Source of the DNA: a virus
Strand: one strand, 5' to 3'
Length of the DNA: 64,000 nucleotides
Virus record (IMG/VR): IMGVR_UViG_3300025849_000031
Location: 3,508 to 67,507 of that record
Shown: positions 1 to 64,000 of the stretch, in pieces
How positions within the stretch are numbered: position 1 is the stretch's first letter
Layout of the letters: every line of letters starts with the position of its first letter
Notes under the pieces: generated by a model
Seen by the model: only the letters and a program-made list of their open reading frames with translations
Database searches by the model: none
What the model was told of the DNA's origin: nothing
Translations under genes and position numbers: made by a program

Positions 1-1
1 T

Positions 2-508
2 GACTTTAAGTCAAAACTAACGGGAGGCGGCGCTCGCGCCAACATGTTCAAAGTAACATGTAACTTTCCTGGATACGCACAAGGTGATGTAGAACTTACA
101 TCATTCTTGTGTAAAGGTGCTCAGTTACCAGCATCGATTATCGCTCCAATTGAAGTACCTTTCCGAGGTCGTAAATTGGTAATTGCTGGTGATCGAAGCT
201 TCGAACCTTGGAGCATTACGGTAATCAATGATTCTGAGTTTAGTGTAAGAAATGCATTTGAGCGATGGATGAATGGTATTAATCAGCATAACAATAATGA
301 AGGTCTTGTTGATCCTGTTGAATATCAAGCTGATATGATTGTTGAACAATTGCGTCGTGATGGCAGCGTGTCAAAACGTTACGATTTCCGTGGCACTTGG
401 CCAACGAATGTATCTGCGATCGACGTTAACTATGATACAGAAAATACTATCGAAGAGTTCACGGTTGAGCTACAAGTTCAATACTGGGAATCAGATACCA
501 CTTCTTAA
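2..508 (+). CDS. gp19: Tail tube protein, 5' end truncated by the window edge
   Basis: Frame is open from base 2 (DFKSKLTGGGARANMF...); motifs GR..VIAGDRSFEPWSITVIND and IEEFTVELQVQYW; lies just before the portal gene as in T4. Confidence 0.93.
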   Translation, partial: DFKSKLTGGGARANMFKVTCNFPGYAQGDVELTSFLCKGAQLPASIIAPIEVPFRGRKLVIAGDRSFEPWSITVINDSEFSVRNAFERWMNGINQHNNNEGLVDPVEYQADMIVEQLRRDGSVSKRYDFRGTWPTNVSAIDVNYDTENTIEEFTVELQVQYWESDTTS

Positions 509-514
509 TTGGTG

Positions 515-522
515 TATAAATA
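515..522 (+). promoter_or_regulatory. T4-type late promoter (gp55-dependent)
   Basis: Exact TATAAATA, intergenic, upstream of the portal gene. Confidence 0.8.
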
Positions 523-526
523 GTAG

Positions 527-552
527 TATGAGGGGGAATATTCCCCTTCATA
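527..552 (+). terminator. Stem-loop after gp19 (terminator or 5' stabilising hairpin)
   Basis: Near-perfect inverted repeat tatgagggggaatattccccttcata; only a weak U-tract follows. Confidence 0.5.
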
Positions 553-574
553 TTTACTATGAGGATTATAAGAC

Positions 575-2077
575 ATGGCTGAACTATTTGGCTTTGAGAT
601 AAAAAGAAAAGACGGTAAAAGTGCTGAAAAACCTTCAATAAAAACCTTTGTGCCAGATACAGAATCTGATGGTGCTGGGGTTATTAAAGCTGGTGGTCAT
701 TTTGGTTCATATATCGATCTTGATGGCAATAACGCAAGAAATGAGGCGGACTTAATTATTAAGTACCGTGATATTGCGTCGCATCCTGAATGTGATTCAG
801 CCATTGAAGACATTGTTAATGACGCAATCATTGGAGATTATGATTCATCTCCTGTAAATGTCGTATTAGATAAAGTAGATACTTCTGATGCTATTAAAGA
901 AACGATCAGAAGCGAATTCGATACCATTTTGGCTATGTTAAACTTTAGTCAACATGGTCATGATATATTCAAAAAATGGTATGTTGATGGCCGATTGCCA
1001 TATCATATTGTTATTGATACAAATAACCCTAAAAAGGGTATTCAGGATCTAAGATATATTGATCCTATTATGCTTCGTAAGATTAAAGAAGTCACAGAAG
1101 AAAAAGATCCTAAAACTGGTGCGCTTCTTGTTAGAAAATCAAATGAATTCTTTATGTACTCCGATCCTAATGCACAAAGTGATGTTGGTGGTCGTACAGA
1201 AGCACTAAAGATTCATAAGGATTCAATTGCATATTGCACGTCAGGTATGCTAGATCCATCACGAACAAGGATTCTTTCATACTTACAGAAAGCAGTTAAA
1301 CCAGTTAATCAGCTTCGTATGATGGAAGATTCATTAGTAATCTATCGTATATCACGTGCACCAGAACGAAGAATTTTTTATATTGATGTTGGTAACCTAC
1401 CGAAAGGTAAAGCTGAAGAATACCTAAAAGGTATTATGAATCAATATCGTAATAAACTTGTATACGATGCAAGCACCGGTAACCTTAAAGACGATAAGAA
1501 GCATATGTCAATGCTGGAAGATTTTTTCTTACCACGTCGAGAAGGTGGTAAAGGTACGGAGATTACGACATTACCAGGTGGTGAAAACCTTGGTCAGATT
1601 GATGATATTCTGTACTTCCAGAAGAAACTGTTTAAAGCTTTGAATGTACCACTAGGTCGTTTAGAATCAGATACTGGATTCTCACTAGGCAGATCATCTG
1701 AGATCAACAGGGAAGAAGTTAAGTTTAAGAAGTTTATTGATAAACTAAGAATGAGATTCTCTGATATATTCATGCAGCTACTTAAAACTCAGCTTATTCT
1801 AAAGGGTATTATCACCTCACAAGATTGGGATGAATGGAAAGAAGATATTAACTTTGATTTTATTGAAGATAACTACTTCTCAGAGTTAAAGGAGTCTGAA
1901 ATGATTCAACAGCGATTTGGTATGATGAGAGATATAGAAGACTATATTGGTAAGTATGTATCTCATCAATGGGTACTTAAAAATATTCTTCGACAAACTG
2001 AAGAAGAAATATTACAGATGCAGAAGGAAATCGCTGATGAAGGCGGTGGTCCAGATGCTGAAGACGAAGACGAATAA
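575..2077 (+). CDS. gp20: Portal vertex protein
   Basis: 500 aa; motifs LFGFEI, KKWYVDGR, EDSLVIYRISRAPERRIFYIDVGNLPK, MLEDFFLPRREGG. Confidence 0.97.
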   Translation: MAELFGFEIKRKDGKSAEKPSIKTFVPDTESDGAGVIKAGGHFGSYIDLDGNNARNEADLIIKYRDIASHPECDSAIEDIVNDAIIGDYDSSPVNVVLDKVDTSDAIKETIRSEFDTILAMLNFSQHGHDIFKKWYVDGRLPYHIVIDTNNPKKGIQDLRYIDPIMLRKIKEVTEEKDPKTGALLVRKSNEFFMYSDPNAQSDVGGRTEALKIHKDSIAYCTSGMLDPSRTRILSYLQKAVKPVNQLRMMEDSLVIYRISRAPERRIFYIDVGNLPKGKAEEYLKGIMNQYRNKLVYDASTGNLKDDKKHMSMLEDFFLPRREGGKGTEITTLPGGENLGQIDDILYFQKKLFKALNVPLGRLESDTGFSLGRSSEINREEVKFKKFIDKLRMRFSDIFMQLLKTQLILKGIITSQDWDEWKEDINFDFIEDNYFSELKESEMIQQRFGMMRDIEDYIGKYVSHQWVLKNILRQTEEEILQMQKEIADEGGGPDAEDEDE

Positions 2078-2096
2078 CTGTAGAAATTTAAAATAG

Positions 2097-2104
2097 TATA
2101 AATA
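2097..2104 (+). promoter_or_regulatory. T4-type late promoter
   Basis: Exact TATAAATA, intergenic, upstream of prohead core genes. Confidence 0.75.
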
Positions 2105-2125
2105 TATAATACACAAGAGGATATT

Positions 2126-2290
2126 ATGGACATAGTAGAATTAATTGATAACATTCAACAAGGTGATAATGTTGGCGCAAAAAGAGAATTTGATACTGTA
2201 ATGGGTCAAAAGCTTACTGCCGCTTTAGATGCAAGAAAGATTGAAATTGCATCAACATTAGGTCAACCAGAACAAACAGAAGAAGAATAA
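2126..2290 (+). CDS. Small prohead core protein (gp67-like), 54 aa, below the ORF-track cutoff
   Basis: ATG at 2126 with GAGG RBS; MDIVELIDNIQQGDNVGAKREFDTVMGQKLTAALDARKIEIASTLGQPEQTEEE; sits between gp20 and gp21. Confidence 0.75.
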   Translation: MDIVELIDNIQQGDNVGAKREFDTVMGQKLTAALDARKIEIASTLGQPEQTEEE

Positions 2291-2291
2291 T

Positions 2292-2528
2292 ATGTTAACA
2301 TTTGCCGAGCTTCGAGAAGCAATCAAACTATCATCTGGCGAAAAGCAAATTAAAAAGCTTAAAGCTGGTAAGAAGAAGAAGATTGATCTTGTAATCACAC
2401 AAAAGGGTAATAAGTTTGCTGTATATGTTAATGGCGATCAGCTCGACGATTCTTTTAAGAGTGCTAAGGAAGCTGAAAAGAATGCAAATGACTTCATTAA
2501 ACTTATGGGCGAGGAACTCGAAAAATGA
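2292..2528 (+). CDS. Prohead core protein (gp68 position)
   Basis: 78 aa, Lys-rich; N-terminus MLTFAELRE resembles a gp21 cleavage leader; synteny. Confidence 0.6.
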   Translation: MLTFAELREAIKLSSGEKQIKKLKAGKKKKIDLVITQKGNKFAVYVNGDQLDDSFKSAKEAEKNANDFIKLMGEELEK

Positions 2529-3181
2529 AATTAATATCTGAGTATCATGATAGTAACCTGCAGGTTATTAGTGAAGAAAGAAAAGACGGTAAGAAAGAAT
2601 ACGTTATTGAAGGTGTATTCATGCAAGCCGATAAAGCAAATAGAAATGGACGCATTTATGAGAAAAGCATCTTAGAAGCTGCTGTAAATAAATACGTTAA
2701 AGAGCAAGTTGAAACTGGTCGTGCTGTTGGTGAGTTAAATCACCCTGATGGACCTGGTATTAACTTGGATAAAGTTTCACATAAGATCACTGAACTTCGT
2801 TTTGAAGGTAGTGATGTTATTGGAAAGGCATCAATTTTACAAACTCCTATGGGAAAGATCGTTGAAGGTCTACTTGAAGGTGGTGTAAAGCTTGGTGTAT
2901 CAAGTCGTGGTATGGGTAGTCTTGAGAAAAAAAATGGTGTCATGCAAGTCGGTAAAGATTTCATGTTAGCAACTGTTGATATAGTACAGGATCCGTCTGC
3001 TCCCGAAGCATTCGTTAATGGTATTATGGAAGGTGTTGACTGGGTCTGGGACAATGGCATCCTTAAACCTCAAGAAATTGAAAAAATTGAGACTGAAATA
3101 AAAGAAGCTCGAAATATGCGTTCATCGGATATTGAGATTAAAGCTTTTAAGAATTTCCTCTCTAAACTTGTAAACTCCTAA
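2525..3181 (+). CDS. gp21: Prohead protease
   Basis: IEGVFMQA, NRNGRIY, GELNHP, GVSSRGMGSL and DIVQDPSAPEAFVNGIME motifs. Confidence 0.97.
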   Translation: MKLISEYHDSNLQVISEERKDGKKEYVIEGVFMQADKANRNGRIYEKSILEAAVNKYVKEQVETGRAVGELNHPDGPGINLDKVSHKITELRFEGSDVIGKASILQTPMGKIVEGLLEGGVKLGVSSRGMGSLEKKNGVMQVGKDFMLATVDIVQDPSAPEAFVNGIMEGVDWVWDNGILKPQEIEKIETEIKEARNMRSSDIEIKAFKNFLSKLVNS

Positions 3182-3194
3182 GGAGATATAAAAT

Positions 3195-4319
3195 ATGTCT
3201 ATTGTAAACGAAGACATTGATAATGCAGAGCTAAGTGAAGAGCTCGTTGATGAGACACAAGTTGATTCATTAGACGAGGAAACACTTGAAGAGAAAGCTG
3301 CAGTCAAAAAGGAAGAAGACGAAGTCGATGAAGATGAGGACGAAGATGAAGTTGAAGTTGATGAAGGCGCTGAAGATGGCGTTGACGGCGGAGACGGTTC
3401 TGATGTTGGTTCTGATCAAGAAATTCCTAAGACTAAAGCTGGCATCTTGAATGCTGCATATTCAATGATGAAAAAAGCTAAGAAAGATGAAGCTATTAAA
3501 TTGTACCAAGGTATGATGAAAGCTGCTAATGTGAATGAAGATGTTGATGTTGAAGATGCTCTTGTATCTGAAAATGCCGATGTTTCTCACATTGACTATC
3601 AAGAAGATCTTGATGTACTAGTTGCTGAAGAAGCTACGCTATCCGATGGATTCCGTGGTAAAGCATCTACAATCTTTGAAGCCGCTTTAAAAACTAAAGT
3701 TGGTGCTGAGATTGATCGTCTTGAGAGTGAATACGCTCAAAACCTAGAAGAAGAAGTTTCTTCTGTTAAAACTGATTTAGTTGAGAAGGTTGATTCCTAC
3801 TTGAACTATGTAGTTGAAGGCTGGATGGGAGCCAATGAAGTTGCTGTTGAAGCAGGTCTACGTACCGAAATCGCAGAATCATTCATGACTTCTTTGCAAG
3901 GCGTATTTAAAGAGCACTATGTTAGTGTTCCTGAAGGCAAGGATGACTTGGTTGACGAATTGTCAGAACAAGTAGCTGAGCTAGAAGAGCAACTCAATAA
4001 AACCACTGACGAGAATATCCAATTATTCACATCCGTACAAGAGTCACAACGTGCAGATGTAGTAAGAAAATATACCTCTGACCTCGCAGCTACTGAAGCT
4101 GAAAAACTTTCTTCTTTGGTTGAAGATATAGAATTTGGCGATAGCGAAACTTTCGATATGAAAGTCAAGACTATCAAAGAATCTTACTTCATGAAAGAGT
4201 CTGTTGAATCAGAATCAGAAGTTGATAAAGTTGTTGGAACAGAACAAGCTCTTATTGAGCAAACTTCTGATTCAATGTCAAGATACACCTCAGCACTTAG
4301 TTCACACGTATTTAAGTAA
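3195..4319 (+). CDS. gp22: Prohead scaffolding core protein
   Basis: Acidic coiled coil; KASTIFEAA, KVDSYLNYVVEGW, FKEHYVSVPE motifs; between gp21 and gp23. Confidence 0.93.
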   Translation: MSIVNEDIDNAELSEELVDETQVDSLDEETLEEKAAVKKEEDEVDEDEDEDEVEVDEGAEDGVDGGDGSDVGSDQEIPKTKAGILNAAYSMMKKAKKDEAIKLYQGMMKAANVNEDVDVEDALVSENADVSHIDYQEDLDVLVAEEATLSDGFRGKASTIFEAALKTKVGAEIDRLESEYAQNLEEEVSSVKTDLVEKVDSYLNYVVEGWMGANEVAVEAGLRTEIAESFMTSLQGVFKEHYVSVPEGKDDLVDELSEQVAELEEQLNKTTDENIQLFTSVQESQRADVVRKYTSDLAATEAEKLSSLVEDIEFGDSETFDMKVKTIKESYFMKESVESESEVDKVVGTEQALIEQTSDSMSRYTSALSSHVFK

Positions 4320-4369
4320 GCTGTAAAACTATTTTTTTTTAAAAATAAACATTACTAGGAGAAACTAAA

Positions 4370-5818
4370 ATGTTTAAATCAGATCAAGTCCTTATGGAAA
4401 AATGGGCTCCAGTATTGGATCACGCAAGTGCACCAATTATCGAGTCATCAGAAAAGCGTGCAGTAACTGCTCGTCTTCTCGAAAACACTGAAGAAGCTTT
4501 GCGTGCTGAAAGCGCTCAAGCTTCTTACTCAATCTCTGAAGGTGTTGGTGATGGTAACCAAAACGTTCAGTCTGTCGAAAATCCAGATCCAGTATTGATT
4601 TCATTGGTACGTCGTGCAATGCCTAACCTTATTGCATATGATGTTGCTGGTGTACAGCCAATGTCTGGTCCTACTGGCCTTATCTTCGCTATGAAAGCAC
4701 GTTATGCTAACGCTGACGGTTCTCAAATCGAAGTTGGCGATGCTGAAGCATTCAAAGATGCTGCTGATACAGACTTCTCTGGTGCTGGTACTGATCGTGC
4801 TCCAAGCGCCGGTGTTGTAGCTGCTACAACTTTGGCTGCAGGTGATATTGCTCAAATCGTAACTGTTGGTAACACTGACTTTAACGCAACTAACGTTGGC
4901 GGTGGTGCTGGCTTTGGTGTTGGTACAATCTTTACACGTGGTTCTGCTGCTCCAACTGGTACAGGTACAGTTGTCAAAATCGGTACTACTGGTACTGGTA
5001 TTGCTACTGCAACTGGTGAAGGTACTACTCCTGCTGAAATGGGTTTCACTGTTGAGAAAGTTTCTGTAACTGCTAAGACACGAGTTCTACAGGCTTCTTA
5101 CACTATGGAATTGGCTCAAGACCTTAAAGCTGTACACGGTCTAGACGCTGAAGCTGAATTGGCTAATATCCTTTCTGCTGAAATTCTTGGTGAAATTAAC
5201 CGTGAAGTAATCCAGCAAATCAATACTCAGGCTAAAGTTGGTGGCGCTGGTACTGGTGCTGGTATCATCGCGTTGGCTGATGCTACTGATAACGGTGGCG
5301 GACGTTGGCAGGCAGAGCGTTTCCAAGCTCTAGCTTTCCGTCTAGAACAGGAAGCTAACACTATCGCTAAGGAAACTCGTCGCGGTAAAGGTAACTATGT
5401 AATCTGCTCAAGTTCAGTTGCTGCTGCTCTATCTGCTGCTGGTGCTTTGGCTTACGGTTCAGGTATCACTGATGGTTCTCTAGTTGTTGATAACGCTGGT
5501 AACACTTTCGCTGGTACTCTTAAGAATGGCATGAAAGTATATGTCGATCCTTATGCCGGTTACGAGTATGCTACTGTTGGTTATAAGGGTACTAACTCTT
5601 ATGACGCTGGTATCTACTACTGCCCATACGTACCATTAACTCAGCTTAAAGCTGTTAATGCCGGTACTTTCCAGCCTAAAGTTGGCTTCAAGACTCGTTA
5701 CGGTCTTGTTTCTAACCCATTCGCTGTTGAGTCAGATGCTGCTATCACAGAGAATCTTGGCACAGTTGGTGCGGGTACTAACCCTTACTTCCGTCGTAAT
5801 CTTATTACTGGTGTATAA
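4370..5818 (+). CDS. gp23: Major capsid protein
   Basis: KWAPVLD, LISLVRRAMPNLIAYDVAGVQPMSGPTGLIFAM, ELAQDLKAVHGLDAEAEL, YCPYVP, FQPKVGFKTRYG. Confidence 0.98.
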   Translation: MFKSDQVLMEKWAPVLDHASAPIIESSEKRAVTARLLENTEEALRAESAQASYSISEGVGDGNQNVQSVENPDPVLISLVRRAMPNLIAYDVAGVQPMSGPTGLIFAMKARYANADGSQIEVGDAEAFKDAADTDFSGAGTDRAPSAGVVAATTLAAGDIAQIVTVGNTDFNATNVGGGAGFGVGTIFTRGSAAPTGTGTVVKIGTTGTGIATATGEGTTPAEMGFTVEKVSVTAKTRVLQASYTMELAQDLKAVHGLDAEAELANILSAEILGEINREVIQQINTQAKVGGAGTGAGIIALADATDNGGGRWQAERFQALAFRLEQEANTIAKETRRGKGNYVICSSSVAAALSAAGALAYGSGITDGSLVVDNAGNTFAGTLKNGMKVYVDPYAGYEYATVGYKGTNSYDAGIYYCPYVPLTQLKAVNAGTFQPKVGFKTRYGLVSNPFAVESDAAITENLGTVGAGTNPYFRRNLITGV

Positions 5819-5850
5819 TTAGTAATAACTTCTTCGAAGTAAACTAGAAA

Positions 5851-5877
5851 GGGGGATCTTCGGATCCCTCTTTTTTT
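5851..5877 (+). terminator. Rho-independent terminator after gp23
   Basis: gggggatc-ttcg-gatccctc stem with UUCG loop followed by a T-run. Confidence 0.9.
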
Positions 5878-5880
5878 ACG

Positions 5881-5888
5881 TATAAATA
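5881..5888 (+). promoter_or_regulatory. T4-type late promoter
   Basis: Exact TATAAATA directly after the terminator and upstream of gp3. Confidence 0.8.
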
Positions 5889-5909
5889 AAGATATAACGG
5901 AGATAAATT

Positions 5910-6377
5910 ATGGCAGTTACAACTAATAAGAACTTTCTAAGTCCTACGGGCTTTCAACTAAAGATGGACTATAACAAGTATCCAAACTTAGAGTACTTCT
6001 GTACGGCTGCAGGTTTACCTGGAATAAATATGGCTGAGGCTGCTGTTCCATATAAAGGTGCTAATATTGGATTTATCGGCGATCGAATCAACTTTGAAGA
6101 TTTGACTATACGCTTTAATGTCACTGAGAACATGGAAAACTATCTTGAAACATTTAATTGGATGAATGACATTGTGAATGGTGCACAAGAAATGAGTGAG
6201 TTAATGTCAGATGCTACTCTTATTATACTAAATTCACATAACAATAAATCAAAGGAAGTACAGTTTAGAGACGTATTCCCAACAGCATTATCTGGTTTGC
6301 AATTTGATACATCGACTGGTGTTGAGTATCTTACTGCTGAAGTAACATTTAAGTACTCATACTTTGAAATAAAATAG
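5910..6377 (+). CDS. gp3: Tail completion / sheath-stabilising protein
   Basis: NFLSPTGF, LEYFC...LPGIN, GDRINFEDLTIRFNVTENMENY motifs; gp23-gp3-uvsY-uvsW order. Confidence 0.85.
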   Translation: MAVTTNKNFLSPTGFQLKMDYNKYPNLEYFCTAAGLPGINMAEAAVPYKGANIGFIGDRINFEDLTIRFNVTENMENYLETFNWMNDIVNGAQEMSELMSDATLIILNSHNNKSKEVQFRDVFPTALSGLQFDTSTGVEYLTAEVTFKYSYFEIK

Positions 6378-6422
6378 GCATATATATATAATTATAATAC
6401 TGATTGATAAGGTTACAACTAT

Positions 6423-6869
6423 ATGATTGATTTAAAATCCATTCTAGAAATGTGGCATAGAGATTGCGTGATAGATGAAATGCAGTTAGATGAAGCATCT
6501 CGCGAATCTGCCAGACTTCATGGTAAATACCTAGAACTTATGAGCATCAATAAGCTTACGTTAAGACGACGTGAAGCTGAGTTTAAAGTATTGCTTAAAA
6601 ATAAGTGGTTACACTATAACGGTAAACTATCTAAGCAAGAGATGGATGATCTCGGTTGGGGTTATGATCCACTTAATGGTCTTACCGTACTTAAAGGAGA
6701 CATGGATAAATTCTATGACTCCGATCCTGTTATACAAGAAGCACAATCTAAAATCGAATACCTTGAAGAACTTGATAAGACTCTAAAAGAAATCTTAGAG
6801 AATGTTAAGTGGCGACATCAGAATATCAAAAATATTATAGAATGGCATAAGTTCACAAGTGGAGTATAA
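6423..6869 (+). CDS. uvsY: Recombination mediator UvsY
   Basis: 148 aa helical protein; LHGKYL, KWRHQNIKNIIEW..F motifs; precedes uvsW. Confidence 0.85.
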   Translation: MIDLKSILEMWHRDCVIDEMQLDEASRESARLHGKYLELMSINKLTLRRREAEFKVLLKNKWLHYNGKLSKQEMDDLGWGYDPLNGLTVLKGDMDKFYDSDPVIQEAQSKIEYLEELDKTLKEILENVKWRHQNIKNIIEWHKFTSGV

Positions 6870-8380
6870 TGGATAAGATCGTTGTATCTAAAGCAAATCA
6901 TGTATTTCTGAATATACAAACAGATCCTGGTATTGAAATGGAATTATCAGATCATTTCTGTTTTTACGTTCCGGGATATAAGTTCATGCCTGCTTATAAA
7001 AACAAGATGTGGGACGGTAAGATACGCTTATATGATGTTCGTAAAAAGCAGTTATATACTGGTTTGTTTAAATACCTTCGTGAGTTTGCTGCATCTCGGG
7101 ATTACGATATAGAAATTGTTGATAATCATCACTATGGTCGAATAGATGCTGTTGAGAATATTGATGTGCCTGCACTATTAAGTGAGTTACATTTAACTGC
7201 AGGTGGTAATAAGATTGAAGCGAGAGGATATCAGCAAGCAGCAGTGCATCATGCTTTGAGTAATAGACAATCCTTACTGCTCTCTCCAACAGCTTCTGGT
7301 AAGTCACTAATCATTTACATGGCAATACGTTATTATTTAAGTACATACACTGACAGAAACGTGTTACTGATTGTGCCGACTACATCTCTTGTAGAACAAA
7401 TGTATTCTGATTTTGGTGATTATAGTCAATACGATGAATGGGATGTAGAAGAGAATTGTCATAAGATTTATGGTGGTAAAGAGAAGTATGATATAAGACA
7501 GCGGGTAGTGATTAGTACATGGCAGTCGATATATAAGGAACGTGCTCCATGGTTTGCTGACTATGGTATGATTATTGGTGATGAAGCACATAACTTTAAA
7601 GCAAAATCATTGACAGCAATCCTCGAGAAGTGTTGTAATGCTAAATATAGAATTGGTACAACAGGCACATTAGATGGAACACAGACACACCAGCTCGTAT
7701 TAGAAGGTTTGTTCGGTCCAGTTCATAAGGTGACTACTACTAAAGCGTTGATTGATTCGAAAGATTTGGCTGATTTAGATGTATCGGTATTACTACTTAA
7801 GTACGCTGATGAATATTGTAAGCAAATCTCAAAGGTGAAGTATCAGGAAGAGATGGACTTTATTGTAAGACATGATCCTCGTAATCAGTTTATATCGAAC
7901 CTTGCTTTAGATCAAGATGGTAATACTCTTATTCTGTTTCAATACGTCGACAAACACGGTAAACCATTACATGATATGTTAACAAAGAAGCTAGAAGAAA
8001 TGGGTAGAACCAATCGTAAGCTATTCTATGTATCTGGTGAAACTGGAGTAGACGACAGGGAGAACATAAGAGCTATTACTGAAGGAGAAGCTGATGCAAT
8101 TATTGTAGCTTCAGTTGGTACGTTCTCTACAGGCATAAATATAAAAAGATTGAACAACATAATCTTTGCATCACCGTCGAAGTCTCAAGTAAGAGTACTT
8201 CAATCAATTGGTAGAGGATTGCGTAAGTCAGCTGATGGTAAAGCTACAAAGGTGTACGATATAGCTGATGATTTACATTGGAAGAGCTCAAAGAATTATA
8301 CGTTGAATCATGCGGCTGAAAGAATAAAGATATATAATAGAGAGAAATTTAAATACAAAGTATATGAGATAAACATATGA
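6869..8380 (+). CDS. uvsW: SF2 DNA helicase UvsW
   Basis: Walker A SPTASGKS, DEAH box, GTTGT, QSIGRGLR. Confidence 0.95.
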   Translation: MDKIVVSKANHVFLNIQTDPGIEMELSDHFCFYVPGYKFMPAYKNKMWDGKIRLYDVRKKQLYTGLFKYLREFAASRDYDIEIVDNHHYGRIDAVENIDVPALLSELHLTAGGNKIEARGYQQAAVHHALSNRQSLLLSPTASGKSLIIYMAIRYYLSTYTDRNVLLIVPTTSLVEQMYSDFGDYSQYDEWDVEENCHKIYGGKEKYDIRQRVVISTWQSIYKERAPWFADYGMIIGDEAHNFKAKSLTAILEKCCNAKYRIGTTGTLDGTQTHQLVLEGLFGPVHKVTTTKALIDSKDLADLDVSVLLLKYADEYCKQISKVKYQEEMDFIVRHDPRNQFISNLALDQDGNTLILFQYVDKHGKPLHDMLTKKLEEMGRTNRKLFYVSGETGVDDRENIRAITEGEADAIIVASVGTFSTGINIKRLNNIIFASPSKSQVRVLQSIGRGLRKSADGKATKVYDIADDLHWKSSKNYTLNHAAERIKIYNREKFKYKVYEINI

Positions 8381-8751
8381 GTGAAATAGAAGAAATGCCA
8401 ATTAGACAATTTAAACTTATGAATGGTGATGAGATCATAGGTTTAGTTGCAAACAATAATGAAACTAACTTTGTAGTAGATAGACCATTTAAAGTAGAAG
8501 CAAATGAGAATAAAGCTGATATGTATCGGTTAGTACCTTGGTTTGATCTCTCTTTAAGTAATACGTTCACCATCGATAAATCGATGGTAGTTGCACATGC
8601 TGCTGTAGCTGGTAACATTAAAGAAACATACGTCAAGTTTGCCATCTCTTTAGATGAAAAGGTTAATGATATTGATGACCTTGATATTGAAGACTTTGAA
8701 GATGACAATACTCCAGATCTGATTCCAGATAAGAATAAAACATACCATTAA
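8377..8751 (+). CDS. Conserved hypothetical protein (Sm-like start FKLMNGDEII)
   Basis: 124 aa ORF coupled to uvsW; fold inferred from pattern only. Confidence 0.6.
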   Translation: MSEIEEMPIRQFKLMNGDEIIGLVANNNETNFVVDRPFKVEANENKADMYRLVPWFDLSLSNTFTIDKSMVVAHAAVAGNIKETYVKFAISLDEKVNDIDDLDIEDFEDDNTPDLIPDKNKTYH

Positions 8752-8787
8752 AATTAGTATACCTCTGCCTCCCCGGTTAACTATATT

Positions 8788-8816
8788 ATTATAACACATA
8801 ATCGCGTATTTGTACA
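8788..8816 (-). promoter_or_regulatory. Antisense sigma70-type promoter
   Basis: Minus strand reads TGTACA-17 nt-TATAAT with extended -10 TG, the same architecture as the + strand early promoters. Confidence 0.7.
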
Positions 8817-8840
8817 CCTTTATTTTAATTAATTTAATGG

Positions 8841-8869
8841 TGTACATTCGCCGTAAACTATGTTATAAT
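8841..8869 (+). promoter_or_regulatory. Sigma70-type early/middle promoter for gp55
   Basis: TGTACA-17 nt-TATAAT with TGn extension. Confidence 0.8.
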
Positions 8870-8891
8870 ATGCTTATTATGGAGATAATAT

Positions 8892-9476
8892 ATGACTAAA
8901 AAACTTAAACCAAAAGAAAAACCACACTACGTCAATAACAGAGAGTTTTCGTACGCTGTTGTCGATTATGTTAAAGCAGTAAATGATGCAATAGCTAAAG
9001 ATGAAGTACCACCAAAGGTGACTGATTATATTGCAACATGTTTCATGAAGATATCTGAAGGCCTGTCTCACAGACCGAACTTTGTTCGGTACACATATCG
9101 TGATGAAATGGTAATGGATGCGGTTGAAAACTGTTTAAGAGCTATTCGTAACTATAATATTGAGACTGCTACACGTACTGGTAATCCTAATGCATTCTCT
9201 TACTTTACTCAGATTTGCTTCTTTGCATTTATTCGACGTATCACGAAAGAAAAGAAACAACAAGATATAAAGCATCGATTCATTGAACGTATGGGTGTTG
9301 AGGATTTCATGGATATGGGTATGGATCAACAGGCTGCAGCTGATACAAGAGCGTATGTTGATCAACTTAAAAGTCGGATTGATATTATTAAGACTAAGGA
9401 CGAAGCTGTTAAGCAGTTTGCAAAGCAAGAAAAGATAGAAGCATCTGCAAAAAAACTTGAATTGTTTATGGTATAG
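8892..9476 (+). CDS. gp55: Late transcription sigma factor
   Basis: HYVNN, FVRYTYRDEMVMDAVENCL, NAFSYFTQICFFAFIRRI.KEKKQ motifs. Confidence 0.96.
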   Translation: MTKKLKPKEKPHYVNNREFSYAVVDYVKAVNDAIAKDEVPPKVTDYIATCFMKISEGLSHRPNFVRYTYRDEMVMDAVENCLRAIRNYNIETATRTGNPNAFSYFTQICFFAFIRRITKEKKQQDIKHRFIERMGVEDFMDMGMDQQAAADTRAYVDQLKSRIDIIKTKDEAVKQFAKQEKIEASAKKLELFMV

Positions 9477-9479
9477 ATT

Positions 9480-9581
9480 ATGATTGACGATATTATTTAT
9501 TGTTTTGCTTACGTTACATGGGGCTTTGTGTTATTCTACGGCTTCAGTTTGTTTTGTGATTTAATTGTTTACTTGGCTTAA
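9480..9581 (+). CDS. Small hydrophobic peptide (33 aa)
   Basis: MIDDIIYCFAYVTWGFVLFYGFSLFCDLIVYLA fills the gap after gp55; weak RBS. Confidence 0.35.
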   Translation: MIDDIIYCFAYVTWGFVLFYGFSLFCDLIVYLA

Positions 9582-9594
9582 AGAGAGAATTATT

Positions 9595-9834
9595 ATGAAA
9601 GATAGATTTGATTTAGAACATGATATAATGAATTGTTGGAATGTAGTAGATGATGTTGATCTATTAGTGGAAACAATAATGGATAACCCAAAGTTTGATG
9701 ATATTCCACCAGAAACATGTGATAGAATAGCAAATGGACTAATGGGAATTAAAGAGCTATATGCAATGCGGTTTGAGAAACTATGGGACACATTCTTAGT
9801 AACATATCAACTAGATGAGTATAAAGAACAATGA
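9595..9834 (+). CDS. Hypothetical protein
   Basis: ATG at 9595 within track ORF 9565..9834; stop overlaps the gp47 start. Confidence 0.65.
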   Translation: MKDRFDLEHDIMNCWNVVDDVDLLVETIMDNPKFDDIPPETCDRIANGLMGIKELYAMRFEKLWDTFLVTYQLDEYKEQ

Positions 9835-10892
9835 AAATAGCTATCCTAAATGATACTCATTGTGGTGTACGTAACTCATCTGATGTATTCTTAAACTATC
9901 AAGAACGATTCTATTCTGAGATCTTCTTTCCTTATTTGAAAGAACATAACATTAAGAATATATTGCATCTTGGTGACTACTATGAACATAGAAAGTTTGT
10001 TAACTTTAAAGCTTTGAATCAAAATCGTAAAGTGTTCTTAGAGCCACTTAGAGATAATGGTATCACTATGGATATTATCCCTGGTAACCATGATGTGTTC
10101 TATAAGAATACCAATGAGCTATGTTCTTTAAAAGAGCTACTTGGTTACTTTACAACAAACGTAAATATCATAATGAAGCCAACCGTTCTGGACTATGATG
10201 GTCTAGGCGTAGCAGTTGTTCCATGGATTAATAATGCTAACTATAAAGAGTATACCGACTTTATTGCCAATTGTAAAGCTCCATTCCTTGGTGCTCACCT
10301 TGAGTTATTAGGATTTGATATGTACAAAGGCATGCCTAATCCACATGGTATGACAGCAGATCTATTTAAACGTTTCGAAAGTGTTATGTCAGGTCACTTT
10401 CATACGAAGTCAAGTAAAGGTAATGTTCACTATCTAGGTTCTCAGATGGAGTTTACTTGGAGTGATGTTGATGATCCTAAGTTCTTCCACATACTTGATA
10501 CTGAAACTCGAGAGCTCACTCCCGTACGTAATCCTATCACAATGTTTGAAAAAATAGTGTACAATGACGAGCAAATAGATTATAATAGTATAGATGTAGA
10601 GCAATATCGACATAAGTTCATCAAAGTATTGGTTGTCAATAAGACTGATCTATACACGTTTGATAAGTTTATCGATAGACTACAGGGTGTTGAAACATAT
10701 GAATTGAAGATCGCTGAGAACTTTGAAGAGTTTGTAGGTTCAAGCGTTGATGATGATAAGGTTTCTTTGGAAGATACAAAGGACTTACTCGATACATATG
10801 TTGATGCGGTTGAAACGGATCTTGACAAAGATAATATTAAAATGAAGCTACGGGAACTATATACCGAAGCACAAAACCTTGAGGTTGTATGA
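9831..10892 (+). CDS. gp47: Recombination endonuclease subunit (Mre11/SbcD-like)
   Basis: Metallophosphoesterase motifs DTH, LGD, GNHD, SGHFH. Confidence 0.95.
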   Translation: MKIAILNDTHCGVRNSSDVFLNYQERFYSEIFFPYLKEHNIKNILHLGDYYEHRKFVNFKALNQNRKVFLEPLRDNGITMDIIPGNHDVFYKNTNELCSLKELLGYFTTNVNIIMKPTVLDYDGLGVAVVPWINNANYKEYTDFIANCKAPFLGAHLELLGFDMYKGMPNPHGMTADLFKRFESVMSGHFHTKSSKGNVHYLGSQMEFTWSDVDDPKFFHILDTETRELTPVRNPITMFEKIVYNDEQIDYNSIDVEQYRHKFIKVLVVNKTDLYTFDKFIDRLQGVETYELKIAENFEEFVGSSVDDDKVSLEDTKDLLDTYVDAVETDLDKDNIKMKLRELYTEAQNLEVV

Positions 10893-12604
10893 TACATTTT
10901 AAAGTATGTAGATGGAAAAATCTACTATCAACTGGTAATGAATTTACAGAAATACAATTTGATAGAAGTCCAACCACTCTAATTGTTGGCCAAAACGGTG
11001 CAGGTAAGTCTACCTTACTTGATGCATTATCCTTTGGCCTCTTTGGTAAGTCACATCGCGATATTAAGAAAGACCAGCTGATTAACTCTATTAATAAGAA
11101 GCATTGTGTCGTTGAAGTAGAGTTTAAGATTGGATCGTCTGAATTTAAGATCCACCGAGCAATCAAGCCAGGCAAATTCGAAATCTATCAAAATGGCAAT
11201 CTGATTAATCAATCATCAAGTGTTAGAGATTATCAGAAGTTCTTAGAGCAAAACATTCTTAAGTTGAATCACAAGTCATTTCACCAAGTAGTTGTACTAG
11301 GATCCAGTTCCTTCATTCCCTTTATGCAGCTACCATCGCATTCTCGTAGAGAAGTGATCGAAGACTTATTGGATATTAACATCTTCAGTAAGATGAATGG
11401 TTTATTGAAAGAACGTAATGGTAAGATCAAAGAAGAGATTAAGGATCTATCATATCAGATTCAATTAATTAACGGTAAGATTGATACTCAAAACAAGTAT
11501 ATCAAGAACCTTGAATCATTAAATGAAGATCAAATCGATGGTAAGCGTAAAACAATTCGTGATCATAAAAAGGTTATCGATCAAATCTTTGCTGAATCAA
11601 AAGACTTAGGTGATGGTCTTACTACGCTAATCGCTGAAGACGATTCATCTTATAGCAAACTTAATGATCAGTTATTGCAATTAAAAACTAAAGACATGCA
11701 ATACAATAACGATATCACTCAGCTTGTAAAGACTTCGAAGTTCTATGAAGAACATGATGATTGTCCTACATGTGACCAAGTCATAAGCAAAGAAAAGAAA
11801 ACAGAGAAGCAAGAAGAGCTTAGACAGAATGCAATTCGAATTCAGGATGATAAAGTAAAAGCCGCAGTTGCAATGAAAGATTTAAATGCCTCTATTAGTA
11901 CAGTGCTAGATAGTCTTAATGAGCTAAAAGAAAAACAAGGTCAGATTCTTTCTAATAATGAAAAGATCTCTGTTTTACAAGGTGAAGTTGATAAGACTCA
12001 AAAGGAAATCAATTCACTATCTGGTCAGAGTGGTGATCTTAAGAATGCAAAGGTAGAGTTTGAAGGATTCCGTGAGTCAAAGGATTCATTAAATGAACGT
12101 AAACTAAAGTACCTTGAAGAGCGTACATATAATGAAGTCATTGGTGAAATGCTGAAAGATACTGGTATCAAAACCAAAGTCATTAAACAGTATCTGCCTG
12201 TAATGAATAAGATGATTAATCAATACCTTCAAGTGTTGGACTTCTTTGTAGCATTCCATTTAGATGAAAGCTTTAATGAGACAATCAAATCACGCCACAG
12301 AGATACGTTTAACTATTCATCATTCTCTGAAGGCGAGAAGCAAAGAATCGATCTATCTCTACTGTTCACTTGGAGACAGGTTGCTAAGATGAAGAACTCT
12401 GCAGCTACCAACCTACTGATTCTAGATGAGACATTTGATAGTAGTCTTGATGTAGATGGCGTAGATTCTCTTACGAAGATTCTAGATACTCTCGAAGATG
12501 GCTCAAACGTGTTTATTATATCACATAAGGGTGATGTCTTAGAGAATAAGTTTAGATCAAAGATCGAATTCATTAAAGAAAGGAACTTCTCTAAAGTTAA
12601 ATAA
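10889..12604 (+). CDS. gp46: Recombination ATPase subunit (Rad50/SbcC-like)
   Basis: Walker A GQNGAGKS, zinc hook CPTC, FSEGEKQRIDL signature, LILDE Walker B. Confidence 0.96.
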   Translation: MIHFKVCRWKNLLSTGNEFTEIQFDRSPTTLIVGQNGAGKSTLLDALSFGLFGKSHRDIKKDQLINSINKKHCVVEVEFKIGSSEFKIHRAIKPGKFEIYQNGNLINQSSSVRDYQKFLEQNILKLNHKSFHQVVVLGSSSFIPFMQLPSHSRREVIEDLLDINIFSKMNGLLKERNGKIKEEIKDLSYQIQLINGKIDTQNKYIKNLESLNEDQIDGKRKTIRDHKKVIDQIFAESKDLGDGLTTLIAEDDSSYSKLNDQLLQLKTKDMQYNNDITQLVKTSKFYEEHDDCPTCDQVISKEKKTEKQEELRQNAIRIQDDKVKAAVAMKDLNASISTVLDSLNELKEKQGQILSNNEKISVLQGEVDKTQKEINSLSGQSGDLKNAKVEFEGFRESKDSLNERKLKYLEERTYNEVIGEMLKDTGIKTKVIKQYLPVMNKMINQYLQVLDFFVAFHLDESFNETIKSRHRDTFNYSSFSEGEKQRIDLSLLFTWRQVAKMKNSAATNLLILDETFDSSLDVDGVDSLTKILDTLEDGSNVFIISHKGDVLENKFRSKIEFIKERNFSKVK

Positions 12605-12606
12605 GA

Positions 12607-12627
12607 CTTATATCAAAAAGTTATAAG
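12607..12627 (+). repeat. 21-bp promoter-upstream repeat, copy 1 of 3
   Basis: cttatatcaaaaagttataag, identical at 37329-37349 and 62021-62041. Confidence 0.9.
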
Positions 12628-12675
12628 AAAGTGACTTCTTATAACAAATCGATTTAAATAAAGTGCACTAAATGT

Positions 12676-12704
12676 TGTACAACCGATGCTTCTTGTGGTA
12701 TAAT
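12676..12704 (+). promoter_or_regulatory. Sigma70-type early promoter (cassette type)
   Basis: TGTACA-17-TATAAT, TGG extension, AT-rich upstream repeat. Confidence 0.8.
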
Positions 12705-12732
12705 ATACCTATATTATCAAGGAGCACTTCCT

Positions 12733-14967
12733 ATGTATCAAGTAAACCCACTGCTAGCCAAACTTCTCGCCAAAGAGAATCTTACGGTTCAGCACGGCAA
12801 TTATAAGACAGCTTGGTTCGATGTACAGAATCGTGTACTTGGTCTTCCTATATGGAAAGACTTAGGTAAAGATGTATATGATCTATTGGTAGGTCATGAA
12901 GTTGGTCATGCTTTATACACTCCACTCGAAGGTCTTCACAGTTCGAATGAAGAAATCAAAGGTTGTCCTCGAACCTACATTAACGTAGTCGAAGATGCTC
13001 GTATCGAAAGAAAAATCCGTGAATCGTATCCTGGTCTAATTCGTACATTTAAGAGTGGATATAAGGATCTATACGCTTCTGGTCTATTTGGTGAAAACCA
13101 TGACTTCGATACTCTAAAGCTCATCGATAAAATCAACCTCAAGTCTAAGCTAGTAGACTTGATTGATGTTCCATTTAATGACGAAGAGCTTGAGCTATAT
13201 TACGAAACACTCAATACTCAAACGTTCTCAGATGTTTGTGTAGTCGTAAAGAAAATCCTTGCTTACCAGAAAGATCTTGATGAGAGCGAAGAAGAAGATA
13301 GTAACAACATACAGTCATTGCCTACCGATGAGGGTGATGATGGCGATACTGGTCACGATGACCAAGAAGCGAGTGATTCAGAAGACGAATCAGAATCTGA
13401 TTCAGATGATACTGATCTAGATGACGAATCTGATGCACAAGAAGATGAAAATGATGAATCAGCTCCGACTGAATTTGATTTAACTGATGATGAATCGGAT
13501 TCACAATCAACTGTTTCAATTTCTCCTAAAGCTCCAGAACATAATCCAATTGATGAAGAGATATCTGAGACTGATGAATTATTTCGATTAAACGAAGATA
13601 AACTCTTAGATGTTGACGAGTTTGGTGATCAGACTTTATTCATTACTGATTACAACAAAAACGAACTTGATCAAATTGTAATACCATACGCTAGGCTTGC
13701 AGAGTCAAGAGCCAAAAAGGTTGCTCGATCAGATAATCGATGGAAAACACTAGAAGACTATTACGAAATTAGATCTAAGTGTAAGACCTACTTGAAAGAC
13801 GTAAAGAAATCTGTACAGCCAGCAGTCAAAGAGTTTGAAATGAAGAAAGCTGCATATCAGTGGCAGCGAGCTTCCTCGGCAAAAACTGGTTCTATCAATG
13901 TCGATAAGCTATATTCTTATAAGTATGAAGACGATATCTTCGCTCGAGTAACTCAGATGGCTGATGCTAAGAATCATGGTTTAATGCTTCTGATTGATTA
14001 CTCTGGTTCTATGTATGATATCATAGGTAACGTTGTTCAACAAACATTGCACATGGTATCATTCTGTAAAGCAGTCAATATCCCATTTAGTGTTTATTGT
14101 TTTACAACTGGGTATGATAATGTAACTGTCCGTGACAACGCAATGTATGCAGATGATATTAAGATGTGTGAGCTCGTTAGTTCTGATTTAAACAAAAAGG
14201 ATTACGAAGAAGCAATGTATCAATTATCTCTAAGGTGTTACAGCGCAGGGTTGGTCGATACTGAAAACAAAAATATAGGTCTGAGAGCACACAATTTCAA
14301 TTACAGAGACTATACTTCAAGATATGAAGAGTTCGGTTCGACTCCGTTGAATCAGGCTTTGTTAGTCGCGAATCAGCTAGTAAAGAAATTCGTCAATAAA
14401 CATAGTGTTCAAAAAATGAATTTCGTTACGATAACTGATGGTGATGCTAATCGTATACAGACTTACCGATACGGAAACGAGTCAAACGCAATGCCTATCA
14501 ACACTGGATCATACAGAAAATCACCAACTATCAAGCTTCAAGTTGGTAACAAGATTATTGATTCTGGCCTGGGTAGAGAACTTACCACTGCCTTACTTGA
14601 TAATCTGCGTAAAACATACAACGCAAACACTATGGGATTCTTTATTGCTGAAAGATCTGCTGAGTTTAACTATCGTTGTCATAGTGCTGTATTATCAAAG
14701 GCCACTAGTCGAGAGTTTGTCGGCCCAACGACAACCCGAAAGCTGGTGACTAAGGAATACAACAAAAACAAATGTGTTGAGTTTAAAGATGTCTTTGGCT
14801 ACGATACGTACTACATGGTTAAGGGCGGCAAGGGAGCGCTGAATACAGAATCGGATGAGTTTAATCCATCGACTACTAAGTCTATTGGTAACGACTTTAA
14901 GAAGTTCTCCAAGTCAAAGAAAACAAACAAAGTGTTAATGCAGAAAATAGGAGCGGCAGTCGCATAA
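12733..14967 (+). CDS. Zincin-motif plus von Willebrand A domain protein (CobT/vWA-like)
   Basis: N-terminal HEVGH (HExxH), long acidic linker, MIDAS elements DYSGS, GSTP and TDG. Confidence 0.75.
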   Translation: MYQVNPLLAKLLAKENLTVQHGNYKTAWFDVQNRVLGLPIWKDLGKDVYDLLVGHEVGHALYTPLEGLHSSNEEIKGCPRTYINVVEDARIERKIRESYPGLIRTFKSGYKDLYASGLFGENHDFDTLKLIDKINLKSKLVDLIDVPFNDEELELYYETLNTQTFSDVCVVVKKILAYQKDLDESEEEDSNNIQSLPTDEGDDGDTGHDDQEASDSEDESESDSDDTDLDDESDAQEDENDESAPTEFDLTDDESDSQSTVSISPKAPEHNPIDEEISETDELFRLNEDKLLDVDEFGDQTLFITDYNKNELDQIVIPYARLAESRAKKVARSDNRWKTLEDYYEIRSKCKTYLKDVKKSVQPAVKEFEMKKAAYQWQRASSAKTGSINVDKLYSYKYEDDIFARVTQMADAKNHGLMLLIDYSGSMYDIIGNVVQQTLHMVSFCKAVNIPFSVYCFTTGYDNVTVRDNAMYADDIKMCELVSSDLNKKDYEEAMYQLSLRCYSAGLVDTENKNIGLRAHNFNYRDYTSRYEEFGSTPLNQALLVANQLVKKFVNKHSVQKMNFVTITDGDANRIQTYRYGNESNAMPINTGSYRKSPTIKLQVGNKIIDSGLGRELTTALLDNLRKTYNANTMGFFIAERSAEFNYRCHSAVLSKATSREFVGPTTTRKLVTKEYNKNKCVEFKDVFGYDTYYMVKGGKGALNTESDEFNPSTTKSIGNDFKKFSKSKKTNKVLMQKIGAAVA

Positions 14968-15248
14968 TGAATGAACCTACTATAATAGATTGGATAAAAG
15001 AAGACTTCGCAAGTGATCCTAAACGATTCATTATCGAAGTCATTGCATGGATTCTAAGCATTGGTTGCAGCATCACTATGGCTATCACTGTTCCTAATCC
15101 ACCATTGGTGATGCTGTATCCAGTATGGATCACCGGTTGTGTGCTCTACGCATGGGCAGCTTGGTCACGTCGATCAACAGGAATGCTAGCCAACTATATG
15201 TTAATGGCAACGATTGATTTGATTGGGTTATATAGAATGGTTTTCTAA
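14967..15248 (+). CDS. Small membrane protein
   Basis: 93 aa with about three hydrophobic segments; start overlaps the upstream stop. Confidence 0.65.
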   Translation: MNEPTIIDWIKEDFASDPKRFIIEVIAWILSIGCSITMAITVPNPPLVMLYPVWITGCVLYAWAAWSRRSTGMLANYMLMATIDLIGLYRMVF

Positions 15249-15282
15249 TAACAAAACAATCTAAATAAAATGAAAATAATTG

Positions 15283-15311
15283 TGTACAACCACAGTTACC
15301 TATGGTATAAT
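15283..15311 (+). promoter_or_regulatory. Sigma70-type early promoter (cassette type)
   Basis: TGTACA-17-TATAAT followed by conserved leader gctatataaattaatgaaacaggacttatattATG. Confidence 0.85.
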
Positions 15312-15335
15312 GGCTATATAAATTAATGAAACAGG
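15295..15335 (+). repeat. 41-bp exact direct repeat, copy 1
   Basis: gttacctatggtataatggctatataaattaatgaaacagg, identical at 37269-37309. Confidence 0.92.
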
Positions 15336-15344
15336 ACTTATATT

Positions 15345-16469
15345 ATGAAAATCTCCACCCTGACAATCCTGAAAACTCTGGCTAATAATTATCCAGATAC
15401 GACAGTCTTTCGTAAGAATATTATCGAGTCTACGGCTCGTGATCTCGGCTACACTGGAAAGGACTTCGTTCCTCTTCTCACCCCAGAAGCTCGAGTTCAT
15501 AAAGGAACATATGATTTAGCTTCAATTATCCCTAAACCAGAACCTGTTGTTGAAGCTTCACAACCAAATGCTGTAATGGGAATGGTTGCTTCGGTTACAA
15601 ACTCTGAGAAAACTTTTGTTGATGTGGATCCTACGTTTGTTCCATGGGGCTCTTTTAAAGACATCACTCAGATCGTCAAATCTCAAATGTTCTTCCCTGT
15701 TTATATTTCAGGTCTATCCGGTAACGGTAAAACCTTCATGGTAGAACAAGCTTGCGCTAAGCTAAAACGAGAAGTTATTCGTGTTCAAATCAATCCTGAA
15801 ACGGATGAAGATGATTTGATTGGTGGCTTCCGCCTCGTAAATGGCGAAACAGTTTTTGCTAAAGGTCCGGTTCTAAAAGCAATGGAGTCTGGCGCGATTC
15901 TTCTTCTTGATGAAATCGATCGTGCTACAAATAAGATCATGTGTCTTCAGGGTATTCTTGAAGGTAAGCCGGTTCTAGTAAAGAAGACTGGTGATATCGT
16001 CAAACCTGCTGATGGGTTTAATGTAATCGCAACAGCTAATACAAAAGGTAAAGGTTCAGAAGATGGACGATTTACTGCGGCTTCTATCATTGATGATGCT
16101 TTCCTTGAGCGTTTCAATATCTCTATTGATCAGAAGTTTCCTTCTAAAAGCATCGAAGAAAAGATCTTAGTTAAACACCTCAATAAGTTTAAAGGTGAAT
16201 CTAGTTCTACTGATGCGGAGTTTATTGATAAGCTAGTCAACTGGGCTGATATCATTCGTAAAACTTTCTATGATGATGGTATCGATGAGGTTGTTTCAAC
16301 TCGACGCTTATGTCACATCATTCAAACTTTCACTCTCTTTAAAGATAAGATGAAAGCAATTAATTTATGTATCTCACGTTTTGATGATGATACGAAAGAA
16401 GCATTCCTAGATCTCTACACTAAAGTCGATTCTGGAGTCGAAATGTTTAATACTGAGGAAGAATTATAA
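15345..16469 (+). CDS. cobS: MoxR/CobS-like AAA+ ATPase
   Basis: Walker A GLSGNGKT, DDLIGG, Walker B LLLDEID, VIATANTKG, AFLERF, STRRL. Confidence 0.88.
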   Translation: MKISTLTILKTLANNYPDTTVFRKNIIESTARDLGYTGKDFVPLLTPEARVHKGTYDLASIIPKPEPVVEASQPNAVMGMVASVTNSEKTFVDVDPTFVPWGSFKDITQIVKSQMFFPVYISGLSGNGKTFMVEQACAKLKREVIRVQINPETDEDDLIGGFRLVNGETVFAKGPVLKAMESGAILLLDEIDRATNKIMCLQGILEGKPVLVKKTGDIVKPADGFNVIATANTKGKGSEDGRFTAASIIDDAFLERFNISIDQKFPSKSIEEKILVKHLNKFKGESSSTDAEFIDKLVNWADIIRKTFYDDGIDEVVSTRRLCHIIQTFTLFKDKMKAINLCISRFDDDTKEAFLDLYTKVDSGVEMFNTEEEL

Positions 16470-16741
16470 TGCAATACAAGTTTAATGAAGGTGCTCTCAT
16501 CACAGAGTTTAAGAAGTACATTGACTCTACATATGAGGGTCACTATTGCCAAGGAGGATTCCAATCCTCTGAGGTGATTGTCGATCGAGGTCATGGTCTA
16601 GGGTTTTTCCTAGGCAATGTTGATAAGTATAATGCTCGATACGGTCAGAAAGGTGGTCCTAGCGATCATCGAAAAGACTTAATGAAGGTATTGCATTATG
16701 CTTTACTTGCGTTAAATGAACACGATAGAGTAAATAAGTAG
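16469..16741 (+). CDS. DUF3310-like protein
   Basis: HY...GFFLGNVDKYNARYG.K....KDLMKVLHY pattern. Confidence 0.65.
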   Translation: MQYKFNEGALITEFKKYIDSTYEGHYCQGGFQSSEVIVDRGHGLGFFLGNVDKYNARYGQKGGPSDHRKDLMKVLHYALLALNEHDRVNK

Positions 16742-16770
16742 TGTACATTTTTATGAAACTGTGTTATAAT
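16742..16770 (+). promoter_or_regulatory. Sigma70-type promoter for gp45
   Basis: TGTACA-17-TATAAT with TG extension. Confidence 0.8.
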
Positions 16771-16796
16771 ATAATATCTAAAACAGGAGAAACAGT

Positions 16797-17483
16797 ATGA
16801 CAGTAAGTATTTCAAATGATACTCTATCTGTGCTCAGGAACTTTTCCAGCATTAATCCCAATGTTGTGCTAAAGCCTGGTCAGGAAGTCAAGACAATCTC
16901 AGAAGCAAAGAACATTCTTGCTATTGCTGACATTGACGAAAACTTCCCTACAGAAATGGGTATCTATGATCTTAATGAATTTTTATCAGTAGTGAATCTA
17001 GTTGATAATCCACAACTCAACTTTGGTGATAATCATGTCGATATCGCCGGTGGTAACTCAAAGGTCAAGTATTTCTTTTCCGATTCGAGTATTCTAACCA
17101 CACCACAAAAGGACATTACGATGCCCGATTGTGAAGTTGAAGTATCATTTACCGATGATACATTGTCTCAAATTCGTAAGGCTGCATCAGCTTTAGGGCA
17201 TTCGGAAATGTCTATCTCAGCTACTGATGATGGTGTAAATATTAAGGTATTTGACTCAAAGGACAGCTCAGCGAATATATATAATATACAGCTTGCAAAT
17301 GATGCTGGTTACAAAGAAGGTCAGTTCGATTTCGTAATCAATATCAATAATTTGAAGCTGTTGGATGGAGACTACATTGTTAAAATCTCATCTAAACTTA
17401 TTTCCGAATGGAAAAACACAACCAAGCCTGTAAGATATTACATCGCATTGGAAAAAAATAGTAACTATAATAACTCTCAATAG
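16797..17483 (+). CDS. gp45: Sliding clamp
   Basis: TLSVLRNFSSINPN, GIYDLNEFLS, YYIALE; precedes the clamp loader genes. Confidence 0.93.
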   Translation: MTVSISNDTLSVLRNFSSINPNVVLKPGQEVKTISEAKNILAIADIDENFPTEMGIYDLNEFLSVVNLVDNPQLNFGDNHVDIAGGNSKVKYFFSDSSILTTPQKDITMPDCEVEVSFTDDTLSQIRKAASALGHSEMSISATDDGVNIKVFDSKDSSANIYNIQLANDAGYKEGQFDFVININNLKLLDGDYIVKISSKLISEWKNTTKPVRYYIALEKNSNYNNSQ

Positions 17484-17492
17484 GAGAACAAC

Positions 17493-17759
17493 ATGTCAGA
17501 AGAAGTAAACACAACAGAAGCCCCAACTGAAGCCGCAGAGGTTCAATTATCGCTTGCTGATCTAGCCGCCGTAGTACAAATTATCGATATTACTACAAAG
17601 CGTGGTGCCTATGAAGGTGCTGAACTTGAAAGCGTTGGTGGAGTACGTAATCGTTTCCAAGCATTCGTAGCAGCTCAAACAGAAAGTGAAAGTGAAGAAG
17701 GCGCTACTGCCGAAGACGAAGCAGGTGATCCTGTTGAAGTCGAAGAAGTCGAAGCTTAA
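17493..17759 (+). CDS. Small acidic hypothetical protein
   Basis: 88 aa with GGAG RBS; core IIDITTKRGAYEGAELESVG; followed by a gggggt/accccc hairpin near 17766-17783. Confidence 0.7.
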   Translation: MSEEVNTTEAPTEAAEVQLSLADLAAVVQIIDITTKRGAYEGAELESVGGVRNRFQAFVAAQTESESEEGATAEDEAGDPVEVEEVEA

Positions 17760-17811
17760 AACTACGGGGGTGTAAAAACCCCCAACATTATTTTATTATG
17801 AAGGATATATT

Positions 17812-18069
17812 ATGGATCGCAACTCAAATGCACGTTTGATTGAAGCACTCAAAAAAGGTACAGTGACTGTAACCTTTCAAAAAATTGACTCAGATGAAAT
17901 TCGGGTCATGCCTTGTACTCTCAACCCAACCCTTTTAGAAGCAAATGGTATTACATCTACCGTTGATGCTATCAGCCCCGACTCTGAACATTTGGCCGTA
18001 TGGTCACTTGATAAAGATGCTTGGCGATCGTTTCGTGTTTCAACGGTTATTGGTTGGGAGGTACTTTGA
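17812..18069 (+). CDS. WYL/SH3-like small protein (DUF2693-like)
   Basis: VTVTFQK...RVMPCTLN...VWSLDKDAWRSFR pattern. Confidence 0.65.
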   Translation: MDRNSNARLIEALKKGTVTVTFQKIDSDEIRVMPCTLNPTLLEANGITSTVDAISPDSEHLAVWSLDKDAWRSFRVSTVIGWEVL

Positions 18070-19007
18070 TGTCTAATGAATTTCTCTGGGTAGAAAAGTA
18101 TCGACCACAACGAATTAGTGACATAGTCTTACCTCGTACTATTAAAAAAACTTTTGAAGATATTGTTAAAGGAGGTGACCTACACAATATGCTTCTCACC
18201 GGTACAGCCGGTCTTGGTAAGACTACTGTCGCTAAGGCGTTATGCAAAGAACTCGATCTCGATTATATTCTAATCAATGGATCGGAAGAAGGCAATATCG
18301 ATACACTACGCGGCAAGATTAAGAAATTCGCTTCGACAGTTTCTCTTCAAGGTGGCTACAAAGTAGTCATCTTGGATGAGGCTGATTATCTTAATGCGCA
18401 ATCAACACAGCCAGCACTTCGTGGATTCATTGAAGAGTTCTCATCGAACTGCCGGTTTATTCTAACTTGTAACTTCAAGAATCGTATTATTGAACCATTA
18501 CATTCTCGTTGTACACCAATCGAATTCAATATTGCTAAGAAAGATCATCCTGCATTGATGGCTTCCTTTATGGAAAGATGCGGTATGATTCTTCAAGCTG
18601 AAGGTATTCAATACGATAAGGCAGTTATTGCTGAGATCATTATGAAATACTGTCCTGATTGGCGTCGTGTTCTTAATGAACTACAGCGTTATTCAGCATC
18701 AGGTGTAATTGATTCAGGCATCTTAGTTTCTATATCAGAAGTAAACATTGAAACTCTTATGAAGTCTCTCAAAGGAAAGAACTTCAAAGGTATGCGTCAA
18801 TGGGTTGTTGATAATATCGATGTAGAACCTGCTGCTCTCTTTCGTCAAATATACGATCACATGGGTGACTATATCGATCCTCAATCGATACCCCAAGTTG
18901 TTCTTATACTTGCAGACTATCAATATAAGAATGCATTCGTAGCAGATCATGAACTCAATGTAGTAGCTTGTCTTACTGAGATCATGGCAGGGTGTCAATT
19001 TAAATGA
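18069..19007 (+). CDS. gp44: Clamp loader large subunit
   Basis: Start MSNEFLWVEKYRP at 18069; GTAGLGKT, ILDEAD, SRC motif. Confidence 0.96.
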   Translation: MSNEFLWVEKYRPQRISDIVLPRTIKKTFEDIVKGGDLHNMLLTGTAGLGKTTVAKALCKELDLDYILINGSEEGNIDTLRGKIKKFASTVSLQGGYKVVILDEADYLNAQSTQPALRGFIEEFSSNCRFILTCNFKNRIIEPLHSRCTPIEFNIAKKDHPALMASFMERCGMILQAEGIQYDKAVIAEIIMKYCPDWRRVLNELQRYSASGVIDSGILVSISEVNIETLMKSLKGKNFKGMRQWVVDNIDVEPAALFRQIYDHMGDYIDPQSIPQVVLILADYQYKNAFVADHELNVVACLTEIMAGCQFK

Positions 19008-19381
19008 ACCCATTCGAATATATAAATGCAATCAACACAACCAAGAAAGATATCATGGTTGATGACATTGCTGAATCTAAATACGCACCGTTTATGGTTA
19101 ATAGAAGCTTATCGTATTTCCCAGACACGGTGTTGTATGCTAACGAAATGAATATTAACCACCACATTGACCATCGCCTTCAATTCGATTTCTTTATAAA
19201 TATAGTTAAGAAAAAGAAAAGATTCTCTAAATGGCTTAAACCTGAAGAGATTACTGATTTGAATGTAGTAAAAGAATATTATGGTTATAGCAATGAAAAG
19301 GCTAAATCCGTATTATCCTTATTTACTGATGAACAATTAACTGAATTGAGAAAAAGGATGTGCAAAGGTGGAAAACAATAA
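19004..19381 (+). CDS. gp62: Clamp loader small subunit
   Basis: PFEYINAIN, YAPFMVNRSLS, KEYYGYSNEKA; synteny. Confidence 0.92.
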   Translation: MNPFEYINAINTTKKDIMVDDIAESKYAPFMVNRSLSYFPDTVLYANEMNINHHIDHRLQFDFFINIVKKKKRFSKWLKPEEITDLNVVKEYYGYSNEKAKSVLSLFTDEQLTELRKRMCKGGKQ

Positions 19382-19784
19382 TCAAATACAATCGTGGACT
19401 CCGGCTGACATGCTGGAAGTTATACTCAACGAACCAGATGATTTTTTAAAGATTAAAGAAACATTGACTCGTATTGGAGTAGCATCGCGCAAAGACAACA
19501 AACTATATCAGAGCTGTCATATCTTGCATAAGCAGGGTAGATACTTTATAGTGCACTTTAAAGAGTTGTTCTTACTAGACGGTAAGCCATCTAACTTGAT
19601 CGAAAACGATATTGAACGACGTAACACCATTACTACGCTATTAAGTGATTGGGGTTTAGTTGAAATCGTTAATTCAGAGCAAGCATCTAGTAAAGCGCCA
19701 CTACGTCAAATTAAAGTTATTCCTCATAAAGATAAATCTCTATGGGAACTATGTACAAAATATAATATCGGTAATTCAAACTAA
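19368..19784 (+). CDS. regA: Translational repressor RegA
   Basis: PDDFLKIKETLTRIG, LYQSCHILHKQGRYFIVHFKELF. Confidence 0.96.
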   Translation: MENNNQIQSWTPADMLEVILNEPDDFLKIKETLTRIGVASRKDNKLYQSCHILHKQGRYFIVHFKELFLLDGKPSNLIENDIERRNTITTLLSDWGLVEIVNSEQASSKAPLRQIKVIPHKDKSLWELCTKYNIGNSN

Positions 19785-19796
19785 CGTTATTCTTTG

Positions 19797-19804
19797 TATA
19801 AATA
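19797..19804 (+). promoter_or_regulatory. T4-type late promoter for hsp20
   Basis: Exact TATAAATA, intergenic. Confidence 0.75.
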
Positions 19805-19809
19805 CCAAT

Positions 19810-19867
19810 GGACCGCCGGATAACCGGGGTTCTATTACTAACCTTGCTAAAAAAATAGGAGGTCAAA
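19810..19867 (+). promoter_or_regulatory. Candidate ROSE-type RNA thermometer in the hsp20 5' UTR
   Basis: Two hairpins; the second pairs ccUUGCUa with the SD uAGGAGG and leaves the G of UUGCU bulged. Confidence 0.6.
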
Positions 19868-20323
19868 ATGACTAATGCAAGACTACACGTACCACGTTCA
19901 CTTTTTCTCGGATTCGAGGGTTTATTCGATGATTTAGAAAGAATTCATTCAAACGCACGTAGTGGAGATAATTATCCGCCCCACAACGTTGTTAAAGTTG
20001 ATGATGAAAATTTCTTGATCGAGCTAGCAGTTGCCGGCTTTACTGAAGACGATTTAAACGTCGAAGTTAAAGAAGGTATACTAAAGATTGCCGGAGAAAT
20101 AAAAGATCAAGGGAATAATGAATACGTTCATAAAGGCATTTCGTCTCGCAGGTTTGAGAAATCATTTAGAATTTCTGAATTTGTAGTAATCGACGATGCA
20201 GATCTAAGGAATGGCATACTTGTGGTGAAAGCCAGAGTTGAATTTCCGGAAGAGAAGCGTCCTAGGAAGATCAATATCGGATCTGCTGGGACCTCAACCG
20301 AAAAAACCTTTATCCAAGATTGA
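19868..20323 (+). CDS. hsp20: Small heat shock protein (alpha-crystallin, IbpA-like)
   Basis: NYPPHNV, IELAVAGF, YVHKGISSRRFEKSF, NGILVV. Confidence 0.95.
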   Translation: MTNARLHVPRSLFLGFEGLFDDLERIHSNARSGDNYPPHNVVKVDDENFLIELAVAGFTEDDLNVEVKEGILKIAGEIKDQGNNEYVHKGISSRRFEKSFRISEFVVIDDADLRNGILVVKARVEFPEEKRPRKINIGSAGTSTEKTFIQD

Positions 20324-20368
20324 TTCGGGAGAATACTGGTAGAACTAACCAATCTACTGGAGAATATC

Positions 20369-20497
20369 ATGAAAAAATATTTAAACCAAGATTCGATTAA
20401 TTCTGCTCGTGAGAAGTGTAAAGTATGTGCACAGATCGCGAAGCTTACTGGCGCTTTAGCACTACCATTTGTTGTTATTTGGCTAGCTGCGCTTTAA
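20369..20497 (+). CDS. Small membrane-anchored peptide (42 aa) with CxxC
   Basis: GGAG RBS; MKKYLNQDSINSAREKCKVCAQIAKLTGALALPFVVIWLAAL; ends just before a terminator. Confidence 0.55.
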   Translation: MKKYLNQDSINSAREKCKVCAQIAKLTGALALPFVVIWLAAL

Positions 20498-20521
20498 GTT
20501 AAGTTTTAATCGTAACACCTC

Positions 20522-20545
20522 GATGGGCAGCTTCGGCTGCCCATC
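20522..20545 (+). terminator. Stable UUCG hairpin, probable terminator of the hsp20 unit
   Basis: gatgggcagc-ttcg-gctgcccatc, perfect 10-bp stem; lacks a U-tract. Confidence 0.7.
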
Positions 20546-20561
20546 ACCAATAAAATAACTG

Positions 20562-20590
20562 TGTACATTCGTACTATATTATGTTATAAT
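20562..20590 (+). promoter_or_regulatory. Sigma70-type promoter for gp43
   Basis: TGTACA-17-TATAAT with TG extension. Confidence 0.8.
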
Positions 20591-20609
20591 ATACTTCTAT
20601 TATGAAAAG

Positions 20610-23126
20610 GTGATCACTCTGAAATTCTATACTAATGTAACACGCTACGGCAATCAACTCCTCGTTCGTGGCTATGATGGCAACAAACGATTCTCTGATA
20701 AAATCAAATATCAACCAACTCTATTTGTTTCAACGAATAAACCAACTGAATGGCGATCGCTATGTGGCAAACCAGTTGCTCCGGTTGTTCATGATTCTAT
20801 GCGTGATGCCAAGGATTGGATTCAAATGAACAAAGATGTTGTTGGTAGGAATATCTTTGGTAACGATCGTCATATCTCTACATACATTAATGATGCGTAT
20901 CCAGGTCAAATCGACTTTGATCGTAACAAGATTAATGTAACAACTATTGATATTGAGGTTGAATCTGATGATGGCTTCCCAGAGCCAGAACTTGCTGATA
21001 AGGCTATAATATCAATCACAACTAAGAACAACATTGATGATACTTATTATGTGTGGGCTCTAGGTCATTATGATGTAGATAAGACACTTATGAAAGACAA
21101 GCCTGTTATCTACAAACAGTTCATTAATGAAGCTCATCTTCTTATGGATTTTACCGACTTCTGGCGTGGCGAAAACTGTCCTGATATTGTAACAGGCTGG
21201 AACTGCAGATTCTTTGATATTCCATATCTTGTCAACCGCACAGGTAAAGTCCTTGATGGTGAATTCGTTAAGCGTTATTCTCCATGGGGTATGGTTGAAG
21301 AACGTGATGTCACTATCATGGGCCGTACTCAGCAATCTTACGAACTTAAAGGTATATCCATTATCGATTACCTTGAACTCTTTAAGAAGTTTGGTTACTC
21401 CTACGGTGCACAAGAATCATACAAGCTTGATCATATTGCTCACGTAGTTCTTGGCGAAAAGAAGCTATCATACGAAGAACATGGAAACTTGCATACTCTC
21501 TATCTAAAGGATTACCAGAAGTTCATTGATTATAACATCAAAGATGTAGAGTTGGTTGATCGATTCGAAGACAAGATGGGTCTTATTACTCTATGTCTCA
21601 CAATGGCATACAAAGGTGGCGTTAACTACAACGATACTTTTGGTACAACTGCTATATGGGATTCAATCATTTATCGTGAATTGTTTCAAAAGAAAGTTGC
21701 CGTTCCATTCAGTGACGTTAAATTCAAATCACCATATCCTGGTGGCTATGTTAAAGATCCTCAAGTAGGTCTTCATAAGTGGGTTGTGAGCTTCGATTTG
21801 AATTCGCTATATCCTTCTCTTATTATGCAGTACAATATGTCACCCGAAACGATTATCGAAGGTGAGCAATACAGTGTTAATATCCAATCATTGCTCGATA
21901 AGAAGACTACATTCGAAGGTACCGGCAAATCGATTGGTGGCAATGGTCAAGTCTTTCGAACCGATAAGAAAGGCATCTTGCCAGACATTATCGATGGTAT
22001 GTATACTGAACGTGTTGGCATCAAACGTCAAATGTTGGATGCTCAGCAAGCACTACAGAATGCTGATAAAGATGATAAACAAACGATATACAGTATCGAA
22101 CGTGATATTGCTATTGCCGAAAACAGACAGATGGCTATTAAGATTCTTCTAAACTCTCTTTATGGTGCACTCGGTAATAAGTACTTCCGATTCTTTGATC
22201 AACGTATTGCTGAAGCTATTACACTATCTGGTCAGTTATCGATCAAGTGGGCTGAGGTTGCTATTAATGATTACCTCAACAAAGTACTCAAATCAGATAA
22301 AGATTATGTCATTGCGATCGATACCGATTCACTCTATGTAAACCTTGATCCATTGGTAGAAGCAGTCAAACCAGCTAATCCTGTAGACTTTCTTGATACT
22401 GTTGCACAAAAGAAACTCGAACCAGCTCTTACTGAAGCTTATGCTAACCTATTCAATATGATGGGTGGCATCGAAAACAAAATGGTTATGGGTCGTGAAG
22501 TTATTGCAGACACAGGTATATGGACTGCTAAGAAACGTTATATCCTCAATGTGCATGACAACGAAGGTGTACGCTATGCAGAACCTAAGCTAAAAATCAT
22601 GGGCATTGAAGCTATCAAATCTTCCACCCCCATGCCATGTCGTGATGCTCTTAAATCTATTTTCAAGGTAATCATCGACGGTAGTGAAACAAAGACGCAG
22701 GCTGCAATTAAGGATTTTAAAGATTACTTTGTAACACTACCTGCGCATGATATTGCATTCCCACGTGGTGTGTCAAAGGTTAAAGAATACAAAGACAACA
22801 ACACAATCTACAAGAAAGGTACTCCAATTCACGTTCGTGGTAGCTTGCTCTATAACAAACGCGTTCAGGATCTATCTCTTACGAAGAAGTATTCACCAAT
22901 CAAGAATGGTGATAAGGTTAAGTTCATCTATCTTCGTAAGCCAAATGTCATTAAGGAGAACGTTATATCGTTCCCTGATTATCTACCAGCTGAATTTGTA
23001 ATCGATAAATACATTGACTATGACTTACAGTTCCAGAAAACATTCCTTGATCCAATCGAACCAATCCTTGGTGCAATCGGTTGGTCTTCCGAAGAAAAGG
23101 CTTCTCTTGAAGACTTTTTTGGATAA
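20610..23126 (+). CDS. gp43: Family B DNA polymerase (true start GTG 20610 or CTG 20619)
   Basis: Exonuclease DIE; polymerase SFDLNSLYPS, KILLNSLYGALG, IDTDS, KKRY motifs; no intein seen. Confidence 0.98.
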   Translation: MITLKFYTNVTRYGNQLLVRGYDGNKRFSDKIKYQPTLFVSTNKPTEWRSLCGKPVAPVVHDSMRDAKDWIQMNKDVVGRNIFGNDRHISTYINDAYPGQIDFDRNKINVTTIDIEVESDDGFPEPELADKAIISITTKNNIDDTYYVWALGHYDVDKTLMKDKPVIYKQFINEAHLLMDFTDFWRGENCPDIVTGWNCRFFDIPYLVNRTGKVLDGEFVKRYSPWGMVEERDVTIMGRTQQSYELKGISIIDYLELFKKFGYSYGAQESYKLDHIAHVVLGEKKLSYEEHGNLHTLYLKDYQKFIDYNIKDVELVDRFEDKMGLITLCLTMAYKGGVNYNDTFGTTAIWDSIIYRELFQKKVAVPFSDVKFKSPYPGGYVKDPQVGLHKWVVSFDLNSLYPSLIMQYNMSPETIIEGEQYSVNIQSLLDKKTTFEGTGKSIGGNGQVFRTDKKGILPDIIDGMYTERVGIKRQMLDAQQALQNADKDDKQTIYSIERDIAIAENRQMAIKILLNSLYGALGNKYFRFFDQRIAEAITLSGQLSIKWAEVAINDYLNKVLKSDKDYVIAIDTDSLYVNLDPLVEAVKPANPVDFLDTVAQKKLEPALTEAYANLFNMMGGIENKMVMGREVIADTGIWTAKKRYILNVHDNEGVRYAEPKLKIMGIEAIKSSTPMPCRDALKSIFKVIIDGSETKTQAAIKDFKDYFVTLPAHDIAFPRGVSKVKEYKDNNTIYKKGTPIHVRGSLLYNKRVQDLSLTKKYSPIKNGDKVKFIYLRKPNVIKENVISFPDYLPAEFVIDKYIDYDLQFQKTFLDPIEPILGAIGWSSEEKASLEDFFG

Positions 23127-23131
23127 AAGGG

Positions 23132-23160
23132 TTTACATTTACTTAAAACTATGTTATAAT
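23132..23160 (+). promoter_or_regulatory. Sigma70-type promoter
   Basis: TTTACA-17-TATAAT with TG extension. Confidence 0.75.
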
Positions 23161-23185
23161 ATAAAATCTTATTACGGAGAAAACT

Positions 23186-23491
23186 ATGAAAACTGTACAA
23201 CTACTTAAACTAACCACTGGCGAAGAGATCCTCGGTCGTGTATCTTACGCAGATGGTCTATATAATATTACTATGCCAGTGAATATTGTGCAAGACGACA
23301 GCAATATGGGGTTTGAACCATTTATGCCTTATGCTGAAACTGAATCATTTGATTTTAGTGAAGCACATATCGTTCTTGCATGTGATCCTACACCAACATT
23401 AGCTGATTATTATCTTAAAGCTACTACTGTAGAACAAGCTTCAATGATTGATACATCGGCTGCTCCATCTCAACAAGGGATTATCGTATAA
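23186..23491 (+). CDS. Hypothetical protein (Sm-like start LLKLTTGEEILG)
   Basis: GGAG RBS; resembles the 8377 ORF N-terminus in pattern. Confidence 0.6.
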   Translation: MKTVQLLKLTTGEEILGRVSYADGLYNITMPVNIVQDDSNMGFEPFMPYAETESFDFSEAHIVLACDPTPTLADYYLKATTVEQASMIDTSAAPSQQGIIV

Positions 23492-23946
23492 TGAGTAATG
23501 ATTGGGTAAAAGATATTCACGAGATGCAAACTAAATATGGCACTCGTGATTGGGTTAATGCTAACCTTGCGCATGACAAGCTGAGAGCATTCTTAGATTT
23601 CCGCATGGATTTTATTGAAGAAGAGTTTGAAGAAACTATTAAAGCTGTTGCAATTGATAATGATCCTGAAGAAATCGTTGATGGCCTTATTGATTTGTGT
23701 GTTGTTGCAATCGGTACTCTTGATGCATTCGGTATCGATCCTTATGCAGCATGGGACGCTGTGCATAAAGCAAACATGTCAAAGGAAGTTGGTGTAAAAC
23801 CTTCACGCCCTAATCCTCTTGGTGTTCCAGATTTAATTAAACCAGAAGGTTGGACTGCACCAAGTCACCAAGGCAATCATGGATTATTCCCAGCCGCGGT
23901 TGCTGTTACAGCGCCAATAAAAGATAAAACTAATTTGAAGTCTTAA
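23491..23946 (+). CDS. MazG-like nucleoside triphosphate pyrophosphohydrolase
   Basis: FIEEEFEET, EIVDGLID, VHKANMSK, LIKPEGW pattern of all-alpha NTP-PPases. Confidence 0.8.
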   Translation: MSNDWVKDIHEMQTKYGTRDWVNANLAHDKLRAFLDFRMDFIEEEFEETIKAVAIDNDPEEIVDGLIDLCVVAIGTLDAFGIDPYAAWDAVHKANMSKEVGVKPSRPNPLGVPDLIKPEGWTAPSHQGNHGLFPAAVAVTAPIKDKTNLKS

Positions 23947-23948
23947 AT

Positions 23949-24869
23949 ATGACAATAGCACTGACAATATTTGATAGCATATATGATAACAGCACATCTA
24001 AAAGAGTTGATTATAATGACTTTGATCAATTTGAACAGATACTATATAAGTTAGCAAATGAAAAACATTTTAAGCAGAAGAAAGATGCCCCTCTGATCTC
24101 TCCTGCGACTTACGTTGAAAACTCTAAAAGAGCAAATGCTAACGTGGTCGCATGGGGAGGTTTTGGCATTGTCGATGTTGATGATTACGTTGGTGATATT
24201 GAAGACATTCATAAGCAATACGAAAAGTATCGGTATGTTTGCTATTCAACAGCAAGCTCTACCAAAGAAAATCCAAAGTTTCGTTTAGTATTCCCATTGA
24301 CTAAGTGGGTTAATAACGAACAGATTAAGCATTTTTGGTATGCTTTAAATAAAGAGATTGGTGATATCGCTGATGCTCAAACCAAAGATTTATCTCGTAT
24401 GTACTATATTCCAGGAACGTATCTAAACGCATATAACTTTATCTTCTCTCATGATGGTAAGGTTATGGATCCAGATGAGTTAATGGAAAAGCATCGTTAT
24501 ATCTCTACAAATGATTCATTCTTCGATAGATTGCCAGAAGCAATTCGTGATGGTCTAATCCAACATCGAAAGAGTCAATTAAATAATACAGACTTTAGTT
24601 GGTCTAGTTATCGTGATTGTCCTTTCGTGAATAAGCGCCAGGTTGAAGAATATAAGCAATTGAGTGGAACCGGTTGGTACTATAAAATGTATCAAATCAT
24701 GATCTCTATTGCTAGCAACGCAATGAAAAGAGGTTATCCAATCACCGCTCAAGAGATTGCATATATATGTCGTGATCTTGATAATGATACAGGTGGTTGG
24801 TATGGTAAACGCGATCTAACGAAAGAAGCAGATCGTGCAATTGAATATATTTTTAGGAGTAATATCTAA
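23949..24869 (+). CDS. Archaeo-eukaryotic-type primase/polymerase (AEP)-like protein
   Basis: hhDhD motif (GIVDVDD), YSTASS..NPKFRLVFPL, TKDLSRMYYIP; helical C-terminal region. Confidence 0.7.
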   Translation: MTIALTIFDSIYDNSTSKRVDYNDFDQFEQILYKLANEKHFKQKKDAPLISPATYVENSKRANANVVAWGGFGIVDVDDYVGDIEDIHKQYEKYRYVCYSTASSTKENPKFRLVFPLTKWVNNEQIKHFWYALNKEIGDIADAQTKDLSRMYYIPGTYLNAYNFIFSHDGKVMDPDELMEKHRYISTNDSFFDRLPEAIRDGLIQHRKSQLNNTDFSWSSYRDCPFVNKRQVEEYKQLSGTGWYYKMYQIMISIASNAMKRGYPITAQEIAYICRDLDNDTGGWYGKRDLTKEADRAIEYIFRSNI

Positions 24870-25123
24870 TGAAAGAAACAAGTAAAAGATTAATTGATAG
24901 TTTGTGCCTATCTTTTGTCACATCGTATTGTCTAGTATCATTTGTAGAGAACATCGAATGGGTTGATGTCTTATTGGCAATTGGTATGGGTATATTCACC
25001 TATGCCGCGTTTATGTTCTTTATGGCAGCTGATATAGAACGAAGATGGCGCCGTAAGCGTAGCGATGCTGGAACTCATGATTATTATGGTAACAAGATCG
25101 AAGAAGAAGATGGAAAAGAATAA
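24869..25123 (+). CDS. Small membrane protein
   Basis: Two hydrophobic segments and a basic tail. Confidence 0.55.
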   Translation: MKETSKRLIDSLCLSFVTSYCLVSFVENIEWVDVLLAIGMGIFTYAAFMFFMAADIERRWRRKRSDAGTHDYYGNKIEEEDGKE

Positions 25124-25538
25124 ATTAGAAAAGTTGTTTGACCGTCTTCGAGAAGAAGGTTGGTTTTGTGGTTGGGCTGAGATGTGTTGCACAAATTGTG
25201 CTTGGATGTCTTTACCTGATGAACACGATATTGGTCCATTTAAAGGTCAAGGGATTGATCTTTCTAAGTGCTTATTCAACCATGAGCAAGACTGTGAAAA
25301 CTGGGATGATGAAGAATTAGACGAAGAATCGGAAGATGCTGAACTTGAGTATGATCATATTAGCACATTGAGTTCTGATCAGATGTCTAGCAGTTGCTTC
25401 TGCTTTGATGGTCGTAAAGAAGGTGTAAAGAATCTAAAAGCTATTCTACCAATTATAGAAGAGATGGGTTGCGCATATCATTGGAATGGTACAGGCGATC
25501 AACGAATTGAAATAGACTGGAGCGATAATGACGCGTAA
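25110..25538 (+). CDS. Cys-rich acidic hypothetical protein
   Basis: Start MEKNKLEK at 25110; MCCTNCAW motif. Confidence 0.6.
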   Translation: MEKNKLEKLFDRLREEGWFCGWAEMCCTNCAWMSLPDEHDIGPFKGQGIDLSKCLFNHEQDCENWDDEELDEESEDAELEYDHISTLSSDQMSSSCFCFDGRKEGVKNLKAILPIIEEMGCAYHWNGTGDQRIEIDWSDNDA

Positions 25539-25692
25539 CAAATATTGGAGACTATGGGCAAAATCACTAGGTGAAAAGGTTGGCACTACTGACCGTGAAG
25601 CTGATCAGGTGGCTATGATAAGAAGTATTGTAGTCCTTGTCAATTTCATTACATGCTTCTTCATTATTGCAGGGAATATTCATCAATGGTAA
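25528..25692 (+). CDS. Small membrane protein (54 aa)
   Basis: MTRNKYWRLWAKSLGEKVGTTDREADQVAMIRSIVVLVNFITCFFIIAGNIHQW; recalled as similar to a small protein common in aquatic T4-like phages (not searched). Confidence 0.7.
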   Translation: MTRNKYWRLWAKSLGEKVGTTDREADQVAMIRSIVVLVNFITCFFIIAGNIHQW

Positions 25693-25814
25693 ATTTTGGT
25701 AGAGTGTTATTACTTTCGTTTCTCGCAACAACAATTGATAACACTGATGATAACTACGGAGTAAGAACATCGATGAGAAGATTTAAAGAATGTAGAGAGG
25801 TTACACATGTCTAG
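25686..25814 (+). CDS. Small hypothetical protein (42 aa)
   Basis: MVNFGRVLLLSFLATTIDNTDDNYGVRTSMRRFKECREVTHV fills the gap and overlaps both neighbours. Confidence 0.4.
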   Translation: MVNFGRVLLLSFLATTIDNTDDNYGVRTSMRRFKECREVTHV

Positions 25815-26187
25815 ATCGCATTTTAAGGGTAAGTACATTCCAAAGAATGTCAACAAGTATACCGGCAATGCTAAACAAATAATCTATCGTAGTAGTTGGG
25901 AAAGGCTATTCATGGTCTATTGTGATAAGAAACAAGAAATCAAGAATTGGTCAAGCGAAGAGATTAAGATTCCATATATGTTTGAAGGTAAACATCGAAC
26001 ATACTATCCTGACTTCTGGGTAGACATGATGGATAAAGACGGTATGCGAGTCCAAAAGATCGTCGAGATCAAGCCACACTATCAGCGAACAATGAAGGTT
26101 AACAAAGCAAAGTGGAGTGCTGCTACAAAGTATGCACAAGATAATCATATGGAATTTCTAGTCATGACAGAAAAGGAGTTGTTTTGA
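25807..26187 (+). CDS. TnsA-family endonuclease, T4 gp4 (head completion)-like
   Basis: KGKYIPKN..KY, YRSSWE, WSSEEI.IPY, YYPDF, VEIKP. Confidence 0.75.
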   Translation: MSRSHFKGKYIPKNVNKYTGNAKQIIYRSSWERLFMVYCDKKQEIKNWSSEEIKIPYMFEGKHRTYYPDFWVDMMDKDGMRVQKIVEIKPHYQRTMKVNKAKWSAATKYAQDNHMEFLVMTEKELF

Positions 26188-26384
26188 TGCGTGCATTTAA
26201 TCGAGTCAAAGGAAAGCTTTTACGTAAAGCGATCAACATTGCAGATCGAATAGACATTTGGTTCCGCAATCATTTTAATGTTAATATGAAACAAAAGGCG
26301 TTGGAGTTATCACAAGATACTGTCTCTATAAAGAAGTTAGATAAGACCATCGGCGTTCACTTAGGCATCACTAAAAAGGATTGA
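26187..26384 (+). CDS. Basic hypothetical protein
   Basis: GGAG RBS; ATG overlaps the upstream stop. Confidence 0.5.
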   Translation: MRAFNRVKGKLLRKAINIADRIDIWFRNHFNVNMKQKALELSQDTVSIKKLDKTIGVHLGITKKD

Positions 26385-26386
26385 GC

Positions 26387-26995
26387 ATGGCCATCACCAC
26401 TAAAATAGAATTTATTGAATATTTAAAAATCTTGTTTCGCAATAATCCAACAATTGTTGTGAAGGCAAGTGAAGTAAAAGAGCAAGCTATGAAGATCGTA
26501 AACAATACAAAGAAGCACAATCATAATGGAAGAAGCGATGCAATACAAATCGATAATGCTCTTCGTGGATGTGCATTAGAATATGCTTTCCTGAAATGTG
26601 TCCCTAAGTCATATAAGAATCCTAAAGAGTTTAATGTACGTGATAGTGATTCATATGTGTGGGATAATAAAGCTGACTTTTTAGGTGAAGAAATGTTTAT
26701 CGATTGTACTTTAGTTGATGAACGAGGTTATTTTTCAGCAGTCATTAAACCTGCTGGAGTCAATAGATCCGATGGATACGATTGGGGTAAGTTTAGGACA
26801 AAGGAAAAGAATAAAAATCTATTAGACTTCCTTGTCGGTGGAAGTGCAACCATCGATGGTACAAATATTATATGTAAGTTATCAGCAATCGCTGACGTAA
26901 AAGATGCATTCGATTATTCAAATTGGCTCAAATCTTCAGCATTCAATCATGAACATGCTATGTACTTAAGTGAAACTGTTACTCATAAGGTATAA
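26387..26995 (+). CDS. Hypothetical protein
   Basis: About 202 aa ORF; no recognised motif. Confidence 0.6.
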   Translation: MAITTKIEFIEYLKILFRNNPTIVVKASEVKEQAMKIVNNTKKHNHNGRSDAIQIDNALRGCALEYAFLKCVPKSYKNPKEFNVRDSDSYVWDNKADFLGEEMFIDCTLVDERGYFSAVIKPAGVNRSDGYDWGKFRTKEKNKNLLDFLVGGSATIDGTNIICKLSAIADVKDAFDYSNWLKSSAFNHEHAMYLSETVTHKV

Positions 26996-27002
26996 AAAAG
27001 TG

Positions 27003-27031
27003 TGTACATTTATCTCAAACTGTGTTATAAT
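27003..27031 (+). promoter_or_regulatory. Sigma70-type promoter heading the DNA-modification cluster
   Basis: TGTACA-17-TATAAT with TG extension. Confidence 0.8.
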
Positions 27032-27060
27032 ATATCCATTATAACGAGGAATACTAACTA

Positions 27061-27543
27061 ATGAAAGAATCTTTAAAAGTGTTACAAGAATGTGCTGATC
27101 TTCAGATTAAAAAAGCTAATGATTATCAGAATCCTAATTCAAATATTAAACAGGCAGACTACTATCCGCGCGGCGTATCATCATTACTTGATATTGTTCA
27201 TGCTAAAACATTACGTATGATGTCAGTAGTTGAAGCAATGGAGAATGATCCAGACTATAGTCCTAACTTTGAATCACTCGAAGATTCAGCAAAAGATCTA
27301 ATCAATTATGGTTCATTCATTGCTGCTTATATTCGTGGTGGTATCGATGGTCAAGATACTGATCGTGATTTCTTAAATCGTCGCAATATTGAACCTGTAG
27401 ATACTAAGCGTGACGGGCTCGGTTTAGCGATCAACACCGAAGCCGATGGTTCGGCAGTTCGTGTAAGTGGCGTTCCATACAGTGTTTCGAAACACGACGT
27501 AAAATTTAAGTGTATGCCCAGTCATGAATATGGTGATTGGTAA
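27061..27543 (+). CDS. Nucleotide-modification-associated protein (DUF1599/Nmad1-like)
   Basis: LQIKKANDY, IVHAKTLR, ESLEDSAKDLINY pattern; first gene of the cluster. Confidence 0.65.
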   Translation: MKESLKVLQECADLQIKKANDYQNPNSNIKQADYYPRGVSSLLDIVHAKTLRMMSVVEAMENDPDYSPNFESLEDSAKDLINYGSFIAAYIRGGIDGQDTDRDFLNRRNIEPVDTKRDGLGLAINTEADGSAVRVSGVPYSVSKHDVKFKCMPSHEYGDW

Positions 27544-27544
27544 A

Positions 27545-28219
27545 ATGGAATATCATAATGTTGAAGACATTCGTCAATACTTTGTTGATGAACTAGAAGC
27601 AGAAAAATTTACGACCGATCGTACTGGTGCTAAAACAATTGAGTTACTTGGTGCATCATTCATTGCTAATGAAAATGCAATCTTTGGTAGCCCAAATGAA
27701 GACTACATTCAAAAAGAACTTGAATGGTACGATAGTGAATCGACTAATATCTATGATATATCGAATGAGCCTCCTAAAGCATGGAAAATGACAGCCAATG
27801 ATCATGGTGAAATTAATTCGAACTATGGCAATCTAATATATAATGCTAAACACTACAATCAATATTATAATGTGCTGAGTGAATTACGAAATAATCCGGA
27901 CTCACGTCGTGCATCGATGGTGTATCAGCGTCCTTCAATATGGGTCGACTATAATGATAATGGTAAGAATGATTTTATTTGCACCAATGCTGTAACGTAT
28001 TATATTCGTGATAACCAACTACATTGTGTAGTTCAAATGAGATCTAATGATGTGGTCTTTGGTTATAAGAATGATTTCGCATGGCAAGAGCATGTGCTGT
28101 ATCAATTATGTGGAGATCTAAACGATCGAAATTTTGATGATCACATCGAAGTCGGTAATATCTACTGGCAAGTCCAAAACTTACACGTATATGAGAGGCA
28201 CTTTGATCTTGTCAAATAA
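27545..28219 (+). CDS. gp42: dCMP hydroxymethylase-like enzyme (thymidylate synthase superfamily)
   Basis: SRRA, DFICTNAVTYYIR, QMRSNDVVFGYKNDFAWQ, NLHVYERHF; Asp in KND as in T4 gp42 rather than the Asn of ThyA. Confidence 0.88.
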   Translation: MEYHNVEDIRQYFVDELEAEKFTTDRTGAKTIELLGASFIANENAIFGSPNEDYIQKELEWYDSESTNIYDISNEPPKAWKMTANDHGEINSNYGNLIYNAKHYNQYYNVLSELRNNPDSRRASMVYQRPSIWVDYNDNGKNDFICTNAVTYYIRDNQLHCVVQMRSNDVVFGYKNDFAWQEHVLYQLCGDLNDRNFDDHIEVGNIYWQVQNLHVYERHFDLVK

Positions 28220-28655
28220 ATGGGATAAACGTTATATGGAACTGGCCAAGACAGTATCAACTTGGTCAAAGGATCCATCAAAGAAAGTTGGTGCGGTTGC
28301 TATTGGATCTAAAGGTCAAGTTTTGGCTCAAGGATTCAATGGCTTTCCGCGTGGTATCGACGATAGTGAAAACCGCTTAGTTGATAAAGACACTAAATAT
28401 AAGTATGTCGTGCACGCTGAAATGAATCTTATATATAATGCGACATTTAATGGAACGTCATTAAATGGTTCGACAGTTTATGTGTATGGACTACCCGTCT
28501 GCTCTGAATGTGCAAAAGGTCTTATTCAGGTCGGTGTAAAACAAATCGTAATGAGTGAACACTCGATGGAAGATGCACCTGAAAAGTGGATAGAATCGTG
28601 TGAGCTTTCGGTAGCCATGCTTAACGAAGCAGGAATACATTGGAAAACAGTATGA
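28209..28655 (+). CDS. cd: dCMP deaminase
   Basis: TTG start with GAGG RBS; SKDPSKKVGAV, GFNGFPRG, HAEMN, PVCSECAK zinc motifs. Confidence 0.92.
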   Translation: MSNKWDKRYMELAKTVSTWSKDPSKKVGAVAIGSKGQVLAQGFNGFPRGIDDSENRLVDKDTKYKYVVHAEMNLIYNATFNGTSLNGSTVYVYGLPVCSECAKGLIQVGVKQIVMSEHSMEDAPEKWIESCELSVAMLNEAGIHWKTV

Positions 28656-29764
28656 AGAAAATATTAATTACAGGTATGAATAAGAATCAGACTACAAAGG
28701 ATTTTTATTTAAGACAACAACTTAAGGTAGTACCATCTCATTATTCTCTTATAAGATGCTTAGAGGATATGGGTTATGAAGTAGAACAACGATTGGTAAA
28801 GATTGGAGAAGATCTATCTGAATACCATCGGGTTATATGTTTCCTTGCATCTCCACGCCAAGCCCTCCAGTTAGCATTCTATAACGGTCTGTGGGCCATT
28901 CATGCTACACCAAAGGAAAACCTTGTATTGGCATTTGATGATTGGCAAACAGAAGATATCTTTAAAGGCATTCTATCTTGTAAAGATAAAGATTCGTTGC
29001 TGAAAGAGTTTACCATTAATCAAAACAAGATGTGTGATCCAGACATGTCGTTTGAATTACTTGAACCGCATACTGAAACATTACTTGAAGCTGTAAACTA
29101 TATTGGTGAAAAGAAAGCTCCAATGTTGCTATCAGTATTCATGGGTGGTGATCTAAGCAAGCTTGTTGATTATCCTGAAGAACTCCTTGTTGGTTATAAT
29201 CCTAATCCGTATCATCGTAACCGAGTGCCAGGCAATCGTGGTGATATTCATATCGATGAGATGGAATATATGGAACAGATTATGATGCCTTCAGTCGAAG
29301 AAGATACAGTTGCTCCAGCTGATAAGGTTAAATGCTTTAACTTTGCATCATTAGTGCAAGGTAAAACCAAGCGTTGGTTAAAGCAACAGAATGCTGATTC
29401 ATGGGAAATCGAGTTCTTTGGTTCACGTAAAGAAAAGCAACGTCGTCTTGGTGAAGGTGATATGTGTCAAGTATATGCCGAACAATGGGGTTGTCTAATG
29501 CCAGGATATAATCATGCTGGATCTGGTTGGTGGAGAGCACGCCCATTACAGCTAGCAGATGCTGGTTCTATTCTTATTGGTGAATACGAAGAGATGATGT
29601 TACTATATAATAATGAACAGCTTGCATCATTAAAGGCAAGTGATATCGTTAATCTTTCAACAGAAGAATTATCAAGTCTAGCTGATAGACAAAAAGCAGC
29701 TCTACTTCAAGAGCATCCATTAGATGAAACACTACAACAAAAGGAACTGAGTGTTATACTATGA
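28652..29764 (+). CDS. Putative DNA glycosyltransferase (GT-B fold, remote T4 beta-glucosyltransferase-like)
   Basis: N-terminus MKKILITG..VVPS...EDMGYEV, AFDD, C-terminal GWWRARP..LADAGSILIG; lies between the gp42-like gene and sugar-nucleotide enzymes. Confidence 0.55.
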   Translation: MKKILITGMNKNQTTKDFYLRQQLKVVPSHYSLIRCLEDMGYEVEQRLVKIGEDLSEYHRVICFLASPRQALQLAFYNGLWAIHATPKENLVLAFDDWQTEDIFKGILSCKDKDSLLKEFTINQNKMCDPDMSFELLEPHTETLLEAVNYIGEKKAPMLLSVFMGGDLSKLVDYPEELLVGYNPNPYHRNRVPGNRGDIHIDEMEYMEQIMMPSVEEDTVAPADKVKCFNFASLVQGKTKRWLKQQNADSWEIEFFGSRKEKQRRLGEGDMCQVYAEQWGCLMPGYNHAGSGWWRARPLQLADAGSILIGEYEEMMLLYNNEQLASLKASDIVNLSTEELSSLADRQKAALLQEHPLDETLQQKELSVIL

Positions 29765-30774
29765 AGTCAATATTAATCGTAGGCGCTGGATTCTCTGGCG
29801 CCGTAATTGCAAGAGAGCTCGCAGAAGCTGGACATAATTGTACTATAATCGATAAGCGCCATCATATTGGTGGCAATGCTTACGATTATGAGTGTAGTGG
29901 AATCCGTATTCATAAATATGGTCCTCATCTATTTCATACAAACAATAAAGAAGTAGTTGATTGGCTATCTCAATTTACTGAATGGGTTGATTATCAGCAT
30001 AAAGTTAAAGCTCAACTCTCTGATGGTCGCTATGTAACATTACCAGTTAATAAGGAAACAAAGGAGATTGTGGGTGAAGATAATATCCTCGATACATTCT
30101 TTAGACCATATACTCTCAAGATGTGGGGTAAGACTCTAGATGAACTTGATCCATCTATTATTAATCGCATTCCAACACGTGATGATGACAACGAGTTATA
30201 CTTTCCAAACGATAAATATCAGATGATGCCTAAAGATGGTTATACGAAGATCTTTGAAAATATCTTTAAGCATAAGAATATTAAGGTCTTCACTGGCACT
30301 CGTTTTACGAAGTCAATGGAAAAGAAGTATGATCATGTGTTTAACTCAATGCCAATCGATCAATACTTTAATAACAAGCATGGCGAACTTCCGTATCGCT
30401 CTATCAAGTTTCATAAGGTTCTTTTACCGATGGCTAAGGTTCTACCAACTGCTACTGTTAACTTTACACATGACGATCCATATACTCGAGTAACTGAATG
30501 GAAGAATATTCCTAATCATGGTGAATCAGCTACTCAAACAATATTAACATACGAAGAGCCATGTGATTATAAAGATAATAATAAAGAAAGATATTATCCA
30601 GTCAAAGATGTAGATGGTGTAAACAGGGAAACGTATAAAAAATATAAAGAAATGGTTGATACTGATCGTATGACTTTCATTGGTCGATGCGGAATGTATG
30701 TCTACGTGGATATGCATCAGGCAATCTCATCAGCCCTAGCAACTTCAAAGAGGTATTTAAAAGAATGCGTATAG
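29761..30774 (+). CDS. glf: UDP-galactopyranose mutase
   Basis: FAD motif GAGFSG, HIGGNAYD, HKYGPHLFHT, YQMMPKDGY, ERYYPV, GRCGMYVYVDM. Confidence 0.93.
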   Translation: MKSILIVGAGFSGAVIARELAEAGHNCTIIDKRHHIGGNAYDYECSGIRIHKYGPHLFHTNNKEVVDWLSQFTEWVDYQHKVKAQLSDGRYVTLPVNKETKEIVGEDNILDTFFRPYTLKMWGKTLDELDPSIINRIPTRDDDNELYFPNDKYQMMPKDGYTKIFENIFKHKNIKVFTGTRFTKSMEKKYDHVFNSMPIDQYFNNKHGELPYRSIKFHKVLLPMAKVLPTATVNFTHDDPYTRVTEWKNIPNHGESATQTILTYEEPCDYKDNNKERYYPVKDVDGVNRETYKKYKEMVDTDRMTFIGRCGMYVYVDMHQAISSALATSKRYLKECV

Positions 30775-31517
30775 CAATTACTGGATCAAGTGGTTTTATC
30801 GGTGGTCATGTAAAGAATAAGCTTATAGAACTAGGCCATACTGTCGATGAATGGGATTTTAAGATCGACAGGCCTGTACAGGATTTCGTAGATTTTCAAT
30901 CACCTAATGTTGATTATGTTATTCATCTTGCTGCTTATGCAGATGTAAGGGAAAGCATTAATGAACCACAAAAATACTGGGACAATAATGTAACGCTTAC
31001 TACCGAGATTCAAGAGTGGTGTAACTTCTACGATATACCTTTAATATATGCTTCATCTTCTTGTATACATGATTGGCATTTATCTCCATACGGAATGAGT
31101 AAGAAGATCAATGAAGAAACTGCATTTGAAAATCAGATTGGATTACGATTTACTACAGTTTATGGTGATGGTGCTCGCGATGAAATGCTAATTGGCAGAT
31201 TGATTGAAGGTCGAGTAAGTTATTTAACGACTCATATTCGTGATTTTGTGCATGTTGATGATGTAGTAGATGTAATGCTACTATTGATTGAAAAAGAAAT
31301 GGACGGTGTAACTCATCTTAAACCTGCTTATGATATCGGTACAGGCAAAGGTGTAGTTGTTGCAGATCTAGGACCACTAGCCGGATACGATATAGATATT
31401 AAACCAGGCGACAAATGCGAAGCTTTCGATAACACGGCTGATATATCAGATATTACAGAGCTCGGTTGGTCGCCAAAATATGATATTGAAGAATACATTA
31501 AGGATAAGACCAAATGA
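30765..31517 (+). CDS. NAD-dependent sugar-nucleotide epimerase/dehydratase (extended SDR)
   Basis: ITGSSGFIG, HLAA, YASSS, YGMSK (YxxxK), RFTTVYG, RDFVHVDD. Confidence 0.9.
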   Translation: MRIAITGSSGFIGGHVKNKLIELGHTVDEWDFKIDRPVQDFVDFQSPNVDYVIHLAAYADVRESINEPQKYWDNNVTLTTEIQEWCNFYDIPLIYASSSCIHDWHLSPYGMSKKINEETAFENQIGLRFTTVYGDGARDEMLIGRLIEGRVSYLTTHIRDFVHVDDVVDVMLLLIEKEMDGVTHLKPAYDIGTGKGVVVADLGPLAGYDIDIKPGDKCEAFDNTADISDITELGWSPKYDIEEYIKDKTK

Positions 31518-32701
31518 AATACGCAAGTATAGTACCACTGATCGGTGGAGAAACAATTGCAATGGAGAATGTGTTTGGGAAACGTCCTGAATATATTCTA
31601 TCATATAGCGCATTTGCTAATAATGATTCTCAGATTTTAAATCATTATAATAATGAAGTGCCATATCATGTGATTGACGAAGGTAATGGTAAAACAGACT
31701 ATGTCGATGTAGTCAATACTGTATGCCCATGCGCTGGGTTATCATCTCTATCTCCACAAGCCAATTCAAATAGCGCTGCAAATGATTGGATGTCCGAATC
31801 AGCTGAATACGTACTTGCTAATATTAAACCTAAAGTATTTTGGGGTGAGAATGCTCCTCGACTAGCATCAAAGATGGGCGAACCAGTCGTTAGAAAATTA
31901 CGTAAGATTGCTGAGCATCATGGGTACACGTTTTCTATATATAAGACTAAGAGCATATTACATGGTTTATCGCAAGTTCGAGACAGAACTTTCTACTTTT
32001 TCTGGAAAGGAACCCAAGTGCCACTCCTTGGTTACGTCTCGAATCCGCACACTCGTATCGAAGATCATATTCGTTCTATCCAAAGACGCAAAGATGATCC
32101 AATGAATATCTTGACTAATGAGAAGATCCCATCAGAGAATCCTTACTATCGATATGTCTTAGAAGTAATCGAAGGTGGTATTACACATTCTCAGTTCCAA
32201 GATAAGATCGAAAAGACTACAAATCCAATGGATGAAATAGAAAAGCATACGAATTATAAAGTCGTTGCTCAATGGATGCGTGCAAATGGATATGATAATG
32301 AAGCTGCTAAGTGTGATCGTAAGTATCACAAACTTAAAGCAGGTGGTAATATTATGCGTAAGACAACCGAAATACCCAAGGATTATATTGGTGCTTTCGT
32401 TGGTCACTTCCCAACAAATCTATGTCACCCTGACGAAGATCGATATCTAACTGTAAGAGAAGCAATGTCTATTATGAAGCTTCCAGATGATTTCAATCTA
32501 ATAAACCCTAAGGCTAATCTAAATCATATATGCCAGAACGTTCCTGTTACAACAGCAGAACATCCAGCTCGTATGATTAAGAAGTGGCTTGAAGGTAATA
32601 CTGTTGATTCAATTGAGACTAAGTTCTTAGTTGAAGACAACAAGAAACGCACCTATGATTATGAAAATAACGGTGTACAATTAGATAGTTTTATGTTATA
32701 A
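31514..32701 (+). CDS. Divergent DNA cytosine-C5 methyltransferase-like protein
   Basis: Catalytic PC (VCPCAGLS), ENA (motif VI), QVRDR (VIII), HP...RYLTVREAM (IX), QNVP (X); motif I degenerate (VPLIGG). Confidence 0.75.
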   Translation: MKYASIVPLIGGETIAMENVFGKRPEYILSYSAFANNDSQILNHYNNEVPYHVIDEGNGKTDYVDVVNTVCPCAGLSSLSPQANSNSAANDWMSESAEYVLANIKPKVFWGENAPRLASKMGEPVVRKLRKIAEHHGYTFSIYKTKSILHGLSQVRDRTFYFFWKGTQVPLLGYVSNPHTRIEDHIRSIQRRKDDPMNILTNEKIPSENPYYRYVLEVIEGGITHSQFQDKIEKTTNPMDEIEKHTNYKVVAQWMRANGYDNEAAKCDRKYHKLKAGGNIMRKTTEIPKDYIGAFVGHFPTNLCHPDEDRYLTVREAMSIMKLPDDFNLINPKANLNHICQNVPVTTAEHPARMIKKWLEGNTVDSIETKFLVEDNKKRTYDYENNGVQLDSFML

Positions 32702-32702
32702 T
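32674..32702 (+). promoter_or_regulatory. Sigma70-type promoter for the bS21-uvsX-gp41 unit
   Basis: TGTACA-17-TATAAT embedded in the 3' end of the MTase-like gene. Confidence 0.75.
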
Positions 32703-32761
32703 ATACTTTAATTATCAACCACAACAGAAAGAGAAATAAATGAAAACAAAGGAAAATATAA

Positions 32762-33004
32762 ATGCCTAGTGTATGTTTACATCCGAAAAACTCGAAGAAC
32801 AAGAAGCCTATGCCATTTGATGTGGCAATGCGTAAGTTCAGCAAGCTAGTCGATGAAGCAGGTATCTTGCAGAAAGCAAGAGAGAAAGAGTACTATGAAA
32901 AACCAACTGCTAAACGTAAGCGTAAGAAGAAAGAAGCGTTAAAGCGTCAAAATCGATTGAATGCTGAGAATCCAATTAATCAACGTAATAATAGGAAGTA
33001 CTAA
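32762..33004 (+). CDS. rpsU: Ribosomal protein bS21
   Basis: FDVAMRKFSKLVDEAGILQKAREKEYYEKPTAKRKRKK matches the S21 pattern. Confidence 0.88.
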   Translation: MPSVCLHPKNSKNKKPMPFDVAMRKFSKLVDEAGILQKAREKEYYEKPTAKRKRKKKEALKRQNRLNAENPINQRNNRKY

Positions 33005-33005
33005 T

Positions 33006-34076
33006 ATGAGCGTTATGGATAAATTGAAAAAGAATTCTAAGATTAAGGAATCTTCGATTCTAAATGAAAGTAAGTTCTTTTCAGTAAAAGATCAAGTTGC
33101 AACCGATGTACCAATGGTAAACGTTGCACTATCAGGTGATCCAGATGGTGGTCTATCATCAGGTCTTACTGTACTTGCTGGTCCATCAAAGCACTTTAAA
33201 ACATCATTTGCTTTATTGATGGCTGGAGCATATCTAAGAAAACATAAAGATGCAGTATTGTTATTCTATGATTCCGAGTTTGGTTCACCTCAGTCATACT
33301 TCGAAACGTTTGGTATCGATACAAGTCGTGTATTGCATACTCCTATCGTTGATGTTGAACAACTTAAGTTTGATCTAGTTGGTCAATTGGATAATATTGA
33401 ACGTAAAGATAATGTGATTATCGTAATCGATTCTATTGGTAACCTTGCTTCTAAGAAAGAATTACAAGATGCTAAAGATGAGAAATCAGTTGCTGATATG
33501 TCTCGTGCTAAAGCTCTTAAGGGTTTATTCCGTATGGTAACACCATATCTTACAATGCGTAACATTCCATTGCTAGCTATTAATCATACGTATCAAGAGA
33601 TTGGTCTATTCCCTAAAGCAGTTGTTTCAGGTGGTACAGGTATCTACTACTCAGCCGATAACATCTGGATCTTAGGTCGTCGCCAAAACAAAACTGGTAC
33701 TGAAGTGACTGGTTATGACTTTGTAATTAACGTGGAGAAATCAAGGTTTGTTAAAGAAAAATCTAAAGTGCCTATTCAAGTCTCTTGGGACGGTGGTATT
33801 GAATCTTATTCAGGTTTGCTTGATGTTGCTCTTGATGGGAACTATGTTGCTAAGCCTAGCAACGGTTGGTATTGCCGTGTTGATCGCAGTACTGGTGAGT
33901 TGGTGCAACCTAAAGTTAGGGAAAAAGAGACTCTCAAGCAAGAGTTTTGGGAACCTATCTTTAAAGATACAGACTTTAAAAAGTATCTTACTGAAAAATA
34001 CCAAATTGGTGCTAAACAAGCTAACGCTAAAATAGCTGAAAATAACAGTGTACAAGGAACTGAAAATGAGTTATAA
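33006..34076 (+). CDS. uvsX: RecA-like recombinase UvsX
   Basis: AGPSKHFKT Walker A, FYDSEFG, IDSIGNLASKKE, VSGGTG. Confidence 0.96.
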   Translation: MSVMDKLKKNSKIKESSILNESKFFSVKDQVATDVPMVNVALSGDPDGGLSSGLTVLAGPSKHFKTSFALLMAGAYLRKHKDAVLLFYDSEFGSPQSYFETFGIDTSRVLHTPIVDVEQLKFDLVGQLDNIERKDNVIIVIDSIGNLASKKELQDAKDEKSVADMSRAKALKGLFRMVTPYLTMRNIPLLAINHTYQEIGLFPKAVVSGGTGIYYSADNIWILGRRQNKTGTEVTGYDFVINVEKSRFVKEKSKVPIQVSWDGGIESYSGLLDVALDGNYVAKPSNGWYCRVDRSTGELVQPKVREKETLKQEFWEPIFKDTDFKKYLTEKYQIGAKQANAKIAENNSVQGTENEL

Positions 34077-34389
34077 TACTATATTAGATGGTGATTACAA
34101 ATTTGTTGAAAGTAATCTATCTGAACTATATGGTGTCAAGCTTCTGAGTGGTGACTTTGCCGATGTTGTTGTGACTTACGGCAAAGTCACTATTAAAGAA
34201 AATACTGATTCCGGAATCGCAACACTAGCATTTTCATATCAAGTCAATGATCCAGCTAAGTTTCAAATGGATGAACTTGAATCAAATGAAGATTTTAAAA
34301 ATTACTTAGGTGATGTGTTATCTCATGTTATTAACAGTAAAGACGAAGTTGAAGATGGAGAATTTGAAGATGTTATCCAGACTGACTGA
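34066..34389 (+). CDS. Hypothetical protein (gp40 position)
   Basis: About 107 aa between uvsX and gp41; similarity to gp40 not evident. Confidence 0.55.
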   Translation: MSYNTILDGDYKFVESNLSELYGVKLLSGDFADVVVTYGKVTIKENTDSGIATLAFSYQVNDPAKFQMDELESNEDFKNYLGDVLSHVINSKDEVEDGEFEDVIQTD

Positions 34390-34573
34390 AGCCCTTATTA
34401 TGAATGCTGAAGGTAATATGGCTAAGCATAAGTTAAATGTTGAAGTACTTTTAAATAATCCAGCTGGCTTTACTGAATGTTCGGATTATATTGAAGCAAT
34501 TCAAGTTGAGATTGATATGCTTACCCACTATGAAATGCAGCTAGCAACTATTAAACGACACTTTGGACTATAA
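34370..34573 (+). CDS. Small conserved hypothetical protein
   Basis: KHKLNVEVLLNNPAG...IEAIQVE pattern recalled from aquatic T4-like phages. Confidence 0.6.
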   Translation: MLSRLTEALIMNAEGNMAKHKLNVEVLLNNPAGFTECSDYIEAIQVEIDMLTHYEMQLATIKRHFGL

Positions 34574-34578
34574 ACTAA

Positions 34579-35961
34579 TTGAAAAATGAAATCCCAACAC
34601 ATATACTAAACCACTTACTTAATAACGAAGACTTTTGTCGGAGGGTAGTACCATATCTTAAGAAAGAATATTTTGACGGCGAACATAAGATTGTATTTGA
34701 TCTAATTACAGACTTTGTCCGCGATCATAATAAGTTACCTACGAGTAGAGTGTTGGATATTGAAATCAAAAAGGTTTCAGCTCCAGATGAAGTACTTACT
34801 CGATCTCATGACTTGATTCAAGAAATCTCAGTCAAGTCTGATATCGATACAGAATATCTCATAACTGAATCAGAAAAGTGGTGCCGTGATAAAGCAATCT
34901 ATGGTGCCATCATGAACTCTATCCAGATTATTGATGGCAAGAACGAAGAAATGACTGAAGGTGCTATCCCAGAAATTCTACAAGAAGCTCTGGGTGTATC
35001 CTTTGATCAGGCAATTGGTCATGACTATATTAATGATGCTGATTCACGTTATGAGTTTTATAATAACGAAGAAGAGAAGATTCCATTCGATCTTGATATA
35101 TTCAATAAGATGACGAAAGGTGGTCTACCGAACAAAACACTTAATATAGCTTTGGCTGGTACTGGTGTTGGTAAATCATTGTTTATGTGTCATATGAGTT
35201 CATCAGCCTTAAGTGAAGGTAAGAACGTATTGTATATTACAATGGAAATGGCAGAGGAACGTATTGCAGAACGTATCGATGCTAATCTAATGGATCTACC
35301 TATTCAGCAGTTAACCGAGTTACCTAAGAATGTCTTTGATGAAAAGATTAAAAAGATTGCAAAAGGTTCTATTGGTAAACTGATCGTTAAACAATATCCT
35401 ACAGGTGCTGCACATGTTGGTCACTTTAGAGCTCTACTCAATGAGTTAAAGCTTAAAAAGAACTTTACACCTGATATGATATTCATTGATTATCTAAACA
35501 TTTGTTCATCTTCAAGAGTTAAGAATACTTCAGCAAACAGCTATACGATTATCAAATCGATTGCCGAAGAGTTACGTGGTCTTGCAGTAGAGTTTGATGT
35601 ACCTATTATGAGTGCAACTCAAACGACACGATCAGGCTTTGGTAACACTGATGTTGGTCTTGAAGATACTTCTGAATCATTTGGTTTGCCAGCAACGGCC
35701 GATCTAATGTTTGCTCTTATTTCAACAGAAGAGCTAGAGGAGCTTAATCAGATCATGGTGAAACAATTAAAGAATCGTTATAATGATCCGACTAAGTACA
35801 AACGTTTTGTAATTGGTATTGATCGAGCTAAGATGAAGCTATATGATGTAGAAGAATCAGCTCAAGATAATATCATGCAAGACATGGCTATTCCTGATAA
35901 GCCTATTGCAACGTGGGGAAACAACGAAAATAAAGACACATTTAAAGATTTTAAAATCTAG
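34579..35961 (+). CDS. gp41: Replicative DnaB-like helicase
   Basis: AGTGVGKS, YITMEMAE, IFIDYLN, LRGLAVEF, SESFGLPATAD, QLKNRY. Confidence 0.97.
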   Translation: MKNEIPTHILNHLLNNEDFCRRVVPYLKKEYFDGEHKIVFDLITDFVRDHNKLPTSRVLDIEIKKVSAPDEVLTRSHDLIQEISVKSDIDTEYLITESEKWCRDKAIYGAIMNSIQIIDGKNEEMTEGAIPEILQEALGVSFDQAIGHDYINDADSRYEFYNNEEEKIPFDLDIFNKMTKGGLPNKTLNIALAGTGVGKSLFMCHMSSSALSEGKNVLYITMEMAEERIAERIDANLMDLPIQQLTELPKNVFDEKIKKIAKGSIGKLIVKQYPTGAAHVGHFRALLNELKLKKNFTPDMIFIDYLNICSSSRVKNTSANSYTIIKSIAEELRGLAVEFDVPIMSATQTTRSGFGNTDVGLEDTSESFGLPATADLMFALISTEELEELNQIMVKQLKNRYNDPTKYKRFVIGIDRAKMKLYDVEESAQDNIMQDMAIPDKPIATWGNNENKDTFKDFKI

Positions 35962-35969
35962 GAGAAAAT

Positions 35970-36134
35970 ATGTTAAATTGGTTAAAAGAAAGAGTTACTG
36001 AAAGAACTACCTTTGATGGTGCATCACTTATTATAATTTGTGGTTCTGTTATTTTGTTTGGTGGTATTGCTAAGCTAGCAGCATGGGCTGGTTTCCTTTG
36101 GGGAATCTATACCCTAGTGCGTAAGGAAGGCTAA
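35970..36134 (+). CDS. Small two-TM membrane protein (54 aa)
   Basis: GGAG RBS; MLNWLKERVTERTTFDGASLIIICGSVILFGGIAKLAAWAGFLWGIYTLVRKEG. Confidence 0.65.
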   Translation: MLNWLKERVTERTTFDGASLIIICGSVILFGGIAKLAAWAGFLWGIYTLVRKEG

Positions 36135-36135
36135 A

Positions 36136-36789
36136 ATGAAAGTAAATCTAGTTTCTTATTCACAAGTACCAGATGATAGTGAACTACCAAATGATATGCT
36201 TCAACTTGTTGCGTATTGTGCACGAGTATCGAATCCCAGTAATCAAAACAATACTGAGACTTCAGAGAAGCTAGTTAAGTATCTTATTAAGCACAAACAT
36301 TGGTCACCTTTAGAGATGGTCAATGTTTGCTTAGAGATCGATACTACTCGCGATATTGCACGACAATTATTACGCCATCGATCATTTACGTTTCAAGAGT
36401 TCTCTCAACGATATGCAAATCCTGATGAAGGCTTTGATAATATGTTTGAGAAGCGTGAAGCTCGATTACAAGATGAAAAGAACAGGCAAAATTCTGTAGT
36501 GACTGATGATGAAGCTATTGCGCATGAATGGTTTAGGATTCAAAGCCGAGTAGAGTATATGGCTGCCAAATGTTATAAAGAGGCATTGGCCTTAGGTATC
36601 GCAAAGGAACAAGCAAGAGCGTTATTGCCTGAAGGTCTTACGAAGTCTCGTTTATATGTAAATGGTACGCTACGATCATGGTTACATTATATTGATCTAC
36701 GTTCTTCTAACGGTACTCAGCTTGAGCATTGTGAGATCGCAAAGGCTTGTGGAGAAGTTATATATAAACTATTCCCTATGGAAGAGTAA
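36136..36789 (+). CDS. thyX: FAD-dependent thymidylate synthase
   Basis: HWSPLE, RQLLRHRSFTFQEFSQRY signature, KEQARALLP. Confidence 0.96.
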   Translation: MKVNLVSYSQVPDDSELPNDMLQLVAYCARVSNPSNQNNTETSEKLVKYLIKHKHWSPLEMVNVCLEIDTTRDIARQLLRHRSFTFQEFSQRYANPDEGFDNMFEKREARLQDEKNRQNSVVTDDEAIAHEWFRIQSRVEYMAAKCYKEALALGIAKEQARALLPEGLTKSRLYVNGTLRSWLHYIDLRSSNGTQLEHCEIAKACGEVIYKLFPMEE

Positions 36790-36790
36790 C

Positions 36791-36867
36791 GCCCTCTTAG
36801 CTCATTCTGGTAGAGCAGCTGACTTGTAATCAGCAGGTGATCCGTTCGAATCGGATAGAGGGCTCCA
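36791..36867 (+). tRNA. tRNA-Thr(UGU)
   Basis: Cloverleaf: acceptor gccctct/agagggc, anticodon arm gctga-cttgtaa-tcagc, T-loop ttcgaat, encoded CCA. Confidence 0.93.
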
Positions 36868-36988
36868 ATATTGGGTTTCATTCCCCAACTAAAATAAATG
36901 AATGAATGGTGCCCAGAGAGAGTGCAAAATGGCAATTCCTGAAGTCATTAAGGATTGGGAGATCCCGGTCGAAGAAGGAAACTATAAT

Positions 36989-37063
36989 TCCGAAGTAGCT
37001 CAGTGGTAGAGCAGTTGACTGTTAATCAATTGGCCGTTGGTTCGACCCCAACCTTCGGAGCCA
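36989..37063 (+). tRNA. tRNA-Asn(GUU)
   Basis: Acceptor tccgaag/cttcgga, anticodon arm gttga-ctgttaa-tcaat, T-loop ttcgacc, encoded CCA. Confidence 0.93.
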
Positions 37064-37123
37064 ATATATGACCTTGGACCGTTATATCAGAATGACTGCG
37101 CTGTAAAGACAGTCCCATCTTCA

Positions 37124-37199
37124 GGGCCCATAGCATAACGGTTAATGCACCCGACTCATAATCGGTAGACTCTTGGTTCAAATCCAAGTGGGCCCACCA
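37124..37199 (+). tRNA. tRNA with CAU anticodon (probably Ile2; Met not excluded)
   Basis: Acceptor gggccca/tgggccc, loop ctcataa, T-loop ttcaaat, CCA; paired G1-C72 argues against initiator. Confidence 0.88.
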
Positions 37200-37256
37200 T
37201 ATAACTTTTAGTTATAACCTTATAACAAATTAATCTAAAAAGAATGCACAAAAGTG

Positions 37257-37285
37257 TGTACACCAGCGGTTACCTATGGTATAAT
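37257..37285 (+). promoter_or_regulatory. Sigma70-type early promoter (cassette type)
   Basis: TGTACA-17-TATAAT. Confidence 0.8.
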
Positions 37286-37309
37286 GGCTATATAAATTAA
37301 TGAAACAGG
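37269..37309 (+). repeat. 41-bp exact direct repeat, copy 2
   Basis: Identical to 15295-15335. Confidence 0.92.
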
Positions 37310-37328
37310 GATTAAAAAATGAATATCC

Positions 37329-37349
37329 CTTATATCAAAAAGTTATAAG
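37329..37349 (+). repeat. 21-bp promoter-upstream repeat, copy 2 of 3
   Basis: cttatatcaaaaagttataag. Confidence 0.9.
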
Positions 37350-37387
37350 CATATAACAAAATGATTTAAATAAAGTGTAAATAAGTG

Positions 37388-37416
37388 TGTACATTTACGA
37401 TAAACTAACTTATAAT
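37388..37416 (+). promoter_or_regulatory. Sigma70-type early promoter (cassette type)
   Basis: TGTACA-17-TATAAT followed by the conserved 36-nt leader. Confidence 0.8.
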
Positions 37417-37449
37417 AGCTATATAAATTAATCAAACAGGACTTATATT

Positions 37450-37722
37450 ATGAAAGCATCAATTCTTAAAGCAATCAACTCGATCGGCTCAATGGAAGAA
37501 ATGAATGACGTTATTGATCTGATTAGGTTAAAGCAGAAATCACTTAAAACTGAAGCTAGTCGTTCAGTGAAATCTACAATTATGAGAGGCTCAAAGGTTA
37601 CAGTTTCTGGTCGAAAAGCAAATGGTATTGGTACGATTTTGGATATCAAACGTACTAAGGCTATTGTTGAAATCAACGGTGAACGTTGGAATGTTCCACT
37701 AACTTTAATCCAAGCTGCTTAA
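37450..37722 (+). CDS. Early hypothetical protein (possible SH3-like C-terminus)
   Basis: Starts exactly at the cassette leader ATG. Confidence 0.7.
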   Translation: MKASILKAINSIGSMEEMNDVIDLIRLKQKSLKTEASRSVKSTIMRGSKVTVSGRKANGIGTILDIKRTKAIVEINGERWNVPLTLIQAA

Positions 37723-37768
37723 TCGCAGCTTCATCCTCCTCCCCTTTGAATTATAGAGAGAATATATT

Positions 37769-37957
37769 ATGAATAAAGAATTACTTGAAAGAGAATCATA
37801 CAACGAGCAGATGGCTGAGCAACGAGCGAATGGCATTGCGGTTATCACATTCGATGAGTGGCAAGCTCGCAACAAAGCTCGTGCTGAGTTCTTTAAGAAT
37901 TGGAATGCGGTTAGAGAAGAGACCGCTGAAATGGTTGCTGAAGCGAGGTGTTCATAA
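37769..37957 (+). CDS. Hypothetical protein
   Basis: 62 aa ORF with atattATG start context. Confidence 0.6.
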   Translation: MNKELLERESYNEQMAEQRANGIAVITFDEWQARNKARAEFFKNWNAVREETAEMVAEARCS

Positions 37958-38251
37958 TTGAATAGCTTTCAAATGGTTAAAGATACCCTTAACGATATTG
38001 TACGAGAAGAGGCTGCCGCATATGAAGAGCAGATCAAAAGTTATCGTAGAACTATCAATACTCATGCAACCCCTTGGCAAAAAGAATCATATGAGAAGGC
38101 TATAGGTTTCGGTTGGTATTTAACCTTTGTAGATTTTATTGGCAATTCATGTGATGATATAACAATTCAATTAGAGAGATCTGATAATAAGAAGACTCTA
38201 ATTATTAATCGTGATGGTTCATCTTCACGCAAAACCCGACTATTTGATTAA
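37958..38251 (+). CDS. Hypothetical protein
   Basis: 97 aa, TTG start abutting the upstream stop. Confidence 0.55.
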   Translation: MNSFQMVKDTLNDIVREEAAAYEEQIKSYRRTINTHATPWQKESYEKAIGFGWYLTFVDFIGNSCDDITIQLERSDNKKTLIINRDGSSSRKTRLFD

Positions 38252-38261
38252 GGAATATATT

Positions 38262-38579
38262 ATGAGAAGCAAATCTTTTGTTTTTACTGCTGATATTAAT
38301 TCAGTATGGGACATGCAGCAAATTGCAATGTTAAGATCTTCAATTAAAAGAGTTAATGCACTGGCTAAAGAAACTGATCATATGAACGAATATCGATATG
38401 ATCATGGCTATGATGATATTTTAACTCCAGAACTCCCAAGGTATCGGGTTTCATTGATGCCTCGTGGTCCTCGTAGAGCAGCTGCTATTGCTGACGGCCG
38501 TAGCCCAAGATCTTATGATTCAACTCTACCAATTAGACATGCTGAAACGATTGATGTATACATTCATGAAAGAAGGTAA
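38262..38579 (+). CDS. Hypothetical protein
   Basis: AAGGA RBS; RGPR...DVYIH motif. Confidence 0.6.
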   Translation: MRSKSFVFTADINSVWDMQQIAMLRSSIKRVNALAKETDHMNEYRYDHGYDDILTPELPRYRVSLMPRGPRRAAAIADGRSPRSYDSTLPIRHAETIDVYIHERR

Positions 38580-38583
38580 TATT

Positions 38584-38691
38584 ATGAACGAAGAAAATAC
38601 TGTACCTGAAGATGTAAGAGAAGAAGATCTTTGTATTTGTGGCGAACTTCTTACTCAAGATCATTATGAACACATGGCTAAAGGACATTAA
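38584..38691 (+). CDS. Small protein with CxC/His (35 aa)
   Basis: AAGG RBS; MNEENTVPEDVREEDLCICGELLTQDHYEHMAKGH. Confidence 0.45.
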   Translation: MNEENTVPEDVREEDLCICGELLTQDHYEHMAKGH

Positions 38692-38692
38692 T

Positions 38693-39073
38693 ATGACTGA
38701 TTCAAACGTAAAATTATTACATAACTCTTTACAAACTCCTGATGGTACTATATTGGTTTCACGCAGTCGACATGATTATACATCATATGAAGATGCTAAT
38801 GGTAAAACATATATGATTGATGGTGGTTTAGATTATGTCAGATGCTCTGCCAATGGGGATGAAGTACACTTGACCGTATGGTCTGATAACTCACACGAAA
38901 CAATCCGTGAACGAGTTGAGTGGGGTACTTATGGTCCAAATGGAGATCAACCTCTTAAGTATGTCAAAATTAAAGATATGACAACCGAGCATCTTGAAGC
39001 TTGTGTAAGAACTCAGCCAGGTGCTAAAATGTTTGATGTATTTGTTACCGAACTAACCTATAGGGGATCATAG
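38693..39073 (+). CDS. Conserved phage hypothetical protein
   Basis: SRSRHDY...MIDGGLDYVR, WGTYG..GDQPLKY, MTTEHL motifs. Confidence 0.7.
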   Translation: MTDSNVKLLHNSLQTPDGTILVSRSRHDYTSYEDANGKTYMIDGGLDYVRCSANGDEVHLTVWSDNSHETIRERVEWGTYGPNGDQPLKYVKIKDMTTEHLEACVRTQPGAKMFDVFVTELTYRGS

Positions 39074-39075
39074 TC

Positions 39076-39216
39076 GTGCATGAATTGCTAGACGGATTGT
39101 ATGGATTATTCCTCGCCGTAGGTTGTTTAGTAGGATATATCGCCGTGTGTGACTTATATAGTCATGTAAAACGTAGAATTATTAATAAGAGATATGGTTA
39201 TGATCGAAAATCCTGA
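39076..39216 (+). CDS. Small single-TM protein (46 aa)
   Basis: GTG start; hydrophobic N-half and basic C-half; fills the gap. Confidence 0.4.
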   Translation: MHELLDGLYGLFLAVGCLVGYIAVCDLYSHVKRRIINKRYGYDRKS

Positions 39217-39376
39217 CATCGCCCGATTTATAATATTTGCATTTTGTGCAGCCGGCGCATCATATACATCATATATGCGAGGTGTAGTGGTAGGTGCTGA
39301 ACAAACAATAGATATTTTAGAAGCATCGCAAATCATTCAAGTAAATGACAATGGAGAAATAGAACCGTATAAATAG
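39194..39376 (+). CDS. Small membrane protein
   Basis: 60 aa with one hydrophobic segment. Confidence 0.55.
   Translation: MVMIENPDIARFIIFAFCAAGASYTSYMRGVVVGAEQTIDILEASQIIQVNDNGEIEPYK
39368..39375 (+). promoter_or_regulatory. T4-type late promoter heading the internal-protein block
   Basis: Exact TATAAATA about 30 nt upstream of the 39407 start. Confidence 0.75.
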
Positions 39377-39406
39377 TTATAATACTAGTATTACTAAGAG
39401 GTTCGC

Positions 39407-40792
39407 ATGATCAATTTTAATAGCTATCAGCCGATTACCGAAGGCGTCAAGCTTACACCTGCAGAGTTAACTAAACCTAATGGTGTCACGGGGGAAGATC
39501 GAGTTGATATTCTACTTCGCCTCATTAAAGATGGAAAGCCATTAGAGTTAGCTAAGGGTGGAACATTCGTTGTCACTGATATTGAACATGCTGTTGCTGG
39601 CATTGAAGCTTGGAAGAAAAATAAGTCTGATAAAAAACAAGCAATTGCTCTTAAAGGCGATAACGATGCGTTTATCACATCGTCTGATCTTAAGAAGGCT
39701 AAAGTCTTTGGTGGTGGGGGTGGTGCTGGAGGCGGTACTCTAAATACCAAAAATACTGAATCTCATCAGTGTGTAATGATCCAGGCAATGTTAGATCATG
39801 GCATTCAATCTGAAGAGTTCTTCACGGATGATATAATGAAAGCTGCTTATAAAAAGGTATTCGTTGATGCATCACTTGATGAAGTACTAAGTGTAGGTGA
39901 CAACTGGATAGCCTCTTCATATCAATCAGCCATGTTGCTTATTAAGAATGGTTATGTTAACAAAGGTATGACCTTCCATCGTGGCGACAAAGTCATGGCT
40001 CAAATCTATGCTAAAAAGAATATTGCATTTAAGAACAGTGGATTCCCTAATCTAAAAGATGATAAGTGGAATCCTGGTGATATCTGGGCTGTAGCAAAGA
40101 ATTTTAATGTTAAGAAAGAACTTGGCGATGACAGTGTTAAAACCCTCAACCTTGATATCCTAGAGCATTTCGTCAATCGTCGATTGGTTGGTATATCACT
40201 TAAGATAGTTAAGAAGAAAGGTAAGTTTGTCGAAATGAATGTTCAACGTCCACCCGATGTAGATGATCATAAAGTAAAAGAGATCTTATTACAAGGTAAA
40301 AGCCGTGGTGATTTTTGGTCTACTAAAGGCGGAACGGTTGTATACGATGTAGGTGAACTTATGCTTAAGGATAATAGCGCTGGTGGATCTGTTAAGATGG
40401 AACTCAAAGGTAAGACTGCTCGAGGGGGTGGTGCCGGTTGGGGTATCATAATGGATGCTATGAAGCAAGTCTTTGGTCGCGCTCCTGCTCCTAAGTTTAA
40501 AGCTGACGTATTCTCTGTTGCTAAAAAGATCGTAAAAGGTGATAAGAAATCAATTGAAAAGTTTTGGAAGATGTATAACCACTTCTATTCAAACGATACC
40601 TATGAAAACTTCTTAGCTAATCTAGAAAAGAAAGACCAGTTTTGGATTTCAGCCAAGCTAGGTGTTATGATTATATGTTATGAAGTATCAAAAAATACAG
40701 GCCCTAAGTCGAATAGGCTTATTACTAAGGTTGTTAACTATGCTGGATCAAAGGCAGAAGATTCAAGCTCGTACATTAAGGTATATGAATAA
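39407..40792 (+). CDS. Restriction-endonuclease-like PD-(D/E)xK protein with capsid-targeting-like leader
   Basis: TESHQC...WNPGDIW...GISLK catalytic-like pattern; leader MINFNSYQPITE. Confidence 0.55.
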   Translation: MINFNSYQPITEGVKLTPAELTKPNGVTGEDRVDILLRLIKDGKPLELAKGGTFVVTDIEHAVAGIEAWKKNKSDKKQAIALKGDNDAFITSSDLKKAKVFGGGGGAGGGTLNTKNTESHQCVMIQAMLDHGIQSEEFFTDDIMKAAYKKVFVDASLDEVLSVGDNWIASSYQSAMLLIKNGYVNKGMTFHRGDKVMAQIYAKKNIAFKNSGFPNLKDDKWNPGDIWAVAKNFNVKKELGDDSVKTLNLDILEHFVNRRLVGISLKIVKKKGKFVEMNVQRPPDVDDHKVKEILLQGKSRGDFWSTKGGTVVYDVGELMLKDNSAGGSVKMELKGKTARGGGAGWGIIMDAMKQVFGRAPAPKFKADVFSVAKKIVKGDKKSIEKFWKMYNHFYSNDTYENFLANLEKKDQFWISAKLGVMIICYEVSKNTGPKSNRLITKVVNYAGSKAEDSSSYIKVYE

Positions 40793-41166
40793 TGGATAAG
40801 TTCTTAGAGTATTACGACGAAAAAAGTAACTTTGGTTTATATGAGGGAACTCGTGTCCCATTGGATAGCCCAATGATTGAAGCATCTGAACCAGAACTCA
40901 ATTCACCAAAGCGTAGCAGCGGTAAAAAGAAATACGTTGTATATGTAAATAATCCTAAAACCGGTAATGTTAAGAAGATCGAGTTTGGTGATGAGAAAGG
41001 TGGACTTACATCAAAGATTAGTGATAGAGATGCAGCAAGAAACTTTGCAGCTCGTCATAACTGTGATACTAAAACTGATAAAACAAAAGCAGGCTATTGG
41101 GCATGTCGTTTACCAAAGTATGCAAGCAATTTGGGATTAAAAGGTGGTGGAAATTATTTCTGGTAA
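40792..41166 (+). CDS. Conserved hypothetical protein, probable internal virion protein
   Basis: Leader MDKFLEYYDE; KKIEFGD...NFAARHNC...AGYWAC motif. Confidence 0.65.
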   Translation: MDKFLEYYDEKSNFGLYEGTRVPLDSPMIEASEPELNSPKRSSGKKKYVVYVNNPKTGNVKKIEFGDEKGGLTSKISDRDAARNFAARHNCDTKTDKTKAGYWACRLPKYASNLGLKGGGNYFW

Positions 41167-41407
41167 TCCATACGTTGATAATGGTAACATAAGAACATTC
41201 GATATTAATCAACCAGCTACAGATTATGTGTGGCACCGAGATCAAGAAGATCGAACAATTAAAATACTAGAAGGCGAAGGTTGGCAATTGCAAATAGAAA
41301 CTTGCTTACCTTTTCTCTTAAATGTAAATGAAGAGATTACTATACCACGTGGAGTATATCATCGACTCATAAAAGGTTATAACACATTAAGGATAGAAAT
41401 TATATGA
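41144..41407 (+). CDS. Cupin-fold small protein
   Basis: WHRD...ILEG and IPRGVYHRLI cupin motifs. Confidence 0.65.
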   Translation: MVEIISGNPYVDNGNIRTFDINQPATDYVWHRDQEDRTIKILEGEGWQLQIETCLPFLLNVNEEITIPRGVYHRLIKGYNTLRIEII

Positions 41408-42648
41408 GATCATTAAAAGGCTATCTATCAGAAGCTGCTGGTAAGAATACTCACATGACCCATATTGAGGACCTTGTTCTCGATGGTGGTGTAAAAGGTG
41501 CTCGTCAAGCAATCAATGCATTGCGTTCTTTACGTGATATGTTATCTGGTAGTGCTAAGAGTTCTACTGATGTAACCGTTAAGTGGGACGGAGCTCCTGC
41601 TGTGTTTGCTGGTGAAGATCCAATTACCGGTGAGTTCTTTGTTGCAAAGAAAGGTGTATTCAATGCCAACCCTAAAGTATATAAGAGCCATGCAGAGATT
41701 GATGCAGACACCTCTGGTGACCTCTCTAAGAAGTTAAAGATGGCCTTTGATAATCTAAAGGGGTTAGGTATTAAAGGTGTTATTCAAGGTGACTTCATGT
41801 ATGATAAGTCAGACCTTGGATCGGAAACAATTGATGGAGTAAAGTATACTACTTTCCATCCTAATACGATTGTCTATGCTGTACCAAAAGGCAGTGCAAT
41901 GGAGAAAGAAATATCCAAAGCTGAGATCGGTATTGTATGGCATACTGTATATACTGGTGCAACATACGAAACAATGAGAGCTGAGTTTGGTAGATCAATT
42001 GCTTCTAAACTTAAGCCATCAAGCAAAGTGTGGTCAGTTGATGCTACGCTTCCTGATCTATCTGGTACCGCTACGATGACAGCAAAGGAAACTGCGGCGG
42101 TCACTGCTCATCTATCAAATGCTGGTAAGTTATTTAGAGAAATCTCTGGTAGTGTATTAAAAGAGATCGAACAGAATAAAGAATTGAATCTAATCATTAA
42201 TACATATAATAATACAAAGGTTAGAGCAAATGTCCGTATCACTAATACTGAAGCACATACAAAAGGTTTAATTGATTTTGTTAATCAACGATATGCTAAA
42301 CAGATTGATAAACTAAAGTCAGATAAAGGTAAGCAAAAGAAAGAAACACAGCGTGATGAATTATTAAAGTTTTTTGACAAAAAGAACATAAAAACATTGA
42401 AAAAAGTGTTCGATTTGCAAAATTCTGTGGTAGATGCAAAATTAATTATTATAAATAAACTAAACGGTCTATCAAATATTAATACATTTGTTAAGACTAG
42501 TTCCGGATTTAAGGTAACCAACCCTGAAGGTTTTGTTGCTATAGATCGTATGGAAGGTGGCGCTGTAAAGTTAGTTGATCGATTAGAATTTTCGACTAAC
42601 AATTTCAGTAAAGATATTATTAAAGGGTGGGACTCTCCGAGTCGATAA
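41404..42648 (+). CDS. ATP-dependent ligase-like nucleotidyltransferase with capsid-targeting-like leader
   Basis: KWDG (motif I), IQGDF (III), PEGFV (IV), VKLVDR (V); leader MRSLKGYLSE. Confidence 0.6.
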   Translation: MRSLKGYLSEAAGKNTHMTHIEDLVLDGGVKGARQAINALRSLRDMLSGSAKSSTDVTVKWDGAPAVFAGEDPITGEFFVAKKGVFNANPKVYKSHAEIDADTSGDLSKKLKMAFDNLKGLGIKGVIQGDFMYDKSDLGSETIDGVKYTTFHPNTIVYAVPKGSAMEKEISKAEIGIVWHTVYTGATYETMRAEFGRSIASKLKPSSKVWSVDATLPDLSGTATMTAKETAAVTAHLSNAGKLFREISGSVLKEIEQNKELNLIINTYNNTKVRANVRITNTEAHTKGLIDFVNQRYAKQIDKLKSDKGKQKKETQRDELLKFFDKKNIKTLKKVFDLQNSVVDAKLIIINKLNGLSNINTFVKTSSGFKVTNPEGFVAIDRMEGGAVKLVDRLEFSTNNFSKDIIKGWDSPSR

Positions 42649-42679
42649 CCTTTAGATGGGAACCGAGGAAATAAAAAGA

Positions 42680-44305
42680 ATGGCGTATAATCCAAAACGC
42701 TTTAGTGAATATTTATCTGAAGAAACGAAAGACATCACATTCGTATTTGGTCGATTTAATCCACCAACGAATGGTCATGAGAAAGTGTTTGATGCTTTAA
42801 AGAAAACAGCTGGCTCTGGTCAATTTAGAATATATGCTTCACAGTCAAATGATCCTAAGAAGAATCCTCTTAAGTTTAAAGAAAAAATCAAATTTCTTCG
42901 TAAAATGTTTCCTAAGTATGCACGAAACATTATGAGCGATTCTAATATCCGTACAGTATTTGATATTGTTGTTCGTCTATATGATCAGGGTTTCACCAAA
43001 GTCAATATGGTTGTTGGTGAAGATCGTTTAACAGAATTCGATAAGTTATTAAACAAATACAATGGCGAAAAGGGTCGTCATGGTTTCTATCAGTTTGAAG
43101 GTGGTATTAGCGTCATTAGTGCTGGCGCAAGAGATCCTGATTCAGATGATGTGTCTGGTATGAGTGCATCTAAGCTAAGAGCCGCTGCTGTAGCAAATGA
43201 TTTTGCATCATTCAGTAAAGGTATGCCATCATCATATAAAGATGGTAAAGAATTATTCAATGCTATTCGTAAAGGTATGGGTCTTAAAGAGTCTCATAAG
43301 CATCGTAAGCATATCCAATTAGAAACAGTATCAGAAGAACGCGAACAGTATAAGGCTGGTAAGTTATTCTCTGAAGGTGATACTGTTGTTGTAAAAGAAT
43401 CAAATGATGTTGGTACACTCACAATGACTGGTGCCAATTATGTATTAGTTGAATTTGCAAATGGCAGCAAGAAACGTTGTTGGTTAGATTCAATTGAAAA
43501 GTTAGAAGAAGATTACTATGCAGATATGAGCAAATCAACTGCAGACAAACGTAAAGCACAATTTAAAAAGCAAGCTGATATGGATGATGATAATCCAGCA
43601 GCTTATAAGCCAGCTCCTGGTGATGCTACAGGTGAGACTAAGCCATCTAAACATACTAAGAAGTATAAGCAAATGTTTGGTGAAGATGATCTTGAAGAAA
43701 AGAAAATTGCTGGTCTTGTTAAGAAAGCAGATAAATCGGGCATGCCATACGGTATACTTAAAAAGGTATATGATCGTGGAATGGCTGCATGGAGAACTGG
43801 TCACCGTCCTGGTACTACTCCACAACAATGGGCATTCGCTCGAGTTAATTCATTCGTTACTAAGTCAAAAGGTACATGGGGCAAAGCTGATAAAGACTTA
43901 GCCGCTAAGGTACGTGGTGAATCAACTGTTAAAGAATATTACGAGTATGGTTCAGATGAATATACCAAACATGTAAAAGGTATGACTCCTGGTCAACTCG
44001 ATGAAGTAATGGCAATTACTCAGTTTCCTAAACTAGATCGCTATATCGATCGTACTCTGAAAAAGCCAATATATAAAAAGGCTGTACGATTCTATCTTGA
44101 TCTACGTAAAAAATCATCAGGTGATACTGATAATGCTAAAAAGATGATGATGAAAACTGCTAAGATTACCGGTCTTGATTACAAAAACTTAAGCGTGGTC
44201 TTTCATGATATGATTAAGAAAGATTTACTCCCACAACACTTAGCATTTGAAGAAGAATCTTCAAAATCGTTTAAAGATTACTTAAAGGACAATAACAATG
44301 ATTAA
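42680..44305 (+). CDS. HxGH nucleotidyltransferase (cytidylyltransferase/NMNAT-like) fused to small basic domains
   Basis: FGRFNPPTNGHEK, VVGEDR, SGMSASKLR; C-terminal KKVYDRGMAAW...QWAFARVNSF domain; leader MAYNPKRFSEYLSEE. Confidence 0.72.
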   Translation: MAYNPKRFSEYLSEETKDITFVFGRFNPPTNGHEKVFDALKKTAGSGQFRIYASQSNDPKKNPLKFKEKIKFLRKMFPKYARNIMSDSNIRTVFDIVVRLYDQGFTKVNMVVGEDRLTEFDKLLNKYNGEKGRHGFYQFEGGISVISAGARDPDSDDVSGMSASKLRAAAVANDFASFSKGMPSSYKDGKELFNAIRKGMGLKESHKHRKHIQLETVSEEREQYKAGKLFSEGDTVVVKESNDVGTLTMTGANYVLVEFANGSKKRCWLDSIEKLEEDYYADMSKSTADKRKAQFKKQADMDDDNPAAYKPAPGDATGETKPSKHTKKYKQMFGEDDLEEKKIAGLVKKADKSGMPYGILKKVYDRGMAAWRTGHRPGTTPQQWAFARVNSFVTKSKGTWGKADKDLAAKVRGESTVKEYYEYGSDEYTKHVKGMTPGQLDEVMAITQFPKLDRYIDRTLKKPIYKKAVRFYLDLRKKSSGDTDNAKKMMMKTAKITGLDYKNLSVVFHDMIKKDLLPQHLAFEEESSKSFKDYLKDNNND

Positions 44306-45182
44306 ATTTAAAGCTATACGAGAAGCACGAGCTATACGAGAAGCACTTAAAAATCCGTATAAAGGAAAGCCTGAACGCGATCTAAAGCGTAAGCTTGCTT
44401 CTTTCGAAACTCAATTAGCAGACTTAATTAAAAAGAGCCGTTTCCGTCAACGACCAGAAATCGAAGGTGAAATCCAAGATATGGAAACAAAAGTACAGCA
44501 AGTAAGAGCTGCATTAGGTCTAAGGGAAGATGTTAATGAAGCAAAATATAATGATAACGATCTTGTTCATATTGCTAAAGCAAATGTTCGTGGAAATAAT
44601 AATCCAAAGACCGATAAAATTATTGGTTATAGTAAAGCACCTAAAAACCCAAATAAATTTCCTAATCCAAAATCAGGCGCAAATGCTATAATGCGTATCG
44701 GTGATGCAAAGAAAAAAGGCTTTATGGTCGAAAGTATTGATGAAGCATTTTCAAGCTTTGCTGTTCCAATTCCTTCGCAAACGCTAAATGGTAAGAAAAT
44801 TGGTGGCGGTAAAACACCTATTATAGTAAAGGCCAGAACAGCAAGAGAAGCAATTCAGAAAGCTGCTAAGCAATTAGGTGTCGATTTTAAATTCCTTAAG
44901 ACTGGTAAAGTAGTAAAAGAAGGTCTTGAAGAATCAGTTGCTCTTGATGAAGCCTTTAAACGAATTCCTGGCAATATGATTAATGGTGAATTACCTAGAG
45001 CAGCAAAGGATCTCGAATCAGTATTAAGAGGTCTGAAAGCTGGTAATGATTTTGACGAAAAGGCCTTCAACAAAGTTTTGGCTGCACTAAATAACATTAA
45101 AAAGTCAGCTAAAAGTTTTAAAAGCGCAGACGATGTTACAACACCATACCAATATCGTGCTGATCCGCGATATAAGAAGTAA
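44298..45182 (+). CDS. Probable internal head polyprotein
   Basis: Leader MIKFKAIREARAIREA; basic modules separated by xxE linkers. Confidence 0.55.
   Translation: MIKFKAIREARAIREALKNPYKGKPERDLKRKLASFETQLADLIKKSRFRQRPEIEGEIQDMETKVQQVRAALGLREDVNEAKYNDNDLVHIAKANVRGNNNPKTDKIIGYSKAPKNPNKFPNPKSGANAIMRIGDAKKKGFMVESIDEAFSSFAVPIPSQTLNGKKIGGGKTPIIVKARTAREAIQKAAKQLGVDFKFLKTGKVVKEGLEESVALDEAFKRIPGNMINGELPRAAKDLESVLRGLKAGNDFDEKAFNKVLAALNNIKKSAKSFKSADDVTTPYQYRADPRYKK
44312..44346 (+). repeat. Two-copy tandem repeat, 18-bp period
   Basis: agctatacgagaagcac twice, encoding AIREAR-AIREAL. Confidence 0.85.
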
Positions 45183-45211
45183 TAAATTAAACTTAAAATA
45201 AAGGATTTAAC

Positions 45212-45748
45212 ATGAAACAATTTACACAAATTAGAGAAGAGTTACAAGAAAAGGCATACCGACCGACTGGTTCAATGTCTCAGCTAGGTAACTTAGTAGC
45301 TCAGGCATTTAAAAAGCACATTGAAAAGGTCAAGATGTCTCAGGTCGATGAAAAGAAGCTCACTAAAATGTGGGGCGACTGGTGCGCTAAAACAGGTTCT
45401 GCTTTAATTCTTGATTATATTTCAAAGGCAGAAAAGAAAGCTAAAGTTGAACCTGGTACCTTTGGTGTTGCTGGTATAAAGGGTAAAAAGTTTGGTAAGT
45501 TTGTAAAAGAACCAAGCTATTCTACAGAAAATCAAGATTATTACTTACTAAGCAACGATTTCGTAGCAATGCTCCAAGGTAGTCAAGATGCTAAAGAGCT
45601 TAAGAATATGACTAAAGCTATGAAAGGTTCTTATAAGAGCACAGCTGCTGGTACTCTTGATAGCTTATCTGGTGGTGACGCTAAGTTCTCTTCAGGTGCT
45701 ACAATCGAAATTAGAGATACATTTGGTATCATCATAGACGATAAGTAA
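45212..45748 (+). CDS. Hypothetical protein, probable internal virion protein
   Basis: Leader MKQFTQIREELQE. Confidence 0.6.
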   Translation: MKQFTQIREELQEKAYRPTGSMSQLGNLVAQAFKKHIEKVKMSQVDEKKLTKMWGDWCAKTGSALILDYISKAEKKAKVEPGTFGVAGIKGKKFGKFVKEPSYSTENQDYYLLSNDFVAMLQGSQDAKELKNMTKAMKGSYKSTAAGTLDSLSGGDAKFSSGATIEIRDTFGIIIDDK

Positions 45749-45750
45749 TA

Positions 45751-46044
45751 ATGATTAAATTTAAAGACTTTATAGCAGAAGCTAAAATCAAATGGAAGAA
45801 AGTTCCAGATGGTTATGGTCCTGGTAATAAAAGAGTATTTAAGCATGTAACTGCAGACGGTAAGTTTGAGATTCGGTTATCTGGCATGGATTCTATGAAG
45901 TTTAATAAAGATGGTAGTCAAAAAGTACTGCCTACCATCTTTGATAATAGTGGTCATACACCAAGGCATCCAATCATAGCTTACAAGAATGTTGGTATGG
46001 CTAAGAAAGAAGTTCAACGCTGGCGAGATGACCACGGAGTTTAA
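45751..46044 (+). CDS. Basic small protein, probable internal virion protein
   Basis: Leader MIKFKDFIAE. Confidence 0.65.
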   Translation: MIKFKDFIAEAKIKWKKVPDGYGPGNKRVFKHVTADGKFEIRLSGMDSMKFNKDGSQKVLPTIFDNSGHTPRHPIIAYKNVGMAKKEVQRWRDDHGV

Positions 46045-46046
46045 CT

Positions 46047-46289
46047 GTGATAGCTTTTAAAGATTTTATAGCAGAAGGCGAAGGTAAGCATAAGGGCGAA
46101 GGCTACGAAGCGGGCTTTAAGCGTCGTGTAGTAAAGACTACTAAGCCTGAACATAAAGAGAAAGGGTTTAATTGGAGAATCAAAGGTAAAGAAAGACCTG
46201 AGGTTACTATTAAGCTATATAAAACTAAACCTGATTTTGCTGAATTTAAAAAGCAAATGAAAAGAGTGGCAGGACACGAGTTTGGATAA
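46047..46289 (+). CDS. Basic small protein, probable internal virion protein
   Basis: GTG start; leader MIAFKDFIAE. Confidence 0.65.
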   Translation: MIAFKDFIAEGEGKHKGEGYEAGFKRRVVKTTKPEHKEKGFNWRIKGKERPEVTIKLYKTKPDFAEFKKQMKRVAGHEFG

Positions 46290-55191: not shown

Positions 55192-55617
55192 ATGTCAAAC
55201 GTTTATAAATTTCCCACCGGTGAAAGACTTAACGTCGCCGAAGTAGTAAAACAAACCCTCAGTAAAGAAGAACAAATAGAAATTCAAAAAGAAGAATGCG
55301 TAGAATTTGCCCATCATTGCTTTGGGTTGATAGACGATGCAATTCATAACGGCTCTGGGTTGTTTGATAAAATGGATTTCCTTGATATAAGCACCCCCGA
55401 AGCGATGGATATGGCAGTAGTTATTAATTTACTTGCTGCTGCTTTTTATCGCTTTAAGGGTATAGAACATCCATTCCAAGATGATCTAGATATTTGTAAC
55501 CAAAAGCTAGATAGACTCATAACGGATGAACCTTATTCTAAAGGTGAATTGGAAGAAATACAAAAAGAAATAGAAGAACTAATTACAAAGGCGACTGAAG
55601 ACGATGATACTGATTGA
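55192..55617 (+). CDS. Hypothetical protein
   Basis: 141 aa ORF after the promoter. Confidence 0.65.
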   Translation: MSNVYKFPTGERLNVAEVVKQTLSKEEQIEIQKEECVEFAHHCFGLIDDAIHNGSGLFDKMDFLDISTPEAMDMAVVINLLAAAFYRFKGIEHPFQDDLDICNQKLDRLITDEPYSKGELEEIQKEIEELITKATEDDDTD

Positions 55618-56464
55618 TTATAACCAAATTGCATTATCAAATATAATAGTGCAAAAGCTAAATGATGAAAACATGATTCGACATATGATTCTAAACAGTA
55701 TTCGTATGTACAATAAGAAGTATCGAGATCAGTATGGCCAAATGGTTATTTGTTGTGATGGTATGAATACATGGAGAAAGCAATACTTTCCACAATATAA
55801 AGCAGCTCGTAAAAAGAATCGAGATGAACAGTCTGATACTGATTGGCCTGAAATCTTTCGTATTCTAAATCTAGTAAGAGATGAAATCAAAGAGAATCTC
55901 CCCTATAAAGTTATTCATCTAGAAGGTTGCGAAGCTGATGATGTAATTGGTGTACTTGCACTTGAAACACAAGAGTTCGGTAAAGACGAGCCAGTTAAGA
56001 TTATCTCATCTGATAAAGACTTTATTCAATTGCATCGCTTTAAGAATATATCACAATTTAGTCCGATGCAAAAGAAAGAAGTAACTGATAAGAACCCTCA
56101 CATATATCGATTTAATCATATTATGAAAGGCGATAAAGGCGATGGGATTCCTAATATCAAATCTGCTGATAACGTATTTGTTGAATCGATTAGACAGACA
56201 CCAATCAGTGCTAAGCAACTACAAGAGTGGCTAGATAATGCTGAGAACTTAAAAGAGGTATTAGGTGATGAGTTATACCGTAACTATCAGCGTAATAAAA
56301 CTCTTATAGATTTAACAGAAATACCAGAAAGCATCAGTGAATCTATTATAAATACTTTTAATAATAGTAAAAAACCAATGCAAATGAAAGCATTAAACTA
56401 TTTGATTAAGAAACGATGTAACCTATTGATTGAATGCGTAGAGGAATTTTATAACAATGGCTAG
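55604..56464 (+). CDS. rnh: RNase H / 5'-3' exonuclease (FEN family)
   Basis: ILID, YPQYK-like FPQYKAAR, EADDVIG, SSDKDFIQL, GDKGDGIPN. Confidence 0.93.
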   Translation: MILIDYNQIALSNIIVQKLNDENMIRHMILNSIRMYNKKYRDQYGQMVICCDGMNTWRKQYFPQYKAARKKNRDEQSDTDWPEIFRILNLVRDEIKENLPYKVIHLEGCEADDVIGVLALETQEFGKDEPVKIISSDKDFIQLHRFKNISQFSPMQKKEVTDKNPHIYRFNHIMKGDKGDGIPNIKSADNVFVESIRQTPISAKQLQEWLDNAENLKEVLGDELYRNYQRNKTLIDLTEIPESISESIINTFNNSKKPMQMKALNYLIKKRCNLLIECVEEFYNNG

Positions 56465-56885
56465 TAATAAAGACTTACAAATATCAACTGTTCTCGAAGA
56501 TCTTGCTAAAATTAAAACAGCAAAGGCCAAGAAAGAATATCTTATTAAGAACGAATCGCGTCAACTTAAAACCTTTCTAAAAGGTGCTTTTGACAAATCA
56601 CTCGAATTTAATTTACCTGCAGGCACTCCGCCGTATACACCTAACAAAGATTCTGAATATGGCTTCGGTCGTGTATCATCAGATTTTCGATTCTTTGCAA
56701 AAGGATACGAAGGGGATAGGTTAGAAGCTGGTGTCCGCGAAGGTAAATTTATCAAAGTTTTGGAGAGTGTATCTCCAAAAGAAGCAGAGCTTATCATTAT
56801 GATGAAAGATAAGAAGTTGGTTGGAAAATATAAAGGAGTAACATTAAAATTAGTCTCCGATGCATTCCCAACTCTTATTAAATAA
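56457..56885 (+). CDS. Conserved T4-like hypothetical protein
   Basis: LPAGTPPY, REGKFIKVLESVSPKEA, VSDAFP pattern; follows rnh. Confidence 0.65.
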   Translation: MASNKDLQISTVLEDLAKIKTAKAKKEYLIKNESRQLKTFLKGAFDKSLEFNLPAGTPPYTPNKDSEYGFGRVSSDFRFFAKGYEGDRLEAGVREGKFIKVLESVSPKEAELIIMMKDKKLVGKYKGVTLKLVSDAFPTLIK

Positions 56886-56979
56886 GTGATTCATTAACTA
56901 ACCGTAACAACTAAGGAGGATCCGAACTTAAATACCTATATGATGATCAATTAAAACTTTATGGAGGGAATAATTCTAT

Positions 56980-57141
56980 ATGAGGTTACAAGAGATCGAA
57001 CGGCTAAAGAAAGATAGGAACAAGGCAACATACTATCGACAGCGGCTGTTAAAGAAAGGAAAGTCAGATAAAGCATTTAAAATGCAAAAGAAGATAGATT
57101 ATCTTGACGAGTATATTGAGCAATTAAGGTATGCATCATAA
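56980..57141 (+). CDS. Small basic helical protein (53 aa)
   Basis: GGAGG RBS; MRLQEIERLKKDRNKATYYRQRLLKKGKSDKAFKMQKKIDYLDEYIEQLRYAS. Confidence 0.6.
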   Translation: MRLQEIERLKKDRNKATYYRQRLLKKGKSDKAFKMQKKIDYLDEYIEQLRYAS

Positions 57142-57164
57142 GTAAGGAGGTGATAAAATCTACT

Positions 57165-57196
57165 GTAAACCCTCGAAAGGGGGTTTACTTTTCTTT
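57165..57196 (+). terminator. Rho-independent terminator overlapping the next -35
   Basis: gtaaaccctc-gaaa-gggggtttac stem with GNRA loop and T-rich tail. Confidence 0.85.
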
Positions 57197-57212
57197 AAAA
57201 CTGTGTTATAAT
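57184..57212 (+). promoter_or_regulatory. Sigma70-type promoter
   Basis: TTTACT-17-TATAAT with TG extension. Confidence 0.7.
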
Positions 57213-57219
57213 ATACATT

Positions 57220-57774
57220 ATGAATATATTTATTTTAGATAATGATCCCATCAAAGCCGCACAACTCCAGTGCGATAAACACATCCCTAAAATGGTTGTT
57301 GAATCAGCCCAAATGCTATCTACCGTTCATCGAATGATTGATGGTACAATGGAACGTAGGCCTTCTAAATCTGGCTCTATGCTACAGTACTTTAAACTTG
57401 ATGATCATCGAGAAGACATCTTATACAAAGCAGTGCATATGAATCATCCTTGTACTGTTTGGTCTCGAGAAAACTGTAGTAATTACGATTGGCACTATAA
57501 ACACTTTATCGCGTTATGTAATGAATATACATATAGGTATGGTAAAACACATGCGAGTGAAACAAAACTAGCGACTGTATTAAAAAATGCACCAAAGAAT
57601 ATTAATCATACAACGAGTAAGAGTCCATTTAAATTAGCAATGGGTTCTAATCCTGAATGTATGTTTGAAGATGCTGTAAAATCTTATCGTGCATTTTACC
57701 AAACTAAACAAGCGAGGTTTGCAATGAAGTGGACTAAGCGTAAACAACCGGAGTGGTTTCATGCCATTGTATGA
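57220..57774 (+). CDS. Pyrimidine-dimer DNA glycosylase/endonuclease V-like protein
   Basis: MNIFILD..P...AQ...DKH..KM..ESAQMLST, HMNHPCTVW, VKSYRAFY. Confidence 0.8.
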   Translation: MNIFILDNDPIKAAQLQCDKHIPKMVVESAQMLSTVHRMIDGTMERRPSKSGSMLQYFKLDDHREDILYKAVHMNHPCTVWSRENCSNYDWHYKHFIALCNEYTYRYGKTHASETKLATVLKNAPKNINHTTSKSPFKLAMGSNPECMFEDAVKSYRAFYQTKQARFAMKWTKRKQPEWFHAIV

Positions 57775-57997
57775 TTTCGAAAATATAGAAACTGGTGAAG
57801 TAGAAACTAAGATGATGTCTATTTCATCGATGGAAGAATATGTAAAGGATCCTAATATCCGACAAGTACTTGCTGCACCAAAAATTGTAGGTGGTACTAA
57901 AAGCACTATTAGTCAGGTGCCAGACGGATTCAACGATATTCTCAAATCAATCAAGAAAAACTCAGACCCTAAACGCTGCACAATAGAGACTAAATAA
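57761..57997 (+). CDS. FmdB-like small protein
   Basis: MPLYDFEN..TGE start. Confidence 0.6.
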   Translation: MPLYDFENIETGEVETKMMSISSMEEYVKDPNIRQVLAAPKIVGGTKSTISQVPDGFNDILKSIKKNSDPKRCTIETK

Positions 57998-58530
57998 TGA
58001 AAGTTAAAATTGGACCTTACCCTGATTATAAATGGTATCATAACTATTTGTTCGAACTATTTGGCTACACCCCAGAACAAACTGTCAACGTAAAGTTAGA
58101 TAAATGGGATACTTGGTCAATGGATCATACCCTTGCTAAAATCGTTTTGCCTATGCTATATCAACTAGCAAAAACAAAAATTGGATCGCCACACGTTGAT
58201 GATAAAGATGTACCTGAGGCTTTAAGAAGCTCTGAAGGTGAAGGTGAGCTAATGGTTCATGATCGATGGGATTGGGTTATGTCAGAAATGATATTTTCGT
58301 TTGAGACTAAATTAGCAGAAGAGGATTGGCAAGATCAATTCTTCTCTGGAGAGAGTGATCTATATAACGTACCAATACTGTCATCACAAGGTGAAGTCAT
58401 AGCCTTCGAAATTAAACATGGCCCTGATGATACACTTAAAATTGACTACGATGGCCTACGTGAGTATCAAGAAAGAATCACAAATGGCTTTAGATTGTTT
58501 GGTCAATACTACGAAGGATTGTGGGATTAG
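57997..58530 (+). CDS. Conserved phage hypothetical protein
   Basis: WDTWSMDHTLAKIVLPML, RWDWVMSEMIFSF, GFRLFGQYY. Confidence 0.7.
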   Translation: MKVKIGPYPDYKWYHNYLFELFGYTPEQTVNVKLDKWDTWSMDHTLAKIVLPMLYQLAKTKIGSPHVDDKDVPEALRSSEGEGELMVHDRWDWVMSEMIFSFETKLAEEDWQDQFFSGESDLYNVPILSSQGEVIAFEIKHGPDDTLKIDYDGLREYQERITNGFRLFGQYYEGLWD

Positions 58531-58532
58531 CA

Positions 58533-58748
58533 ATGGAAGATACGATTAAGCTTGCAGAATTTATGCATGAAAAATATCTAGATAATTGTTATGAGCGAGA
58601 TTCGTATAATTTACCAATCTATACTGAAACAGAGTATCAAGAAAACAATAAAGAATTTTTGACTGATTTGTATATTGCTGAAATAAAAGATCAATCAATT
58701 AAAACAATGATTAAGACTTTACAGGTAATGTCTAATGATCAACTATAG
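58533..58748 (+). CDS. Hypothetical protein
   Basis: Acidic ORF of about 71 aa. Confidence 0.55.
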   Translation: MEDTIKLAEFMHEKYLDNCYERDSYNLPIYTETEYQENNKEFLTDLYIAEIKDQSIKTMIKTLQVMSNDQL

Positions 58749-59091
58749 CACAAATTGGATGGGTCCAATTGCCACTCGTTGGTATGAAGAACGAGATATT
58801 CCGTTTGAGGTCAGAGAAACTTCAGGTAAAATACTGCCTAAAACTGAGTACAAACACTTCTTAGAATCGTATTCTTGTGGTCGCATCGACATCTATGGAT
58901 TGGATGAAGATGAATACTGGGGTGGTAAGTCTGAGTATGGTGTTGGTGTTATGAAGACTGAATCTTGGAACCTACTCTCTGACTATCTTGATGATTATGA
59001 ATCAAGTGAGTTGGTTTCATATGAAGATTTGATAGAAGACTTTGAAACAAGAAGTAAGCATAAGATTGAATGGTGGGTAGAACATGATTGA
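58735..59091 (+). CDS. Hypothetical protein
   Basis: 118 aa, coupled to neighbours. Confidence 0.6.
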   Translation: MINYSTNWMGPIATRWYEERDIPFEVRETSGKILPKTEYKHFLESYSCGRIDIYGLDEDEYWGGKSEYGVGVMKTESWNLLSDYLDDYESSELVSYEDLIEDFETRSKHKIEWWVEHD

Positions 59092-59209
59092 TCCTAAAGA
59101 TAAGAAGCCTGAGCTTGATTGGACAGACGATGAGTTCTATGAGAGCGCTTGGAGTTGGGTAGACGAGTGTGAAGTTGACAATGAGGAAGATGAAAATGGA
59201 GAATCCTGA
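59084..59209 (+). CDS. Very acidic microprotein (41 aa)
   Basis: MIDPKDKKPELDWTDDEFYESAWSWVDECEVDNEEDENGES overlaps both neighbours. Confidence 0.45.
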   Translation: MIDPKDKKPELDWTDDEFYESAWSWVDECEVDNEEDENGES

Positions 59210-59531
59210 TAATTGGGTTATATTAAAGATAATTAACGAAGATAATATTTTATACAAAGTACTAGCTGGTTGGAGTGGTGGCTATCTTGGTAGTAATAGT
59301 TGGAAGTTAAATAGCAGCATTACTAGTGTTGAGAAGATTGGTAAAAATTATGAGTTTACTGGAGTAAGTGGTAACGTATATATATGTCATGAAGACCATT
59401 ATAGGCTAAGAATGAATACAGCTGGAATCTTTAAAGAGATAATGGATTACTATGGTGATAAGGTTGAAATGATGTCTGAAGATACTGATTGGTTAGATAT
59501 TGAATGGGGAAATAGTGATGGAATATCCTGA
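59196..59531 (+). CDS. Hypothetical protein, paralog A
   Basis: PDNWVILKI...YKVLAGW...WKLNSSI...GNVYICH. Confidence 0.7.
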   Translation: MENPDNWVILKIINEDNILYKVLAGWSGGYLGSNSWKLNSSITSVEKIGKNYEFTGVSGNVYICHEDHYRLRMNTAGIFKEIMDYYGDKVEMMSEDTDWLDIEWGNSDGIS

Positions 59532-59865
59532 TAAGTGGGTAGTATTAAAAGTTACAAACGATGATGCGGTTGTAACATATAAGCTTTTGGCAGGTTATCG
59601 TGCTGGTAATAGTAGTGGTGACATTTATTGGAAAATAAATAGTAGCATTGGTTCCATAGATTATGCCACAGATACGTATGTCATTTCAAGTCGTAGAGGT
59701 AATTCTTATTCGTGTCATCATGATGATTACGGTTTTGTTGGAGGTGATGTAAACTTCGAACTCAAAGAAAAAATTGGAGATAAGGAACTATTCAATACTG
59801 CAGAGTGTCTTTACGGAGAAACAAAGGACACTGTAAAATGGAGTTTTGATAATGACGGATCGTGA
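59518..59865 (+). CDS. Hypothetical protein, paralog B
   Basis: PDKWVVLKV...YKLLAGY...WKINSSI...GNSYSCH. Confidence 0.7.
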   Translation: MEYPDKWVVLKVTNDDAVVTYKLLAGYRAGNSSGDIYWKINSSIGSIDYATDTYVISSRRGNSYSCHHDDYGFVGGDVNFELKEKIGDKELFNTAECLYGETKDTVKWSFDNDGS

Positions 59866-60043
59866 AGAATTAGAAGCAATGAATAAGATTAATCGACTTG
59901 AGGTTATAGACCAAACAGGTCGTGCGTATGTTCATTACTTACATGAAAACGAAGATGTTCGATATAGTCTACAGGATGATAATCGAACACTTAAAATATT
60001 TATCGATAAGTATGGGAGTGTTGCTCGTGACGATGCCGAATGA
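59852..60043 (+). CDS. Hypothetical protein
   Basis: INRLEVIDQTGRAYV...SLQDDNRTLKIFI. Confidence 0.6.
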   Translation: MTDREELEAMNKINRLEVIDQTGRAYVHYLHENEDVRYSLQDDNRTLKIFIDKYGSVARDDAE

Positions 60044-60254
60044 ACGAAGATGGGCAATCATAAATACAGAAAAATTTTTAAGAGACTTGATGGACCCAAA
60101 GAAAACTCCACGCGTACCTAGTGCTATAAGAAAAGAAGCATATAGGTGTTTAAGGCATTATCCAGGCGAATATCATATGTTAAAAGCCTCAGAAGAAGCG
60201 CCTGGATTGTTTGGTGAATGGGACAGCTGGAAAGGAAACACAGAAGATGAATAA
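60033..60254 (+). CDS. Small conserved protein (BPSL0761-like)
   Basis: PNERRWA...TEKFL..L.DPKKTPRVP..IRKEA...LRHYP. Confidence 0.6.
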   Translation: MPNERRWAIINTEKFLRDLMDPKKTPRVPSAIRKEAYRCLRHYPGEYHMLKASEEAPGLFGEWDSWKGNTEDE

Positions 60255-60933
60255 GCCGCAACGCTTACGCTTAGAACATTTAAAAACATTAGTGCCAGCT
60301 ACGTCGACTCAAGAAGAAGTATTTAAAGCTTATAGCGATGGACAAAATTTAAGTATCTCTGGTGCTGCAGGAACAGGCAAAACTTTCATATCGTTGTATC
60401 TAGCTTTAGTAGATGTAATGGATAATCAGACACCCTTTGAAAGAGTAATTATTGTTCGTTCGGCTGTACCTACAAGAGACATGGGATTTCTACCTGGAAC
60501 TCAAGAAGAAAAAGAAGCAGCTTACACTGCACCGTATGAAGTAATCGTGAATGATCTCTTTGATGATGGTGATGCATGGAACAAGCTTACTCAGTTAAAG
60601 ACTGTAGAGTTTATGACTACATCATACCTACGTGGACAAACATTTAATAACGCTGTTGTCATTGTTGATGAATCGCAAAACTGTAACTACCACGAGCTAT
60701 GTTCTATTATAACACGTATCGGTCGTGATGCTAAGTTTGTAATGTGTGGTGATTACTATCAATCAGACTTTACAAAAAATAACGAAAAAGAAGGCATTAA
60801 TCAATTCATTAAGATACTTTCTCATATGACATCATTTGATATTATTGAGTTTGGATTTGAAGATATCGTTCGAAGTGGTCTTGTAAGAGACTTTATAATG
60901 ACAAAAGAATTAGTTGATCGAGGCAAATTATGA
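60247..60933 (+). CDS. phoH: PhoH-like ATPase
   Basis: GAAGTGKT, RSAVPTRDMGFLPG, YLRGQTF, IVDESQN, GDYYQSD, DIVRSGLV. Confidence 0.95.
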   Translation: MNKPQRLRLEHLKTLVPATSTQEEVFKAYSDGQNLSISGAAGTGKTFISLYLALVDVMDNQTPFERVIIVRSAVPTRDMGFLPGTQEEKEAAYTAPYEVIVNDLFDDGDAWNKLTQLKTVEFMTTSYLRGQTFNNAVVIVDESQNCNYHELCSIITRIGRDAKFVMCGDYYQSDFTKNNEKEGINQFIKILSHMTSFDIIEFGFEDIVRSGLVRDFIMTKELVDRGKL

Positions 60934-61235
60934 GTAAGTGGAACGACAAGGAACCAATAGAATCAAGAGATTATGCAGCTGAAGCAAGAAATCTTATTAG
61001 ACCTTTAAGTAATAGCCAGTGCTATAACCTATATGATATTGTATTGAAAAAGCTTAAAATGTCTAATAGTGAATCAAGAGATAAAGAGTTAAGAGCAGTA
61101 CAGACTGCAGTTGAAAGCAGATATAATATCGACGTTTACAGACTTAGATCTATACAGACTGGATTTAAAAGTGAAATGGCTCAGAATGCTAGACCTAAAG
61201 ATGGTCAGACCAAAATAAACAAAAGGAAGGTATAA
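60930..61235 (+). CDS. Hypothetical protein
   Basis: 101 aa coupled to phoH. Confidence 0.6.
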   Translation: MSKWNDKEPIESRDYAAEARNLIRPLSNSQCYNLYDIVLKKLKMSNSESRDKELRAVQTAVESRYNIDVYRLRSIQTGFKSEMAQNARPKDGQTKINKRKV

Positions 61236-61236
61236 A

Positions 61237-61470
61237 GTGAAAAGTACTTCTATGATGTATGTCGATGAGATACTAGATGGATTTGCTAAAGGTGATTCGA
61301 GTCGACAGGCTTTCGTATTTAAAAAGACTGATGCACATAATGTTCCACACTATGGCTGCCGATACTATGAGAATCAAATCTTTCGCTTTGATGAGTTCTA
61401 CCAAACTAAAAGTATTCACTATGCTAAAAAAGCTGCACAAAATTGGATCAATGGTGTAAAGAATTCGTGA
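61237..61470 (+). CDS. Hypothetical protein
   Basis: GTG start with AAGGAAGG RBS. Confidence 0.55.
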   Translation: MKSTSMMYVDEILDGFAKGDSSRQAFVFKKTDAHNVPHYGCRYYENQIFRFDEFYQTKSIHYAKKAAQNWINGVKNS

Positions 61471-62018
61471 GCAATCTAAGCGATTATATTAAAGTCTATG
61501 ATGATGTTATAACAAAAGAAACATGTGATTATTTAATATCTTTATATGATGCTGCTGCACCATTAGAAGCAGAGCATAAAAAGAATACATGCTATAATTT
61601 TCATGAAATTAATATGATGCAATCAAAAGCTTTCGAAAGTGTAAGTGAACAATTCGCTGGTTTAATGCAAGGCATACATCGTCAATATTCTTCTCAGTTC
61701 GAATTCTTTCCAGAAACAAACGCATTCGAGCAACCACGCATTAAACGCTATGAACCAAATGAAGGTGTCTTTGATTGGCATACTGATAATACAACAGTTG
61801 AATCAAGTAAAAGAACGCTTGTTATGTTTTTCTATTTAAACGATGTAGAAGATGGTGGTGAGACTATGTTTAGATTCGAACCAGGCATGGAAGAAATTAA
61901 AGTAAAGCCAAAAGCTGGTTCAGTATTATGTTTTCCGCCAACATGGCAATATCCTCACATGGGTTGTACTCCAATATCAGGGCCCAAATATGTCATATCT
62001 AGCTACGTACAGGTTTAG
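61467..62018 (+). CDS. 2OG-Fe(II) oxygenase (prolyl-4-hydroxylase-like)
   Basis: WHTD, FYLNDVEDGGET, PPTWQYPH, KY. Confidence 0.88.
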   Translation: MSNLSDYIKVYDDVITKETCDYLISLYDAAAPLEAEHKKNTCYNFHEINMMQSKAFESVSEQFAGLMQGIHRQYSSQFEFFPETNAFEQPRIKRYEPNEGVFDWHTDNTTVESSKRTLVMFFYLNDVEDGGETMFRFEPGMEEIKVKPKAGSVLCFPPTWQYPHMGCTPISGPKYVISSYVQV

Positions 62019-62020
62019 CC

Positions 62021-62041
62021 CTTATATCAAAAAGTTATAAG
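62021..62041 (+). repeat. 21-bp promoter-upstream repeat, copy 3 of 3
   Basis: cttatatcaaaaagttataag. Confidence 0.9.
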
Positions 62042-62079
62042 CTTATATCAAAAGAGTCTAAAAATAATGCAAATAAGTG

Positions 62080-62108
62080 TGTACATGTTGTGATACCCAT
62101 GTTATAAT
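62080..62108 (+). promoter_or_regulatory. Sigma70-type early promoter (cassette type)
   Basis: TGTACA-17-TATAAT followed by the conserved 36-nt leader. Confidence 0.85.
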
Positions 62109-62141
62109 AGCTATATAAATTAATGGAGCAGGACTTATATT

Positions 62142-62534
62142 ATGACTACGACAAGAATTATACAAGATTGGGAAAAAGATAACGATTATGATTTTGACAC
62201 TAGTTTAGAGATTCTTAAGAAAATCGCGATTGCTGATTATACTGCATTTATGGGCAATGCTGCCGAACGTTCAGAAGGTCTGGACAAAGAATACTATCAA
62301 GGTCAAATTAATGAGTACGCAGAAAAATTTGTTATCAATACTCGTGGTAGTAAGTATGTTAAGCTTATTAATGATCGAGCAGTTTGGGGTTTTGTTGTGA
62401 AGAAAGATAGTGACAAATTCAAACGTGGTGACATCCTCATGGCGGCAGGTTGGTCTGCTCCGGCACTAAATAAGGCTCGAGGAAACATCTTCGAAGAATA
62501 CAGTGTAGCTTGGACAGGACCTATGTACCTATGA
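62142..62534 (+). CDS. Early hypothetical protein
   Basis: Starts at the cassette ATG; GSKYVKL...VWGFV...FKRGDILMAAGWSAPA..ARGNI. Confidence 0.75.
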   Translation: MTTTRIIQDWEKDNDYDFDTSLEILKKIAIADYTAFMGNAAERSEGLDKEYYQGQINEYAEKFVINTRGSKYVKLINDRAVWGFVVKKDSDKFKRGDILMAAGWSAPALNKARGNIFEEYSVAWTGPMYL

Positions 62535-62611
62535 TTAGATTTATGATTCAATTGACTATTATCGTGGGGGTGAGTATCCTTGCCCTCCAATACCTATAAG
62601 GGATAAAGATT

Positions 62612-62824
62612 ATGAAATTATTAGAAGGTTCAATCCTTGCTCTTAAAGAAATCACTGATTGGGGTTCATACACTTATGTCCCCAACCATACTTACTTTCT
62701 CAATGCAGCGGGTAAGTTGGTTGGTTACAAAAAATCTGGTAAAGATGAGTTTGTAACATTTAAAAAACCAAAACCGTTTGATAAAGCCAGACGCAAATTT
62801 ATAACATTAAAGGTAACAAAATAA
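62612..62824 (+). CDS. Hypothetical protein
   Basis: LKEITDW....PNHTYFL...FDKARRKF. Confidence 0.65.
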   Translation: MKLLEGSILALKEITDWGSYTYVPNHTYFLNAAGKLVGYKKSGKDEFVTFKKPKPFDKARRKFITLKVTK

Positions 62825-62825
62825 T

Positions 62826-63503
62826 ATGGCATTTATACACAAACCACTAGATCTAGGTTACGAAGATCTTACATGCGAAACGAAGTCCACCGGCAGAAAG
62901 TATGTAGCTCCAGATGGTAAAGACTACCCATCAGTTACAACAGTACTTAGCCATCTAGGTGAAGACGGTATTCGTGCATGGCGAGCGCGGGTCGGCGAAG
63001 AGGAAGCAAATAAGATTTCGACCCGCGCTTCAAGACGTGGAACAACTGTGCATACAATGTTAGAAAAATATGTAGACAATGATCCTGATTATAAGAAAGG
63101 TGCAATGCCTGATATTGTAGCGACAGCATCAAGTCTATTTAAAACGCTTGAAGAGAATGTTGATGAAGTATGGGGTCAAGAACTGGCTCTTTACTCTGAT
63201 CATCTTAATATGGCAGGCCGTGTTGATCTGGTTGGTGTATGGAATGGTGTTCCATCTATTATTGATTATAAGACATCACGTAAGTTAAAGAAAAAAGAAT
63301 ACATCACTGGTTACTTCTTGCAATGTACAGCTTATGCTATTATGATTGAAGAAAGAACTGGTGTGCCAATACCTCAAATTGTTATTGCAATTGCTGGTGA
63401 TGAAGGTGAACAAATCTTTATTGAAAAGCGTAATAATTGGATTAAACCATTACGTGAAGCGATTGCTGAATATAACAGAAGAAAATTATTTGGAACAAAA
63501 TAG
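62826..63503 (+). CDS. PD-(D/E)xK exonuclease (RecB/Cas4-like fold)
   Basis: YPSVTTVL, RGTTVH, AGRVD, IIDYKTS, YFLQCTAY. Confidence 0.85.
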   Translation: MAFIHKPLDLGYEDLTCETKSTGRKYVAPDGKDYPSVTTVLSHLGEDGIRAWRARVGEEEANKISTRASRRGTTVHTMLEKYVDNDPDYKKGAMPDIVATASSLFKTLEENVDEVWGQELALYSDHLNMAGRVDLVGVWNGVPSIIDYKTSRKLKKKEYITGYFLQCTAYAIMIEERTGVPIPQIVIAIAGDEGEQIFIEKRNNWIKPLREAIAEYNRRKLFGTK

Positions 63504-63532
63504 TGTACATTTATATTGAACTGTGTTATAAT
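63504..63532 (+). promoter_or_regulatory. Sigma70-type promoter
   Basis: TGTACA-17-TATAAT with TG extension; partial cassette leader ggttatataaatt. Confidence 0.8.
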
Positions 63533-63561
63533 GGTTATATAAATTGGAAAGAGAAAAGAAA

Positions 63562-64000
63562 ATGAATGAAAATATTATATTAGTAGATTGTGATGGTGTA
63601 TTGTGTGATTGGGAATACGCATTTCGTCACTGGATGCTACTAGAAAAGAAATTAGACCCAGTTAAACCAGATGAATATAATGTAGGTGCTCAATTTGGCA
63701 TCACGAGAGCTGAAGGTAAAAAACTAGTTCGAGAGTTTAATGACTCTGCTGCTATTGCATTCTTACCACCGCTTAGAGATGCTGTCTATTATATGAAGCG
63801 ACTGAATATGTTGCATGGTTATAAGTTCCACTGCATTACTTCATTAAGCACCAATAAGTATGCACAGAAGCTACGTATTCAAAACCTCGAGCTACTGTTT
63901 GGTGATAACATATTCGATGATTATATTATCCTTGGCTGTGGTGACGATAAAGATGAAGCATTGGCACCTTATGAAGGAACTGAATGCTGGTGGATTGAAG
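63562..64000 (+). CDS. HAD-family 5'(3')-deoxyribonucleotidase-like protein, 3' end truncated
   Basis: MNENIILVDCDGVLCDW (DxDGV motif); frame stays open to the window end. Confidence 0.8.
   Translation, partial: MNENIILVDCDGVLCDWEYAFRHWMLLEKKLDPVKPDEYNVGAQFGITRAEGKKLVREFNDSAAIAFLPPLRDAVYYMKRLNMLHGYKFHCITSLSTNKYAQKLRIQNLELLFGDNIFDDYIILGCGDDKDEALAPYEGTECWWIE

Follow-up and report, generated by a model that had tools for sequence, protein, structure and literature searches.

The closest described relatives of the element reported here are the short ROSE-like thermometers of Pseudomonas ibpA, validated in P. aeruginosa by Krajewski, Nagel and Narberhaus in 2013, in which hairpin II alone gives temperature-dependent 30S binding, deletion of the bulged G locks the element shut, and hairpin I does not melt and has been proposed to aid folding or mRNA stability (PMC3669281). 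In the ROSE-like elements upstream of P. stuartii oppF, deleting the bulged G likewise lowers heat induction (PMC11342760). A gene of phage origin, the SP-beta autolysin gene blyA, has a fourU thermometer (PMC10586365). In fourU elements UUUU lies opposite the Shine-Dalgarno sequence (SD). The gene that concerns us, hsp20, belongs to the core genes of T4-like cyanophages (PMC3037559), and it is solely as a core gene that it is mentioned in that cyanomyovirus comparative paper and in the Melnitz paper.

Our full-text literature search found no paper on a ROSE-like element, or on any thermometer, on phage hsp20; this agrees with an earlier note on this DNA, made from the letters alone, whose author knew of no characterised phage ROSE element. 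Lambda cIII is a phage RNA thermometer that works through alternative structures and serves the lysis-lysogeny decision. In T4 itself, the early transcripts of the late genes e, soc and I-TevI carry hairpins that sequester the SD; since the hairpin sequence contains the late promoter, the masking strand is missing from late transcripts.

Results

Genomic setting of hsp20

The stretch of DNA that we analysed (64,000 nucleotides, here called the window) comes from a 67.7-kb IMG/VR virus record, IMGVR_UViG_3300025849_000031, with a completeness estimate of 38%. Gene order in the neighbourhood is that of a T4-like replication module: two clamp-loader genes (18021-19007 and 19004-19381) and regA (19368-19784; PF01818) are followed on the plus strand by hsp20 (19868-20323; PF00011, 54.7 bits, E 1.2e-14), which encodes a small heat-shock protein of 151 aa, and then by a 42-aa ORF (20369-20497) and the DNA polymerase gene (from 20610). 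RegA stands immediately upstream of hsp20, and the gap of 83 nt between them holds the two-hairpin leader, which is present in the record in a single copy. Relatives of the Hsp20 protein are labelled Hsp20 or IbpA in Synechococcus, Prochlorococcus, Pelagibacter and Methylophilales phages, and the nearest named phages, which all belong to Kyanoviridae or lie close to that family, are C48C1, Melnitz (a Methylophilales phage), Mosig (a Pelagibacter phage) and many cyanomyoviruses. The source virus is an uncultured marine T4-like phage.

Predicted fold of the leader

From the predicted transcript start to the AUG, the leader measures 58 nt. When we folded the 61-nt stretch 19810-19870, the minimum free energy (MFE) structure and the centroid were identical and consisted of exactly two hairpins (-18.6 kcal/mol; z = -3.26, with 0 of 200 shuffles folding as well). 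Hairpin 1 (19810-19832, plus strand), with which the mRNA is predicted to begin, has a G+C-rich 9-bp stem with a bulged G19815 and the loop AUAA; its outer pairs are G19810-C19832, G19811.U19831, A19812-U19830, C19813-G19829 and C19814-G19828, and past the bulge follow C19816-G19827, C19817-G19826, G19818-C19825 and G19819-C19824. A linker (19833-19840, plus strand), single-stranded in the leader-only fold, leads to hairpin 2 (19841-19863, plus strand), where the anti-SD strand ACCUUGCUA and the SD strand UAGGAGGU enclose an A6 loop. Its outer pairs are A19841-U19863, C19842-G19862, C19843-G19861, U19844-A19860 and U19845.G19859, and its inner pairs C19847-G19858, U19848-A19857 and A19849-U19856, with a predicted bulged G19846 sitting between U19845.G19859 and C19847-G19858. 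Both hairpins share a Y[G]C...G|G motif.

The plus-strand UUGCU at 19844-19848, an instance of the ROSE motif U(U/C)GCU, pairs with AGGAG in the leader MFE; the full SD, AGGAGG (19857-19862, plus strand), is separated by 5 nt from the AUG at 19868. In the leader-only fold this AUG is free of pairing; a competing fold that takes in coding sequence pairs it in part (UGACU with GGUCA). The elements and coordinates of the leader given in the earlier note were all found in place and correct to the base, and its claim that hairpin 2 pairs the SD while leaving the G of UUGCU bulged agrees with the leader-only MFE prediction. We consider it highly likely that the leader folds as a two-hairpin ROSE-like structure.

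Late promoter and transcript

Five nucleotides before hairpin 1 stands TATAAATA (19797-19804, plus strand), a T4-type late-promoter motif. The window contains 8 copies, all on the plus (coding) strand, which is not above chance (~9 expected), and support for the motif comes from position and strand: 5 of the 8 copies are intergenic, 20-65 nt ahead of the starts of the portal, prohead-core, tail-tube and hsp20 genes and of ORF 39407. Since the portal, prohead-core and tail-tube genes have it in front of them as well, TATAAATA is probably a late promoter, which is how it had been read in the earlier note. The T4 late-promoter motif occupies positions -13 to -6 relative to the start and, by analogy, transcription of hsp20 would begin near G19810, where hairpin 1 opens. 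The portal gene, too, has a 5' hairpin directly after TATAAATA.

Assembled contigs from four metatranscriptome (RNA-library) runs cover the leader and hsp20, although DNA carry-over is possible, contigs give neither starts, nor strand, nor level, and a stretch that they leave uncovered carries no information; one RNA-library contig of 739 nt runs from within regA into hsp20. A search of the phage's own record for MotA (PF09114) gave no match, a result to be read against a record that is 38% complete and control genomes that were likewise unmatched.

Similarity to Rfam families

We scanned positions 19300-20400 of the window with the Rfam covariance models under permissive settings. The only relevant match was ROSE_3 (RF02523), which aligned over its full model to 19807-19873 with 22.4 bits (E 0.051). 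In the Rfam check proposed in the earlier note, ROSE_3 thus falls exactly on the leader, full model, and the score stays below the gathering cut-off of 43 bits. The relatives also all score below this cut-off (25.3-33.5 bits for six IMG/VR relatives, 34.1 for Melnitz-1, 26.8 for C48C1, 25.4 for locus L077, 35.1 for an S-PM2-like contig and 29.2 for MED4-213), and the positive control, a P. aeruginosa-type ibpA leader, scores 69.2 bits. This control leader was taken from an unverified 'Pseudomonas phage Y7' record (L086), in which the leader of hsp20 matches ROSE_3 in full and is of the Pseudomonas type, and we did not count it as a phage example.

Classical ROSE (RF00435, a 94-position model with three to four hairpins) had no match in 19300-20400 at E values up to 10. 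A scan of genome contigs yielded mostly phage contigs binned into MAGs (such as L100 and L101), together with two true alphaproteobacterial loci, and the sole RF00435 match, a weak one (29.3 bits), was to a true alphaproteobacterial hsp20 locus, L102. The phage elements are recognisably ROSE_3-like, yet would go unannotated at the curated threshold.

Conservation across phages

With the Hsp20 protein as query, a scan of IMG/VR gave 80 loci, of which 74 have a complete gene start. All 74 related loci (65-100% Hsp20 identity) carry the promoter motif, a covarying hairpin 1 and the CYUUGCU...AGGAG hairpin. The TATAAATA motif lies a few bases 5' of hairpin 1 in every one of the 74 (as ATAAATA in L022-L024), and the spacing between motif and hairpin 1 is conserved among relatives. 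RNAalifold, run on a plain MAFFT alignment, recovered both hairpins, each with its bulged G.

We built a covariance model, R1, from the related IMG/VR leaders and applied it to loci on which it had not been trained. It scored 35-36 bits on L077-L080 (46% protein identity, 26% G+C), 51 on Melnitz-1, 40 on C48C1, 35 on S-PM2, 27 on Mosig and 23.5 on Pseudomonas phage phi30-2, and several cyanophages also match. A further R1 match, at 33411-33477 (20.8 bits), was taken as chance, since it lies inside a coding region and comes without hairpin 1. A viral-contig scan with the single Hsp20 protein of S-PM2 returned two loci only, and cyanophages were sampled through annotated records instead; among these the element could be read by sequence in ACG-2014a, Syn33, S-SSM5, S-RIM2 and S-B68, and also in ACG-2014f, P-SSM5, MED4-213, S-CAM3 and AG-345-F15. 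Cyanophage leaders mostly have the UCGCU form of the motif, and their hairpin 1 loop is often UUCG. Hairpin 1 accompanies hsp20 even where regA is not upstream, as in ACG-2014a, Syn33 and P-SSM5. A sigma-70-like TATAAT-type box replaces TATAAATA in some cyanophages, so expression timing may differ between lineages. Judged by sequence, the leader is kept in phages of cyanobacteria, SAR11 and OM43.

Covariation in the two stems

Among 45 distinct leaders, UGC never changes and the C, U and U on either side of it reach at least 90% conservation, while the loops, the linker (in both length and sequence) and the spacer between SD and AUG vary freely; the bulged G is invariant in hairpin 1 and in hairpin 2 alike. 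For hairpin 1, 98.4% of cells are paired across 48 distinct leaders and 7 of the 8 pairs show compensatory changes; 0 of 500 shuffles reach the observed values, and slid partners pair in 20-58%. The covariation check suggested by the earlier note is thus strongly positive for hairpin 1, and for hairpin 2 it finds a conserved register with some compensatory changes.

The MAFFT and covariance-model alignments misregister the SD strand in some rows, and we counted the pairs of hairpin 2 with a script anchored on the bulged G. The register of hairpin 2 is possible in 49 of 49 leaders of the clade and was found in 41 of 41 distinct phage leaders, where the numbers of leaders retaining the six core pairs are 40, 41, 41, 41, 40 and 35. 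The pair 5' of the bulge is U.G in 27 of the 41, C-G in 12 and U-A in 2, which is the U/C choice of U(U/C)GCU, and the pair 3' of the bulge is C-G in all 41. Farther out, the third inner pair appears as U-A (18), A-U (15) or C-G (1) and the fourth outer pair as C-G (18), U-A (5) or A-U (3); in S-B68 the outer stem has been replaced wholly (UUUUAC/GUAAAA) and the bulged G kept. Compensatory evidence is thinner in hairpin 2 than in hairpin 1 because ribosome binding constrains the SD strand.

Predicted stability and temperature behaviour

The same software folds the P. aeruginosa ibpA control leader into the two-hairpin topology seen in the window, and we used it to compare stabilities. At 20 C the predicted dG is -8.5 kcal/mol for hairpin 2 of the window and -12.4 for hairpin II of the control; at 37 C the two values are -5.1 and -8.0. 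Across 51 distinct phage hairpin-2 regions, the median dG37 is -3.6 (range -6.5 to -0.1) vs. -7.7 for the control, and all are weaker. The phage hairpins at ~20 C are thus predicted to be roughly as stable as the Pseudomonas hairpin at ~40 C, and a weaker hairpin 2 would fit a lower set point for marine hosts.

In leader-only RNA, the SD is predicted to be 92% paired at 37 C, and its predicted exposure is 0.03 at 20 C and reaches no more than 0.10 at 42 C, with little change over 10-42 C. The validated Pseudomonas control has a similarly flat in-silico curve of SD exposure and, because it behaves alike, the flatness says little either way. Deleting G19846 in silico produces a perfect 8-bp helix in which the SD is fully paired up to 60 C.

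With at least 18 coding nucleotides added, ViennaRNA favours an alternative over hairpin 2 by 1.4-2.6 kcal/mol. In this alternative, CUUGC (19843-19847) of the anti-SD pairs with GCAAG (19877-19881, plus strand; codons 4-5), and GGUCA (19861-19865) with UGACU (19869-19873). The predicted partner of the anti-SD in several relatives is AUGGUAAG, in the start-codon region, and GUAAG within AUGGUAAG is the equivalent partner in the largest related clade and in Melnitz. The G(C/U)AAG competing partner is absent from L022, L077 and the cyanophages examined, whereas hairpin 2 is universal, and the long-context MFE also misfolds hairpin I of the Pseudomonas control; for both reasons we rank the competing fold as a minor rival.

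Discussion

Most likely the hsp20 leader belongs to a lineage of short ROSE-like leaders that occurs in phages, masks the SD and stands downstream of a late promoter of the phage. We propose that, late in infection, the T4-type promoter TATAAATA would initiate the hsp20 mRNA at or near G19810, which would put hairpin 1 at the very 5' end of the message; this stable hairpin would probably be a folding anchor or a protective 5' cap, a role also proposed for hairpin I of Pseudomonas ibpA. In hairpin 2, the conserved CCUUGCU would pair with the SD AGGAGG in a helix that appears deliberately weak, given its U.G wobble, its bulged G and the A-U pairs beside its loop. At low temperature hairpin 2 would bar 30S subunits from the ribosome site, and with warming it would melt and allow Hsp20 to be translated. 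Such an RNA-only switch would have no need of a host heat-shock sigma factor and could work in any host. The interpretation given in the earlier note, that temperature gates Hsp20 translation during late infection, is supported in every part that sequence analysis could address, with melting by warmth and a late start near 19810 as its inferred parts. That the leader does act as a thermometer during infection seems to us reasonably likely, and the phage leaders probably open with warming at a set point lower than that of Pseudomonas.

We considered three other accounts of the same leader. It might be a constitutive translational damper and mRNA stabiliser, which would fix Hsp20 synthesis at a low rate while hairpin 1 shields the 5' end, with no role for temperature. 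The conservation of both hairpins would suit such a function, as would the nearly constant SD exposure predicted between 10 and 42 C, and the hairpin that follows TATAAATA at the portal gene suggests that 5' hairpins may be general in the late mRNAs of this phage. However, the validated Pseudomonas element has the same flat in-silico curve, and a plain damper needs no destabilising bulge, yet the arrangement of U.G or C-G, bulged G and C-G is invariant across phages of very different hosts. Hairpin 2 is, moreover, systematically weaker than its Pseudomonas counterpart, as expected for tuning to a cooler habitat. We therefore regard a temperature-blind damper as unlikely. Much less probable still, in our judgement, is a two-state switch in which the anti-SD CUUGC alternates between the SD and codons 4-5 (GCAAG, 19877-81; AUGGUAAG in relatives), so that control would be exerted through competition, for example by co-transcriptional folding or ribosome traffic, and not through simple melting. 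The MFE with at least 18 coding nucleotides does pick the competing pairing in the window's clade, L037 and L021, and a G(C/U)AAG partner occurs in two clades with different N-terminal peptides as well as in Melnitz; against this, the partner is missing in L022, L077 and the cyanophages, the energy gap falls within the error of the nearest-neighbour model, and the hairpin I of Pseudomonas that long-context MFE misfolds is experimentally stable (PMC3669281).

The conserved letters might also act at the level of DNA or protein, with TTGCT(T/A)A as a MotA-box-like middle-promoter element or a RegA operator, and hairpin 1 as the terminator of regA. Many relatives indeed read TTGCTTA, which resembles the T4 MotA box, regA is immediately upstream, and hairpin 1 is G+C-rich. 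Yet a -30 box at 19845 would start the transcript past the AUG, a terminator scan does not call hairpin 1, which is followed by no U-run, and both hairpin 1 and the motif accompany hsp20 in genomes where a gene other than regA precedes it. In T4, RegA sites lie in the spacer between SD and AUG, a segment that is not conserved here. Both stems show compensatory changes, a sign that RNA pairing is under selection, and we find a DNA- or protein-level role scarcely credible.

Returning to the thermometer reading, its consequences would reach beyond one gene. The conserved ROSE-like leader offers a handle on the role of hsp20 in infection, and predicts that phage Hsp20 is made late, alongside virion proteins, in an amount that depends on temperature. 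If this is true, it would be the first demonstration that an RNA-thermometer family is conserved throughout a large virus group; since no host factors would be needed, it could operate in cyanobacteria, SAR11 and OM43 alike. Marine T4-like phages (Kyanoviridae and relatives on cyanobacteria, SAR11 and OM43) are among the most abundant viruses of the ocean. We are evenly divided on the wider proposition that these phages carry a host-independent RNA thermometer through which the chaperone is dosed by sea temperature, with stabilities tuned to habitat, and that it is a portable cassette which moved with chaperone genes between bacteria and phages, exchanging sigma-32 for phage promoters. The thermometer claim is directly testable in the cultured systems S-PM2/Synechococcus WH7803, Melnitz/OM43 H5P1 and Mosig/HTCC1062, and the short A+U-rich phage versions are possible parts for low-temperature thermosensors.

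Comparison with known systems

Of the known elements, that of Pseudomonas ibpA (RF02523, PMC3669281) is the nearest. Both are leaders of ~60 nt with two hairpins before a small heat-shock gene; both have a hairpin I that is rich in G+C and whose bulged G precedes CC(G), and this hairpin reads GGAUGCCGAA..CGGGUCC in the phage relatives, almost the Rfam consensus; and in both, for the phage as predicted in the leader-only fold, CU(U/C)GCU of hairpin II pairs with AGGAG, the G is bulged, and the AUG lies outside the hairpin. The phage leaders differ in that they sit in a virus genome and score 22-35 bits with ROSE_3, under the 43-bit cut-off, in having the late-type TATAAATA 5 nt before hairpin 1 in place of the sigma-32 promoter of the usual bacterial context, and in a hairpin II with a higher A+U content and a lower predicted stability (dG37 -5.1 here and median -3.6 in phages vs. 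-7.7 to -8.0 in the P. aeruginosa control). Classical Rhizobiales ROSE (RF00435) and enterobacterial ibpA elements likewise have U(U/C)GCU, a bulged G opposite the SD and a small heat-shock gene, but possess three to four hairpins, of which the final one is longer (PMC3669281). At the level of single pairs, the ROSE-like stem of P. stuartii oppF, as seen in its crystal structure, offers the counterpart of the predicted core of hairpin 2, with U43.G61, bulged G44 and C45-G60 corresponding to U19845.G19859, G19846 and C19847-G19858 (PMC11342760), although the oppF elements are bacterial and stand upstream of ABC transporter genes, unlike the phage hsp20 leader.

Among phage systems, lambda cIII and SP-beta blyA share with the hsp20 leader the placing of phage or prophage translation under temperature-sensitive mRNA structure, which for hsp20 is predicted; their motifs are unrelated, their genes do not encode chaperones, and they are single cases, whereas the hsp20 leader is family-wide. 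The T4 genes e, soc and I-TevI resemble hsp20 in three respects: the phage is of the T4 type, the promoter is a late one, and a hairpin conceals the SD. In those genes, however, the promoter is inside the hairpin, while at hsp20 it lies upstream of both strands, so that the late transcript would itself carry the mask.

A possible alternative pairing and hairpins near predicted transcript starts

In the hsp20 leader, the anti-SD strand CUUGC (19843-19847) of hairpin 2 (19841-19863) has a possible alternative partner, GCAAG at 19877-19881, which falls within hsp20 codons 4-5. In relatives (L037, L021 and the phage Melnitz), the start codon lies in a sequence, AUGGUAAG, to which the anti-SD can likewise pair, despite unlike N-terminal peptides (MTNAR vs. 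MVRN or MVSN in the relatives). This pairing may provide a second means of masking the start site, or else it may be a coincidence.

We also identified a lead on the 5' end of the late transcript. Contig record 20 of RNA-library run X18, a cDNA metatranscriptome, is 90 nt long, aligns to 19827-19894 and begins with GG followed by GAACCGCUG; the latter corresponds to the hairpin 1 base of the L004-type variant of the leader, whose DNA reads AT where the contig has GG. The contig could represent a transcript 5' end to which non-templated Gs were added, at the position predicted for the late start; as assembled contigs do not prove starts, it is treated as a lead only.

At the portal gene (515-575), the upstream TATAAATA is followed at once by a strong hairpin, AUGAGGGGGAAUAUUCCCCUUCAU, at about 528-551, and a 5'-terminal hairpin may be a trait shared among late mRNAs of this phage. 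Loci of the largest related clade (L026, L036 and similar loci) have a hairpin with a GNRA loop, CAACGAAAGUUG, directly 3' of the regA stop (locus positions about 1415-1432), where it overlaps the late-promoter motif GTTGTATAAATA; this hairpin after the regA stop is not present in the window.

Downstream of hsp20, a 42-aa ORF with a hydrophobic C-terminal tail (20369-20497) is conserved within the window's subclade, at 44-100% identity in 16 related loci, and its SD, GGAG (20359-20362), is overlapped by a predicted 8-bp hairpin (20336-20343 paired with 20353-20360).

Leaders in other records

In Synechococcus phage S-CAM3 (NC_031906.1; region of interest at locus positions about 335-413), the ROSE-like hairpin, ACUCGCU...AGGAGU, is found together with an ATG in frame ~75 nt upstream of the annotated hsp20 start, which seems to have been placed too far downstream. 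Phage-type hsp20 genes with phage-type leaders were also present on two contigs assigned to bacterial MAGs, one under Gammaproteobacteria (PBYU01000049.1; 72 bits with R1, the covariance model built from phage leaders) and one under 'Melainabacteria' (CALBDR010000142.1; 32 bits with R1); these are probably phage contigs that were binned into bacterial MAGs. An unverified and unannotated 22.6 kb record, 'Pseudomonas phage Y7' (OQ572409.1), carries an hsp20 leader that matches Rfam ROSE_3 in full (69.2 bits), being of the Pseudomonas ibpA type, and the hsp20 part of this record may be host rather than phage DNA.

A bulged G common to both hairpins

Both hairpins of the leader, hairpin 1 (19810-19832; bulged G19815) and hairpin 2 (bulged G19846), share a local motif in which a U.G or C-G pair is followed by a bulged G and then a C-G pair, in the window and in all related leaders. 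Across all related leaders, the bulged G is as invariant in hairpin 1 as it is in hairpin 2, and the Rfam ROSE_3 consensus likewise has the bulged G of hairpin 1.

Follow-up and report, generated by a model that had tools for sequence, protein, structure and literature searches.

The cluster described here, from an uncultured environmental T4-like phage, raises the question of whether the phage decorates its cytosines with a sugar of its own making, and which sugar this would be. The initial annotation of the 64-kb window (the whole stretch of DNA analysed) had read the cluster as one operon making a furanose donor, whose sugar would be put on 5-hydroxymethylcytosine (5hmC) or 5-hydroxycytosine (5hoC) in DNA. 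The cluster occupies the 42-betaGT-uvsX-41 slot of T4, where T4 keeps a DNA glucosyltransferase gene: the order gp43...ThyA homolog-cassette-UvsX-gp41 in the window equals 43-42-betaGT-uvsX-41 of T4 and JD18. T4-type cytosine replacement and sugar decoration, with a different sugar cassette, is the best explanation for the observations below.

The presence of seven genes on the + strand at 27061-32701 was confirmed. Given the likely starts (27545 or 27524, ~28191, 28652, 29761, 30765 and 31514), neighbouring ORFs overlap by 4-29 nt, and three overlaps are of the ATGA type (deaminase stop/glycosyltransferase start, glycosyltransferase stop/Glf start and SDR stop/C5-methyltransferase start). The genes thus appear translationally coupled, as first annotated. 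They are flanked by two + strand copies of a phage-specific promoter-like motif, TGTACA-N17-TATAAT with a TG extension (TGTACA-N17-(TG)TTATAAT), one 5′ of the operon at 27003-27031 and one at the end of the unit at 32674-32702. Scanning of 27032-32673 revealed no copy inside the operon. Where 1.1 copies would be expected, the window contains 16, a number reached in 0 of 100 shuffles; 15 of the 16 copies are on the + strand, mostly immediately 5′ of genes. The single promoter proposed initially is therefore upheld, on motif evidence only. Since the gene order is kept in at least 17 relatives, down to 45-60% protein identity, the arrangement is more than chance.

The second gene (27524-28219, likely start 27545) encodes a ThyA-fold protein (PF00303, E 3.9e-18) which is ~53% identical to T4 dCMP hydroxymethylase (PDB 1b49, E 1.5e-73) and shows a gp42-type active site, with 12 of 13 T4 gp42 residues unchanged, including C146, D169 and D177. 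Six active-site positions differ from gp42 in RB69 gp48, a validated 5hoC enzyme, and in a relative from Rhizobium phage P10VF. The substitution D169N, signature of 5-hydroxy-dCMP synthases, is absent from the ThyA homolog of the window, and the five other positions also follow gp42. Position 177 is Asp, as in the dCMP-specific gp42, and not Asn as in dUMP enzymes. Because the gp42 signature is present and D169N absent, the predicted base is 5hmC rather than 5hoC, which supports the hydroxymethylase assignment and narrows the base proposed at the outset.

The next gene (28191-28655, counted from its likely start; the ORF itself is open from 28134) was correctly called a dCMP deaminase, as judged by PF00383 (E 1.4e-18), phrog_174 (E 2.8e-39) and the HAE and PCxxC zinc motifs. 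T4 also encodes a dCMP deaminase as well as gp42. A separate ThyX (36136-36789, + strand; PF02511, E 1e-39; phrog_85), the phage's own dTMP synthase, would leave the ThyA homolog free to act outside thymidylate synthesis. Beside the primase lies a MazG/PRA-PH-type nucleotide pyrophosphohydrolase (23491-23946, + strand; PF01503, E 1.6e-11; phrog_671), a candidate dCTPase that would take the part of T4 gp56. It displays no BLAST similarity to T4 gp56; a 39%-identical homolog adjoins the 5hoC-type ThyA homolog of P10VF. ORF1 (27061-27543), an all-alpha protein of 160 aa, had been labelled DUF1599/Nmad1-like. It matched no Pfam family, the DUF1599 profile being undetected even at E<=10, and what stands of the label comes from MazG-like PHROG 'hydrolase' matches (phrog_18404, E 1.1e-11) and language-model neighbours carrying DUF1599. 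Most relatives keep ORF1 directly 5′ of the ThyA homolog. No clear candidate for a dNMP kinase acting on hm-dCMP was found within the window. A thymidylate-kinase-like P-loop protein, with a weak match, is located at 46282-46947.

The donor enzymes follow further downstream. The UDP-galactopyranose mutase Glf (29761-30774) was readily recovered, with a full-length match to PF03275 (E 1.2e-53) and an E value of 2.9e-76 against the D. radiodurans enzyme (3hdq). The alignment retains the FAD motif GxGxxG as well as the two substrate arginine motifs, which bind uridine and diphosphate. This is a compact form, with a helical (lid) domain ~37 residues shorter than in solved UDP-galactopyranose mutases. 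Enzymes of the Glf family also act on further nucleotide sugars, among them UDP-GalNAc, UDP-arabinose and dTDP-fucose. The SDR epimerase noted initially (30765-31517; PF01370, E 2.2e-25) carries GxxGxxG and YxxxK and has as its top PDB match, end to end, the UDP-glucose 4-epimerase 4zrm (E 1.5e-14). Its likely start at 30765 corrects its length to only 250 aa; being unusually short, this presumed UDP-hexose 4-epimerase has a substrate that is unfixed.

The fourth gene (28652-29764; phrog_14998) is the candidate glycosyltransferase (GT). It matched no Pfam family, BGT family PF09198 included, and comparison with BGT by sequence gave nothing significant (BLASTP E 0.025; hhalign probability 43%). 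Nevertheless, the AF2 model (pLDDT 93.7, pTM 0.91) shows a GT-B fold, in line with the first description of this ORF. T4 BGT and AGT are its closest structures by two different aligners: the top Foldseek match is T4 BGT (1qkj, E 3.6e-6), and VIA-align of 48,161 PDB chains ranked BGT first (Z 16.7) and AGT second (Z 15.6). A predicted GT-B fold by itself fixes neither donor nor acceptor. Other phages encode members of this GT family as fusions with C5-cytosine methyltransferase domains, in some cases separated by a UDG domain, which ties the family to DNA cytosine.

From these enzymes, we think it rather likely that the phage carries 5hmC DNA glycosylated with galactofuranose from phage-made UDP-galactofuranose. 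The initial reading of a furanose donor for 5hmC or 5hoC in DNA is thereby supported, having withstood each computational test applied, and is narrowed to 5hmC. The gp42-type enzyme would convert dCMP to 5-hydroxymethyl-dCMP, the deaminase would supply dUMP to ThyX for dTMP, and the MazG-type pyrophosphohydrolase, 3 kb upstream, would probably exclude dCTP from the pool. The GalE-like SDR would turn UDP-glucose into UDP-galactopyranose, which Glf would convert to UDP-galactofuranose by ring contraction. After replication, the BGT-like GT-B enzyme, a candidate DNA (5hmC) furanosyltransferase, would attach the furanose to 5hmC in DNA via its hydroxymethyl group. The end product, galactofuranosyl-oxymethyl-cytosine, would be expected to shield the genome against host nucleases. 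Sequence and predicted structure show the enzyme families, a gp42-type active site, a BGT/AGT-like GT-B fold and a conserved linkage among GT, Glf and the gp42-type enzyme, whereas the acceptor, donor, ring form, anomer and extent of replacement are what we infer here, as is the dCTPase role.

We then surveyed the neighbourhoods of the 80 nearest Glf-bearing viral loci in IMG/VR. The GT lies directly 5′ of Glf in 58 of 65 loci, and the gp42-type enzyme and dCMP deaminase are present in 43 of 52, or in 43 of the 46 GT-bearing loci whose upstream flank spans at least 4.5 kb, figures which come from closest relatives and hence from samples that are not independent. This linkage answers the call for a co-occurrence survey made with the initial annotation: in related contigs, Glf overwhelmingly travels with the GT and the gp42-type enzyme. 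Close Glf homologs (65-69% identity) also occur in GT25/GT8/methyltransferase glycan islands without a BGT-like GT, so Glf alone is not diagnostic of DNA modification. Islands of this kind typify the glycan clusters of marine T4-like phages. The adjacent GT-Glf pair is also found in cultured Straboviridae of the gp42 type (the Aeromonas phage 25 group and Erwinia FBB1) and, in an independent lineage, directly 3′ of a Tet_JBP (TET/JBP) dioxygenase in C48C1, where the GT is 34-36% identical and the genome has no ThyA homolog. Its presence in both kinds of phage suggests two hydroxymethylpyrimidine routes served by one sugar module.

Could the same pathway deliver another sugar? We give a modest chance to 5hmC bearing some other furanose or hexose, the mutase using for instance UDP-GalNAc, UDP-arabinose or a 6-deoxyhexose, or to galactofuranose being added second, after a host-donor sugar. 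The shortened lid of Glf and the short SDR are consistent with this, as is a sub-clade of relatives that have, next to GT-Glf, a different SDR and an extra cytidylyltransferase-like gene, so that sugar supply varies; moreover, arabinofuranose is found on cytosine in RB69 and DLP3 (PMC13326640). Against it, the mutase is most similar to genuine UDP-galactopyranose mutases, and its arginine motifs align with theirs, the best end-to-end match of the SDR is a UDP-glucose 4-epimerase, the operon has a single GT, and Pfam and PHROG matches include no pentose-activation genes of the RB69/DLP3 kind. It is improbable that GT, Glf and SDR are only co-transcribed with ordinary genes of nucleotide metabolism and serve to glycosylate something other than DNA (a virion protein, a small molecule or the envelope of the host). 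The glycan islands with Glf and the GT-B fold of many LPS and cell-wall enzymes would fit such a role, and three GT-Glf loci (L080, L094 and L114) have no ThyA homolog within 10 kb. However, even L094 is situated between ThyX and ribonucleotide reductase, and both DNA glucosyltransferases of T4 rank above all other structures in similarity to the GT. The beta-gt slot, the linkage to gp42-type genes, the TET/JBP-GT-Glf order of C48C1 and the fusions to C5-cytosine DNA methylases likewise argue for DNA. Very unlikely, finally, is a base other than 5hmC, either from 5-hydroxy-dCMP, as in RB69, DLP3 and RL38J1, or from 5-hydroxymethyl-dUMP, leading to a base-J-like sugar on uracil. The deaminase lies immediately 3′ of the ThyA homolog as in 5hmU phages, but T4 too has one beside gp42, and the phage ThyX is available to consume dUMP. 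A 5-hmU DNA kinase domain, a deaminase and ThyA all accompany the GT family in one distant contig, and 5hoC is the base in RL38J1, the sole phage published with a cytosine sugar linked to Glf (PMC13326640); the active-site residues of the ThyA homolog, Asp177 and the lack of D169N among them, nevertheless follow gp42.

The proposed galactofuranosyl-5hmC pathway leaves the last gene unexplained. The divergent C5-methyltransferase annotated at the outset (31514-32701) is a family member (PF00145, E 7.2e-18). Such an enzyme makes little sense where every cytosine is already C5-substituted. It might be integral to hypermodification, working alongside the GT on C5-substituted cytosines or passing them on, which we regard as unlikely. 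In favour of this role are the ATGA coupling to the SDR, the conservation of the gene beside Glf/SDR in 28 of 41 GT-bearing relatives with sufficient flank, the PC (catalytic Cys), ENA (ENx), QxRxR and NVP motifs, invariant across 18 relatives while motif I is non-canonical (PLIGG), and the GT-methylase fusions. Furthermore, TET was found neither in the window nor in the complete relative G001, which thus has none to use 5mC; the positive control worked. On the other hand, the gene is missing in the other 13 of the 41, which retain the gp42-type enzyme, and no C5-methylase accompanies the GT-Glf pair in Aeromonas phage 25, FBB1 or C48C1. S-TIM5-type cyanophages have homologs (32% identity) as stand-alone methylases, and the methylase domains of the fusions are no more than distant relatives of the one in the window. 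The C5-methyltransferase is probably accessory, co-expressed and not required for glycosylation.

Compared with 5hmC glucosylation in T4 (gp42, cd, gp56, alpha-gt, beta-gt), the window has in common the gp42 active-site signature, the dCMP deaminase and a GT-B transferase, structurally closest to BGT/AGT, in the same gene 42-uvsX slot. It differs in a transferase outside the BGT family by sequence, in a phage Glf and GalE-like SDR where T4 uses host UDP-glucose as donor, in a candidate dCTPase of the MazG/PRA-PH type, and in dTMP via ThyX and the extra C5-methyltransferase. Galactofuranosyl-cytosine had initially been put forward as a base not known to be described. That statement is outdated, since UDP-galactofuranose was already proposed as donor for the cytosine-linked galactose, on 5hoC, of Rhizobium phage RL38J1 / Pootjesviridae (Lee et al., NAR 2026, PMC13326640). 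As in the window, a phage UDP-galactopyranose mutase is proposed for RL38J1 and a ThyA homolog already forms the base as a nucleotide, with a MazG-type homolog beside it in the relative P10VF. In contrast, the RL38J1 base is 5hoC from a flavin-type D169N enzyme, its Glf is ~36% identical to that of the window and not adjacent to the GT, the proposed GTs are other proteins, and the furanose form is there only proposed. Epimerase-dependent GTs placing sugars on 5hmC have also been described (Pyle et al., bioRxiv 10.1101/2023.12.21.572611), a preprint with no mention of a mutase or a furanose. Given these two precedents, novelty is lower than first estimated. The C5-MT/5mYOX (TET)/GT clusters (Burke et al. 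2021, PMC8256090; bioRxiv 10.1101/2023.12.21.572611) similarly combine a GT and a nucleotide-sugar-modifying enzyme on 5hmC with a C5-methyltransferase, but obtain 5hmC by methylation and oxidation, whereas it would come from the nucleotide pool here. Arabinofuranosyl-5hoC of RB69 and DLP3 (PMC13326640; PMC6024577) is likewise a furanose on a C5-functionalised cytosine, added to DNA by GT-B enzymes in T4-like phages; its base is 5hoC and its pentose derives from an arabinose-5-phosphate route instead of a pyranose-furanose mutase.

The operon at 27061-32701 (+ strand) carries, in order, ORF1, a gp42-like ThyA homolog (ThyAh), a dCMP deaminase, a BGT-like GT-B transferase (GT, 28652-29764), Glf (29761-30774), an SDR protein (30765-31517) and a C5-methyltransferase (C5MT, 31514-32701). 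All seven ORFs proposed in the initial annotation were confirmed; they open at 27061, 27524, 28134, 28640, 29761, 30687 and 31514. Alignment to families placed the true starts of four of these genes later, at 27545 (or 27524), ~28191, 28652 and 30765. With these revised starts, neighbouring operon genes share 4 to 29 nt, and three junctions (deaminase/GT, GT/Glf and SDR/MTase) are of the ATGA type. A promoter-like motif, TGTACA-N17-(TG)TTATAAT, flanks the operon at 27003-27031 and next at 32674-32702, with none within the block. Where 1.1 copies would be expected, the window contains 16, a number reached by none of 100 shuffles, and 15 of these are on the + strand, mostly directly 5′ of replication-module genes. 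The + strand sites include 8841, 12676, 15283, 16742, 20562, 27003, 32674, 34049, 37257, 37388, 55131, 62080 and 63504; the site at 8816-8788 is on the - strand. Given the gene overlaps and the position of the motif at both ends only, a single predicted transcription unit is a reasonable inference. Immediately 5′ of the putative operon promoter, a 202-aa ORF (26387-26995) had no Pfam or PHROG match and is retained only in the nearest relative, locus L017.

The window derives from a 67.7-kb IMG/VR viral contig (CheckV completeness 38%), has a GC content of ~36% and carries every large ORF on the + strand. Its T4-type core includes portal, prohead protease, scaffold and major head protein on the head side, and UvsW-type helicase, gp46/47, clamp, clamp loader, RegA, gp43 polymerase, primase, UvsX and gp41 on the replication side. 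CobS/CobT-like proteins, Hsp20, PhoH and ThyX are also encoded, as is a 2OG-Fe(II) oxygenase (61443-62018; phrog_61, E 5.6e-43) of a kind common in cyanomyoviruses, which fell outside Tet_JBP in a Pfam search of the contig. The closest cultured phage for the operon genes is Phage C48C1 (Kyanoviridae); a megablast search of 50,697 phage records returned no match to the operon.

ThyAh carries the thymidylate-synthase fold (PF00303, E 3.9e-18) and aligned with T4 dCMP hydroxymethylase (PDB 1b49) over residues 12-230 with E 1.5e-73, vs ~1e-10 for E. coli thymidylate synthase. The base had initially been proposed to be 5hmC or 5-hydroxycytosine (5hoC). In RB69, DLP3 and RL38J1, a ThyA homolog makes 5-hydroxy-dCMP, and Asn169 (E. 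coli position) has been proposed as diagnostic (Lee et al., NAR 2026, PMC13326640). We aligned the active sites of the window ThyAh, E. coli ThyA, T4 gp42, RB69 gp48 and both ThyA homologs of P10VF (an RL38J1 relative), together with the JD18, Aeromonas phage 25 and Erwinia FBB1 homologs and seven metagenomic relatives. Thirteen positions were compared, the 12 listed by Lee et al. within 6 Å of C5 and R166 (E. coli ThyA numbering). ThyAh has the gp42 residue at 12 of these 13 (W80, Y94, D143, C146, T147, M165, R166, S167, N168, D169, G173 and D177), and both the catalytic C146 and D177, associated with dCMP specificity, are present in the window protein and in seven relatives. RB69 gp48 and P10VF_b have other residues in common (A80, F94, E143, Q168, N169 and V173). 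In particular, the diagnostic Asn169 of the 5-hydroxy-dCMP synthases is missing from the window ThyAh, which carries Asp169 instead. Since the active-site signature follows gp42 and not RB69 gp48, the 5hoC alternative was rejected for lack of the D169N change and the 5hmC alternative was kept: ThyAh is predicted to be a 5hm-dCMP-type enzyme. Asp177 likewise speaks against dUMP hydroxymethylase activity.

Other genes of the window may act on the nucleotide pool. Because the phage has its own ThyX (36136-36789), the dCMP deaminase would be a dUMP supplier, as in T4. A MazG/PRA-PH-type protein (23491-23946, PF01503) is a candidate dCTPase, judging from its family, from the adjoining primase gene and from a 39%-identical homolog which adjoins the 5hoC enzyme of P10VF. 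BLASTP of both MazG-like proteins (23491-23946 and ORF1) against T4 gp56 gave nothing significant. The DUF1599/Nmad1 label first given to ORF1 was not confirmed by Pfam: PF07659 (DUF1599) was not matched at E<=1 by hmmscan nor at E<=10 in a six-frame search, and the family was carried by language-model neighbours only (score 0.92). No convincing hm-dCMP kinase was found within the 64-kb window.

The next two genes considered, Glf and SDR, point to the sugar donor. Glf matched PF03275 over positions 2-203 of 203 (E 1.2e-53) and the FAD-binding PF13450 (E 1e-19), has the GxGxxG motif and aligned with the D. radiodurans UDP-galactopyranose mutase (UGM) at E 2.9e-76. Its RIPTR, LPYRS, YYPV and GR...Y.Y segments, which hold the substrate arginines and tyrosines, align with the D. 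radiodurans and K. pneumoniae UGMs; it is short of ~37 helical-domain residues relative to solved UGMs. Glf is thus predicted to be a UDP-galactopyranose mutase, an assignment in which sequence alone cannot confidently set UGM apart from UNGM/Fcf2-type mutases. SDR matched PF01370 (E 2.2e-25) and has the TGSSGFIGG (GxxGxxG) and YGMSK (YxxxK) motifs, with the Ser-Tyr-Lys set present. Its closest full-length PDB match is the UDP-glucose 4-epimerase 4zrm, to which it aligns end-to-end with several deletions (250 aa, vs ~310-340 aa for proteins with a full C-terminal substrate domain). The simplest donor route would therefore run from UDP-Glc to UDP-Galp and then to UDP-Galf.

GT is a protein of 370 aa whose sole profile match was an unnamed PHROG. 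No match at E<=1 was obtained against Pfam, including PF09198 (T4-Gluco-transf, GT63), and BLASTP against T4 beta-glucosyltransferase (BGT) aligned 11 residues only, at a non-significant E of 0.025. An exhaustive HMMER search collected 444 clusters in the GT family at E<=0.001. Comparison of a 106-sequence GT profile with T4 BGT by hhalign gave a probability of 43% and E 2.5e-4, in an alignment confined to the N-terminal 73 columns. An AlphaFold2 model built from the 106-sequence alignment (pLDDT 93.7, pTM 0.91) found T4 BGT (1qkj) first in a Foldseek search of the PDB (E 3.6e-6, probability 1.00, TM 0.54-0.56), followed by SenB and the T4 alpha-glucosyltransferase (AGT). Similarly, VIA-align, an independent all-against-all aligner run over 48,161 chains, put T4 BGT at the top (Z 16.7 over 287 aligned residues) and T4 AGT next (Z 15.6), with ordinary GT-B enzymes just beneath (Z 15.2 and lower). 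The model thus suggests a two-Rossmann-domain GT-B fold closest to DNA-modifying GTs. Since sequence-level homology to BGT is marginal, GT was not assigned to PF09198, and we describe it as a putative enzyme working like BGT/AGT outside that family.

The genomic position of the cassette is consistent with such a role. T4 has 43 - 42 - beta-gt - uvsX and, farther along, gene 41; the arrangement in Klebsiella phage JD18 is 43 - 42 - glucosyltransferase - uvsX - 40 - 41. The window and its relatives have gp43 - MazG - primase - ... - ORF1 - ThyAh - deaminase - GT - Glf - SDR - C5MT - UvsX - gp41 - ThyX. This common flanking order indicates that the slot of T4 beta-gt is, by position, the one taken by the sugar cassette. 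The same gene order was found in 17 IMG/VR loci (GT 63-98% identical), one of which (L023) belongs to a 219.7-kb genome that is rated as complete.

A Glf-centred scan of IMG/VR returned at least 553 viral loci with close Glf relatives, and neighbourhoods were counted in the best 80 of these (65-93% identity), which are near kin and hence not independent events. Among these best 80 of at least 553 loci, GT was directly upstream of Glf in 58 of the 65 with at least 1.2 kb upstream; a ThyA homolog and a deaminase accompanied Glf in 43 of the 52 with at least 4.5 kb upstream, and the ThyA homolog was present in 43 of the 46 GT-bearing loci among those 52. An SDR and the C5-methyltransferase were present in 31/41 and 28/41, respectively, of the GT-bearing loci with both flanks (again among the best 80 of at least 553). 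From these frequencies, GT, Glf and ThyAh would form the core, and SDR and the methyltransferase would be accessory. The BGT-like GT was absent from six of the best 80 Glf loci (of at least 553). At L111:7582-14705 and at L085, a Glf 65-69% identical to that of the window is part of a GT25/GT8/methyltransferase glycan island without BGT-like GT. The mutase gene therefore appears to move between DNA-modification and glycan-assembly settings in related phages, and Glf by itself does not imply DNA modification.

The same GT-Glf pair is found in other lineages. Adjacent GT and Glf genes, with GT 25-36% identical, occur in the cultured Aeromonas phage 25 group (including Stenotrophomonas IME13) and in Erwinia phage FBB1; the ThyA homologs of Aeromonas phage 25 and FBB1 carry the gp42 signature. 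Aes508, phiAS4 and AS-gz are further cultured Aeromonas phages with the cassette. In Aeromonas phage 25 (L004:6995-9176), the record labels both cassette genes, Glf and a GT-like one, 'not conserved in bacteriophage 44RR2.8t', a relative in which the flanking genes are conserved, and the pair, located beside motA, behaves as an inserted two-gene cassette would. Aeromonas phages 44RR, 31 and 25 were described as having gene 42 yet no glucosyltransferase homolog, and the same review implies that marine cyanophages are without gene 42 (Petrov et al. 2010, PMC2993671).

Phage C48C1 (OQ984149.1, L001:5555-9002) carries consecutively a Tet_JBP dioxygenase (472 aa, PF12851 E 3.3e-17), a BGT-like GT and Glf, all three left unannotated in GenBank. 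Neither a ThyA-family gene nor a C5-methylase was found in this genome. The GT-Glf pair behind Tet_JBP, in a genome without ThyA homolog, thus suggests the same sugar module joined to a route that forms a hydroxymethylpyrimidine at the DNA level. This could possibly be 5hmU: with both ThyA homolog and C5-methylase missing, the target may be thymine-derived, giving a base-J-like galactofuranosyl base.

A third setting is provided by fusion proteins of 750-1400 aa (P0046, P0049, P0073, P0129, P0052, P0122 and P0064), with an N-terminal C5-cytosine methylase and a C-terminal GT-family domain. Some have a UDG-superfamily domain in between, and in P0052 and P0122 an intein with a LAGLIDADG endonuclease splits the methylase domain. 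The P0049 contig carries, besides the fusion, HhH-GPD-like and PRA-PH/MazG proteins, a ThyA homolog, a dCMP deaminase and a 5-hmU DNA kinase (HMUDK_hel), and could be a double (thymidine and cytosine) hypermodification system. The gp42 and TET lineages and the C5-methylase fusions would tie the GT family to DNA pyrimidines. Together with the beta-gt slot, these neighbours support 5hmC in DNA as the candidate acceptor of the window GT.

C5MT matched PF00145 (E 7.2e-18), with the catalytic Pro-Cys of motif IV and with motifs VI (ENx), VIII (QxRxR) and X present. P72-C73, E112-N113, Q154/R156/R158 and N342-V343-P344 are invariant over 18 relatives, down to 41% identity. Motif I is non-canonical (VPLIGG vs FxGxG), and the Pfam alignment begins only at profile position 10. 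S-TIM5-type cyanophages and a Pseudoalteromonas phage encode homologs of ~32% identity as stand-alone 'DNA methylases'. A role in feeding a TET enzyme (5mC to 5hmC) was rejected for the window clade, since no Tet_JBP was found in the window nor in its complete relative G001, in a search which recovered that of C48C1 as positive control. C5MT may methylate residual or early unmodified cytosines; alternatively, by analogy with the fusions, its role may be linked to GT.

The pathway proposed for the window shares the T4 logic of nucleotide-level 5hmC followed by DNA-level glycosylation. Known sugars include arabinofuranose on 5hoC in RB69 and DLP3 (PMC13326640, where NMR signals of ring carbons above 80 ppm served to recognise furanoses) and, in systems that have partner epimerases, hexose, HexNAc, heptose and hexuronate on 5hmC (bioRxiv 10.1101/2023.12.21.572611, which gives ~419 Da for hexosyl-5hmC). 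A literature search for galactofuranose and hydroxymethylcytosine in phages returned only Lee et al. 2026, who explicitly proposed phage-made UDP-galactofuranose for RL38J1 (PMC13326640). Galactofuranosyl-cytosine, put forward initially as an undescribed base, is thus not a wholly new idea. The literature searched did not describe a gp42-type 5hmC pathway in which Glf is coupled to a BGT-like GT, the spread of the two-gene cassette or its TET-linked version.

The most far-reaching reading compatible with these results, to which we give an even chance, is a joint one. In its first part, 5-(galactofuranosyl-oxymethyl)cytosine would be a natural DNA base, made via a mobile GT-Glf cassette plugged into the gp42 or TET/JBP route by T4-like phages of marine/freshwater bacteria and enterobacteria. 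In its second part, with cytosines already C5-substituted, C5MT would be non-methylating or hmC-directed and coupled to GT, as the C5-MTase(-UDG)-GT fusions of other phages hint. If so, a furanose hexose on 5hmC would join the natural DNA bases, and the T4-type sugar layer would be a swappable cassette (GT and donor enzymes), independent of the route to the hydroxymethyl handle. From the at least 553 IMG/VR loci with close Glf relatives, the modification could be common in environmental T4-like phages, which would be relevant to evasion of restriction, CRISPR and type IV defences and to the sequencing and cloning of such DNA. The presence of the cassette in cultured phages of Aeromonas, Stenotrophomonas and Erwinia makes the question of gene 42 without glucosyltransferase (Petrov et al. 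2010, PMC2993671) directly testable, and a Galf-transferring DNA GT would be a 5hmC labelling tool.

Some relatives depart from the window arrangement. A ThyA homolog is missing within 10 kb of three GT-Glf loci, of which L094 nevertheless sits between ThyX and ribonucleotide reductase. In the L021-L028 clade (L026:6442-7998), a DUF6552 protein, a cytidylyltransferase-like PF01467 protein and a different SDR are inserted between the deaminase and GT. These cytidylyltransferase-like insertions may supply a second activated sugar or a cofactor. A cytidylyltransferase-like gene was also observed 3′ of Glf in L094 and L114.

Follow-up and report, generated by a model that had tools for sequence, protein, structure and literature searches.

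A C5-cytosine methyltransferase-fold protein with altered cofactor motifs and a clamp-type tail accompanies dCMP hydroxymethylase genes in marine phages

The window analyzed in this study, a stretch of 64,000 nucleotides of the viral record IMGVR_UViG_3300025849_000031, carries an island around a gp42-type gene, in which a MazG-like hydrolase gene is followed by those of gp42, a dCMP deaminase, a variable transferase/sugar cassette and, as the last one, a C5-cytosine methyltransferase-fold protein (hereafter MT), the subject of this study (Table 1). The ATG of MT overlaps the stop codon of the epimerase gene as ATGA. A gp42 pathway had been assumed in the original prediction, and this premise was confirmed, as the gp42 homolog matched the T4 enzyme (1b49/1b5e) with an E value of 1.5e-73, contains the catalytic Cys, reads RSNDVVFGYKND and NDFICTN, and carries Asp at the equivalents of ThyA-169, -177, and -143. 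The Asp signature at the ThyA-169/-177 equivalents indicates a hydroxymethylase and not a 5-hydroxy-dCMP synthase (PMC13326640). The phage, an uncultured marine T4-like one, is therefore predicted, from its genes, to replace cytosine with 5-hydroxymethylcytosine (hmC).

Two MazG-like NTP pyrophosphatases are encoded, and in related loci a dGTP_diPhyd_N protein is found in the place of the MazG-like gene of the island. The dCMP deaminase homologs in related loci are 139–154 aa long, and the epimerase homolog in locus L004 has 245 aa. The AF2 model of the 374-aa protein is of low confidence (pLDDT 57); its best matches are nearly all GT-B proteins with Z of 8–9.5, and Z scores of 9.1 and 8.5 were obtained with the T4 beta-GT (1c3j) and alpha-GT (1y6f), respectively, which is only a hint that this protein may be a GT-B glycosyltransferase. 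The gene following MT encodes S21, which is missing in many MT-bearing loci. Metatranscriptome contigs span the whole island at a depth like that of DNA runs, but contigs of this kind are no proof of transcription, and they may stem from carried-over DNA. A scan for sigma-70-like promoters gave 23 matches, not above the shuffled mean of 26.7.

Table 1. Features of the gp42 island, of MT, and of the clamp-related genes, in window coordinates.
Feature	Position	Strand	Evidence
gp55 late sigma factor C-terminal tail LELFMV	9456..9473	+	phrog_234 E 1.4e-50
gp45 sliding clamp, proposed docking partner	16797..17483	+	PF09116; phrog_223 E 2.1e-71
gp43 DNA polymerase C-terminal tail SLEDFFG	23103..23123	+	tail read from sequence
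MazG-like hydrolase, first gene of the island, candidate dCTP/dNTP pyrophosphatase	27061..27543	+	phrog_18404 'hydrolase' E 1.1e-11
gp42-type dCMP hydroxymethylase	27524..28219	+	PDB 1b49/1b5e (T4 enzyme) E 1.5e-73, full length
dCMP deaminase	28134..28655	+	PF00383 E 1.4e-18; start probably downstream of the listed TTG
374-aa protein, probable GT-B glycosyltransferase, candidate hmC-DNA sugar transferase	28640..29764	+	phrog_14998; no Pfam match; weak structural likeness
UDP-galactopyranose mutase (UGM)	29761..30774	+	PF03275 E 1.2e-53
NAD-dependent sugar-nucleotide epimerase	30687..31517	+	PF01370 E 2.2e-25; likely start near 30768, at the Met preceding MRIAITG
C5-cytosine methyltransferase-fold gene (MT)	31514..32701	+	395-aa ORF; PF00145; AF2; structural alignment
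Motif I variant IVPLIGG, residues 6-12, instead of FxGxGG	31529..31549	+	sequence; family conservation; structural alignment
Ser30-Tyr31 at beta2 end, motif II site (normally ribose-binding Glu + aromatic)	31601..31606	+	DSSP beta2 = residues 28-30; mapping inferred from secondary structure
Motif IV CPCAGLS, residues 71-77, catalytic Cys73	31724..31744	+	of 129 representatives, 99% have C73 and 91% have P72
Motif VI GENAP, residues 111-115 (Glu112)	31844..31858	+	E112 invariant in 129 sequences
Motif VIII QVRDR, residues 154-158	31973..31987	+	R156 and R158 invariant; Q154 97%
Variable, mostly helical target-recognition region (TRD), residues 171-300	32024..32413	+	information content; DSSP helices
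Motif X variant CQNVP, residues 340-344, vs usual GNxVP	32531..32545	+	profile alignments to 1dct, 8yf3
MT tail QLDSFML, hydrophobic/acidic, gp45 clamp-binding type	32678..32698	+	conservation; likeness to gp43 and gp55 tails

The Pfam model PF00145 matched MT with an E value of 7.2e-18 and 65.5 bits vs. a cut-off of 22, while the NCBIfam model TIGR00675 scored 33 bits, below its cut-off of 100.65, in a match that starts at residue 64; PDB profile alignments of MT leave out the first 40–60 residues. The AF2 model of MT (pLDDT 96.1) was aligned structurally with M.HaeIII (1dct; Z 26.0, rmsd 2.9, 275 residues), M.HhaI (2uz4; Z 25.4), and the carboxymethyltransferase CmoX (8yf3; Z 23.4), and the two-domain C5-MTase fold is present in it. 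The catalytic PC, EN, and QxRxR motifs, earlier described as intact, were all found in MT and are kept in 91–100% of 129 family representatives. Judged from its sequence, MT keeps all parts for cytosine flipping and for the attack on C6 by Cys73 (Glu112, Arg156, and Arg158). The core, the N-terminal 66 residues, and the TRD carry 2.52, 2.13, and 1.32 bits of information per column, respectively, and the mean identity of the TRDs of family members to that of the query MT is 20%.

The altered motif I, VPLIGG, was also verified, and the change is fixed in 96–98% of the family. In detail, motif I of the MT family has Val/Ile at the Phe site and Leu at that of the first Gly, and P8, L9, and G11/G12 are found in 97%, 96%, and 96–98% of the 129 representatives, respectively, indicating that the motif I change has not arisen by chance. 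Residue 1 of the MT model aligns structurally to residue 12 of M.HhaI, and with the M.HhaI numbering that we take to apply (V7=F18, P8=A19, L9=G20, and G11G12=G22G23), VPLIGG therefore occupies the FxGxGG site. At the motif II site, position 30 is Ser in 89% and Thr in 8%, and position 31 is Y/F/W in 95% of the representatives, while a motif III-like acid at position 55 is kept in 82%. Gln341 of motif X, present in 126 of the 129 representatives, is aligned with the Asn of GN in M.HaeIII and M.HhaI and with Arg350 of CmoX. Since MT has other residues in place of the Phe and first Gly of motif I, the Glu of motif II, and the Asn of motif X, it is uncertain whether it binds SAM. However, because the changes are family-conserved, the N-terminal region is conserved like the core, and the motif III-like acid is mostly kept, the cofactor site would be better described as remodeled than as eroded.

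In a search, 2,685 clusters of the MT family at 90% identity were found, and the MT-bearing stretch was found in marine samples of at least 15 studies. The ESM Atlas clusters nearest to MT consist of viral sequences (100%), and ten distant clusters contain metagenomic sequences only, with bacterial members found in neither set; on this indirect evidence from the nearest Atlas and metagenome clusters, the family appears to be large, virus-only, and mostly marine. Many MT loci belong to one syntenic T4-like marine lineage, and two cultured phages, S-TIM5 and Pseudoalteromonas phage vB_Psh_XG4 (XG4), carry MT homologs. Some homologs are annotated in databases as site-specific DNA-cytosine methylase. 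One family member is fused to a CXXC finger, a domain that binds unmodified CpG, and when this fused form was looked up in the ESM Atlas, only the same viral clusters were returned. No description of the MT family was found in the literature, and PF00145 is unmentioned in the MetaGPA paper and in a part of its supplements.

The association of MT with dCMP-type thymidylate synthase (TS) homologs was then evaluated. A gp42-like gene is present in 57 of the 58 loci having at least 8 kb upstream of the MT family member; in S-TIM5, the one exception, a TS homolog that carries Asp at ThyA-177 lies 3 kb from the MT homolog. After dereplication at 50% identity the association is found in six of seven clusters, plus S-TIM5, and it also extends to the non-syntenic phages XG4 and L177, while no TS homolog was seen within 10 kb of MT in the distant loci L175 and L176. 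Conversely, among 39 related gp42 loci, 28 carry MT and 11 (about 28%) are without it; further, locus L196 has the same 374-aa protein/UGM/epimerase cassette without MT. Only the gp42, deaminase, and MazG-like genes recur as constant neighbors of MT, and the cassettes beside it include 5-hmdU-DNA-kinase-like and inositol genes, AGT-/TAGT-like transferases, and NeuB. Based on that MT is accompanied by a TS homolog at every informative locus, while about 28% of gp42 loci lack MT, MT appears to be an accessory seen only in C5-substituting phages, with a one-way dependence on gp42. C5-methyltransferases cannot methylate an already substituted C5. The paradox is real: a competent C5-attacking site, a genuine gp42 pathway, and conserved altered cofactor motifs occur together. 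Jointly, the statements on the identity of MT, as a real member of the C5-cytosine methyltransferase fold in a distinct virus-restricted branch, and on its genomic context can be made with high confidence.

MT further ends in a tail of the gp45 clamp-binding type, a feature of this protein that is new here. Among the 68 window ORFs of at least 100 aa, an L[DE]xF[FM]x C-terminus was found only in gp43, gp55, and MT, and in all 25 unique polymerase/MT pairs the two proteins have the motif type in common. The strict tail pattern occurs in 67% of MT homologs in related loci vs. 5.7% of other ORFs. Across 30 lineage members the linker ahead of the tail varies, whereas L390 and F393 never change and Q389 and M394 are each present in at least 90%; the tail is absent from the MT homologs of S-TIM5 and XG4. 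In T4, the clamp-binding epitopes that form the tails of gp43, gp55, and gp33 can be exchanged for one another (PMC2988020). The likeness of the MT tail to the gp43 and gp55 clamp tails suggests newly replicated phage DNA as the probable substrate of MT. The predicted complex of the tail with gp45 scored weakly, 0.39 vs. 0.00 for the best control, with a partner pLDDT of at least 41 and a contact agreement of at least 81%, and it is similar to the solved RB69 clamp–polymerase peptide complex, so that the score may merely echo this known structure. Of 80 solved complexes, 58 passed the mark used for complex prediction, and of 110 mismatched pairs, 2 did; the passes with scores of 0.60 or less included only 7 of the 80 solved complexes and both of these mismatches, and such passes are more often wrong unless the complex was likely beforehand. 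Docking of the MT tail on the gp45 clamp is thus weakly suggested by the model.

The mechanism that we prefer, by which clamp-docked MT alkylates residual cytosine behind the replisome, is as a whole tentative, and we hold it to be somewhat less than evenly probable. Behind the replisome, the tail would tether MT to the gp45 sliding clamp, from where MT would scan newly made phage DNA and alkylate C5 of those cytosines that were incorporated as plain dCTP and so missed by the hydroxymethyl replacement. The default reaction would be methylation, with an adenosyl cofactor in an altered pose, and the outcome would be virion DNA without unmodified cytosine open to host or phage C-specific nucleases. 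Protection of residual cytosine was one of the options originally proposed; it is the one best fitting the new evidence, namely the clamp-type tail and the one-way gp42 dependence, and it stands as a proposal. However, three canonical SAM contacts are replaced in MT, a variable TRD would be more expected of a sequence-specific enzyme than of one that mops up residual cytosine in general, T4 and 11 of the 39 related gp42 loci do without MT, the S-TIM5 and XG4 homologs are tail-less, and the clamp-docking prediction is weak and may mirror the solved RB69 clamp-peptide complex. A rather doubtful reading is that the clamp-tethered MT fold has abandoned SAM methylation and performs a replication-coupled chemistry on substituted or residual cytosine of nascent DNA, for example by adding a non-SAM one-carbon unit to escaped cytosine, or by activating or exchanging the 5-CH2-OH of hmC via a Cys-C6 adduct.

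Alternatively, MT may act on hmC without SAM, in that Cys73 adds to C6 and the 5-CH2-OH (or its phosphorylated form) leaves, being replaced by another nucleophile or removed at chosen sites, and the rebuilt cofactor side would then hold the 5-substituent instead of SAM. Cofactor-free C5-MTases carry out such exchange or removal on hmC in vitro, and this explanation would agree with the conserved replacement of the three SAM-contact positions, the position of MT at the 3′ edge of cassettes altering the group on hmC, its translational coupling to the last cassette gene both here and in L176, and a clamp tail that would place it on hmC-rich nascent DNA. However, MT accompanies chemically unrelated cassettes, UDP-sugar transferases require no hmC activation, and the presence of the same sugar cassette without MT in L196 indicates that glycosylation does not need MT. 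Besides, most members still have both adenine contacts, namely the acid resembling that of motif III and the aromatic residue of motif II, and the fusion of one member to a CXXC finger also disagrees with a chemistry on hmC. Editing of hmC, as suggested in the original prediction, is therefore unneeded for the sugar pathway, and is kept as an unlikely rival. Even less probable, in our estimation, is that MT is an ordinary sequence-specific SAM-dependent 5mC methyltransferase, an orphan with an anti-restriction or host-directed role, whose proximity to gp42 reflects shared ancestry. Such an enzyme would pass the PF00145 threshold with all catalytic motifs as MT does, would have a TRD variable as in enzymes of differing specificities, and would fit the site-specific methylase annotation of homologs and the origin of many loci from one syntenic T4-like marine lineage. 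The link to dCMP-type TS homologs, however, extends to S-TIM5, XG4, and L177, which are non-syntenic and unrelated; motifs I, II, and X are unlike those of M.HhaI, M.HaeIII, and CmoX and are fixed family-wide; the TIGR00675 score is far below its cut-off and PDB alignments omit the N-terminal residues; the nearest Atlas clusters are entirely viral; and the clamp tail suggests phage forks, not host DNA.

It was also considered that MT may take a non-methyl group, such as a CmoX-like carboxymethyl handle, from a SAM analogue or some other donor and transfer it to a free C5. CmoX (8yf3) is the best PDB match of MT by sequence (E 0.0047) and is also the structure that aligns to it at the highest identity (22%, Z 23.4), and the group-selecting position (N304 in M.HhaI, R350 in CmoX) is an almost invariant Gln in the MT family. 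However, neither Arg nor Lys is found at this motif X position, VCPC is present for SPPC, and no constant neighbor able to make a special cofactor was found. A CmoA-like gene (TIGR00740) had no match in the 67.7 kb record, which is about 38% complete, nor did the Pfam annotations of seven related loci include one. These data disfavor the use of Cx-SAM, another option raised earlier, and make non-methyl transfer to a free C5 very unlikely. A TET dioxygenase (PF12851) had no match in the incomplete record, a search in which control genomes were equally silent, and related loci had none among their listed Pfam domains. An RNA m5C (Dnmt2-like) reading, prompted by the adjacent S21 gene, was dropped because of the gp42 association, the DNA-clamp tail motif, and the lack of S21 at many MT loci.

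The MT family is apparently limited to phages in which C5 substitution takes place on the nucleotide, yet it is very common in ocean viromes. If the preferred reading of residual-cytosine alkylation is true, MT would be a replication-coupled back-up ensuring fully modified virion DNA, a new idea of how phages police base substitution. If instead MT acts on hmC, it would represent natural non-methyl chemistry by a methyltransferase fold, with interest for phage defence and epigenomic tools, while a SAM-independent clamp-tethered activity would be a new enzymatic step of viral DNA hypermodification in abundant ocean phages. The role of MT is directly testable, owing to its clamp-type tail, to relatives that naturally lack MT, and to the cultured phages S-TIM5 and XG4.

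Similar to M.HaeIII and M.HhaI, MT has the two-domain fold, motifs IV (PC), VI (EN), VIII (QxRxR), and IX, and an unpermuted motif order. In contrast to them, it has VPLIGG, a motif II Ser, CQNVP, a helical TRD, and a C-terminal clamp-type tail, and its family is virus-only, tied to dCMP hydroxymethylase genes, and below the TIGR00675 cut-off. By sequence, the closest solved relative of MT is CmoX, and both are marine-phage C5-MTase folds with a changed motif X position, which in CmoX retunes the transferred group. CmoX is a DNA cytosine C5-carboxymethyltransferase of Synechococcus phage S-B43 (PDB 8yf3) that is accompanied by CmoA and acts on ordinary cytosine DNA; its Arg350 (N304 in M.HhaI) contacts the carboxymethyl group, and it has E47/F48 at motif II, Asp-69 for adenine, a canonical Phe-25, and an SPPC motif (PMC12783734). 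Unlike CmoX, MT has V7, S30, VCPC, and Q341 and accompanies gp42, and CmoA was not found in the record.

Like T4 gp43, gp55, and gp33, MT carries a short hydrophobic/acidic motif at its extreme C-terminus behind a variable linker. Eukaryotic DNMT1 is recruited by PCNA, and by analogy MT would be a clamp client, although MT–clamp binding is predicted only weakly; to our knowledge, no phage or bacterial C5-MTase is known with such a clamp-type tail. The 5-hydroxycytosine glycosylation clusters of RB69, DLP3, and RL38J1 contain no C5-MTase-fold gene, the paper describing them never mentions 'methyltransferase', and the MT island differs from them in that its TS homolog has the hydroxymethylase signature (Asp at ThyA-169) and not that for 5-hydroxycytosine (PMC13326640). 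The MT island shares UGM with the RL38J1 cluster, and, similar to the T4 gp42 and alpha/beta-glucosyltransferase islands, it clusters a TS homolog with a candidate dNTP pyrophosphatase, sugar-nucleotide genes, and putative DNA glycosyltransferases.

The window lies on a 67.7 kb IMG/VR contig from an uncultured marine T4-like myovirus and encodes portal gp20, gp23, UvsW, UvsY, gp46/47, gp45, gp44/62, RegA, gp43, UvsX and gp41, plus ThyX and NrdAB. Near-identical copies of the stretch were found in marine metagenomes of 15 or more studies (2014-2025), and also in contigs from two metatranscriptome runs, although such contigs alone are no proof of transcription.

The original prediction had assigned a gp42 pathway to this genome, and a full-length T4 dCMP hydroxymethylase homolog is indeed present. 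Some gp42-like enzymes produce 5-hydroxy-dCMP instead; Asn at the ThyA-169 equivalent in thymidylate synthase (TS) homologs marks a 5hoC synthase, dCMP specificity goes with Asp at ThyA-177, and a hydroxymethyl product with an acid at ThyA-143 (2026 study, PMC13326640). The window homolog, with the motifs RSNDVVFGYKND and NDFICTN, carries Asp at all three equivalents, indicating that it is a hydroxymethylase, and the same signature is common to all other collected gp42-like proteins but that of locus L174 (Cys at the ThyA-169 equivalent). A dCMP deaminase gene and two MazG-like genes accompany it, while the rest of the island encodes a 374-aa protein weakly resembling GT-B enzymes, a UDP-galactopyranose mutase (UGM) and an epimerase, a set predicted to yield furanose-sugar hmC. 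A TnsA-like or restriction-type small endonuclease, encoded between a primase-like gene and the island, is a candidate nuclease that may act on unmodified DNA.

Coordinates of the features discussed, in the window unless another locus is named
Feature	Position	Strand	Remarks
C5-MTase-like gene	31514-32701	+	395 aa; ATG overlaps upstream epimerase stop as ATGA
dCMP hydroxymethylase (gp42) homolog	27524-28219		E 1.5e-73
MazG-like pyrophosphatase genes	23491-23946; 27061-27543
Variable cassette region	27061-31517		between dCMP deaminase and C5-MTase-like genes
TnsA-like endonuclease gene	25807-26187		PF08722, E 2e-18
gp55 late sigma factor	8892-9476		tail LELFMV; phrog_234, E 1.4e-50
gp43 DNA polymerase			tail SLEDFFG
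Ribosomal protein S21 homolog	32762-33004		directly after C5-MTase-like gene
Promoter-like site	27003-27031		just upstream of MazG-like gene
Promoter-like site	32674-32702		very end of C5-MTase-like ORF, before S21 gene
Contig divergence, C5-MTase-like gene 5' edge	31486-31523
Contig divergence, around gp42 start	27381/27560
S-TIM5 (L002) "thymidylate synthase"	5766-6602	-	F417_gp076; ThyA-143 equivalent Cys, ThyA-177 equivalent Asp
L196 (IMGVR_UViG_3300004457_000505) cassette	153-5600		374-aa/UGM/epimerase, then UvsX
L091 tandem paralogs	9971-11218; 11232-12434
L177 paralogs	5519-6724; 8335-9552

The C5-MTase-like enzyme matched Pfam PF00145 (E 7.2e-18), while its score on the NCBIfam dcm profile was only 33 bits, far below the cut-off of 100.65, in a match beginning only at residue 64. 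Similarly, a profile built from 129 members of the family was alignable with solved C5-MTases only from position ~41-62 onward. These results indicated that sequence comparison recognises the catalytic half but not the cofactor half. An AlphaFold2 model built with the 129 relatives reached very high confidence (pLDDT 96.1, pTM 0.93) and adopted the C5-MTase fold, superposing on M.HaeIII (Z 26.0, rmsd 2.9, 275 residues), M.HhaI (Z 25.4) and CmoX, the C5-carboxymethyltransferase of Synechococcus phage S-B43 (8yf3; Z 23.4), the last with the highest identity of the superposed structures (22%). Both motif observations of the original prediction were confirmed. The catalytic residues are complete (Pro72-Cys73, Glu112 and Arg156/Arg158; 91-100% conserved among the 129 representatives), and motif I is altered. 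In the structural alignment residue 1 pairs with HhaI residue 12, and V7-P8-L9-I10-G11-G12 lies at the FxGxGG place, which we take to be F18-A19-G20-L21-G22-G23 of M.HhaI. In profile alignments, Cys340-Gln341 falls on Gly-Asn of M.HaeIII and Gly-Arg350 of CmoX. In the model, strand beta2 terminates in Ser30-Tyr31, at the C5-MTase place of the ribose-binding Glu and aromatic residue (E47/F48 in CmoX).

The odd cofactor-side residues are conserved among the 129 representatives (P8 97%, L9 96%, G11/G12 96-98%, S30 89%, Q341 98%), an aromatic residue occupies position 31 in 95% of members, and a motif III-like acid follows beta3 (position 55) in 82%. Residues 1-66 hold 2.13 bits per column, compared with 2.18 for motifs IX-X and 2.52 for motifs IV-VIII, and conservation is low in the target-recognition region 171-300 (1.32 bits per column, 20% identity). 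The conserved odd residues and the informative N-terminal 66 residues thus indicate from sequence that the cofactor side is remodelled, not eroded. We read the pocket as one predicted to have retained ligand binding, quite possibly of an adenosyl compound, in a modified form.

The genomic company of the family was then evaluated in 173 loci gathered from IMG/VR and assemblies. A gp42-like gene was present in 57 of the 58 loci having at least 8 kb upstream of the C5-MTase-like gene. The sole exception was S-TIM5, whose only TS-family gene lies 3 kb off and carries the Asp at ThyA-177 that marks it as dCMP-directed; despite its label, F417_gp076 is probably a dCMP-modifying enzyme, so C5-modified cytosine may be in S-TIM5 DNA. 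After dereplication at 50% identity, the link held in 6 of 7 clusters, plus S-TIM5. It also extends beyond the syntenic T4-like group, to phage XG4 (gp42 homolog 5 kb from the C5-MTase-like gene) and to L177, which has two paralogs and a hydroxymethylase-type TS homolog; at the distant loci L175 and L176 no TS was found inside the 10 kb searched. The reverse association was weaker: among 39 gp42 loci whose downstream flank reached 8 kb or more, the enzyme is encoded in 28 and missing from 11. In L196, a cassette of identical type is followed directly by UvsX, with no C5-MTase-like gene. Therefore, the enzyme requires a C5-substituting background, while neither that background nor the sugar cassette requires the enzyme. 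Loci such as L196 are useful natural controls; L207, L210, L214, L219, L235 and L236 likewise carry gp42 and deaminase genes without it.

The cassette between the deaminase and C5-MTase-like genes is variable (L007-L009, L023, L099, L082, L091, L003, L176, L177 and the window). The commonest form combines inositol-1-phosphate-synthase-like and 5-hmdU-DNA-kinase-like (HMUDK-like) genes with two unknowns, and the window form is 374-aa GT-B-like/UGM/epimerase; others are a T4 alpha-glucosyltransferase-like (AGT-like) or a TET-associated-glycosyltransferase-like (TAGT-like) gene alone, nucleotidyltransferase (NTP-transferase)/kinase fusions, an FkbM methyltransferase, a radical SAM protein, and NeuB with inositol phosphatase. 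Strains that co-occur with this virus yield metagenome contigs (runs X2, X6, X7, X14) whose sequence departs from the window precisely at the C5-MTase-like gene's 5' edge and also around the gp42 start. These points look like recombination borders, and the C5-MTase-like gene thus forms the fixed downstream limit of a module that can be exchanged. The island is bracketed by two promoter-like sites of identical sequence (TGTACA, 17 nt spacer, TATAAT, TG before each); across the window, sites of this type are no more numerous than chance predicts. The S21 gene is found in many, not all, relatives, and the homologous genes there match PF01165.

The C-terminus of the enzyme, QLDSFML, provides strong sequence evidence for a clamp-type tail. 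Among the 68 ORFs of at least 100 aa in the window, only gp43 and gp55 share the L-[D/E]-x-F-[F/M]-x ending, and T4 gp43, gp55 and gp33 have hydrophobic/acidic C-termini that can replace one another as binding epitopes for the gp45 sliding clamp (PMC2988020). In all 25 unique pairs from related loci, the C-termini of polymerase and C5-MTase-like protein carry motifs of one type. The strict pattern occurs in 67% of homologs vs. 5.7% of other ORFs, a background that includes polymerases, and L390 and F393 are invariant in 30 lineage members while the linker before them varies. Distant members often end in ...LF, an ending also typical of bacterial beta-clamp ligands; the inspected tail ends of the S-TIM5 and XG4 homologs showed no clamp-type motif. 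Co-folding of gp45 with residues 356-395 weakly supports the predicted binding (0.39 vs. 0.00 for the best control; partner pLDDT ≥41, contact agreement ≥81%). Of 80 solved complexes 58 passed the mark, as did 2 of 110 mismatches; with scores ≤0.60, only 7 of the 80 passed, along with both of those mismatches. Since a similar clamp-peptide complex is already solved, likeness to it may contribute to the score. The tail is a specific, testable new feature.

The family is large and mostly known from metagenomes. At 50% identity, an exhaustive profile-free search gave 762 clusters, 252 of them below 1e-30; at 90% identity, a word-indexed search gave 2,685, with Tara and other marine assemblies contributing many. 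Ten distant clusters come only from metagenomes, and those nearest in the ESM Atlas are entirely (100%) viral. Cultured-phage homologs are all distant (TIM5-like cyanophages 32%, Pseudoalteromonas phage vB_Psh_XG4 31%, Bacillus phage G 23%), and a literature search found no paper describing the PLIGG-type family. Two tandem paralogs occur in L091, L173 and L177; one L091 copy has lost the Pro-Cys motif (CYPGALAS) and reads PLMGS for PLIGG, which suggests a catalytically dead partner next to an active copy. Long forms with an N-terminal PLIGG-type domain occur in marine metagenomes (P0184, 598 aa; P0165; P0189, 1462 aa; P0190; P0262). P0184, from a 2.4 kb Tara scaffold, ends in a Lys/Glu-rich tail and a zf-CXXC domain (E 6.6e-7), and looks eukaryote-like or giant-virus-like.

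Bound through its tail, the enzyme would act where gp45 is loaded, that is, on replicating phage DNA, which makes host DNA or RNA an unlikely target. The enzyme depends on a C5-substituting pathway, is dispensable for glycosylation and occurs regardless of which cassette is present; taken together, these traits best fit an accessory enzyme that would deal with cytosines still free at C5 in nascent DNA. An ordinary, unrelated orphan methylase is unlikely in view of the association statistics and the motif changes fixed family-wide. Methylation, with SAM bound in an unusual pose, would be the default chemistry, while the rebuilt cofactor side leaves as less likely rivals a cofactor-independent reaction on hmC and the transfer of some group other than methyl.

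Of the roles originally proposed, protection of residual cytosine is tentatively favoured by the one-way pathway link and the clamp tail, while the use of carboxy-SAM is disfavoured. CmoA was looked for in the 67.7 kb record and none was found, and VCPC stands where CmoX has SPPC. The CmoX Arg350 position, which touches the transferred group (PMC12783734), is occupied by Gln.
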